Shown here piece after piece: positions 1 through 64,000 of a stretch of 64,000 bases of DNA. This stretch comes from Octopus vulgaris (lineage: Eukaryota): assembly GCA_951406725.2 (NCBI GenBank), contig OX597825.1, positions 57,908,001 to 57,972,000 of the forward strand. The letters are read 5' to 3'. Below the pieces are notes generated by a model. The model searched no databases, was not told where the DNA came from, and worked only from the letters and a program-made list of their open reading frames with translations. How positions within the stretch are numbered: the stretch's first letter is position 1; each line of letters opens with the position of its first letter. The position numbers and the translations under genes were made by a program.

Positions 1-639
1 CTGATGGTCAGCGTGAAGAAGAAAAGATGCCGTTTTTAGAGAGCCGCCTTAGAATCCGTGAGGAAGAAGAATCAGACACATGTCGACTCTACACAATTAT
101 TTCGGTGAGAGAATATACCACGAGAATATTCTTACGTTGGGATCACCATTTTAGTGAAGAGTAAACACGAACCCTGTGTTCTTGTTTGCGTTAAGGTGCG
201 TATACTGGTGTGACAAGCAGCATCGAGTCAAAGTTCAACAACAAGTTTTAGAACAGGGCTCATACAAAAGTGAATGTGAATAAATAAAAGTTGTACAAAC
301 GTGGTTACACCTTATGGGATTGACGCTGAAACAGAAAAGAGTAAGAAATGGGCCTGCTACATATTGCGGTAGCAGTAATGGTCAAAGGCGAAGCAAGCTA
401 GCAGTCCTTGCAGGCTGTATCAGTTGACAAGTCAAACTGCTCACGAGCGAGAGAGGCGGAAAAAAGAGAAAGATTCGTTGTCTCTCTAGGGTTTTTTATA
501 ACTTCCGAGCGGAAGCACCATCGCAGCACCACCTACCGACGACAGAATGAGGGAGTATAACTCTGCTCGGTTCCTTTTGGCCCTTATGACCCTGCTACAA
601 ACTAAAAGTCGGAGGGGGACGGGATAAACTACCTGCATC

Positions 640-1387
640 AACTTGCTATAAAAGCAGGTAGTAATTTTACCTTGCACTTGTTCTTAGTGCAAGTTTTGAA
701 GAGTGCAGTTCAATTTTAACATTTATTTTTTCAAAGCTATAATGGAAGTGACAAAAGACCATATTTTGCTTGATGAGTTAAATGGAGGTAACAACGCGAC
801 AGAAAGTGCGGAGAATATTAATGTAGTATATGGGGATCGGACAATAAGCGTAAGCCAGGGTCAATGGTGGTTCCAGAAATTCAGAGCTGGAAACTACAGC
901 GTAGAAGACGAGCCTCGGCCTGGAAGATCTGTAGTGTTCAATGAGGACATTCTGTAAACCTTGATGGAACAAAATCCCATCGTAACTGTTGAGGAGCTAG
1001 CAGAGAAGCTTGGATTTGGTCATTCAACCATTCCTCGACACTTGCATGCCATCGGAAAAGTCAGTAAATCGGTTCAATGGGTTCCTCATGTACTTTCCTA
1101 GTCTAATCACGCGCAGAGAGTGAATGTGAGCACTTCTTTGCTGTCGCGTTTCATGAATGGACCTTTTTTGGACCAAATAGTGACTGGTGACGAGAAATGG
1201 GTTCTCTATAAAAATGTGTAGCACCGAAGACAGTAGGTAGGGAAAGGAGAAACACGGGTACCCCAGACTAAAGAAAGTCTTCACCCACTTAAGTTGTTAT
1301 CTGTTTAGTGGAATATGAAAGATTTAGTCCACTTTGAACTCTTAAACCAAAGCCAAACGATAACAAAGAAGATCTACAGCGAGCAGT
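640..1387 (+). mobile_element. Truncated, inactivated mariner transposon (5' part)
   Basis: ORF 703-957 MEVTKDHI...WWFQKFRAGNYSVEDEPRPGR is a mariner HTH region. WVPH and IVTGDEKWVLY motifs follow, with in-frame stops. Confidence 0.85.
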
Positions 1388-1579
1388 GATGAGCTGTAAA
1401 TAAAGTTAAGCGCTTTATGCCTGCGAAACCATTGTTCACTCTATGACCAGACATATATTTACATGCAGTTAAATACATAACTGTTCTATGCTTTAGAAGT
1501 GTGCTTCTTTTTCGGATATATGGTCCACTGATGATCTTGATGATGATGATGATGATGATGACGACGATGATATATAATA

Positions 1580-2065
<486 letters not shown>

Positions 2066-2094
2066 GAATATATCATCATTATCATAATCATCAT

Positions 2095-2495
2095 CCACAA
2101 ATCCACACATTATAGAGGCACACACACATGTACACATCCATACACGTCAAAGTCCCTAGCCTCTATCCACACACATACACTTACACATTCTCATTTACAC
2201 ACACGCACGCACACCTTCGTTTTGGGATCACCAATACTTTATTATCTCCCCCTTCTTTCTACCTCTCCTGTCAAACCTTTTCCCCCAACCAGTTACCATG
2301 CTTGACTGTTAAATCCACAAGTTTTTTTTATTCTCTCTCTGTTTATTTTCCCTTATTCCTTTCTGTTGAAGAGCGTAGTCTCGAAACGTAAAAGACTTTC
2401 TCACTTTCCCGAGCGTCAAACTAATACACCTACTTGTTGTTCGAACACCTGTCTTCGTCTTTTGTTTTTCTGTAAATTTCAACTATATATATATA
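2095..2495 (+). mobile_element. Penelope-like element 3' tail fragment with hammerhead-like motif (also 28363-28765)
   Basis: Matches the reverse complement of the Penelope tail at 56000-56290. Carries TTGAAGAGCGTAGTCTCGAAACGT at 2366-2390 and ends in (TA)n. Confidence 0.65.
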
Positions 2496-3469
2496 ATTAA
2501 GATTCCGTTGAATAAGGTACTTTAAATTGAGGCACCTTACTATGGCGGTATAATCCGCACACCTAAAAGATATTAATTGAATACTGAATATCAGGACTCC
2601 GTGCAGGGGTGTTTGTACTTGATATCTACACAAAATTGTCATATGGTTAGTAGTAAGGGAGTGCCTGATGGGGTGGGAATGCTACTAGGAAGAAAGGATA
2701 GATAGAGATGGCTAATATTTACTTTATTTATCACATTAAGGAGGAATATAATGAAAAATTAAAAGAATAAGTAACACAAACATTAGAGGTGGAATTTAGA
2801 ATCAAAGGATGGGGAAGTAGTTGATTATGTCTCAGCAAACTCACACCATTAACGCGAGAAAATTTAAATCAATGTTTGGAAGAAGGAAAGAAATTAAATT
2901 TAAAACCTGATAATGGGATGCTTTAATATATAAGAAAAAATATATTAAGACGTTTCTTAAACATATTGTAAGAATGTATAACGGAATTAAATTATCATAT
3001 GAATAAAAATTCACATTATATTTTAAACAGGAAAAAGAACTATTCCTTTCGTTACAGATGGATGAATATAAGATATCTTTAAAAATAGTATCTAATATAT
3101 AGGGTAATTGAGATAGCGGTATGCTAAGTGCATTCGGATACAGACAGCATTTAAACCAATTTGGGAATGCAAACACTTAGTGACTATATAGCATGATATA
3201 ATAAAATAAGAATTCCCAATCCTGTAAATTATATAAAAAAAAGACCTTATAAATTGTCAAAAAAGTTTTTTTATATAAACTAGCATTATGACCCGTCGTT
3301 GCCGGGTCATAGTGCTAGTGCATATATATATGTGTATATATATGTGTACATATTACATGTACATCTCTCTCTCTCTATATATATATATCTACACATAAAA
3401 TACAAAATACAAACTTATATCCTGATATCGCTAGTGATAACAATACTGAAAATATATAACAGACTGGAA

Positions 3470-4281
3470 TTGTAGGCCCATCTCTTGCAATTTCGATCAA
3501 TTGTATCTTGTCCTCCCTCTTGTATAGAAGTGTGGCTACAATCCAGCCTACCTCTACTTTTGGGGGGACATTTTAAATTTTTATCTGGGACGTCCTACGT
3601 CCCAGATATAAAGGTAGAAATAAAATATTTCCACTTTGCAAGGTTCGAGTCGAGTACTCCCTTGCACGCTCTGTTGACTTGAACCTTGCTTTTATTGTGG
3701 CGAATTTACTGCCTCTGGTTATATACTTGATATATTTCATAGTCGCACCAAGACACTTTTCGATGGTACTTTCCTCCAGGTGTTCAAATCTTTTTTTTTT
3801 CTCTACATTGTATACTTTATAGACAATAGTTTTTTCTTTAATTCAATTTTTTATTTCGTTTCGTGGTGTTATCCTAGATTCACTGTCTTTGTCGGTGATC
3901 AATCCGTATTTCTTCCATTTTAATTTCAATGAGTTCGCGCTCGACGACGGCTGCAGCGAAATTCATTTTTGGACATTCTTCTATCGAAGACATTTTAACA
4001 AAAATGCTTCCGTGTAAACAGTGAAAATATTTTCAATTTCCCCAAACAGGGACACAATTCAATTTTTAAACAATAACCAAAGCTCCTTCTCCCAAAGGGG
4101 GAGGGTTACGGTTTACAATTATTTAACAAATGCAACACAACAACGCTTCCCTTACGAGGAACCAACAAACGTGATAACAATAGTTAAACAGAAATAATAA
4201 TTACAAACCTTACGGTAAACCAAAAAGCAGTACTCTGTTGAAACTATAGGCCTTTATGGATCAGAAATAAACCAGCAGTGG
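3470..4281 (-). pseudogene. Older Tx1/L1-family ORF1 and 5' region fragment
   Basis: Minus strand reads LEESTIEKCLGATMKYIKYITRGSKFATIKARFKSTERAREYSTRTLQSGNILFLPLYLGRRT, homologous to ORF1 at 8629-9165 (IEKCLKQIWQEITYSNRGKRFGTVEVRF...LLPSYRGRRT). Confidence 0.75.
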
Positions 4282-4555
4282 TACTCAGTAGAAGCATCTG
4301 ATTTTTTTATTACCCACAAGGGGCGAACATAGAGGGGACAATACAATCTGATATGGAGTCAGACTAACGAATGATAATTACACAAAATGATGAAATTTAA
4401 AAATTTACAAAGAATGACAATATAATTAAAACAAAAATCGAATGATCGAGCAGACCAGAAGACATTACGGATGGAGTGGGGGAGGGTTTAGCTCGGACCC
4501 CACGAGCCCCGCCTCGCCTCGCCACTGATACTTGGGTTTTCATCTTGTTTCACAT

Positions 4556-7500
4556 TTATGCGGCAGCATCCATACGCAACATCCGTGCTACATTCTTCCA
4601 TCGTTCTTTAAACACTTTCTTAGTCAGGCATTTTCTCTCCAGCCCTATTTTCCTTTTCAGATGGAAGATGAAGTAATTCATCAGTCCAGGGCCAGAGATG
4701 AAATTGCCTGACTCTAAACCTTTCAGCCTCGTCTTCCAAATCACCTCTCTCGCAATTGCTACTACAACGAGAAAACAATTCTTACCTTCTTTCGAGAGGA
4801 AATCCGGTGGGTCAATTTTTATTATAGACTCAGTCGACAGCTGTACTCTTCGTGTGCTTAACAACAGTTGTTCGGCATAAACCCACACCTCTGACACGTC
4901 CGAACATTGAACAATAGCATGCGGGACGGTTTCCCTATCCCGCTCGCATCTTGGACATGTCGGACTGCCTCGGCCACCGTGCCTTGCGAATTTGTCCCGA
5001 ACAGGTAAAGCTCCTCTGTAACACTGCCATGCCAGAGACTTCTGAAAGTTGTCCAGGGTCTTCGGCCCGAATGTACGTTGGAACAGACTGGCCAGCTGAT
5101 TATCATCGAGACCTAGGGTTTCCCTTAAAGTATCGTCACATTCCGCCTCTGCCAGCCCTCTATAAAAGAATGTGGTGGAACCCCCACTGCAGGCGTTGCC
5201 CGAGCGACGGAATAGCAGGAGTGCCTTGCGACACTCCGAATACCATGTGCCCAGTTTCGATCTTCGATTCAACCAGGTTTCCCATCCACCGAAACTAGTG
5301 AACTTGGGAAACATCAGTTTTGCCAGCGGAGACCACACCCGTTCACCATCCAGGTAGAGCCACAGATGCCTTAACTTCAGCGCATGTCTGCGCATCAACA
5401 GCCAAGGCATCCCTAGCTCACCCTTTAACGGTTGTTGACAGCAAGTAGAGCGTTTCACAAGCGGTTTCGAGCCCCTCCACAAAAAGTGAAAGAGCTGTCT
5501 TTCCAGCTTGATCAACCACGAATCAGGGCAAGGAACGATGGATAGGTGGTAGGTGATGACCGATGCGATGAACACATTGGCTACCGCCGCCCTTCCTTTC
5601 AGGATAGCCACCGCCAAGACCAGGTCTTGACTACTGCAGCCACCCTGCTCGATACCTCGGCCTAGTTTTTCTCTATTTGGAGGTCTGGTCCAAACCAAAC
5701 CCCTAGCAACTTCATCGGACCCTCCGTCCAACGTCCCACGAAACTGTCAGGAGGCATCGACTTGCCTCTCCAGGTGCCGAGCTGCAAGCCGACTGACTTT
5801 TCACGATTAACCTTTGCTCCTGCCACCGTCTCGTAAACCTCTATGGCCTTGCCTACCCTCTGTAGGTGATCCATTTTGGTTACGATGATGGCGATGTCAT
5901 CCGCGTATGCTGACACCGATTTTCCACCACCTGGCTGTCTCGGGATGCCGCTCAGTCTTCGCAGTAATGGCTCAAGAGCCATCACATACAAAAGCGGGGA
6001 GAGCGGACACCCTTGACGAACCGAGCGTTTGATGTTGAACGGCTTCGATAAGAAGCCGTTCACCCGAACTACCGAGTCGATGTTATCATAAATTTGAATA
6101 ATCCACCTGAGGAAGCCAAGGCCCAGGCCAAACTGTGCCAGAACGGACACCAGGTAGCGATGGCCGACCCTATCAAAAGCTTTAGATTGGTCTAAATGGA
6201 CCAGTGCCCCACCCTTGCCAGAGTCACTATTAAACCCCTCTATAGTGTACCGCATGAGATGGAGATTATCCTGAATGGATCTGCCGGGAACGACACGTGT
6301 CTGTGCCTCCCCGATCAGACCATCCGCGACACGCGCCAATCTTTTCGATAACACTTTGGCCAAAATCTTCACCTCTGTGTTAAGCAGAGTGATGGGCCAG
6401 AAATTATCAATACAATCCCCCTTGTTCGGGTCCTTTCTGACAAGCGTCACTACTCCCCGGCGCACAGACCTGGGAATAAACCCGTTCAGCTGCCAGTTCG
6501 CATAGACCTCCGCCAGTAGGTGCCCGAACAAGTCTGGCATACTCTTATATAACTCATAGGGTAGACCATCCAAACCCGGCGCCTTACCCGTGCTGCAGTC
6601 CGCCATCGCCTCAGCCACCTCCTCAGGCGTGATTGGCCCTTCACAGCTCTCCACGTCTCGCCCCAATAGGCGCGGCAGCCCGTCGAGGAGGTCCATAAAG
6701 TCCCTCTTACTATCCGGTCCGCCGCCCCCTCCGAAAAGCTGAGCGAAGTGCTCCTGAAAGGCCTGTCACACATCTCCTCGGGTTCGTTTATCAACTTACC
6801 TTGTTGGTTCGTCAAAGATCGAATTGTGGCATCATTACCACGTTGAGCTTCCCCCACTCGGGCCCATCTCGCGGCGTTGATTCCCTCACAACCCACTGCG
6901 CGGATCCTGGCCTCGAGGTGCTGGTTTAACGCCAGTCTCTTGGCCGCCACCTGAGCCAGTTTTCATGGCTTCCTCTAAATCCTTAACTAGGGTTGATCCC
7001 CTCCTAGCCTCTCTAGCCACTAATCCTATGCTATATCTAATTGACTCGAATTTAAGGGCTCGCTTGAGAGCATACCACCATTTGTTATTAATGATGGCAC
7101 CACATAGCGCCCTCTGAATCATAGTCCTAATCCGGTCTCTGTACTCCTTAATCGCCAAAAGGGACGTATTAAGTTTCCAATAACCGGAGCCTCTATTATA
7201 GACCTTATCTATGTCAAGCTTACAGGTGGCCATTTTATGATCACTGTAGCTGACCGGGTAAAACTGTGGACACTTAGCTATTTCTCTATCTACTTTTCTA
7301 ATTAGTATTCTATCTATGTAAGACCTGGAAGATCCGTCGCTACTTGACCATGTCCACAATGGAGCGTTCGGAAATTCCAACCTATAAGGATCTGCTAGCT
7401 CAAAACGTCTTAGCAGTTCCAGGAAGTCAGGGTTACCTTTTCTATCTTGACGCGAGCCAACACAATCTACATCCGCCTTGCAAATTGTGTTATAATCTCC

Positions 7501-7830
7501 TAGCACAACTAATGAATGTGAAGTACCAAGAAACTTCTCCAGCTCTCGAAAATACTCACTTTGCCCATTTTTTTTTGGGTGGGGGGTGTGCATAAATTGC
7601 AACCAGTTTGATAACTTTACCGTTACTGAACGTCAAATCCATGACGACCAGCCTACCTTCTGGATCTGAAAAAATTAACTTTTTCTCAAAAACCCGGTTT
7701 CTTCTTAATAGGACCAACACCCCACTCCCGCTGGCAGGACTGGCCGGAGAGAAAAAACTCTCGTAGCGGGAGCAGATCTCTTGGCCCCTCTAACCGGGTT
7801 TCTGTAGCAACAATGACATCCAAATACCTT
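4556..7830 (-). pseudogene. LINE ORF2: AP endonuclease, reverse transcriptase and C-terminal zinc knuckle (disrupted)
   Basis: APE motifs VLGDYN, SYIDRI, SDH. RT motifs KAPGLDG, LDQSKAFDRV, QGCPLSPLLY, YADD. Zinc knuckle CPRC...ETVPHAIVQC. Split over several frames. Confidence 0.9.
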
Positions 7831-7880
7831 CATATCAGTGGTCGGCTCGTTCTTCTTCATCTTTTTCTCTTTTGTCTTTT

Positions 7881-9165
7881 TCACGGGCCCATGGGGGGGG
7901 GGGAGTTACGCAGGCCCTCGAATATGTAAGGTGATATATCCATCCTCAGAGGGCCTACGTCATGGAAGAATTCGGACTTTATCCGTCCGTAATCCTTCTG
8001 GCCTAGTCTGTATATTATAAAATCTTTAGTTCTTTTCACTTTTCTTACCGTTGACATTGCTGCCAATCGGTTCACAAGTCTATTATTTGATGCCTTGATG
8101 GCCATAAATGTGCTGGTACTTTCCTTTCTCTTTTTCAGGTTAGATTTCTGTTTTTCGTTTTTTTTCCTTCCTTTTCTTGGTAATTGTTGACCACCCCTCC
8201 TCTTTTTCATTTTCCTCGCAACTTTCTTTTTCTGTTGTTTCTGTTGTTCTCTTCGGTGTTGCCTCAAGTGAGTTGTCTGGTGTTGTTTCTGGTGGTTTTT
8301 CCTCTGCTTCTGGTGGTGCTGTTTCTTGCGGTTTTGGCTGGCACTCTGCTCTTACGTGCCCCTTCCTGCCATAGTTGAAGCACCTTGGCTTCCTGCCCTC
8401 TACAAATACTATAACTTTCTCCTCCTCATTAATTTTTATGGTTTCTGGAATTTCTTCCAGCGTTTGAATTTCGGCTTGAATAGCCATTGATATGCACTGC
8501 CCCATCCAGTGCTCCTCTTCTTCTACTGTAGCCTGGAGAATGTTAATTTTTTCCTCCAGTCCTACCATGATTGCTGCCACCAGGCATGTGGCATCTACCT
8601 CAGGAGGCATATTATTAATCTTAATTTTTTAGGTCCTTCGTCCCCTGTAACTTGGGAGAAGGACTATCTCATCTGCTTTCAATACTTCCGTTGATAGTTT
8701 TTTTGCTACTTCCTCCGACCTGAATCTCACCTCTACTGTTCCAAATCTCTTTCCTCGATTTGAATATGTTATTTCTTGCCAGATTTGTTTTAGACATTTT
8801 TCTATCTTCTTTTCCTCCACTCTTTGTATTGACTTTTTTGTTACATTGTAAGTTTTATATATTATTCTCTTTTTGTCCACTTCCTCGGTTGTATTCACGT
8901 TGGGTGTTATTATTGATTCCGTGCCTTCTTTCTTTAGGTTTGTCATGTACCTTTCCAGGTTACTTTTTTCTGTGTTGATTTTTCTTTGCTTCTTACCAGC
9001 AACTTCAGAAAATTTATTTGCTGGGGCTTTGTTCGCTTTCGGCGACACTGCCGGTGAACTTTCTTCACCTGACTCAGGTGAGTATGGAGTAAGAGTTTCC
9101 ACTTCCACTAATAATGGCTTAAAAAAGCCTTTCGCAAAAATTTTGGCTTCACAAGCTTTTTGCAC
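7881..9165 (-). pseudogene. LINE ORF1 (gag-like, CCHC knuckle; disrupted)
   Basis: RCFNYGRKGHVRAEC is a degenerate CCHC knuckle. In-frame stop at 8629 and a basic C-terminus. Confidence 0.8.
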
Positions 9166-9926
9166 AGTTTTGTATATAGTAACACAATAATTCTCCCGCA
9201 GGGGGGGGGGGATTTTAACACGTAGCCTTCAAACAAAGGCAAATAACAATTTTTCAACAACAAAGAATCAACAAAATTCACAGTGCACAGTCACAATAAC
9301 AAGTCAATGTACCGGTATTAAAGAATCCAACTAACAAAGTAACATACTCAGTAGAAGCATCTTTCGAGAAATCAGACATTACATACAGCCAAACTTCATA
9401 TAGATACTTAATGCTAGCTAATTAGCAAATAATCTTATGTAAAAGCCGTGCACACCTCCATCTGGACTATTCCATTTCTGCACTTAAATTTTATTTTTTA
9501 TTTATTCCTATTCATGTGAAACCACTGATTCAAGTTCAAGTCATTGATGCAATTTTATACCAATTGCTATTTTTACTTTTGTTATGTTACGATTATATTA
9601 TACTTTAGTTTGATTTTAATTATTACTTACTACATATAATTCAATTGTTATTATTATTTTTATTGTTAAAGTGAAAGTATCTGACATAAAATAGAGAAAT
9701 GTTTTTGTTTCACTTTTAACACGTAATACTGAAATAGTGGAGAAGATATGATATTGCTATTGGCTCGCTCTATGTAAGAAGTTGAAGATTTTTTTGCCCA
9801 CGAAACTACATGGACCCTAAGTAAGGCATGTGTAAAATTTGAATGAAGTTGGTTGTGTAGTTCTCAAGTTTTAGGGAAACACACAGACAGACAGACACAC
9901 ACACATTCTCAGTTTTATATATAGAG

Positions 9927-10910
9927 AGAATTCCCAATCCTGTAAATTATATAAAAAAAGACCTTATAAATTGTCAAAAAAGTTTTTTTATATAAATTAT
10001 AAACACTAAAAAAGTATATAAAGGATATATAAACATCAAAAGTAAAATAGGAAAAAATATAAAATTTTTTCACAAAATAAAATCATTTGTAATTACAAAT
10101 ATAAAATATATTATATTCTACAGTAAGCTTTATGAAAAGAAGTTCTAAACCACCAAGCCCTTTATAGGCTGTAGGAGCTATACACATGTATAAGAGAGTA
10201 TATATCATAAATACATCAACATTAATATAGAATATAAAAATTTCATTTTATAATAAATGTTATAAAATATTTTTTACAGAATGATATAAAAGGTATAAAA
10301 GAGATATAAATAAGGAAACAGAATTATAAATAAAATAAAATAAAATGAAATAATGATGATTTTATAAATTATATTGGTATATCAAAAAGAATTCCTAGAC
10401 TTGTTATTATCATTAATAGAATATAAAATAAAATATATGTAGTAAATAATAAATAGTAAATAAATTTACTTTTCCAAATGGGTTTATAACATCTTTCTAA
10501 AATACATCAAAGACATGATCTAAGTAGAATAATAGTAGATTTTAGGGGATATCCTTTACGCTTAGGGGAGGTGTAAAATTTAGTAATTTATTGCAAAATT
10601 TATGTTATACTATGAGGGAAGTGATTCCCAATACCGAAGGGGTAAATATATAATACAATTATTGAAATTTTATAGATCAAAGGGATTAAGGGTTATTAGA
10701 AAGCATTATTGAATAAATTTCAAGATAATTGAGAGTAGGCTATGAATGATATGATACTCTGTATAACTCCTACTACCAAAGTGCAGTATGGTATACTTAT
10801 TATTATCTGCTTCTAAAGTATTTAAATGTACGGGCAACCCTATGAACACATAACACTCTAAGATCTAATTTATTATTAATTAGGCTTTGTGTATCTCTAT
10901 ATTTAAATAT
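9927..10910 (+). mobile_element. Highly degenerate AT-rich Penelope-like RT remnant (continues from 2640-3279; paralog 30200-33009)
   Basis: Decayed motifs SPL*A, *YKRYKRDI (compare WYKRYVDDI), EFLDLLL and FRGYPL occur in the order expected for a Penelope-like RT. Confidence 0.4.
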
Positions 10911-11966
10911 ATATATATATTAGGGGGAGAGTTCACGAAAAAACAAAAGACGAAGACAGATGGTGTACAAAACAAACAGATGTATTAGTATAACGCTCAT
11001 ATATATGTGTGTGTGTATGTTTATGTATGTTTGTATGTATGCAATGAGTTTCTTTCAGTTTCTGTCTATGAAATCCACTCACAAGGCTTTGGTAGGTTTG
11101 AGGCTATAGTAGGGGACTCTTGCCCAACGTGCCACACAGTGGGATTGAACCCAGAACTACATGGTTGGAAAACAATCTTCTTCTTGTTTCATTTCTGCTA
11201 ATTAATTGCACTTTTATGAATGGGTTCTAATTTAAGCCAAGGCCTGCAATTTTGTGAGAAAAAGCTGCATTGTAGGATGTTCTCATTACCACCATTTATA
11301 AAAGTAATACAGGTTTGACATGCGGTGTCTAGGCTGTCTTGGCTGCATGATGGATAGTTGGGCAAAGTTTTGGAGGAATGAAGGATCATGTTATTTGCAT
11401 AAGGGTGAGTATTGTTGGATGAGGCAGCAAGAAGAAGAAGAGGAACAATTTTAAAACTTTATTGAATTCTAAAACAAACTTAAGACTTTATCATTAAATT
11501 TTTTCATCATTATCATCAGCATAATCATGAGAAATACATTTATCATTAGCATATTCATTATTTGGATTGTCATTATCTGCAGCATATTCATCATCAGCAT
11601 AATTATTAGCCTCATAATTATCTTTAGGAATATTCTTATTATTCATATTTATTATCAGTATAATCATCATTAATTGTTGTGATTAGAGAAGTATTAAACT
11701 AATTGTTTATGTCGTCTAGTTAGATGGGCCATGTTTCCATGTTCAAATCCTAGTAAAGGACAAATTGGAACATGAATTATTAATGATATTGGACCAGTTC
11801 AATTTAGTGAATTGAAAAAAGCTCTCTCTCACTCCATGGACCTAGCAAAGTAAAATATATGACACTATCACCATTCTGGTTATTGTTGCTATTGTAGTGA
11901 CTTCTGAAAATCATTAAATGCTAACTGGAAGTTAACCAAAATGTTGAAAATTTCTCCAAGCTGAGT

Positions 11967-12116
11967 CTACGGACATTCTGGTGGTATTTGGTTCTTTTGC
12001 TGTGAACATTCGCGGACAATACATTCAGCAACATCTTTCATGTCTTCATCATTTTTCACAGAAGTAAACAACAGGCCTCTGTCCATTCGAGTCATTATAA
12101 CATCACCTTTGAAGTC
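11967..12116 (-). CDS. ureG: UreG-like coding exon 6 (DFKGD...PPECP*)
   Basis: Acceptor tttctttaatgaacag|GAC; TAG stop at 11969-11967. Confidence 0.85.
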   Translation of the reverse strand, partial: DFKGDVIMTRMDRGLLFTSVKNDEDMKDVAECIVRECSQQKNQIPPECP

Positions 12117-13607
12117 CTGTTCATTAAAGAAAAAGACAAACAATAATAATCCTTTCTAATATAGCCACAAGGCCTGAAACTTTTTGTGGGGGTGGGGGCG
12201 GGAGGCAAGTTGATTACATTGACCTCAGTGCTCAACTGGTACTTCTTTCATTGACCCTGAAAGGATGAAAGACAAAGTCAACCTCAGTGGTATTTGAACT
12301 CAGAAGGCAAAGAGGCAAACAATATGTCACTAAACCATTTATCCAACACGCTGTGATTCTGCCTACCAACCACCTTAATAATGATATTAATAATAATACT
12401 AATATACAGACAGGTAGGTAAGCAACCAGATTGATTAAGTGGCAGACTGATTTGCTTGGTTGTTTAGGAGACCTATTGAGTCAAGTATGTCAACATCAAC
12501 ATCAAAATAAAAATCAAATGGAAATTGTACTTATGATACCTGTGCTGGTGGCAGGTAAAAAGCACCATCCGAACATGGCTGATGCCAGCACCGCCTGACT
12601 GGCATTCATGTCAGTGACACGTAAAAAGCACCAACTGATTGTGGCCGTTTGCCAGCCTCCTCTGGCTCCTGTGCTGGTGGCACGTAAAAAGCACCCACTA
12701 CACTCACGGAGTGGTTGGCATTAGGAAGGGCATCCAACTGTAGAAACACTGCCAGATCAAACTGGAGCCTGGCACAGCCTTCTGGCTTCCCAGACCCTGG
12801 TCAAACCGTCCAACCCATGCTAGCATGGAAAATGGACGTTAAAGGATGACGATGAAGATGATGGATGGTTGTTTAAATACTATGACAAAATCTCAATGAA
12901 AGCATCTTAAAGTTTCATACACCTACCTCCATATCAATATCCAGTGCTTTTTCCAAATCTATTTTGTTGACTACAAGTAACTCGCAGTAATCATTACCTG
13001 CTATCCGTTTCTTGATAACGTTCTTGCCACCTAGAAAACAGAAATTATTGTAATTATTAACATTATTATTGAGTGAGAGAGCCCAACATACCCATCATGA
13101 CTACCCATCTGATAAGGGTACACCAGGCACATGCATCACAACCATATGTGCATGACACAATGACCTCAAATCAAGATGAACAGCCCAAAACCTTGCAGGT
13201 GGGGGTCCAGTTAGAATTTTCTTCATGTCAAGTAGCCCATCCTGCTCAAAATGTCCCTGAATAAGGGTTATTTTAGGATAATGAATGAAACATCCATGTT
13301 ACCAGTGGTGAATTATTCAAACCCTATAAAATTGCTCCCCCACTACTTCTGCTTATGATAAGAGATGCACATATCATCAGCCACTAAGGGACATACTCAA
13401 CTGGTTAAGGTGAAGCAACTAATAAGCAAATCTGTGGTATTGAACAGAATATTTGCTGTAGCCCATCTTTTACACCAAGACAAAACAATGTACATGATTG
13501 CACTTCCAATCAGTTAAGATCAAAAGCCTTGAAAGCCACTGTCCAGTACTGCATCAGGGCATTATTATCAATTCCAGATCTTGTACATATAGTAGAAAGG
13601 ATTATTA

Positions 13608-13638
<31 letters not shown>

Positions 13639-13707
13639 GTTTTGGTGAGGTACCATGCAACTGAAAACCCCAATGTGTTGTTGTTGTTGTTGTGGTTGTT
13701 GTTGTTA

Positions 13708-13753
<46 letters not shown>

Positions 13754-16062
13754 GGCAGTGAGTAGGCAGAATCATTAGCATCCCAGGCATCCCCCAGTAT
13801 GCTAATGATTCTGCCAGCTCACTGCCTTAATAACAACAACAACAACTTCTACCAAAGGCATAAGTCCTGAAATTTGAGGGAAGAGACAAGTCAATTAAAT
13901 TGACCCCCAGTGTTTCACTGGTACTTGATTTATTGACCCCCGAAAGGATGAAGAGCAAAGTCGACCTTGGTAGAATTTGAACTCAGAATGTAGCGGCAGA
14001 CAAAATACCTATTTCTTTACTGCTCACAAGGGGCTACACACAGGGGACAAACAAGGATAGACAAATGGATTAAGTCGATTATATTGACCCCAGTGCGTAA
14101 CTGGTACTTATTTAATTGACCCCAAAAGGATGAAAAGCAAAGTTGACCTCGACGGAATTTGAACTCAGAATGCAGCGGCAGACGAAATACCGCTAAGCAT
14201 TTCGCCCAGTGTGCTAACGACTCTGCCAGCTCACCACCTTCCTCATATTAATCATAATGGATACAAAGATGTCTCATGTTTTCAAACATGGATTTAAGGA
14301 TCAATTGTAATAAATATTTACAACATAAATAAATAATTGATAAAAACCAAAAGCAAAAATTGTGTGAGAAGCTGTAAGGGAATCAAACCTGCAATGTCAA
14401 TGACTAAAATGGTATAATCCACCAAATCTCTGTCAAAATGTGCTGCAAGACAATCCCCAGCAGATTCTAATAGAATTATTTCAGGTTGAAAGAGTTTGGT
14501 CAATTCTTTGATTTCTTTCAGATTTACATCAAGATTCTATATATATATAAAAAAAAAAGAAAATACAGAAAAAACATAAACAATGTGTGAGAATTTGAAA
14601 GTATGAGAATGATGATGATGATGATGATGATGATGACGGTGGTGGTAGTGGTGGTTATGATGATGATGATGCCAATGAAGATGATGATGGTGATAGCAAT
14701 GAGATATACAATGCAAAAATTCTTTAAACAAATATATTTTATAAAGAAATCATTTACATTTACTAATTAATCAAATCTATCTACACAGTGAACTTGTATC
14801 CATATCAGCTCGAAAAACTACTAAATTATATCGTTTTCTTTTAATCTTTTTTACTTGTTTCAGTCACTGGACTGTGGTCATGCTGGAGCACCACTTTGAA
14901 GGATTTTAGTCAAATGAATCGCCACCAATACTTATTTTTAAGCTTGGTATGTATATCATCAATTTATTTTTGCCAAGCAGCTAAGTTATGGGGACATAAA
15001 CAAACCTTCACCAGTTGTCAGACAGTAGTGGGGGATAAACACACACACATATGTACATATGTACATATATTATATAATACACACGCACACACACATACAC
15101 ATACATGCATATATATATAAAAGATGAAGGTGGAAATAGCACAGAAGTAAATCAAAGACATTTCAATTTAGAAAGAATTGAATAAAATGATTTAAAAACG
15201 ATATAAAGAAAGTATAAAATATTACCAGTTTCATTGATGAATGTCATTCTATCAAATATTCATAAAAATTTATAAAAAACTTGAGGTAAAATAGTTTATC
15301 TCCAGGATTTTTTTTATTGAAGTCTTCTTTAAATATAGTCTGGTACAGAGTTCAATGTGTTAGAGAGAAAGAGAAGGGGTGGAGTTGTCTATTGTCTAAA
15401 AAAATCTCATTATTGTAGTTTTGATGTTTTTGTATCTATTTTAAATATATATATATATAAGATGGGCTTCTTACAGTTTCCGTTGGAAAGCAAACTTCTT
15501 ATATATATATATATATATACAACAAGCTCCTTTTAGTTTCTATCTACCAAACCCACTCATAAGGATTTGGTCGGCCTGGGATTATAACAGAGGACATTTA
15601 TTCAAGGTTCATGCAGCAGAACTAAACCCAGAATCCTAAAGTTGAGAATTGAATCTTTACAACAGTCATGCCTGCACTTGTATAACAGATAAAAACTGAA
15701 AATATTTTTAAATAGACACAAAAACATATCATATGATAATGATAATAATAATAATAATAATAATAATTCTTTCTGCTATAGTACTTAACTGGTGCTTATT
15801 TCATCAACCTTGAAAGGATTGGAGGCAAAGTTGACCTTGGCAAATTTTAAAGGTTGTGACAGGCAAAATACCACAAAGCATTTCGTTCAGCATGCTAACG
15901 ATTCTGCCTGCTCGCCACCTTATTATTATAATAATAATAATAATAAGGCCTGATCGCTTAGCCAGCGGGGTGGCGTCATTTGAAGGCTAAAACAATGTGA
16001 AGCGCATTGTGACCAGCGATGTGTAGTAACATCTGATAACCTGGTCGGTCACAATGATGATG

Positions 16063-16103
<41 letters not shown>

Positions 16104-16109
16104 TAATAA

Positions 16110-16143
<34 letters not shown>

Positions 16144-18226
16144 CCTCAATGTCTTAGCAATAATCATAATATTGCTTTCAAATTTTAGGCACAAGGCCAG
16201 CCAGTTCATGGAAGGAGATAAGTCAATAACATCAGCCCAGTGTTGCACAAAAATATGAAATCAGTTGATTTAAAAGGGAAATGGACAGAAAAATGGAACA
16301 CAATAAGATTAAGCACACAAAATAACAAAATCCCGTAATTCAATAGAAATTATTCACACATCTAATCAACCCTAAAAGATGAAAAGCAAAATCAAGTCCA
16401 GCAGAACTGGAACTCAGAACATAAAGACAGACAAAATGCTGCCAAATATTTTGCCACCCTAATAATAGGATAGAAAATAAAAGTAAAAAAAAACACAACA
16501 TTACTTTATTCATGACTTCCAATGGACATCCTTCTGTTACGACAGAACGAACTTTCTCTTTTGGAATAGCATTTTGTTGAATCAAGATGTCAGCATCAAT
16601 ACTGAAGAATAAATGTGTATATTTATACAATAATAACAATAATAATAATAATAATGAAAATAATAACGAAAATTTTAGAAAATAAAGATAAGAAATAAGT
16701 GGAAATTTTACCGGTGAGTGTATTAAATAATAAGGCACTATAAGAGAATGACTCTCCCCAGACACAACAGAATATGCTTCAACACACGAACTCATATAAA
16801 GAATCTTGCAAACCAAATCCCAAAACAAAAAATAATAATGAAATTATTGTGTATAGTGCTTAGGTGCACTACATCTCATCAATGTACAATACATAGAATT
16901 ATGTACAAAAGTCAGGAAAGTGAAGTGTATGAGACATGATATATGTGTTCATGTGTATGAGGCGGGATATTAGGTGTAGTGTTGGCAAATTTCATGAAGC
17001 ACGGAGGTTTTAAAGGATGCAATGTCTTGGCAACTAACAACTGATACAGGTAGTTTGTCCCATGCTTCAGTAACTCTGAGTGTGGAAAAATGTTTCGAAA
17101 AGTCATGGGAGCTGTGCTATTTTCTGACTTGGTAGGCAAGGTCACATATGTTAGACACATGGAACTCAAAAAGGTGCTCCAGGGGGCTGTTGGAACGAGG
17201 GTTAATATTTTTGTGGATGTTTGCCAAGTCAGTTGCCAGACATCAGAGCTTCAATGTATCTATGCCCAGGGAAGCAAGGCATTCAGATGATGTCAATAGG
17301 CAATCTACATCTATTAAAAACACAGACTGCTTTGATGTGTTAATAATTCTAAAGTAATTTTAAAGTAATCTTTCTAAAACACTACTCACGTGCTGTAGAA
17401 ATCATTGGTTACAACACAGATATTGCGATCTTTCAGAATCTTACACACAGCAAGGATAATGGCGGTTTTCCCTGAGCCAACTGGACCATGAATGCCCACT
17501 GTAAATGCTCGCTGAAATAGAACATTAGTTATTTTATACAATTTTGCTTTACTTTTTTGTTTGGCGAAAATATCATTTACAGTTACTATGGTTTCAGGTG
17601 GGGGATAATGAAGAAGACTATAGATTTATAGTTGCTATGGTTTCAGGCAGTGGGGTAATGAGGAGGACCACAGATTTATAGTTGTCATTGTTTCAGGTGG
17701 TGGAATAGTGAAGGGGACCAGTGTCACCTTAAGATATAGGGACACTGGCAACTGTTTGGTAGTCCCAAACAGATCTAGAGATCCACTGCTAATCTGTATT
17801 ATGGTTGTATATGTATGAACCCCAAAGGATTACTTTACCTGAGTGGCTTATAATGCTGTTATGATGGCCCTGGGAGAGACTTATGATTATCTTTGCTCTA
17901 ATTTCACTTAGCGCAACAGTGAGGAAAACTACCAACCAAACCATTGTGAGATCAAGCCTTGCAGTTACATTGCAGTTGTTGTTGTTGCTGAGATAATTGT
18001 TACTAAATCACAAGGATGTATAGATACAATGTTCAGTTGTGGTTTGTATAGGCACAGGAGTGGCTGTGTGGTAAGTAGCTTGCTTACCAACGACATGGTT
18101 CCAGTTCAGTCCCACTGGCTGACACCTTGGGCAAGTGTCTTCTACTATAGCCTCGGGCTGACCAAAGCCTTGTGAGTGGATTTGGTTGACGGAAACTGAA
18201 AGAAGCCTGTTGTATATATGTATATG

Positions 18227-18257
<31 letters not shown>

Positions 18258-19636
18258 TTGTGTGTCTGTGTTTGTCCCCCCACCATCACTTGACAACCGA
18301 TGCTGGTGTGTCTACATTCCCATAACTTAACGGTTTGGCAAAAGAGACCAATAGAATAAGTACTAGGCTTACAAAGAATAAGTCCTGGGGTCGATTTGCT
18401 CGACTAAAGGTGGTGCTCCAGCATGGCCACAGTCAAATGACTGAAACAAGTAAAAGAGTAAAAGAGTATATATCATGAAGGATTTGAGAGGTGCCAATCT
18501 CACTGGATGGGCTTGCAAAAAAAAAAAGAAAAGGAAAATCAAATAAATTCATTTATTTGGAAAAGAAAGTTATTTAAATCTACTTAAAACTCCTCTATGA
18601 ATTAAAGGTTGTTGACTCAGGTCACCACCACCACCATCAAATGTTTCTCAGTATTCTGTATTTTATCTTATTTCACTAATAAATATCTTATTGGTGTGTT
18701 GCTGGTAGAATTTCCTGTGATGTGTGGAATTAAAATTCAGAAATGCCAAACATTGAAACACTTGTAGTAAAGATTGTTTGCTAACATAACATGGCAGTCC
18801 TGGTTTAGGACTAATGTTGCTGTAATTTAGCCCCAGGAGACATCTTGTCTCCAGCTGGCTATACAACACGGTCTGTGTCCTTATATTTTCAAACAAGATC
18901 ACAGATCATGTCGTATACCCAGCTGGAGATGATATCTCCTGGGGCTAAATTACAGCAACATTAGTCCTAATATCGTATAGCCAGCTGGAGATGATGTCTC
19001 CTGGGCCTAAATTATAGCAACATTAGTCCTAATTAGTGCCATGTTGTGTTGGCAAACAATCTTTACTACAAAGTACTGTTGCTGAATATTTCATGTTGAT
19101 AATGATAAACATAGCAATAGATTATACAACACTTTCTCAACCCAAATTATCTGAAGTTCAGTTGACTGATAAGTAATTAACATTTAGATCATCAATAAAT
19201 GGCATAACACCGCTGACAGAAACTCTAATTTAATAATCACCTGTATAAATGTTAGGTTGTTTTCTCTAATCATGCTTTACATCATGTATATATATGCGTA
19301 TAATAAGGGATGACCACTAAGTGGACATCCAATATGCTAGAAGAAGATCACCTACGATGTAACCACAAAGAAAAGAATGTTCTCTAGAGAAATTCAGCAA
19401 ACACCAGAACATAAGCTGGTAAGACAGATGTTCTAGTGTTTGCTGAATTTCTTTAGAGAACATTCTTTTCTTTGTGGTTAGATCGTAGGTGATCTTCTAG
19501 TATATTGGATGTCCACTTAATGGTCATCTCTTATTATACACAGGTATTACAATTTTTCTGAATTTTCAGATTTTTCTTTATGCTAAGTCTACTGGTTTTA
19601 AATTGATGTTAATTAAATTAATATTCAATTTATCAC

Positions 19637-19684
<48 letters not shown>

Positions 19685-22600
19685 GCAGCATGGCAGGTGT
19701 TTATAAGCCATTTTAGAAACACACAAAAACCGTTAGATTCACTTCAACATTTAAATTTAATTTGTCAAAATATTTTTGTCGCTTTGAGACCGCAACCTGT
19801 TCACTGACAAAACTTCGTGCTACACTTGGTGACTTGGTGAGAGAGAGAGTGGGGGAAGGAAAGGGGCATAACTCTAGCTTGGTACCCCACCACCTGTTTT
19901 GAAAGTTTTTGATGGAGCAGACTGCAATTATTTTGAAAACATTTAGTAAAATAATAACATATATTTATTGAAAATACATAAATGAGACATTTATTTTATC
20001 AAATTTTATTTTAAGGTAATATTTTTCTTTTCAAAATTAGTTTCAATTTCATCATTTTGTATAAGCACCAAGACGTTTGATACAAATTCAATTTTAATTA
20101 TTATATGTATCATATTTCCAGATGGGGGCTGCACAGAAAGAAGTTTGCTTCCCAACCACATGGTTCCGGCTTTCAATCCCAGCATGCGCACCTTGGGCAT
20201 GTGTCTTCTGCTATAGCCTCAGGCCAACCAAGGACTTATGAGTGAATTTGGTAGAAGAAAACTTGTCTTCACATTGCATGATAATCATAAATAAATGTTA
20301 CTGTTGTACAAGCAGTGTCACTCATTTCCAATCTTCTTTGAAAACATGTCTCGTCATGAGGGAAAATTACCTTACTCTAAAATAGATGTGGGTTGGTGAC
20401 AGGAAAAGCTTTTGGTCACGCTTCAACAAATTCCACCTGTCCCATGCAGGTATGGAAAAATGAACATTGAAACAACAACGATGAGTTTCCAGTAATTTCT
20501 GCTGGACTGTATCGTTTGTTCATCATTAAAATTGCAGCCAAATTTGTCTTTATATAGCATGGATCATGTCCATTAAGTTCACCATCATCAATTCACTGTT
20601 TTCCAATAAAATAGTTTTTAGCTATTAATGGTGAGATACTTTGGGTATATTTTCTCAGTGAACTTTCCTCATGGTGAACTTTCTTCACAGTGAATTGATG
20701 GCAGTGAGCTTACCTGTAATCAGTACTGGTATATAGTTAAATTGTGGAAGCACATGGCCTAGTGGTTAGAACAGCGGACTCATGGTCGAGGGATTGCAGG
20801 TTTGAATCTCAGACCGGGTGATATGTGTTTTTATGAATGAAACACTTAAGCTCCATGCGGCTCCGGCAGAAGGTAATGGCAAACTTCTGCTGACTCTTTC
20901 GCCACAACTTTCTCCCACTCTTTCCTCATGCAACTTGCAGATCACCTGCGATGGACCAGTGTCCCATCCAGGTGAGGAACCTATATGCTAAGGAAACCGT
21001 CCCTTATAAGTCAGGCATGGCTCAAGAAGGAACAAACAAATAGTTAAACTGGGTTTATAGAATTTAGCATCATAGATGTATTTTATTCCATACTTTAAAG
21101 AAAAGTGATGGAAATTTGCAACATTCACAAGAGTTGCTCTTTGTGGAATCTCTGTCAGTTGCTTATCAAGAAAGAGCTGTGATTAGTTGTGTTTGAAAGT
21201 TTACTGACCAATAAAGTAAGAGATTATCAATTTTTATTCTGTACTAGAATGTTACCAGTCATATGACTGGTAATATTCTGTTCTAGAATGTTACCAGTCA
21301 TATGACTGGTACATTTGAAAATATATTTTTGCTAACATGGGTATTATCTTTTATATTATATCTTTCTTCTTGTTTCAGTGGCCACACTGGGGCAATGCAC
21401 TGAAGAATTTTAGTCTAACAAATTGACCCTAGTACTTATAATTAATTATTTTTTTAAGTTCGGTACTCATTCTATTGGTCTCTTATTAAACTGTTAAGTT
21501 ACAGGGATGTAAACACAACATCACCAGTTGTCAGTGGTGGTTGAGGATAAACTCACACATACACATACAATGGCCTTTTAGTTTCCATCTACTGAATCTA
21601 CTCACAAACCTTTAGTCGGCCTGAGGCTATAGCAGAAGACATTTGCCCAACTGCCATGCTGTGGAGCTGAACCTGGAACCATCTGATTGTGAAGCAATCT
21701 TCTTACCATACAGCCATGCCTGGAAATATGGCACACATACAATAATTAAAATTTAACCTTTATCAAATTCCTTGGTGCTTATGTAAAAGGAGGAAATGAA
21801 GACTAATTTTCAAAAGGAAAATATTACCTTAAAATAAAATGAAAATTAACGATCTCACTAGTGTGATGATGATTTATAACCATCATGTGATGTCTAAAGA
21901 AGAATACACATAAACTCACACACAAATATGTACACATATATATCTGTTACTTTTACTTGCTTCAGTCATTAGACTGTGGCTATGCTGGGGTACCATCTTG
22001 AAGGACTTTTGTTAGTTAAATGAATCAAACCTAGTACTTATAATTTTTTAAGCCTGGTGATACTTATTCAATTGTTCTCTTTTGCCAAACCGCTAAATTA
22101 CGGGGATGTAAATGCACCAACACTGGTTGCCAAGTGATAGTGGAGGACAAAGAGACACAAAAACACACACGCACACATCATCATCATCATCATCATTTAA
22201 CGTCCGCTTTCCATGCTAGCATGGGTTGGACGATTTTACTGAGGACTGGCAAACCAGATGGCTGCACCAGACTCCAATCTGATCTGGCAGAGTTTCTACA
22301 GCTGGATGCCCTTCCTAATACCAAACACTCTGAGAGTGTAGTGGGTGCTTTTATGTGCCACCGGCATGAGGATCAGTCAGGCGGTACTAGCAACGGCCAT
22401 GTTCAAATGGTGCTTTTTACATGCCACCTGCACAGGAGCCAGTCCAGCAGTAAGGCGACGCTGGTAACGATCACGCTCAAATGGTGCTTTTTACGTGCCA
22501 CCTACACAGGAGCCAGTCCAGCAGCACTGGCAACGACCTCACTCAAATATTTTTTCTCGTGACACCAGCACAAGTGCCAGTAAGGTGACGCTGGTAACTA

Positions 22601-23446
22601 TCACACTTGAATGGTGCTTTTTATGTGTCACTGGCATGGAAGCCAGTTAGCTGCTCTGGCAACGATCATGCGTGGATGGTGCTCTTAGCGCTCCACAAGC
22701 ACGGATACCATATATGTTGGGCTTCTTTCAGTTTCTGTCTACCAAATACACTCACAAGGCTTTGGTCAGCCCAATGCTATAGTAGAAGACACTTGCCCAA
22801 GGTACCATGCAGTGGGACTGAACCCAGAACCATGTGGTTGGGAAGCAAGTTTCTTATCACACAACCACACCTACACAGACTTCTTTCAAGTTTCATCTAT
22901 CAAATCCACTTACAAGACATAAGTTGATTTGGGGCTATAATAGAAGATATCTGCCAAAGGTGCTGTGCAGTGGGTCTGAAGCCAAGACCACAGAGTTGTG
23001 AAAGCAAAAACTTCTTAACCACACTGTCACTCCTGCATCTATTATTTGTTTCAGTCATTTGACTGCAGCCATGCTGGGGCACTGCCTTGAAGAATTTTTT
23101 AGTCAAATGAATTACCCCTAATACGTATTTTTCTTTTAAGCCTGGTGTTTATTCAATCAGTCACTTTTGCTCAACCACTAAGTTATGGGGACAGAAACAC
23201 ACCGGCACCAGTTGTCAAACAGTGGTGAGGGACAAACACAAACACAAAGATGCACACACATATAAACAGACAAGATGCTTGCCCAAGGTGCCTTGCAGTG
23301 GGACTGAACCTGCAGAAGAGTGACAAATAGAAATAGAGAAATAGTAATGTAAAAAATATCAAGAACATTTTGAATTGTGTTAGGATCCTTACTTCATTCC
23401 AGTTGGTTCGGTAGAAATTCTGATCCGGTATTCTTCTGCCTGCCAT
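11967..23446 (-). CDS. ureG: Urease accessory protein UreG-like G3E GTPase, 6 coding exons, 224 aa: complement join(23393-23446,17390-17511,16505-16601,14389-14536,12927-13030,11967-12116)
   Basis: All introns are GT-AG, phases are compatible (0,2,0,1,0), and the 675-nt frame is open. Protein: [224 protein letters not shown]. Colinear with eukaryotic UreG (ERAFTVGIGGPVG.GKT, VTND, ESGGDNLAA.F.RELADY.I..IDV.GG, LLV.NK.DL). Confidence 0.92.
12490..12865 (+). mobile_element. SINE with RTE-like 3' tail (inverted copy at 22185-22710)
   Basis: Internal GGCACGTAAAAAGCACC repeats; tail GGAAGGGCATCC...AACCCATGCTAGCATGGAAAATGGACGTTAAA(GAT)n. Confidence 0.6.
12927..13030 (-). CDS. ureG: UreG-like coding exon 5 (G4 motif NKID)
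   Basis: ttttctag|GT...GAG|gtaggt; reads [35 protein letters not shown]. Confidence 0.9.
13070..13560 (+). repeat. ~500-bp interspersed repeat embedded in (ATT)n (other copies 50048-50552, 50614-51160, partial 54445-54612)
   Basis: Shared termini GAGTGAGAGAGC...GCATCAGGGC, abutting ATT microsatellites. Confidence 0.8.
13850..14240 (-). mobile_element. Nested Meta-domain-type tRNA SINEs
   Basis: Reverse complement of the SINE at 23753-23973 (CCCCGAAAGGATGAAAGGCAAAGTCGACC...GAATTTGAACTC), present twice. Confidence 0.7.
14389..14536 (-). CDS. ureG: UreG-like coding exon 4 (G3 region ESAGD)
   Basis: tatag|AAT...GCAG|gtttga; reads NLDVNL...[28 protein letters not shown]. Confidence 0.92.
16505..16601 (-). 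CDS. ureG: UreG-like coding exon 3 (CPH-equivalent motif = CPL)
   Basis: ttcttcag|T...AAA|gtaatg; reads [32 protein letters not shown]. Confidence 0.92.
16700..17330 (-). mobile_element. CR1/L2-type LINE 3' fragment
   Basis: Reads [32 protein letters not shown], resembling the CR1 ORF2 C-terminal motif (R.NFFS.RV...WN.LP..VV...S...FK). Confidence 0.6.
17390..17511 (-). CDS. ureG: UreG-like coding exon 2 (Walker A GPVGSGKT)
   Basis: ctatttcag|CGA...AC|gtgagt; reads [40 protein letters not shown]. Confidence 0.95.
18050..18470 (+). mobile_element. CORE-type tRNA SINE (intronic)
   Basis: Full head GGCACAGGAGTGGCTGTGTGGTAAG...GTTCAGTCCC, CORE box, and tail GAAACAAGTAAAAGAGTAAAAGAG. Confidence 0.85.
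18805..19032. repeat. Inverted repeat (~60-bp arm) with tandemly duplicated right arm
   Basis: TTAGGACTAATGTTGCTGTAATTTAGCCCCAGGAGA...CCAGCTGG is reverse-complemented at 18919-18970 and again at 18981-19032. Confidence 0.8.
19298..19539. repeat. Long near-perfect hairpin (~113-bp arms, 15-nt loop)
   Basis: 19298-19412 is the reverse complement of 19428-19539. Confidence 0.9.
23393..23446 (-). CDS. ureG: UreG-like first coding exon (exon spans 23393-23469)
   Basis: ctcttttttag|ACC...ATG GCA GGC...GAA|gtaagg. RTNWNE joins RAFTVG, as in the eukaryotic UreG R.F.ERAFT segment. Confidence 0.85.
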
Positions 23447-23752
23447 TATTATATAAATGAATAACAGGTCTAAAAAAGAGACATAAAATGTCATATGAGA
23501 AAGAGAGAGAGAGAGAGAGAGAGAGATAATGTCAACCTGTTTGCAGCCATGTTTGTTGAAATACACTATTTTTATTTCAATTAACTTTGAAAATGATGAA
23601 GAATATAGTAACATAGCTTTGTCATTAATAAGCTGGTGTTTGGAACATAAATTAACAGGAAATTTTGATGGAAGTTTTAATTTAGATTATTTTAATACCA
23701 GAAATTTGTGTCATAAAACGAAGGGTGATCTATAGCAGGTATAGCAGCTTGG

Positions 23753-23973
23753 GCTGGCAGAATCGTTAGCACGCCGGCGAAATGCTTAGCGGTATTTCAT
23801 CTGCTGTTACGTTCTGGGTTCAAATTCCGCTGAGGTCAGCTTTGCCTTTCATCCTTTCGGGGTCGATAATTTAAGTATCAGTTGCGCACTGGGGTCGATA
23901 TAATCGACTTAATCCATTTGTCAGTCCTTGTTTGTCCCCTCTGTGTTTATCCCCTTGTGGTTAGTAAAGAAAT
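23753..23973 (+). mobile_element. Meta-domain-type tRNA SINE with a Tx1-like 3' end and 16-bp TSD
   Basis: TSD AGGTATAGCAGCTTGG at 23737-23752 and 23974-23989; B-box GGTTCAAATTCC; GCCTTTCATCCTTTCGGGGTCGATAA core. Confidence 0.85.
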
Positions 23974-24599
23974 AGGTATAGCAGCTTGGTATCACAAGTA
24001 TTAGGTACTAAACTGGCTGCACATCAAGAGTTTCGTTTTATAATCAAAATGTTTCAAGTTTCATCTCCTGACATTACACATTGGGGCACAAACATAGATT
24101 AAGGAAAGCCTTGAGTGAAATTAAATTGCATGGTCATCATCATCATCATTTTTTTCATGTCTGTCTTCCATACTGGCATGGGTTGGATGGTTTGACAAAA
24201 TTCAAAGAGCCAGAGACTGTTAACCTCCAATGTCTATTTTTTAGGCCCAGTTTCTACACAGGGATCCCCTTCCTAGTACCATTGACTTTTACATTTTTTT
24301 TCTCAGAAAACATACATTTTTTTTTGTTCACTTGGCATTATAAAATTAGAACCTTTTGGTAGCCTTCTTGATGCCAACCTGCTTCAGAACACACTTGGTT
24401 CTATGATACAAATTTCATATTAAAACCTTCCATTAAAATTCTTTTCTAATTTATGCTTCAACCTTCAGCTTAAAAACGACAATTCTATTTTATTAAATTC
24501 TTCAATATTTTTAGAGGTGAATGAAACAAAGGCAGTGTATTTTGACAGAAATATGGTACAAAAATAAAAAAAATCTACTATATTAATATATTTGCATAT

Positions 24600-26150
24600 T
24601 CGTTCCGTTAATCATGGTACCCAAATCTATTTTTGCATTTTCCCGGATTTTAATTTTCATTAGCAATCCCGCAGTTATAAGTTAGTTATGACCGAAGATC
24701 GCTATTCATAATTTCTGTTGTTGAAAACATCGGAATCCGAGGAATACCGCCCGCCTTTACTGCCCTTTTTTGTGAGCGAGTGGAGGTGCCTATTCGATAA
24801 AATTATCATGGAATGATTATAATTTATCGCTATAGGTAAAACTACGAATGATTTATTATTAAAATACGAAGACAGAAGAATGTAATCGAAAACTGAATTT
24901 TTGAATTGCAAGCAATGTGTAATAGATTTCAAAAAACAAAAAAATCGTATAAGTATGTTATTTTGATGATAACTGATTCAGCTTGGCGTGACATTTCTGT
25001 TTTTTAACTCTCCTTCAATTTTTTCTATTATGTTGATGCATCATTGGAATCAACAAGTACTGAATACTGTGGCAGTTGCTGGGTAGACATACCAACAATA
25101 CGCACACTTTATATTTTATCGCGTCATCTCCCTGGTGATTATTACCAAATTGCTTCGCCCTTCATGCGAAAGATAGCCCAATACTTGAATACAAAAAAAT
25201 AAAAGAAACCCAGCGAATATCAATTTAATATTAGTAGTCGCTTCGAGCAATTTGTCGGTTAACTAGATCCTTGAACTACTACACTGTGCTATTAGATACT
25301 TTCTGAAATACACTTTCTAACAAAAAAAAAATGCACTTTCTAACAAAAAAGAATTATTGTAGAAAAGGCAGGATGTTTTTTTAATTGCTTATAATAATAG
25401 GACAGTTCGATCGGGGTGGAGTTAGGACTAAATAACTACAGATTGTTCGGATAATGCCGTGTATGTTACATACAACTACTAAAGACAAAAAAAAAGTTAA
25501 CGATCATTCGAATTAATGATTATCGAATTTAACAAGAAGGTATTTTAAGGATTTACTGTAATTTGACGGTTTTTATGTTTATATTTTAATTACTCTACAC
25601 TGAAAAAATATTAATACGAAATTCCTTTGGTCGGTATGCATTGGCCAATAATTAAGAGACCGATGCTAAACAGGAATCAGAAAACAACGTAAGCGATGCA
25701 TTAAAGTACAATTCTTTGATAGATTCCAATAAATGTTCGAGTTACTTCATTAATGACATATCTGTAACCATAAAACTTACCTTTAAAATTAGAAACACAA
25801 CTTCCCGTTATATTTGACTAACTATAGCAGCTCGGAACAGCAATAAGTTTGCGAATATAATTGAAAAAAAAAAGTCTTTCTGGACTTTGATCAAACAATT
25901 CGGATAATAAATTATAATGAAAATTAAAAAAGATCGGATAAAGAAAAGTTATTGGTATTTTTCTGTTAAAAAATATTAACATAGATTTGTTTTTAGTCAA
26001 CGGAATATATTTTAAGGGATCAGTAGCAGTCTTTATTTAAACAATTATTAAGCCCTTGCCACTAGCTGGTGCTGATCGGTGTGTGTGTGGGCGTCTATTT
26101 ATAGCATTTTTCCCGTCCTACTTTTTTAATTCTTCTCATTGGCAGACAAG
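24600..26150 (-). promoter_or_regulatory. Probable promoter and 5'-UTR exon region of the ureG-like gene (candidate donor AAAG|gtaagt at 25781/25780)
   Basis: Repeat-free, CpG-retaining segment upstream of the first coding exon, which starts at a splice acceptor and so needs an upstream UTR exon. A consensus donor site is present. Confidence 0.45.
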
Positions 26151-26177
26151 AATTGACCTCGTTTGCGATTTCATATC

Positions 26178-26575
26178 CTCTTTTACTTGTTTCAGTCATT
26201 TGACTGTGGCCATGCTGGAGCACCGCCTATAGTCGAGCGAATAGACCCCAGAACTTATTCTTTGTAAGCCTAGTACTTATTCTATCGGTTACTTTTGCCG
26301 AACCGCTAGATAACGGAGACGTAAACACGCCATCATCGGTTGTCAAGCAATGTTGGGGGGACAAACACACAAGCATATACTCACACACATACATATATAT
26401 GTATATACATGTATACGACGGGCTTCTCTCAGTTTCCGTCTACCAGATCCACTCACAAAGCTTTGGTCGGCCCGAGGCTATAGTAGAAGACACTTGCCCA
26501 AGGTACCACGCAGTGGGACTGAACCCTGAACCATGTGGTTCGTAAGCAAGCTACTTACCACGCAGCCACTCCTAT
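26178..26575 (-). mobile_element. CORE-type tRNA SINE (further copies 27920-28345 +, 29045-29730 +, 39835-40235 -)
   Basis: Reverse complement of the SINE at 18050-18470; CpGs retained. Confidence 0.85.
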
Positions 26576-26649
26576 ATATATATATTGTTCCTTTTGGCCC
26601 TTATGACCCTGCTACAAACTAAAAGTCGGAGGGGGACGGGATAAACTAC

Positions 26650-27806
26650 TTGCATCAACTTGCTATAAAAGCAGGTAGTAATTTTACCTTGCACTTGTTC
26701 TTAGTGCAAGTTTTGAAGAGTGCAGTTCGATTTTAACATTTATTTTTTCAAAGCTATAATGGAAGTGACAAAAGACCATATTTTGCTTGATGGGTTAAAT
26801 GGAGGTAACAACGCGACAGAAAGTGCGGAGAATATTAATGTAGTATATGGGGATCGGACAATAAGCGTAAGCCAGGGTCAATGGTGGTTCCAGAAATTCA
26901 GAGCTGGAAACTACAGCGTAGAAGACGAGCCTCGGCCTGGAAGATCTGTAGTGTTCAATGAGGACATTCTGTAAACCTTAGTGGAACAAAATCCCATCGT
27001 AACTGTTGAGGAGCTAGCAGAGAAGCTTGGATTTGGTCATTCAACCATTCCTCGACACTTGCATGCCATCGGAAAAGTCAGTAAATCGGTTCAATGGGTT
27101 CCTCATGTACTTTCCTAGTCTAATCACGCGCAGAGAGTGAATGTGTGCTCTTCTTTACTGTTGCATCTCATGAATGGACCTTTTTTGGACCAATCCCTGG
27201 TGATGAGAAATGGGTTCTCTATAAAAATGTGTAGCACCGAAGACAGTAGGTAGGGAAAGGAGAAACACAGGTACCCCAGGCTAAAGAAGTTCTTCACCCA
27301 CGTATGTTGTTATCTGTTTAGTGGAATATGAAAGATTTAGTCCACTTTGAACTCTTAAACCAAAACCAAACGAAAATAAAGAAGATATACAGTGAGCAGT
27401 TTAAGCGGCTTAAGTCAGCACTAGAAAGGAAACGACCGTCTTTGGTTTCAAGCCGAAAGGTGTTCTTCCATCAGGGTAATTCTCGGTCACATACAGCGAG
27501 GAAGGTATTCCAAAGGCTGGAACAGTTTGAATGGGAAGCAATGCCTCGCCCACCATATTCACCAGACATTACCTCATCTGATTATCATTTATTCCACAGT
27601 CTTCAAAATCATTTAGACGGAAAAAATATGAATTCTGTAGATGAGGTCAGAACAGTACTGAAGGAGTGAATTTTGGAAGAGAGGGCTTGCAAGTCAACCA
27701 GATAGATTGAAGATAATTGTAGAAAATAAAGGAGGGTATACTTTAGATTAATATAAAACAACCGCATTATTTAAAACAACCGCATTATTTATGGGAAGAC
27801 CTAGTA
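26650..27806 (+). mobile_element. Near-complete inactivated mariner (DD34D) transposon
   Basis: HTH ORF 26720-26974. ORF 27328-27669 contains FFHQGNSRSH...PPYSPDITSSDYHLF. 3' TIR-like end CCGCATTATTTATGGGAAGACCTAGTA. Confidence 0.88.
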
Positions 27807-29326
27807 CATGCAGTCAGATATATGTTCTTTTTCGGATATATGATCCACTGATGATCTTGATGTTGATGATGATGATGTTGACAATGCTGCTGCTGATGAT
27901 GATGACGATGATATATAATATGGCTGTATGGTAAGTAGCTTGCTTACCAACCACATGGTTCCGGGTTCAGTCCCACTGCATCGTACCTTGAGCAAGTGTC
28001 TTCTATAGCCGCGGGCCGACCAAAGCCTTGTGAGTGGATTTGGTAGATGGAAACTGAAAGAGGCCCGTCGTATATATGTGTATATATATATGTGTGTGTG
28101 TGTGTGTGTATGTATTATGTATGTATGTGTATCTGTTTGTATGTCTGTGTTTGTCCCCGCAACATCGCTTGACAACTGATGCCGGTGTGTTTACGTACCT
28201 GTAACTTAGCGGTTCGGCTAAAGAGGCCGATAGAATAAGTACTAGACTTCCAAAGAATAAGTCCTGGGGTCGATTTGCTCGACTAAAGCTGGTGCTCCAA
28301 CATGGCCACAGTCAAATTGCTGAAACAAATAAAAAAGTAAAAGAGTATATCATCATCATCAGCCACAAATCCACACATTATAGAGGCACACACACATGTA
28401 CACATCCATACACGTCAAAGTCACTAGCCTCTATCCACACACATACACTTACACATTCTCATTTACACACACACGCACGCACACCTTCGTTTTGGGATCA
28501 CCAATACTTTATTATCTCCCCTTCTTTCTACCTCCCCTGTCAAACCTTTTTTCCCCCAACCAGTTACCATGCTTGACTTAAATCCACAAGTTTTTTTTTT
28601 CTCTCTCTGTTTATTTTCTCTTATTCCTTTCTGTTGAAGAGCTTAGTCTCGAAACGTAAAAGACTTTCTCACTTTTCCAAGCGTCAAGCTAATACACCTA
28701 ATTGTTGTTCGAATACCTGTCTTCGTCTTTTGTTTTTCTGTAAATTTCAACTATATATATATAATTAAGATTCCTTTGAATAAGGTACTTAAAATTGAGG
28801 CACCTTACTATGGTGGTATAATCCGCACACCTAAAAGATATTAATTGAATACTGAATATCAGGACTCCATGCAGGGGTGTTTGTACCTGATATTCCTGCT
28901 GTTTGTGCAAACAACACAATCCTGCTAAGTGAAGATATCTGCCCTTGGTAACTCAGACATGAACTTTTCATAAAGGTACTTTCTATAGTATTTCCGGAGT
29001 GCAGATTCCAGGTTAAGTGAATAAAATATAAAGAAGTAACACAGATGGCGTAGAAGTGGCTGTGTGGTAAGTAGCTTGCTAACGAACCACATGGTTCCGG
29101 GTTCAGTCCCACTGTGTGGCACCTTGGGTAAGTGTCTTCTACTATAGCCTCGGGCCGACCAAAGCCTTGTGAGTGGATTTGGTAGACGGAAACTGAAAGA
29201 AGCCCGTCGTATATATGTATATATATATATATTTATAAAATTAATTAAGGGTAGAAATTGATATTAGTCAATTAAAACCAGTGGTCTAGCATATTAAAAA
29301 GAATCCGAAGATTAAAATATTTTTAC

Positions 29327-29493
29327 ATACAAATTAAGGACTGAACACGAAAAGTGGACTGTCAACATGCTAGATATAGACGTCAAATCGCCATTCTCCA
29401 CAAAGAGTATGTTCTCAAATAAGACTCAGCGATTTGACGTCTATACCTAGCATGTTGACTGTCCACTTTTTGTGTTCAGTCCTTAATTTGTAT
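29327..29493. repeat. Hairpin (~65-bp arms) inserted in the (TA)n of a SINE
   Basis: 29327-29391 is the reverse complement of 29429-29493. The flank 29245-29315 resembles the reverse complement of 19560-19640. Confidence 0.85.
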
Positions 29494-30960
29494 ATATATG
29501 TATGTATGTGTGTGTGTATGCTTGTGTCTCTGTTTGTTCCCCCAACATCGCTTGACAACCGATGGTAGTATGTTTACATCCCCGTAACTTAGCGGTTTGA
29601 CAAAAGAGACCGCTAGAATAAGTACTAGGCCTACAAAGAATAAATCCTGGGGTCGATTTGCTCGACTAAAGGCAGTGCTCCAGCATGGCCGCGGTCAAAT
29701 GACTGAAACAAGTAAAAGAGTAAAGAGATGTATAGGTGTCAATTCAAAATGGTCGTTTCAAGCGAGTTCCTTAATCGATTAATGAAAACATAACATTATT
29801 TGAAAGAAACCTTTCTCATCAGATGAACACATAGATTTCAAACAAAAAGGACATAACCGTATCTTTCATATATTCACATTAATAATGGAACTCAAGATAT
29901 TTATATTGTTTCTTTTGTTATATCTGTGGCAGAACGAGTTTAGAAAATAATGCATACCCTCTCCTATAACCTAGAGAGTAGCCTAAGAAATTGTGGTTAT
30001 GAGGGGGCGGGGAATGTGGTGACATAGTTACTTATATTTAAAAGATTTTATTTAGAAAGTAGTCTTCAACTATTTAGAATTAAATCTATTGGGAGTTGTC
30101 AACTTTATTCTAGTTAATAGTGATAAATCAATTGATGTCAGGCAAACTGCTAGACTCTCAAAGTACTGGAACAATATGTGTAGCTTTATCTACACAAAAT
30201 TGTTAGGTCATAGGGTTAGTAGTAAGGGAATGCCTGATGGGGTGGGAATGCTACTAGGAAGAAACGATAGATAGAGATGGCTAATATTTACTTCATTTAT
30301 CACATTAAGGAGGAATATAATGAAAAATTAAAAGAATAAGTAATACAAACATTAGAGGTGGAATTTAGAATCAAAGGATGGGGGAAGTAGTTGATTATGT
30401 CTCAGCAAACTCACACCATTAACGCGAGAAAATTTAAATCAATGTTTGGAAGAAGGAAAGAAATTAAATTTAAAACCTAATAATGGGATGCTTTAATATA
30501 TAAGAAAAATATATTAAGACGTTTCTTAAACATATTGTAAGAATGTATAACGGAATTAAATTATCATATGAATAAAAATTCACATTATATTTTAAACAGG
30601 AAAAAGAACTATTCCTTTCGTTACAGATGGATGAATATAAGATATCTTTGAAAATAGTATCTAATATATAGGGTAATTGAGATAGCGGTATGCTAAGTGC
30701 ATTCGAATACAGACAGCATTTAAACCAATTTGGGCATGAAAACACTTAGTGACTATATAGCATGATATAATAAAATAAGAATTCCCAATCCTGTAAATTA
30801 TATAAAAAAAGACCATATAAATTGTCAAAAAAGTTTTTTTATATAAATTATAAACACTAAAAAAGTATATAAAGGATATATAAACATCAAAAGTAAAATA
30901 GGAAAAAAATAAAATTTTTTCACAAAATAAAATATAATTTGTAATTACAAATATAAAATG

Positions 30961-32200
30961 CGAGGGACGTTCAATAAGTAATGCCCCTGACCCACTTGCA
31001 GTTGTTTGATCTAGCTGAAATTTTGCATGTGCTAATATTGATATCTCTATAGATTAAGTGGCAAATTACAGCTCTGAACATATAGTGGTCTTTGATTTAC
31101 AGGTGTTTGAACTGAGTCAAGTGTGAAATGGAGCCTGTTGAATGTCGAGCGGTTATCCGGTTTTTGTATTTGAAAGGACGCACACCACGGGAAACTTTTG
31201 ATGAAATGAAAGTAACTTATGGTGATGATGCCTCATCATATGACCTTGTAAAACACTGGCATTGTGAATTCAAACATGGTCGGAACTCTGTGGAAACATC
31301 CCAGATCTGGTCGCCTCCTTTCTGCCATTGATGAGGCATCTGTCCGTCAAGTTGAGGCTGCCATTTTGGAAGATCGACGCACAACTATCATTCATGACCA
31401 TTTGCATATGCAAAAGGTGTCTGCCAGATGGATTCCCAGGTTGCTCACACCTTTCCAGAAGCAAGAATGTGTCGAGTGCTTGAAGATGAATTTGGAGATG
31501 TGCCAAGAAGATGAGCCAAAACTTTTCAAAAGTCTGATTACACAGGATAAAACCTGGGTCCATCACTATGATCCAGAGACCAAAGCCCAGTCAATGCAGT
31601 GAAAGCACCGTGACTCAGCTCCTCCAAAGAAGGCAAGGGTGCAGCCCTCCGCTGGCAAGGTCATGCTCACAGTCTTCTGGGACCAGGACAGAGTAGTGAT
31701 GACAGATTTCCTGGCAAAGGGTGCCACAATTACAGGAGTCTATTATGCTTCACTTTTGAGGAAATTAAGAGAAGCTATCAAAATCAAGAGGCGGGGCAAG
31801 ATCAGCAAAGGCATCCTCCTCCTGCAGGACAACGCTCCGGTCCACAACTCGCGTGTCGCCAGATCAGAAGCACAGGCGTGCGGCTATGAGCTCCTCCCCC
31901 ATCCCCCCTACTCTCCTGACCTTGCACCCTCTGATTTTCACCTCTTCCCAGCCATGAAGTTGTTTTTGAAAGGAAAGCGTTTCCCAGATGATGCAGCCTT
32001 GATTTCTGAAGTCACGTCGTGGTTGGAGGACCAAGCTGGGGTCTTCTACAAAAACAGTCTCCAGAGCTGCATTAAACGATGGGAGAAATGTGTAACTCTG
32101 GGTGGTTCCTATGTAGAAAGAGACTAAAAACTGTGCCAAGTTTCGTTGCTCTACTGCTATGGGAAGTGGGTCAGGGGCATTACTTATTGAACGCCCCTCG
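30961..32200 (+). mobile_element. Complete mariner transposon (1240 bp) with disrupted transposase at 31128-32127
   Basis: 33-bp TIR CGAGGG(A/G)CGTTCAATAAGTAATGCCCCTGACCC; TG/TA flanks; motifs WIPRLL, TQDKTW, LLQDNAPVH, HPPYSPDLAPSDFHLF. The empty TA site is at 10107-10108. Confidence 0.95.
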
Positions 32201-33289
32201 TATATTATATTCTACAGTAAGCTTTATGAAAAGAAATTATAAACCACCAAGCCCTTTATAGGCTGTAGAAGCTATACACATGTATAAGAGAGTATATATC
32301 ATAAATACATCAACATTAATATAGAATATACAAATTTCATTTTATAATAAATGTTATAAAATATTTTTTACAGAATGATATAAAAGGTATAAAAGAGATA
32401 TAAATAAGGAAACAGAATTATAAATTCTATAAAATAAAATAAAATGAAATAATGATAATTTTATAAATTATATTGGTATATCGAAAAGAATTCCTAGACT
32501 TGTTATTATCATTAATAGAATATAAAATAAAATATATGTAGTAAATAATAGATAGTAAATAAATTTACTTTTCCAAATGGGTTTATAACATTTTTCTAAA
32601 ATACATCAAAGACATGATCTAAGTAGAATAATAGTAGATTTTAGGGGATATCCTTTACGCTTAGGGGAGGTGTAAAATTTAGTAATTTATTGCAAAATTT
32701 ATGTTATACAACGAGGGAAGTGATTCCCAATACCGAAGGGGTAAATATATAATACAATTATTGAAATTTTATAGACCAAAGGGGTTAAGGGTTATTAGAA
32801 AGCATTATTGAATAAATTTCAAGATAATTGAGAGTAGGCTATGAATGATATGATACCCTGTATAACTCCTACTACCAAAGTGCAGTATGGTATACTTATT
32901 ATTATCTGCTTCTAAAGTATTTAAATGTACGGGCAGCCCTATGAACACATAACACTCTAAGATCTAATTTATTATTAATTAGGCTTTGTGTATCTCTATA
33001 TTTAAATATTTTATATATCTCCATGCAACATAGTTCACATCCATATTGGCCATTTATGTATGGCTGAGCTCCGTGGACTATATCCCACCTTGGCTGAATT
33101 TAATATTATTATCTTTGAGTTCCCAAATTTTCGTAGATAATGACGTTCTGTTGGCCTTATGCCTAAGTCTGAAGGATAAAAATGGTTATTCAAGCGTTTT
33201 TCATATTTACAGAGCATCCGATATAAATGAAGTTATTAGTTTCAGTCACTCCTGTACATTTATATTTTATATTAACCCACATCCAAACT

Positions 33290-33900
33290 TAAAGGATATC
33301 CCCTAAAATGTGTTATTATTCTACCTAGATCAGTGTCTTTGATATATTTTAGAAAGATGTTATAAACCCATTTGCAAAAGTATTTTTATTTACTATTTAC
33401 TATTTATTATTTATTACATATGCTTTATTTCATATTGTATTGATAATAATAACAAATCTAGGAATTTTTTTCGATATACCAATATAATTAATAAAATAAT
33501 GATTATTTTATTTTATTTATTATTCTATATCCTTATTTATATTTCTTTTATACTTTTTATAGTCTGTAAAAAATATTTTATAAAATTTTTTATAAAATAA
33601 AATTTTTATACGTTATATTATTAAATTTTGATGTATTTATGATATATACCCTCTTATACATGTATAGCTTCTATAGTCTATAAAGGGCTTGACGGTTTGT
33701 AATTCCTTTTAATAAAACTTACAGTATAATATAATAATAGTATATTTTATATTTGTAATTTGACATATTTTATTTTGGGAAAAAAATTTATACATCTTTT
33801 CATATTTTACTTTTGATGTTTATATATCCTTTTTATACGTTTTTAGTGTTTATAATTTATAAAAAACTTTTTTGACAATTTATAAGGTCATTTTTTAATT
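33290..33900 (-). repeat. Inverted copy of the AT-rich Penelope-like remnant
   Basis: Reverse complement of 30805-30958 plus 32203-32660 (for example GGATATCCCCTAAAAT versus ATTTTAGGGGATATCC). Confidence 0.75.
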
Positions 33901-34370
33901 TGAACTCGAAGGCGTCATCGAAAATGATAATGCAATGATCCTATGGGATTTTATGATTCAGTGCGACTATGAGAATAGGAAACCAGACATAGTGTTAATT
34001 GAGAAAGAAAGCAAACAATTCTGGATCTTGATATAGCATAATCAGCTGACAACAAGATATGCGATAAGGAAGAAAGAAAAGCCAATAGATATGACAGGTT
34101 AGCTCAGGAGGTTAAGCGGTTGTGGTCGCTGAAAAAAGTGGTAGTAATACCAATGATTGTTGGAGCCCTGGGAACAATGAGTTAAAATCTTGAGAAGTTC
34201 ATGGAATAAATAGGGACTGCAATAAGGATGGAGCACTTGCAGAAAACAACACTGCTTGGAACCGTTGGAATACTCCGGATGGTGCTCAAAAATAAGGGGT
34301 GTTACTTTAGCTGACTGATTGTGAACATCTGACACCGTAGTACATCTTCAGAGTTAGAAGCTGTGTAAGG
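33900..34370 (+). mobile_element. R4/Dong-type LINE C-terminal restriction-like endonuclease fragment
   Basis: Reads EGVIENDNAMILWDFMIQCD..NRKPDIVLIEKE...LDIA...KANRYDRLAQEVKRLWSLKKVVVIPMIVGALG, with stops. Confidence 0.75.
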
Positions 34371-34534
34371 AGAATAAAATGACGACAACAACAACAACAA
34401 CAACAATAACAATAACAATACTACTACTACTACTACTAATAATAATAATAATCCTTTCTACTATAGGCACAAGCCCTGAAATTTTTGGCTACTGTCTACT
34501 CGATTACATTGACACTAATCCTCAACTTGTACTT

Positions 34535-35410
34535 ACAAGTTGGTACGAAAATATTCCCGGGCTAGTTATGTTTAATAAAATATAACTTATTTACCAAAAG
34601 CCTAAGATCATCTTCGCAATAGTCACCGTGTGCAGCAATACACTGGTCCCAGTGTTCCTGCCACTTTTGGAATCCGGCCTGGAAGTCGTTTTCCGTAAGC
34701 AAGTCGAGGACACTTCTGCACTTCGCTCTTGATCTCGACAACGATGTTGAAACGGCGACCTTTGAACTGCATTTTTATCTTGGGGAAGAGATGGAAGTCC
34801 GCAGATGCTAAATTTGGTGAATAGGGCGTGTGCGGAAGCGATGCGACGTTGTTTTTGGCGAGAAACTCACAAGTGAGGAGAGCAGGAGAGTTAGATGATA
34901 GGGTGCATTGCCGCCGTGAAAAATCCAGTTCTTCGAGCTCCCCAGATCTGGTCGCTTTTGCCGAATATCCGCAATCAAACGCTTCAAAACGTGACAGTAG
35001 AACTTCTGGTTGATGATCTGGCCCTGAGGGACGAATTCTCAAATCACAAAAGCAGGTATGTCAAAAAACACGATGAGCATACTGTTGAGCTGCGTGCCTC
35101 CTTTGTTCGTGGAAGAGATTTTCCATTGTGGAAACTGCTGCTTCGTGTCAGGGTCGTAGACTCAACTCTCGCCACCGGTGAGGACGTTCTAAGCTTATTG
35201 CAAAATTTCATATTGGTTCTTTGTTCCAATTTCCTGTCCATGACAAAAATCGCAGACTGCAACATACATGTGATCATAAAAACACAAATTTCACCAACTT
35301 GCGAAGTAAACAGTAATGTCACTCAGCACACTGCCTCATGAAGGTCACTGCTAGCTCCCACTGTGCACACAACCGTGTGCTGCCATCTGTTGGTGCGCCA
35401 TAGAACTAGC
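34535..35410 (-). mobile_element. Degenerate, internally deleted mariner
   Basis: Motifs LPHTPYSPNLASADFHLFPKIK and MDRKLEQRTNMKFC. Confidence 0.75.
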
Positions 35411-36599
35411 CTTATCACACTAGGCTTACCACACAAGATGAAACATGAGTCCATCACTCTGATCCTGAGATTAAAGTCCAGTCGAAGCAATGGAAGCATG
35501 ATAACTCAACCCCTCCAAAGGAGGCTCGTATCCAACCCTCAGCAGTCAAGGTGATATACAGTCTTTTGGGACCAGTGCGGAGTAGTGATGAATCTTTTGA
35601 TACCAGCGCCTATTTTATTCCCCTCAAAAGAACGAAAGGCAAAGTCGATCTCGATGGAATTTCCGTACATTTCTCTTGAATGAATATGATTATTAGTAAC
35701 CGCCTGCTTCAAAATGTTACGAAGGTACTTATTGGCGAGACAGCAAAATCATAACGCTTTTTGCAGACTGCCGATGAATCAGTTCCTCCATGAGCTGTAA
35801 AAGAAAACTTGCACAGTTCATAGGAATAAAACAATAATTGCCGACATGGTGCCAACTTGACACAAGGATAGTTATAATGGAAATTGATGAAACAATTCTA
35901 AACAATATAATAAAAAGAATTTGTCAACTCCATACTTCGATGATTTTTATTGAACACGCGAGTGCGCGCGAATTGTATAAAAGGCAAAGTCGACTTCAGC
36001 GAAATTTGAACTCAGAACGTGAAGATGAAATGCTGCTAAGCATTTCGCCCTGCGTACTAACGATTCTACCAGCTCGCCGCTCCAAAACAATGATAATTAA
36101 TAAAAACAAAAATATAATTATAAATTCCATTGAAATAACAGGAAAGATGGATAGACAAGTTAATGAATATAAATATTCGGGGAGAACAATAATAGAAGAT
36201 ATGAGATCACAGAAAGAAAGTAAAATGGCAGATTGTATTATCTATAATGTCTTTACCTAAATTTAGAGCCTGTTTGGTAGGTAAATTGAGAAAAATTATA
36301 ATAACAACAAATAAATTAAGGGTTTCCTTTTCAAGAGTAATAGTAATTTCAACGGCTCTGTATATATTTGAGTCCGTGTCGTGGTTGTGAGATGCTGAAA
36401 ACGAGAGAAAGATCATGGCCTTAGGATTAGTATGTGACAGAAAGACGTGTCACTTTGTATACACACTATATCAAACTAACGACAGTGTTAATAAAGAGTT
36501 TGTTGAGAAGACTGCAAACCACAAAACTCGTCTGTTGAATGGTCATGGGATGACTGTTTCTGGTGGCGACAAACTTGAGAATAGTGTCAAATTCAAAGT

Positions 36600-36930
36600 T
36601 ATATATATGAGGAGTGTTCATTAAAGATTTCCCCTGATCCACTTCAGGTTATTGCGGGAAACGAAAGTTGTATAGGTATAATCATACATGTACCTTCATG
36701 TTATATTGTAAATTGCAGCTTTCCATTAGTATTTTTTTTTGTCTTTTACGGCTGCTGAAGTGCACTTAGGTGTTATAATGGAGGCAGTTGAATGTAGATC
36801 GGCGATCAGGTTTTTATACTTGAAAGGGCGTACGCCAAAAGAGACTTTTGATGAGCTGAAAGAAGTTTATGGTGACGATGAACCATCATACGACGTCGTC
36901 AAGCACTGGCGTCGTCAAGCACTGGCGTCG
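36600..36930 (+). mobile_element. 5' fragment of the same mariner family as 30961-32200
   Basis: MEAVECRSAIRFLYLKGRTPKETFDE matches the ORF at 31128. Confidence 0.75.
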
Positions 36931-37165
36931 CCAGTTCAAGTGTGGTTAGACATCGGTGGAGAAATCATGTCCTTATCAAGACAAGTTTCAAAGGATAAAT
37001 AGTATAGTTACAGCTGCTATATATTATACTGACAATATAAATAATACTGAATATTCAACAAAAATGTTACAGATGTGTACTAAAAATGTCTGATAATTTA
37101 TATGGAGAAACAAAAATGTCCATCATTTTTCACCCGAAGAGGGCGGAGGAAATGTTATGTATCTT

Positions 37166-55667
<18,502 letters not shown>

Positions 55668-55989
55668 CTGTAGAATAAAATGATATATTGATGTACAAAG
55701 ATGAACTGTTGACGACGGATTGGTTGAAAACTGGCAGCGTCTCATAGGAAGGATATTACTCACCCAACCACCCTCAATTCTCTGACCTTTGTTTCTTTAT
55801 TGACATTCTTGTACCTCAAGGATACGCCCTAACACTTCATCTCTACAACTCATCCTCTTTTCCCTTTGCCTGGTATCTTGGGCAAGTGTTTTGTACTATA
55901 ACCTAGGGCCTACCAAAGCCTTGTGAGTGGATTTGGTAAACGGAAACTGAAAGAAACCCATCATATATATATATATATATATATAAAGT

Positions 55990-58460
55990 GAGAATTTATT
56001 TAAAAAAAACAAACAAAAGACGATGACGAGTGTGTAAACAAGAAACAGATGTATTAGTTTAACGCTCGGGAAGTGAGAAAGTCTTTTACGTTTTGAGCCT
56101 ACGCTCTTCCACAAAAAAGAAACACAGAAATAAACAGGGAGAGAAATTAGAAAAAGGTATAGTGGCTAGCGATCTATCATAGTGAATGCCGGACAAAGGG
56201 GTCACACAGGAGAGCTAGGGAGAAGGGGAGATAATAAAGTAGTAGTGATCCCAAAACGAAGGTGCGCGTGCGTGTGTGAGAGCGTGTATGAACTTGTGGA
56301 AGGGTGCTGGTGACATTGACGTGTCCTTGTGTGCATGTGTAGGTGTGTGGATAATGGTGTAGGTGCTGGGAAGTGGTTAGTGCTAGTGTGCGGGTAGGTG
56401 TGATGTGGTGAGGTGTGGTGTGGTTTGGTGGTGTGTGGTGTGGTGGTGTGTGGTCTGGTGGTGTTGGAGTGTGGGGGAGGCGAGAGTGGGGGAAGCAAAG
56501 GTGGGGGTCTAAGGGATGGGGTGGAGGTACGATGGGATGTATAGGGATAGTGAGGTTAGAATGTGTAGGGGTGGGGTAACGAGGGAGGAGTGATGATGAA
56601 GGGATAGGATGGAAGGGAGAAGGTAGGTAGGACTGAAGAGAGGAATTAGGTGCCAGAACAAGAGAGGAGAGGTGAGTGGGAAGAAGAAGGTGTGAGATGA
56701 AAAGAGGTGAGAGGAGGAGAGTTAGATGAAAAGGGAAGGCGGGATGAGCCCATGTGACGCAAAAGAGCGAAGAGAGATTAATCCCTGCTCACGGCGAAGA
56801 CGTGAGTCCGGATGGTCCCTGTGCAAGGACAATCCGAACACAGACAGGTGTTATAAAGAGTGACCGTTAAAGCAGAAATGGCGCGGGACCGGAGTGTCGT
56901 TTCCGAGTCGGATGTCTCGGAGATGTTCCGCGAACCGGTTAGCCAAGCGGCGTCCCGTTTGACCGATGTATAGAGAAGAACAGAGAGAACAGGAGATGCA
57001 GTAGATGACGTTGCTAGAAGTGCAGGTGAAGGATTTGGTGATATGATAGTGTCGATGACGGGTGCCGGTGAGGAGGGTGGTGTTGGAGAGGTTAGGTCAA
57101 ATGCGGCAGCGTGGGCGGAAGCAGAGGAGCGAGCTGGGTTGGGAGGTTGAGTTAGGGAAGCGGCTGTGGACCAGAAGGTCTCGTAGGTTGTGGGCTCGTT
57201 TGAAGGAGGGGTCGGTTAGGGAAGATGTGCGAAGTGGAGGCATCGGACTGGAGGTAGGGTGATGGCGGGGTAGGTGAGGGAAACGGGAGACGGGTGACGG
57301 AGGGGTGGGTGCGGGGGAGAGAGCATATGCATGGTCCACGGAACGTGTTCTGGCAAGGGCGGTGTGGATAGTAGTGATGGGATATCCACGTAGGATGAAG
57401 TGGCGAGCCATGAGTTGAGACTGAGTCTCAAAGTCATGGTTGTCACTGCAGAGTCTGCGTTGACGGAGGAATTTGGAATAGGGGATGGAGATCTTGATGT
57501 GTTTAGGGGGGATGAGGAGAATTTGAGGTGTGAGTGTGAGTCTGTGTGTTTGTAAAAATCACCTGCGAACGAGAAGCAGTTAAGTGATAGGAAAAGTTCG
57601 GCCAGACGAAGGAGTGTGGATGTGTCCGGTTGGGGGTTGGGTCGAAGGTCAAGGAAATGTTGGAGTGCACACAGCCCCTCGTGCTGAGGGAACACCGTGT
57701 ATATTAGACTCTTGATGTCAAGAATGAAGAGAAGTTTAGAGGAGCCAGGAGGGAAGGAAAAAGAGTTGAACAAACGAAGAGCATGGCTGGTGTCATGGAT
57801 GTGAGATGGGAGGGAAGCCACTAGGGACGCAAGGACACGGTCAAGATATCTGGAGATGAGTTCGGTGGGACAGTTGCAGTCGGAGACGATGGAGCGACCA
57901 GGGTTGTTAGATTTGTGGATTTTGGAGTGGAAGTGCGAGGGGTGCGGGCAATGAGGTTAGAGGCGGTGAGGAGGAGATGAGGTCATCGATAGAGAAGAAC
58001 ACAGTCTGTTGGTAGCTGGGCGTGGGGTTGGAGGGCAGAGGGTATTAGAAGGAGGTCACTTGAAGTTGGCGGAGAGCTTCCACCTTGTAGAGGTCCGTGC
58101 ACCACACTACCACGGCTCCACCTTTGTCGACCGGTTTTATGATGATGTCTGTGCGGCGTCAGAGACATCGAAGAGCCAAGAGTTTTGATGGAGAGATGTT
58201 CAGCTGTCAGGGACGCTTGGAAAATTCAAGCCGGTCCACAGCACGCTGGCAGGCGCCCGCAAAAAGATCGACTGCTTGGAACTGGCCAGGTGCTGGCGTC
58301 CACTGGGATGGTCGGCGGCCCAGGTCGGTGAAGCAGTCCTCCTCATTAGGTGCAGGTGAAGTGTCGTGGAAAAGCGCACACAACTTAACGCGGCGCACAA
58401 AGCTGTGGATATCGACACTATCCGAAATTCGTTGCTGGATGGAGTGAGGAGGATGAATAG
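55990..58460 (-). mobile_element. Penelope-like element (Neptune-type, RT plus GIY-YIG), internally deleted
   Basis: Motifs IIIKPVDKGGAVVVW, IHKSNNPGRSIVS, LFILDIKSL, RGYP, C.RPRCRIC and NVIYCISC..C..LYIGQTGR. Tail with a hammerhead-like motif at 56087-56111. Confidence 0.9.
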
Positions 58461-58461
58461 C

Positions 58462-59335
58462 ATATAGAACATCTTTTACTATGAGCGCTGTTTAGAAAAG
58501 TTTATATTTTCGAAGTTATTTCGTGTTAAAATTGTAGTATTTGGGTAATTTCAACCAATCAATGACGTCTATTGAGCTGAATAAAGTTACTACTTTTGTT
58601 TGTCAATAACAACTTCCAGCGGTGTATATTTCATTCGTCAGTGTTATTTATGACATATTTCATCCCAGTTACGTTCGCATGAAAAACGAGTGTATCTGAA
58701 GTACGTTTTTCTTCATGACACCACCATAATCGTTCATGCATTTCTACTGCTTTTAGGTTTTTTCCTGTTTTACAGCTACTATTTTCGGAAAGACTTTCTC
58801 CAATCCCCCCCCCCTCCAGACACACACACATTTTCTCGCAAATTATTGCTTTTTGCCAAAAGCGCAGCTTTTCGGATACAGAGATTCCGGAAAATTGCCA
58901 AAAATTGGAATTTTGAAATTTCCCTCCTTACTCATCCTCCTCCAATTTCTTCATTTTTCACTTTTTCCGTAACTCTAACCCTAAAACCCAACCCTAACAT
59001 TAAAACCCTAACCTAACCCTAACCCTAAAACCCTAAAGCTAAAACCAGTACAAACGCACGAACGATGTCATAAATAACAGCGACTAACGAAATATACACC
59101 TCCAATAGTTGTTGACAAACAACAGCAGTAATTTTATTCAGCTGAATACACGTCATTGATTGGTTGAAATTACCGAAATACGACAACTTTAACACGAAAG
59201 AACTTTGATAATAGAAACTTTTCTTAACAACGCTAAGAGTAAAAGATGTTCTATATAACACATTCTACCGGTATACGAAAGTGTTTAGTTAAAGAAAATT
59301 AATTAATCGAGCTACCCATGAAAAGGAAACGATCC
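58462..59335. mobile_element. Inverted-repeat non-autonomous element with internal degenerate (TAACCC)n
   Basis: 58462-58655 is approximately the reverse complement of 59066-59257. TAACCC-like array at 58970-59045. Related to the 43229-44467 termini. Confidence 0.65.
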
Positions 59336-59654
59336 GGTGTTTCTCTAAGTGAAGTGATTCGTCGCTGAGTAAACTTGAATGTTAGAATGGTTAAGGTAGC
59401 AAGTTGGGAAAGTCGTTAAAGCGATGATAAAACATTCCTAGAGGTAGTCTTCAAGGCTGCCTGCGTTCTAAATTCAAGTGTCGACGAGGTCAACGTTTCA
59501 TTGGTTGTTTCCGGAGTTGAAAAAATACCAGACTGGTACTGAATTCCCCCACCCCCCACCCCAATTCTCTCTCACCTCTATCTCCCTTCCCCTCTAGTCA
59601 GTCTTTCCTCGATGTTATATTTTTCATTCTCTTTCTTTTTTTTTGTCTGTACAA

Positions 59655-61108
59655 GACTTCGCGGCAGACGACTGTAAGGAGTGGCCATGGGAACGCGAAT
59701 GGGCCCCCAACTATGCGAACCTGTTCGTTGGCTATGTTGAGGCCCAAATATTCTCTAATTTCACTGGTCCCACTCCTGAACTATATGGTCGTTACATTGA
59801 CGACATTATCGGTGCCACCTCACTCTCCCGTGAACATCTAGATTCCTTCCTCTCTTTCGTCCAATCTTTCCATCCAGCCCTCCACTTCACTTCCACTATC
59901 TCCAACACCTCTGTCTCCTTCCTCGACATTTCGGTTAGCATTCTTCACTCCACTCTTACCACCTCCATTCACTACAAACACACAGACTCACACTCATACC
60001 TCAACTTCTCTTCCTCCCACCCAGAACACACCAAGCTTTCCATCCCCTATTCCCAATTCCTCCGTCTACGTAGGCTCTGTAGTGACGACCATGACTTTGA
60101 GACTCAGTCTCAACGTATGACTCACCACTTCACTCTACGTGGATACCCCCTCACCACTATCCACACCTCTTCCCTAACCGACCCCTCCCCTCTTTCAAAC
60201 GAGCCCACAACCTTCGAGACCTTTTGGTCCATAGCTCCTTCCCTGACCCTACCTCCCAACCCGGCTCGTTCCCCTGCTCCCGCCCACGTTGCCGCACTTG
60301 CCCTTACCTCTCCAACACCACCCTCCTCACTAGCACCCATCATCGACCCTATCCCATCATCCACTCCTTTACCTGCACCTCCAGCAATATTATCTATTGC
60401 GTCTCTTGCTCTCTCTGCCATTCCTTGTACATCGGACAAACGGGACGCCGCTTGGCTGACCGGTTCGCGGAACACCTTCGTGACATCCACCTTGCGAACG
60501 ACACCCCGGTCTCTCGCCATTTCCGCTCCACCGGTCACTCCTTGCAACACCTATCTGTGTTCGGTTTGTCCTTACACAGAGGCCATCCGGATTCCCGTTT
60601 GCGCCGTAAACAGGAATTAATCTTCTCTCTTCGCTCTTATACGCCATTTGGTCTCAACTCTCCCCCCTCCTCATCTAACCCCCCTCTCCCCCCTCCTCAC
60701 CTAACTTTCCCCCCGACCCCTACTTCTTCAGTCCTTCATCCTTTCACCCCTACTCCCCTTCCCTTCTTCCCTCTTTCTCCCTCCCTCCTTCCCTCTTCCC
60801 TTTCCCTCTGCTCCCTCACTCCCCTTCTCTCTCCCACTCTCCCTCTTTCCTCCTTCCTCCTCCCCTCCTCCTCTCCTTCCTTCTCCCCTCCTCTCTCTCC
60901 CCCTCCTTTCCTCCCCCTCTTCTCCCCCTCCCCCTATTCTCCTCTCTCCACACTACACAACACGCCTTTACACATCACATCATATATGATGTGCCATACT
61001 AATACATACACCAACTAATACGTACTAATACATACTAATACATACTAATACATACACCAACCCTATACATACACACGTCCAGACCTCTCATACGCACTAA
61101 TACTCCCT

Positions 61109-61145
<37 letters not shown>

Positions 61146-61553
61146 ATACATACTAATACACACACCAACCCTATACATACACACGTCCAGACCTTCATAC
61201 GCACTAATACTCTCTCATACACACACACACACACACACCCTTATGTTGGAGCTGGTCACTCAACCCTATTATCAACCCTATTATCTCCCCTTATTTCGCT
61301 CTCGCGTCTCATGTTTGATCTTTGACCTCTGGCCGAAATCAGATCGCCATGTTGGTTCGTTAGTTACTGCACGCATTTTTTTCTCTCCTTCTTTCTGTGT
61401 TTTTTTCTCTCTGTGTATCTTTCTGTTGAAGAGCGTAGGCTCGAAACGTTAAAGTCTTGTTTTATTTATATTTCCTGAGCGCCATACTAATACAATTGTT
61501 TGTTTGTTTTCCACCTGCCTTCGTCTTTTGTCTATTTTCATAAAGCTTCCTGT

Positions 61554-61555
<2 letters not shown>
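59655..61555 (+). mobile_element. 5'-truncated Penelope-like element (Neptune-type)
   Basis: Motifs GVAMGTRMGP, NYANLFVG, RYIDD, FLDI, RGYP, CSRPRCRTC and NIIYCVSC..C..LYIGQTGRRLADRFAEH. Tail TTGAAGAGCGTAGGCTCGAAACGTT at 61426-61450, ending in (TA)n. Confidence 0.92.
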
Positions 61556-61638
<83 letters not shown>

Positions 61639-61817
61639 ATGTGTGTGTGTATGTGTGTACACACTTATACACATATGTGCTCATATATTTACACTATATA
61701 TATGTGTGTGTCTGTGTGTGTATATATATATACATATATATATATATAAATAATTACATACATACATACAGACACACTCACATAACCACACAGTCAGGCA
61801 TATATATATATGTATAC

Positions 61818-61909
<92 letters not shown>

Positions 61910-62469
61910 TTGTGTGTGTGCATGTGTGTGTATGTGTCTCAGGTTTTATGGTCGTGCCTCAGCAGTCGCCAGAAGTTGAGAATAACTTTTGTTATATTTC
62001 GACGTAACTTGAGAAACTCTCTTATCAAAAGAGTAGTTTAACGTTGTTAATTATGGTAGTGGTGGCGGCGATTATGGTGGTAGAGGTGGTCTTGTGTGCG
62101 AGTGCGCGCGTGTGTGTGTGTACTGATGGTTGAAGTGATGTGAATGTGGTTGTGGTAGTGTCGATGGTGACTTCGGCGGGGTGATAATGGTGGCTGTGGT
62201 CGAGGTAGTGGTAGGGGTGATGTTGTGTGATAGTGATGGTGGTGTGGTGCTATGCATTATTGGTGGTAGTAATTGTAGAGGGGGTGGCCGTGGTGGTGAT
62301 GACAACGATGGTTATGTTGCTGTTATTCTTGCAGTTGTATGTAATGGTGGTGTTTGCAACAGAAACACTCAGTAAGCTGTAAAATGAGAGCTAGGATCAG
62401 CTGCTGTCTGACTAAGTTTAATATGTAGGTCTATATAACGAAAGAATTGTTCCAAAGCGAAATGACTTA

Positions 62470-62977
62470 CCGAAAATCCTCGAGTATATTCCGACTTTGA
62501 GTATAATACGCAGCAGATTTTTAGGGGGCTGTACCTCTGAAAAACCTAAACCTTGTCTATAATACGCACCCCTTCTCTAACTTGAGTCAAGGAGGTCTAT
62601 ATAATGACCTTGGTTTGTAAAACTGTATACGGTAACGTCCTTTATTATTATTGTATATATAACATAATGCAAACGTGTAGCTTTTTTGTGCATTTTGTTT
62701 GCAGAAAATAAAGATATCACAGTAATAACGTTTAATAAATGTTACTGCAAGTTATGGATGATTCTTTTATGACTTCATTGCTTTCAGGCTTAGCTTAAGG
62801 TATTTTCGAGACCGACATCACAAAATGCGTCTGAATAAAAATTGCCGGACAGCAAACAGAGACTCGGACATTGCTTAGAAAATATTTTTCATTTCTAACC
62901 TCGTATATAGTACACACAAGGGATTTTGACCTTCAAATTTTGGAGAAAAAATGGGGATTATACTCGAGGATTTACGG
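62470..62977. mobile_element. Tc1/mariner (pogo/Tc2-like) MITE
   Basis: TIR CCGAAAATCCTCGAGTATA / TATACTCGAGGATTTACGG with TA on both sides. Confidence 0.85.
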
Positions 62978-64000
62978 TACTTCACATATCACACTCTCTT
63001 CCGAACAACCATGGACACGAGACGACTTTATTGTCCAATAAACGTATACTTTAGATCTGATTTAGATTAGCTAATGATCATGATTACTGATATAATCAGA
63101 TTGTCTTACATGAAACTAATGTTTTAAAAGACATCAGGGAAGAGTAAACTATTTTCGTTGGTGATGAGAGAGTGTGGGGACAGAGGGGATGATGATTTTT
63201 ATGAGAATGAATCGAAGGCATCATTCTCCTCCTTTGTCTAGGTCGAAGGTATTGTTAGATGATTTGATAGACCCATGATATCATCAACCTACTTTCATAG
63301 GTCAATGGTGTATAAAACTCCTTTGATAGATCGAAGATATATCGTGAAGCATATGCATAGATTGGAGATATCGCCAATCGCTTTTTATGGAACATTGTAT
63401 TCAGTTCTAACTCCATTTGTACCACCACCGCCGCCGCCGACACCACCACCGCCGCCACAGAATAACAATGTTATCTCGCTATCTACTAGAAACAGTGCCG
63501 AAATCTCTCTGAAACACGCTTCTACGCTCTACGAAAAGGACATATTAAATAATCTGATTCTGAATTGCCTGTACACTGGAAAATGATGGGATGGTCACAG
63601 CCAGAATGCCTACAGTCATAGGTTTACTTCATCGTAACAAACAACAGCAACAACAACAACAATAACAGCGGTAGCAGCAGCAACAGCAGCAAAGTGGAAA
63701 TATTTCTGATCGCTCGATCCGCTAGAAATAGTAATCAAACCAATTTGCCCTCCAAATTACATATTCTATAGCATGAAAGAGAAAAAACACGTTGCAATGA
63801 TACGATTTTGATATACTACCCGTATATCTAAAATCAGGATGCTCATGGTTAGAATGTACTTCATCATAGGACTGGTCTTTGAACTGAGGTTAAACACCAA
63901 TAGCAACAACACATTCTGTGTGATTCAAAGATATTTATGAAACACAAAACAGTAAAATTGTTGTATGATATATTGTGACGGAAATATAACAATGAAGAAA

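Follow-up and report, generated by a model that had tools for sequence, protein, structure and literature searches.

UreG is usually treated as a chaperone with a single client, urease, and as carrying both an invariant Cys-Pro-His (CPH) motif and an invariant ESGGDNL motif. In the available portion of Fong et al. (PMC3792862) ESGGDNL is called totally invariant, the His of the CPH motif hydrogen-bonds Asn103 in the solved UreG structure, and the H68A variant of H. pylori UreG stays monomeric with much less nickel bound. The metal site of HypB uses two Cys residues, the first located between G2 and G3 and the second within G3 (PMC11672702, section 5.1.2). UreG in an animal is not new as such: named invertebrate UreGs come from bivalves, gastropods, a chiton, annelids, chelicerates, a tardigrade, echinoderms, hemichordates, a lancelet and Nematostella, and the annotation "urease accessory protein UreG-like" is carried by proteins of Pecten, Liolophura, Mytilus, Nematostella, Branchiostoma and others. 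A preliminary description of the octopus locus reported here had treated an animal UreG as a surprise, which was overstated given canonical UreG in many invertebrate phyla and the urease of Aplysia and sea urchin that was noted in 2009 (PMC2667541, in the portion available).

The octopus locus lies on contig C12 of a 2.80 Gb Octopus vulgaris assembly of 227 contigs, within a 64,000-nt stretch of DNA that was analysed as a whole and is referred to here as the window. The gene is on the minus strand, where six coding exons join into 675 nt that encode 224 amino acids and a stop with no internal stops, and all five introns are GT-AG, measuring 5881, 788, 1968, 1358 and 810 nt from intron 1 to intron 5. 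The start and end coordinates given in the preliminary description were exact, its six GT-AG exons and 224 amino acids hold, and each motif it listed is present. The features, in window coordinates, are as follows.

Coding exon 1: 23446-23393, minus strand; residues 1-18, a short N-terminus that lacks the His-rich leader found in most animal UreGs.
Coding exon 2: 17511-17390, minus strand; residues 19-59, with the P-loop G1 (27-34) and G2 Asp55, both intact.
Coding exon 3: 16601-16505, minus strand; residues 59-91, with Cys84-Pro85 retained, the His of the CPH nickel motif changed to Leu86, and the conserved block of residues 86-92 replaced.
Coding exon 4: 14536-14389, minus strand; residues 92-141, with G3/switch II, in which Glu115 and Asp119 are retained, Gly is changed to Ala117 and Asn to Cys120.
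Coding exon 5: 13030-12927, minus strand; residues 141-175, with the loop of residues 143-157 remodelled (Lys148 and Gly152 kept) and G4 NKxD (162-165) intact.
Coding exon 6: 12116-11967, minus strand; residues 176-224 and the TAG stop.
3' UTR region: 11966-11048, minus strand; contigs continuous or overlapping with exon 6, one record reaching 11500 and overlapping records reaching 11048.
Five introns: within 12117-23392; GT-AG, containing high-copy host repeats and microsatellites.

Candidate poly(A) signal hexamers at 11653 and 11463 fall within the putative 3' UTR region, and 24 nt 5' of the ATG there is a candidate splice acceptor, therefore a non-coding exon further upstream of coding exon 1 is likely. 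With 17 animal N-termini as queries, the search of the 64-kb window for a remnant of the His-rich leader gave chance-level matches only. The nearest protein is that of Argonauta hians, which is 80% identical over its full length and matches each of the six exons, and the "ureG" of Sepia pharaonis and unnamed Logan proteins are 62-64% identical to the window protein; in databases these cephalopod orthologs are labelled "uncharacterized" or simply "ureG". This is the one UreG locus found in the genome, and no second, canonical UreG was found in it: besides two exon matches, 58 of 60 genome matches were weak (E 5e-4 or worse), most of them hitting the query's His-rich leader, which is of low complexity.

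The stretch of exon 6 and the 3' UTR is partly present in 20 of 24 listed sequencing runs, none of the 24 being recorded as RNA and 14 of these 20 being guessed to be so ("RNA?"). Contigs of four guessed-RNA runs, from four studies, were compared over window positions 10500-15000, which take in exons 4-6 and introns 4 and 5. In each of the four runs a single contig passes from exon 4 through exon 5 into exon 6; what it leaves out is precisely the 1358-nt and the 810-nt intron, both with spliceosomal ends, and the spliced contigs have one listed coding difference, which is synonymous. As the genome has no second locus these contigs are best read as spliced transcripts; very high multi-copy contig depth is found inside introns 4 and 5. 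The contigs extend past the compared part of exon 4 by 370, 407, 300 and 36 nt, the ATG being reached at 279 nt, and these lengths fit exons 1-3 without demonstrating them. The preliminary description had proposed mapping reads across five junctions, and it is the two at introns 4 and 5 that are seen to be exactly spliced here. The gene model is not due to chance, because the Argonauta hians protein matches all six exons and the contigs splice exactly.

Contamination, or a bacterial gene, is ruled out by the introns, the spliced contigs, the orthologs and the position on a large contig. The earlier view that this is a genuine nuclear gene is upheld by its splicing, by UreG being both the best family and the best fold match, and by its placement in trees with animal UreGs. 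It does not gain from the N-terminal motif, which had been taken as eukaryote-type: RAFTVG is also present in bacterial UreGs, for example those of Algisphaera, Cytophaga and Anaeromyxobacter.

Profile scans, which were run on three orthologs rather than on the joined window protein, gave UreG (TIGR00101) as the best family at 137.9, 152.4 and 153.6 bits, none of which reaches the curated cut-off of 204.2 bits. HypB (TIGR00073) scored 46.4-57.7 bits with the orthologs, below its cut-off of 121.2, and for the Argonauta ortholog the CobW profile TIGR02475 gave 18.3 bits (cut-off 332.1) and Pfam PF02492 gave 72.7 bits, above its cut-off of 20.7. UreG from H. pylori and K. pneumoniae rank first in a sequence search of the PDB, and UreG ranks first in a search of the ESM Atlas. 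The AlphaFold model of the Sepia ortholog has the G3E fold with a mean pLDDT of 82, and its best fold matches are the UreG structures 5xkt and 4hi0 (TM 0.77-0.78 by query), with UreG followed by HypB. All of the G3E GTPase motifs are present, namely the P-loop at 27-34, Asp55, an ExxG-type G3 at Glu115-Gly118 and NKxD at 162-165. The profile check suggested earlier, of UreG against HypB and CobW, has thus come out for UreG in the orthologs, and identity as CobW/ZNG1 or HypB is ruled out by the profile scores, the fold ranking and a separate CobW-family locus on contig C8. As far as comparison of sequences can tell, the protein is a descendant of UreG and, by its motifs, a G3E GTPase. It should however be named UreG-derived, because it fails the tests that define a UreG (CPH, ESGGDNL, the partners and the profile cut-off).

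A clade with support of 100/100 unites the window protein with the Argonauta and Sepia proteins and an unnamed protein from Logan. In a tree of 41 rows this clade falls among animal UreGs (100/99), and its stem measures 1.96 changes per site, as against 0.14-0.39 for the other animal tips, and a mixture-model tree of 53 rows agrees in placing it with animal UreGs, as a phylogeny had been expected to do for a true UreG. HypB is absent from the rows of these trees, the ranking of UreG over HypB coming from the profile, PDB and fold matches. With the addition of five long-branch proteins that lack CPH, the clade is placed as the sister group of the remaining animals and its support falls to 92/91; a grouping with three of the five is not rejected (p-AU 0.28).

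The drop in support and the p-AU value count against vertical inheritance from an ordinary animal UreG, which we would nevertheless expect to be the origin of the gene. They also leave some room for an old horizontal acquisition of a divergent CPH-less UreG paralog that gained its introns later, and other CPH-less UreG-like proteins do exist (P0400, P0412, P0415 and P0452). None of these has the Cys in G3, however, and the cephalopod proteins are nested with animal UreGs both without and with the long branches, and their N-terminal and beta-2 regions carry residues of the animal type. Furthermore, when a profile of three orthologs was run against 1.84 billion cluster representatives one cluster of the cephalopod type was found at 434.8 bits, the next match having 202.2 bits, and among the best 150 matches the ESAGDC form is present in that one cluster only. 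A search for prokaryotic relatives with two signature patterns, which is a weak test, gave 66 matches of which 0 were confirmed as being of the cephalopod type. Horizontal acquisition would seem to be very improbable indeed.

It might be anticipated that a UreG would be accompanied by urease. Profile searches of the assembly for urease alpha (TIGR01792 and PF00449) gave no match, urease gamma and urease beta were without a match in it, and so were a coral urease query, in a stricter first look, and a 161-aa piece of the urease active site that is 82% identical to coral urease. UreF and UreD also had no match in the assembly, their profiles being weak tests for divergent animal exons and these blanks weaker than those for urease. 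The same genome search recovered the divergent UreG itself, and as a control another amidohydrolase profile found one gene in the assembly with 8 exon matches. Bacterial and coral ureases share 71-82% identity, therefore divergence beyond detection is unlikely. No cephalopod is named among the best 120 of 2004 long ureases, a listing that cannot show absence; those named are mostly plants, algae and oomycetes, with two corals, and more corals are found elsewhere. Urease has apparently been lost in this genome, which is one assembly only, and absence from it is not proof.

Could the protein still be a urease chaperone, with urease, UreD and UreF either missing from the assembly or too diverged to be seen and the GTPase having co-evolved with them? 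A gene may be missing from an assembly, urease is known from other molluscs (Aplysia, in the portion of PMC2667541 available), and the fold and family are still those of UreG. Nonetheless the urease searches are empty where the control worked, the conservation of urease between bacteria and corals is high, and bacterial UreG without the CPH His no longer forms nickel-charged dimers according to the accessible text of PMC3792862, so that we regard a hidden urease as quite improbable. The preliminary description had offered either a cephalopod urease/nickel system or an orphan UreG with a new role, and had proposed the genome search for urease, UreD and UreF; that search has now been run on this assembly with no match and a positive control. 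With no match to these three and with the nickel His lost, the former option is without support, and an orphan UreG with a new role is the reading favoured by the evidence.

The window protein is 41-46% identical to the closest named relatives outside cephalopods, and mean identity to animal UreGs is 42%, as against 72% among those UreGs themselves. We took as a reference 117 non-cephalopod UreGs, in which 106 positions are at least 90% invariant, and compared them with four cephalopod-type sequences. At 47 of the 106 positions all four keep the residue, and at 17 they share a different one; a further 33 have changed and vary among the four, and 9 are kept in the window protein but not in all four. 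Among the four sequences 115 of 218 columns are invariant, and the retained set includes the P-loop, Asp55 (Asp37 in H. pylori), Asp61 (Asp43), Cys84-Pro85, Glu115, Asp119, Lys148 (Lys131) and NKxD. The retained positions, the 17 new constant residues, the invariant columns and the long stem suggest selection for a new state, although the 33 positions that are merely variable would also fit relaxed selection. The most probable history is one of vertical inheritance in which the loss of urease was followed by rapid change along the coleoid stem and then by renewed constraint.

The same low identity to animal UreGs, the variable positions and the very long stem are what might be seen in a slowly decaying relic, still transcribed but under relaxed selection since the loss of urease and with no important function. 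It would seem unlikely that such a relic would keep open frames in both the octopod and the cuttlefish lineages at 62-80% identity, with complete GTPase motifs, 17 fixed new residues and contigs spliced in four studies in which the one listed coding difference is synonymous. Furthermore, the split between octopods and decapodiforms is an old one, at ~270 million years ago. We consider it probable that the gene encodes a repurposed, non-urease GTPase under selection.

The most distinct changes are at the nickel site and in switch II. GCPH is present in 117 of 117 other UreGs and in 0 of the 9 cephalopod-type proteins that cover the nickel site, and among 159 proteins that have both motifs CPH is found in 150 and lacking in 9. 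The motif reads CPL in the window protein and CPM or CPA in the orthologs; the first reading of the locus had overlooked that Cys-Pro-Leu stands in place of the nickel-binding Cys-Pro-His. Switch II reads ESAGDCL in four of four cephalopod-type sequences, and the residue after ESxGD is Cys in all of these and Asn in 117 of 117 others. The six residues that follow the lost His and most of the loop 143-157 have been rewritten. A His-rich leader is found in 21 of 25 named animal UreGs and not in the window protein, a weaker sign as four animal models are also without it. Glu42, which together with Arg130 is given a dimer salt-bridge role in the available part of a preprint (bioRxiv 10.64898/2025.12.08.692910), is lost in three of the four sequences, and Arg130 varies. 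Because the motif His hydrogen-bonds Asn103 (PMC3792862, in the portion available), the position of the lost His is next to that of the gained Cys in the solved structure. Cys84 and Cys120 are both invariant in the four sequences, in loops for which the model has low confidence.

Our best explanation, at a rough probability of 0.45, is that this is a UreG-derived GTPase that was kept after urease was lost and that handles metal by thiolates through Cys84 and Cys120 for a new partner; this version with a metal site carries a little over half of the confidence that we place in a repurposed GTPase. The cephalopod protein would bind and hydrolyse GTP and would have lost the ability to load nickel into urease. 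A GTP-dependent dimer could bring Cys84 and Cys120 of both protomers together in a HypB-like site made up of cysteines only, which may bind Zn(II), or some other thiophilic ion, in preference to square-planar Ni(II), and hydrolysis would release the ion to a client protein, making the protein a GTP-switched chaperone or sensor. Against this model, AlphaFold is least confident at the two cysteine loops (pLDDT 52 for block 81-90 and under 50 for residues 119-121), the changes at Glu42 and Arg130 touch the dimer, and in a HMMER alignment Cys120 lies two positions before the G3 cysteine of HypB, so that the likeness is one of neighbourhood and not of position.

It is also possible, if more doubtful, that the protein was repurposed as a metal-independent GTPase or GTP-binding switch, the remodelled surface of which binds new partners and the cysteines of which are structural or redox-active, for example as a disulfide. 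G1-G4 are intact where the metal His, block 86-92 and loop 143-157 have been rewritten, the majority of the 17 sites that are fixed for a different residue could not serve as ligands, and the lack of the leader points the same way. The metal-handling explanation is preferred as Cys84-Pro85 is invariant, as one new invariant Cys falls on the very residue that contacts the lost His, and as the related G3E proteins covered in a review are metal or cofactor chaperones.

A wider form of the metal-handling explanation, which we hold only tentatively, is that coleoids as a group lost urease and turned a nickel chaperone into a metallochaperone with a convergent, all-cysteine, HypB-like site that may deliver Zn or another thiophilic metal into a cephalopod metalloprotein. 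Animals would then have a third G3E activity, in addition to those of ZNG1 and MMAA. Literature searches, from which subscription journals were mostly outside scope, found no paper describing a cephalopod UreG or an orphan animal UreG. A gene that is kept intact and transcribed after the apparent loss of its client, and that pairs the loss of a His with the gain of a Cys, is a natural experiment in how a G3E GTPase changes its metal and its partner; it is also a small soluble protein with two named residues, Cys84 and Cys120, to test. It points either to a new cephalopod metalloprotein client or to a second role for UreG, one that is masked in other eukaryotes by the urease pathway. Labels such as "ureG [Sepia pharaonis]" are not evidence of cephalopod urease or of nickel use.

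Of the known systems, the UreGs of Pecten, Liolophura, Mytilus, Nematostella and Branchiostoma are the closest named relatives outside cephalopods, being in the same clade and having the same G1-G4. They retain CPH, ESGGDN and the DKxPRKGGPG loop, and most have the His-rich leader, whereas the cephalopod protein has none of these, and no urease is found in its genome. Bacterial UreG (H. pylori 4HI0 and K. pneumoniae 5XKT) provides the best PDB sequence matches and the best folds for the Sepia model, but its Cys2-His2 nickel site cannot form as such here, as the equivalent of His68 is Leu or Met; the equivalent of Asn103 is Cys and Glu42 is lost in three of the four cephalopod-type sequences. 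ZNG1/CobW (COG0523) is also a G3E GTPase in animals and handles a metal other than nickel; it has a C-terminal domain in addition to its G-domain, whereas the cephalopod protein, at 224 aa, consists of one G-domain and lacks a C-terminal domain. Finally, HypB, the G3E GTPase of hydrogenase, is a weaker sequence match (46 bits as against 138 for UreG), retains a Cys-His pair and has its G3 Cys offset by two positions, yet it is the arrangement of its metal site that Cys84 and Cys120 may resemble, a likeness that would be convergent.

Run-derived contigs, presumably RNA, whose length exceeds that of the coding part of the UreG-derived gene suggest that the gene has a non-coding first exon. Two features lie in the region upstream of its ATG:

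Within 23447-25300 on the minus strand: candidate splice acceptor that precedes the ATG by 24 nt.
Within the same interval and strand: segment where CG dinucleotides are more frequent, roughly 1.2-1.9 kb ahead of the ATG.

Elsewhere in the window there are remnants of transposable elements, a possible further one, and a run of Ns that lies outside the gene:

4556-9228, minus strand: broken non-LTR retrotransposon whose endonuclease, reverse transcriptase and zf-RVT parts each lie in a different frame, with ORF1-like frames upstream.
31252-32127, plus strand: Mariner-type transposase remnant, the frame 31603-32127 matching Transposase_1.
Near 27322-27669 and 34623-35060: fragments similar to this Mariner-type remnant.
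45023-45122: 100-base N run, an assembly gap or mask.
56778-61018: two degenerate frames in opposite orientations that by eye resemble a Penelope-type RT/GIY-YIG element; neither of the two scanned frames matched Pfam.

A separate locus on another contig of the same assembly (G000:C8:71114425-71114517) carries a CobW-family exon, which is probably part of the ZNG1/CBWD gene.

Comparison of the four cephalopod-type sequences revealed a cysteine at the C-terminal end (PPECP/PPQCP) in three of them, and the orthologs P0001, P0002 and P0122 have two cysteines close to the N-terminus that the window protein does not have; these residues are possible additional metal or redox sites.

The Cys-Pro-His nickel motif is also absent from other UreG-like proteins (P0400, P0412, P0415, P0452 and P0441). 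Some of these could be products of sequencing or assembly error; most of them sit on long branches apart from the cephalopod clade, and degenerate or repurposed UreG paralogs may have had several independent origins.

Follow-up and report, generated by a model that had tools for sequence, protein, structure and literature searches.

A UreG relative in coleoid cephalopods without the histidine of the Cys-Pro-His nickel motif

We found that the genome of Octopus vulgaris contains an intact, spliced UreG relative in which the histidine of the Cys-Pro-His (CPH) nickel motif is gone, and that this loss is real and shared among the coleoid sequences that we found. To our knowledge, the motif has so far been described as invariant in UreG, and we know of no other job for UreG than the nickel loading of urease, with cross-talk to hydrogenase. 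The reading that we favour, and to which we give about an even chance, is that of a protein likely inherited and likely repurposed after the loss of urease, which would now act as a GTP-gated dimer that binds a thiophilic metal via four cysteines and serves a new client. We prefer such a thiolate metal carrier to a metal-free switch, a drifting relic, the partner of an overlooked urease and a gene of foreign origin. A conventional role as the nickel chaperone of urease, which the sequence-only reading of this DNA had already doubted, is very unlikely, because His68 is needed for the Ni/GTP dimer, because every cephalopod sequence lacks this His and because urease, UreD, UreF and a CPH-containing paralog were not found in the genome. 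Indeed, according to the available part of the source, the H. pylori UreG variant H68A stays monomeric and binds little Ni (PMC3792862; excerpts on the CPH motif in general: PMC7408563, PMC7355429). An earlier report of a cephalopod UreG was not found in a literature search in which general cephalopod papers ranked first in one query and which left most subscription papers uncovered. The databases mislabel the protein in both directions, as “ureG” in Sepia and as “uncharacterized” in Argonauta.

The gene lies on the minus strand of the window, by which we mean the whole analyzed stretch of 64,000 nt (contig OX597825.1, positions 57,908,001 to 57,972,000). Splicing reconstructed from the window gives six coding exons, separated by five phase-compatible GT-AG introns, and a frame of 675 nt that encodes 224 amino acids and has a single terminal stop. 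The P-loop, TND and NKID motifs are intact and the frame is free of lesions, just as had been claimed. The first coding exon (23393..23446, −) opens with the ATG at 23446, aligns with the N-terminal 18 residues of the Argonauta protein P0001 and is followed by a GT donor; its 18 codons contain no His, so that the protein indeed has no His-rich N-terminal tail. The acceptor at 23469 probably marks the start of this exon, and a candidate non-coding 5′ exon with a good GT donor and no ATG may lie at 25781..25871 (−). The second coding exon (17390..17511, −) encodes the G1 P-loop (GPVGSGKT) and G2 (TND, with Asp55 corresponding to H. pylori Asp37) and is matched by a contig of run X12 with 0 other letters. 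It is followed by the exon with the changed metal loop (16505..16601, −; EGCPL vs GGCPH), in which Asp61, the equivalent of Asp43, is kept and Glu42 is replaced by Ile. The next exon (14389..14536, −) contains G3/switch II (ESAG) and directly thereafter Asp-Cys. By motif reading and alignment, the fifth exon (12927..13030, −) encodes a rebuilt GDKIPRKGGPG loop, which retains its basic pair as KK, together with the G4 motif NKID. Finally, the last coding exon (11967..12116, −) aligns as a block that is identical among the cephalopods and unlike canonical UreG, and it ends with a conserved C-terminal Cys and the stop.

There are signs that the gene is spliced and expressed. The 896-nt contig of run X12, which is likely RNA by a program's guess, none of the listed runs being recorded as such, jumps from 17390 to 16601 with CT..AC ends and spans the 97-nt CPL exon; the length of the candidate 5′ exon would suit its 92 leftover letters. 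Within the CPL exon, no mismatch to the genome appears among the 40 of 94 difference rows listed. The DNA runs X4, X5 and X8 gave no cover of this exon beside a skipped repeat, which carries no evidential weight. Elsewhere in the window we observed a frameshifted LINE retrotransposon with endonuclease, RVT_1 and zf-RVT domains and upstream ORF1-like frames (4556-9228, −), broken mariner/Tc1 transposase copies (31252-32127 and 27322-27669, +; 34623-35060, −), two of which match PF01359, and two inverted broken copies (56778-60620) that by eye have a Penelope-type RT/GIY-YIG look and gave no Pfam match.

The codon read-out places Cys84-Pro85-Leu86 at 16520..16528 (−), with Cys as TGT (16528-16526), Pro as CCA and Leu as TTG (16522-16520). 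Cys-Pro is thus retained, and His is replaced by Leu as the sequence-only reading had reported; the last N of the motif that it quoted for this region is encoded by the following exon and not by the exon 16601-16505. Its descriptions of ESAGDC (14467-14450) and of the altered GDKIPRKGGPG loop (13030-12927) hold as well. We rejected a sequencing error or RNA editing as the source of CPL. TTG is three base changes away from CAT/CAC and therefore does not represent a single-base error, the genetic code rules out that A-to-I editing of TTG gives His, and the His is missing in every ortholog.

These orthologs came from a protein search with a single exon, in which four of 28 candidates matched: Argonauta P0001, two Logan clusters, one of which includes the Sepia pharaonis “ureG”, and one ENA exon fragment. 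The full-length orthologs read CPA, CPM and CPM, and all of them carry ESAGDC. Together with the CPL of the window, the His is absent in all four cephalopod lineages of our set, which comprises the window, Argonauta, Sepia and the cephalopod-like cluster P0002; no Nautilus sequence was found. An alignment of orthologs, which had been proposed to see whether CPL is fixed, hence gave a divided answer: the loss of His is common to all four, but Leu itself is not fixed. Since the position varies among Leu, Ala and Met, the shared trait is the loss of His. An ortholog that retains His, named beforehand as a refutation, was not present among the cephalopod sequences. The window protein is 80% identical to the Argonauta hians relative, and cephalopod and animal UreGs share 38–46% identity.

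A search with a cephalopod profile yielded 4535 proteins among 8000 candidates. Of the 120 that were listed, 33 are from named animals, and 10 of those are from molluscs. Only this profile search gave named animal relatives; none were listed after single-sequence searches with the Argonauta protein, and the ESM Atlas returned only canonical UreG clusters. When the three rows of cephalopods are set aside together with P0277 (a duplicated model from Mytilus, likewise with CPH), the list leaves a canonical set of 116 non-cephalopod UreGs, and CPH is present in every one of these listed matches (116/116). A Cys at the near-invariant Asn103 position was found in 10 of 423 UreG-like proteins with an ExxGD motif, all belonging to the cephalopod clade. 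We also saw unrelated UreG-like proteins without CPH (P0160, P0197, P0164, P0209 and P0230, e.g. with GMWGR or GIWSR in His-rich eukaryote-like proteins), which suggests that a repurposing of UreG may have occurred on more than one occasion; among the 423 proteins examined, none of these has the new switch-II Cys.

This new residue, Cys120 (14450..14452, −), is, by the sequence counts and by the dimer contacts predicted for the corresponding residues of Sepia, C83 and C119, our candidate for a second metal ligand beside Cys84. The sequence-only reading had suggested several extra cysteines as alternative ligands, and this stands for GDC, which contains Cys120 and is common to all four cephalopod sequences. 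The cysteines of DYC and ECIVREC, in contrast, are not conserved among them and are therefore unlikely ligands, so that we discarded them. Of the cysteines named there, only C120 and the C-terminal C223 are, beyond that of Cys-Pro, common to all four; the conserved Cys near the C-terminus is encoded at 11975-11973. The cephalopod orthologs outside octopus have N-terminal Cys pairs (CxxC or CC), which the window protein does not contain.

The protein shows the G3E/SIMIBI fold with G1, G2, ExxG (G3) and NKxD (G4). With UreG (H. pylori 4HI0, K. pneumoniae 5XKT; TIGR00101) it has in common the fold, G1–G4, Cys-Pro and the equivalents of Asp37, Asp43 and Lys131. It differs from UreG in that His68 is gone, Asn103 is replaced by Cys, the stretch that follows CPH is rebuilt, as is the GDKIPRKGGPG loop, and the His-rich tail is missing. 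The cephalopod orthologs, on which the scoring was done, reach 137.9–152.4 bits with TIGR00101, below its cut-off of 204.2, whereas Pecten and Patella pass with 260–263. Hence three marks of UreG are lacking: the invariant CPH, a TIGR00101 score above the cut-off, and urease, UreD and UreF found in the same genome.

In HypB, the available part of one source places one Cys in the G2–G3 loop and one in switch II (PMC11672702), and in a Ni/GDP structure reported in another, four cysteines hold Ni in a square-planar site that spans the dimer (PMC7055735). The cephalopod protein has the same layout as HypB (H. pylori 4LPS, M. jannaschii 2HF8), with a G2–G3 loop Cys and a switch-II Cys that are predicted here to meet across the dimer. 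The second Cys of HypB, however, stands four residues after the G3 glycine, while that of the cephalopods stands two after it and thus two residues earlier. The cephalopod protein also has no Cys-His motif, is only 21–26% identical to HypB, and its orthologs score 46–59 bits with TIGR00073 (hypB), below the cut-off of 121.2. The resemblance would be convergent. From COG0523/ZNG1, which binds Zn through cysteines (PMC11672702, in part), the cephalopod proteins of 221–226 amino acids differ by having neither a CxCC motif nor a C-terminal domain. ZNG1/CBWD (COG0523), the zinc chaperone of METAP1, and MMAA/MeaB are the other animal G3E GTPases, each with a dedicated client. On contig C8 (L001:1500-2090), we also noted a second G3E GTPase gene, in which a PDLVP-type motif stands at the N-terminus and the P-loop is split; by its motif we take this gene to be ZNG1/CBWD-like.

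Structure prediction, which the sequence-only reading had proposed for the dimer, was performed on the Sepia ortholog. AlphaFold reached a pLDDT of 83 with an alignment of 46 sequences and of 43 with one of four sequences. The Foldseek top fold hits of the Sepia model were 5XKT (TM 0.78, rmsd 2.1 Å) and 4HI0. When the homodimer of Sepia P0271, in place of the window protein, was modelled by ESMFold2 with GTP and with Zn supplied as input, it scored 0.39 compared to 0.02 for the best control; since UreG/HypB-like dimers have already been solved, this score may reflect likeness and not binding. Of the solved pairs, 21 of 30 reached the mark for dimer scores, and of the animal pairs 7 of 16; none of 23 single chains did so. 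The runs agree in at least 80% of the contacts with a pLDDT of at least 82, and the predicted contacts include C83-C83′, C119-C119′ and C83-C119′. In the model, four cysteines of the two chains may thus meet at the dimer interface.

For UreG, GTP-induced salt bridges between the subunits are described that involve Asp37, Glu42, Asp43, Arg130 and Lys131, and the D37A/E42A pair marks positions needed for GTP-dependent dimerisation (available part of bioRxiv 10.64898/2025.12.08.692910). In H. pylori numbering, mapped by hand, each of the four cephalopod sequences retains Asp37, Asp43 and Lys131; Arg130 is K, R or H, and Glu42 is lost in three of four. We therefore modify the earlier view of eroded partner interfaces: the motifs have changed, but mostly to new fixed residues (15 columns), and the salt-bridge residues are largely preserved in the way just given.

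In the mechanism that we propose, GTP bound at the intact G1–G4 motifs would close a UreG/HypB-type dimer via the kept Asp37/Asp43-Lys131 contacts. On closure, each chain would contribute its Cys84 and the new Cys120 of switch II to a HypB-like Cys4 site in place of the Cys2His2 nickel site; hydrolysis of GTP would then reopen this site and set the metal free. As a guess, Zn or Cu would be a more likely cargo than Ni, and the newly fixed surface residues may form the face for a new partner. Weighing against such a Cys4 carrier are the loss of Glu42 from the GTP-dimer pair in three of four sequences and the offset of the new Cys by two residues from that of HypB.

The strongest competitor, which we regard as unlikely, is a repurposing that does not depend on metal, in which the protein would be a GTP-dependent dimer switch or scaffold and the interface cysteines would be structural or redox-sensitive as disulfides. 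The fixed replacements and the intact G motifs suit this equally well, and four cysteines at a predicted two-fold axis would suit disulfides as well as a metal. Cys-Pro is, however, kept in all four sequences while the remaining loop varies, and a cytosolic location would disfavour stable disulfides. There is a precedent in that MeaB/MMAA-type G3E GTPases act without carrying a metal ion, but the second Cys of the cephalopods became fixed in exactly the element where the sister family has its metal ligand (PMC11672702, available part).

That the gene is a relic, which has been drifting under relaxed selection since urease was lost and has taken on no particular new function, is in our view improbable. 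Such a relic would fit the very long stem branch of the cephalopod clade (1.0, 3.0 or 5.5 changes per column under different models), the identity of only 62–64% between octopod and decapod sequences compared to 76–80% among other molluscs, and a 3-residue deletion directly after CP in Argonauta. The octopod-decapod split dates back some 270 million years. However, the frames are open in all four lineages, the four sequences have 115 identical columns, 27 of these identical residues occur in fewer than 5% of canonical UreGs, the crown branches are short relative to the stem, and the gene gives signs of splicing and expression. The 116 canonical sequences have 97 columns that are at least 95% invariant. 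The four cephalopod sequences all retain the canonical residue in 44 of these columns and all share a different one in 15; in 14 columns it is lost and the replacement varies, and in the remaining 24 it is retained in part. Cys-Pro, Cys120, the rebuilt loop and the C-terminal block are fixed across the four. A long stem with a short crown would be consistent with a burst of change followed by renewed constraint. The 15 fixed replacements together with the predicted Cys cluster lend support to the earlier suggestion of a neofunctionalised or metal-altered GTPase. A decoy GTPase, suggested alongside, is left without support, because no urease machinery was found with which a UreG relative could interfere.

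Urease itself is likely absent from the one genome that we searched (2.8 Gb, 227 contigs). An exon-by-exon search, which can miss genes and in large genomes scores only the best candidates, gave no match for urease, whether queried with the N-terminus of alpha, with beta or gamma, with the alpha family as a whole or with a bacterial UreC of eukaryote-like type, and none for UreD and UreF, which are weaker tests than urease. As positive controls, TIGR00101 and Pecten UreG each recovered two exons of the diverged UreG gene and nothing else, so that the second, CPH-containing UreG that the sequence-only reading had asked to look for did not appear in this genome with either query. PF01979 found four non-urease amidohydrolase exons in the same genome, and PF02492 gave only the UreG locus and one ZNG1-like locus. 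In bacteria, ureC lies within ~7 kb of canonical UreG in 71 of 80 fetched loci. According to the available parts of the literature, urease is known in Aplysia and sea urchin (PMC2667541), in Nematostella, Branchiostoma and Ixodes (PMC3073912) and in Acropora (PMC3750612), and the accessible section of a further paper mentions urease in marine invertebrates only in general terms (PMC8777255).

Even less probable than a relic is that urease is still matured here, the urease system having been missed by assembly or search and the chaperone having co-evolved to a Cys4 nickel site. Other molluscs retain a canonical UreG, Aplysia has a urease (PMC2667541, in part), a HypB Cys4 site is able to carry Ni (PMC7055735, in part), and the best-candidates scoring in large genomes leaves room for an oversight. 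Yet four urease-subunit queries and the eukaryote-like UreC remained without a match while far more diverged UreG exons were found, UreD and UreF were likewise not found, and the Tyr39/Phe switch and loop residues past the His position are altered in the cephalopod sequences.

As to the origin of the gene, the comparisons of sequence and gene structure hint at likely descent from a molluscan ancestor with an inherited UreG. In a quick tree (47 rows), the cephalopod clade is nested in the animals with supports of 94 and 92; in a careful tree (34 rows, with 13 dropped including four long bacterial outgroups), it joins the diatom-like P0122 at 89/90. In AU tests, a grouping of the cephalopods with animals was not rejected (p 0.40), and one with molluscs was not rejected either (p 0.35). 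At animal-diagnostic columns, the cephalopods have the animal residue in 4 of 16 cases and P0122 in 1 of 16. Canonical animal UreG (bivalves, gastropods, annelids, arachnids, echinoderms, lancelet) appears to have four intron positions in common with the octopus gene. This comparison is indirect, as it uses the points at which incorrect or incomplete gene models of UreG from mussel, spider and slug break; these coincide with four of the five octopus intron positions, the fourth intron being outside the comparison. The breaks precede RAFTVG in Mytilus P0393 and Argiope P0322, fall within the codon ahead of EDW in Mytilus P0277, precede DYSLN in Trichonephila P0432 and follow GADLK or GASLD in Araneus P0334 and Arion P0426. 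In Mytilus edulis, several ureG models (P0277, P0394-P0399) that are partial or duplicated in tandem lie on one chromosome-scale contig. That the same repurposed protein was instead acquired horizontally from a protist or alga after loss of the animal copy is the least probable alternative of all, for although P0122 is the partner in the careful tree and the best non-self match among the 50% cluster representatives, the long-branch placement is unstable between the two trees, an animal origin is not rejected by the AU tests, the diagnostic residues and the matching intron positions lean towards the animals, and the top profile matches are animal UreGs.

In summary, the coleoid cephalopods of our set have a UreG relative, apparently expressed in the octopus, in which the histidine is dropped and a new cysteine is fixed. 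More tentatively than for the thiolate carrier as such, it is possible that the coleoids lost urease and that its chaperone became a third G3E metallochaperone of animals, next to ZNG1 and MMAA, with a HypB Cys4 site rebuilt convergently and with zinc or copper delivered to a cephalopod client. A UreG kept without urease provides a natural experiment on how a G3E GTPase changes its metal site and its client, and the cephalopod protein offers a direct test of what the step from Cys2His2 to Cys4 does to metal selectivity. The finding points to an unrecognised metal-handling step in cephalopods and, if the favoured reading is true, this would be a metal-delivery route that has not been described in animals.
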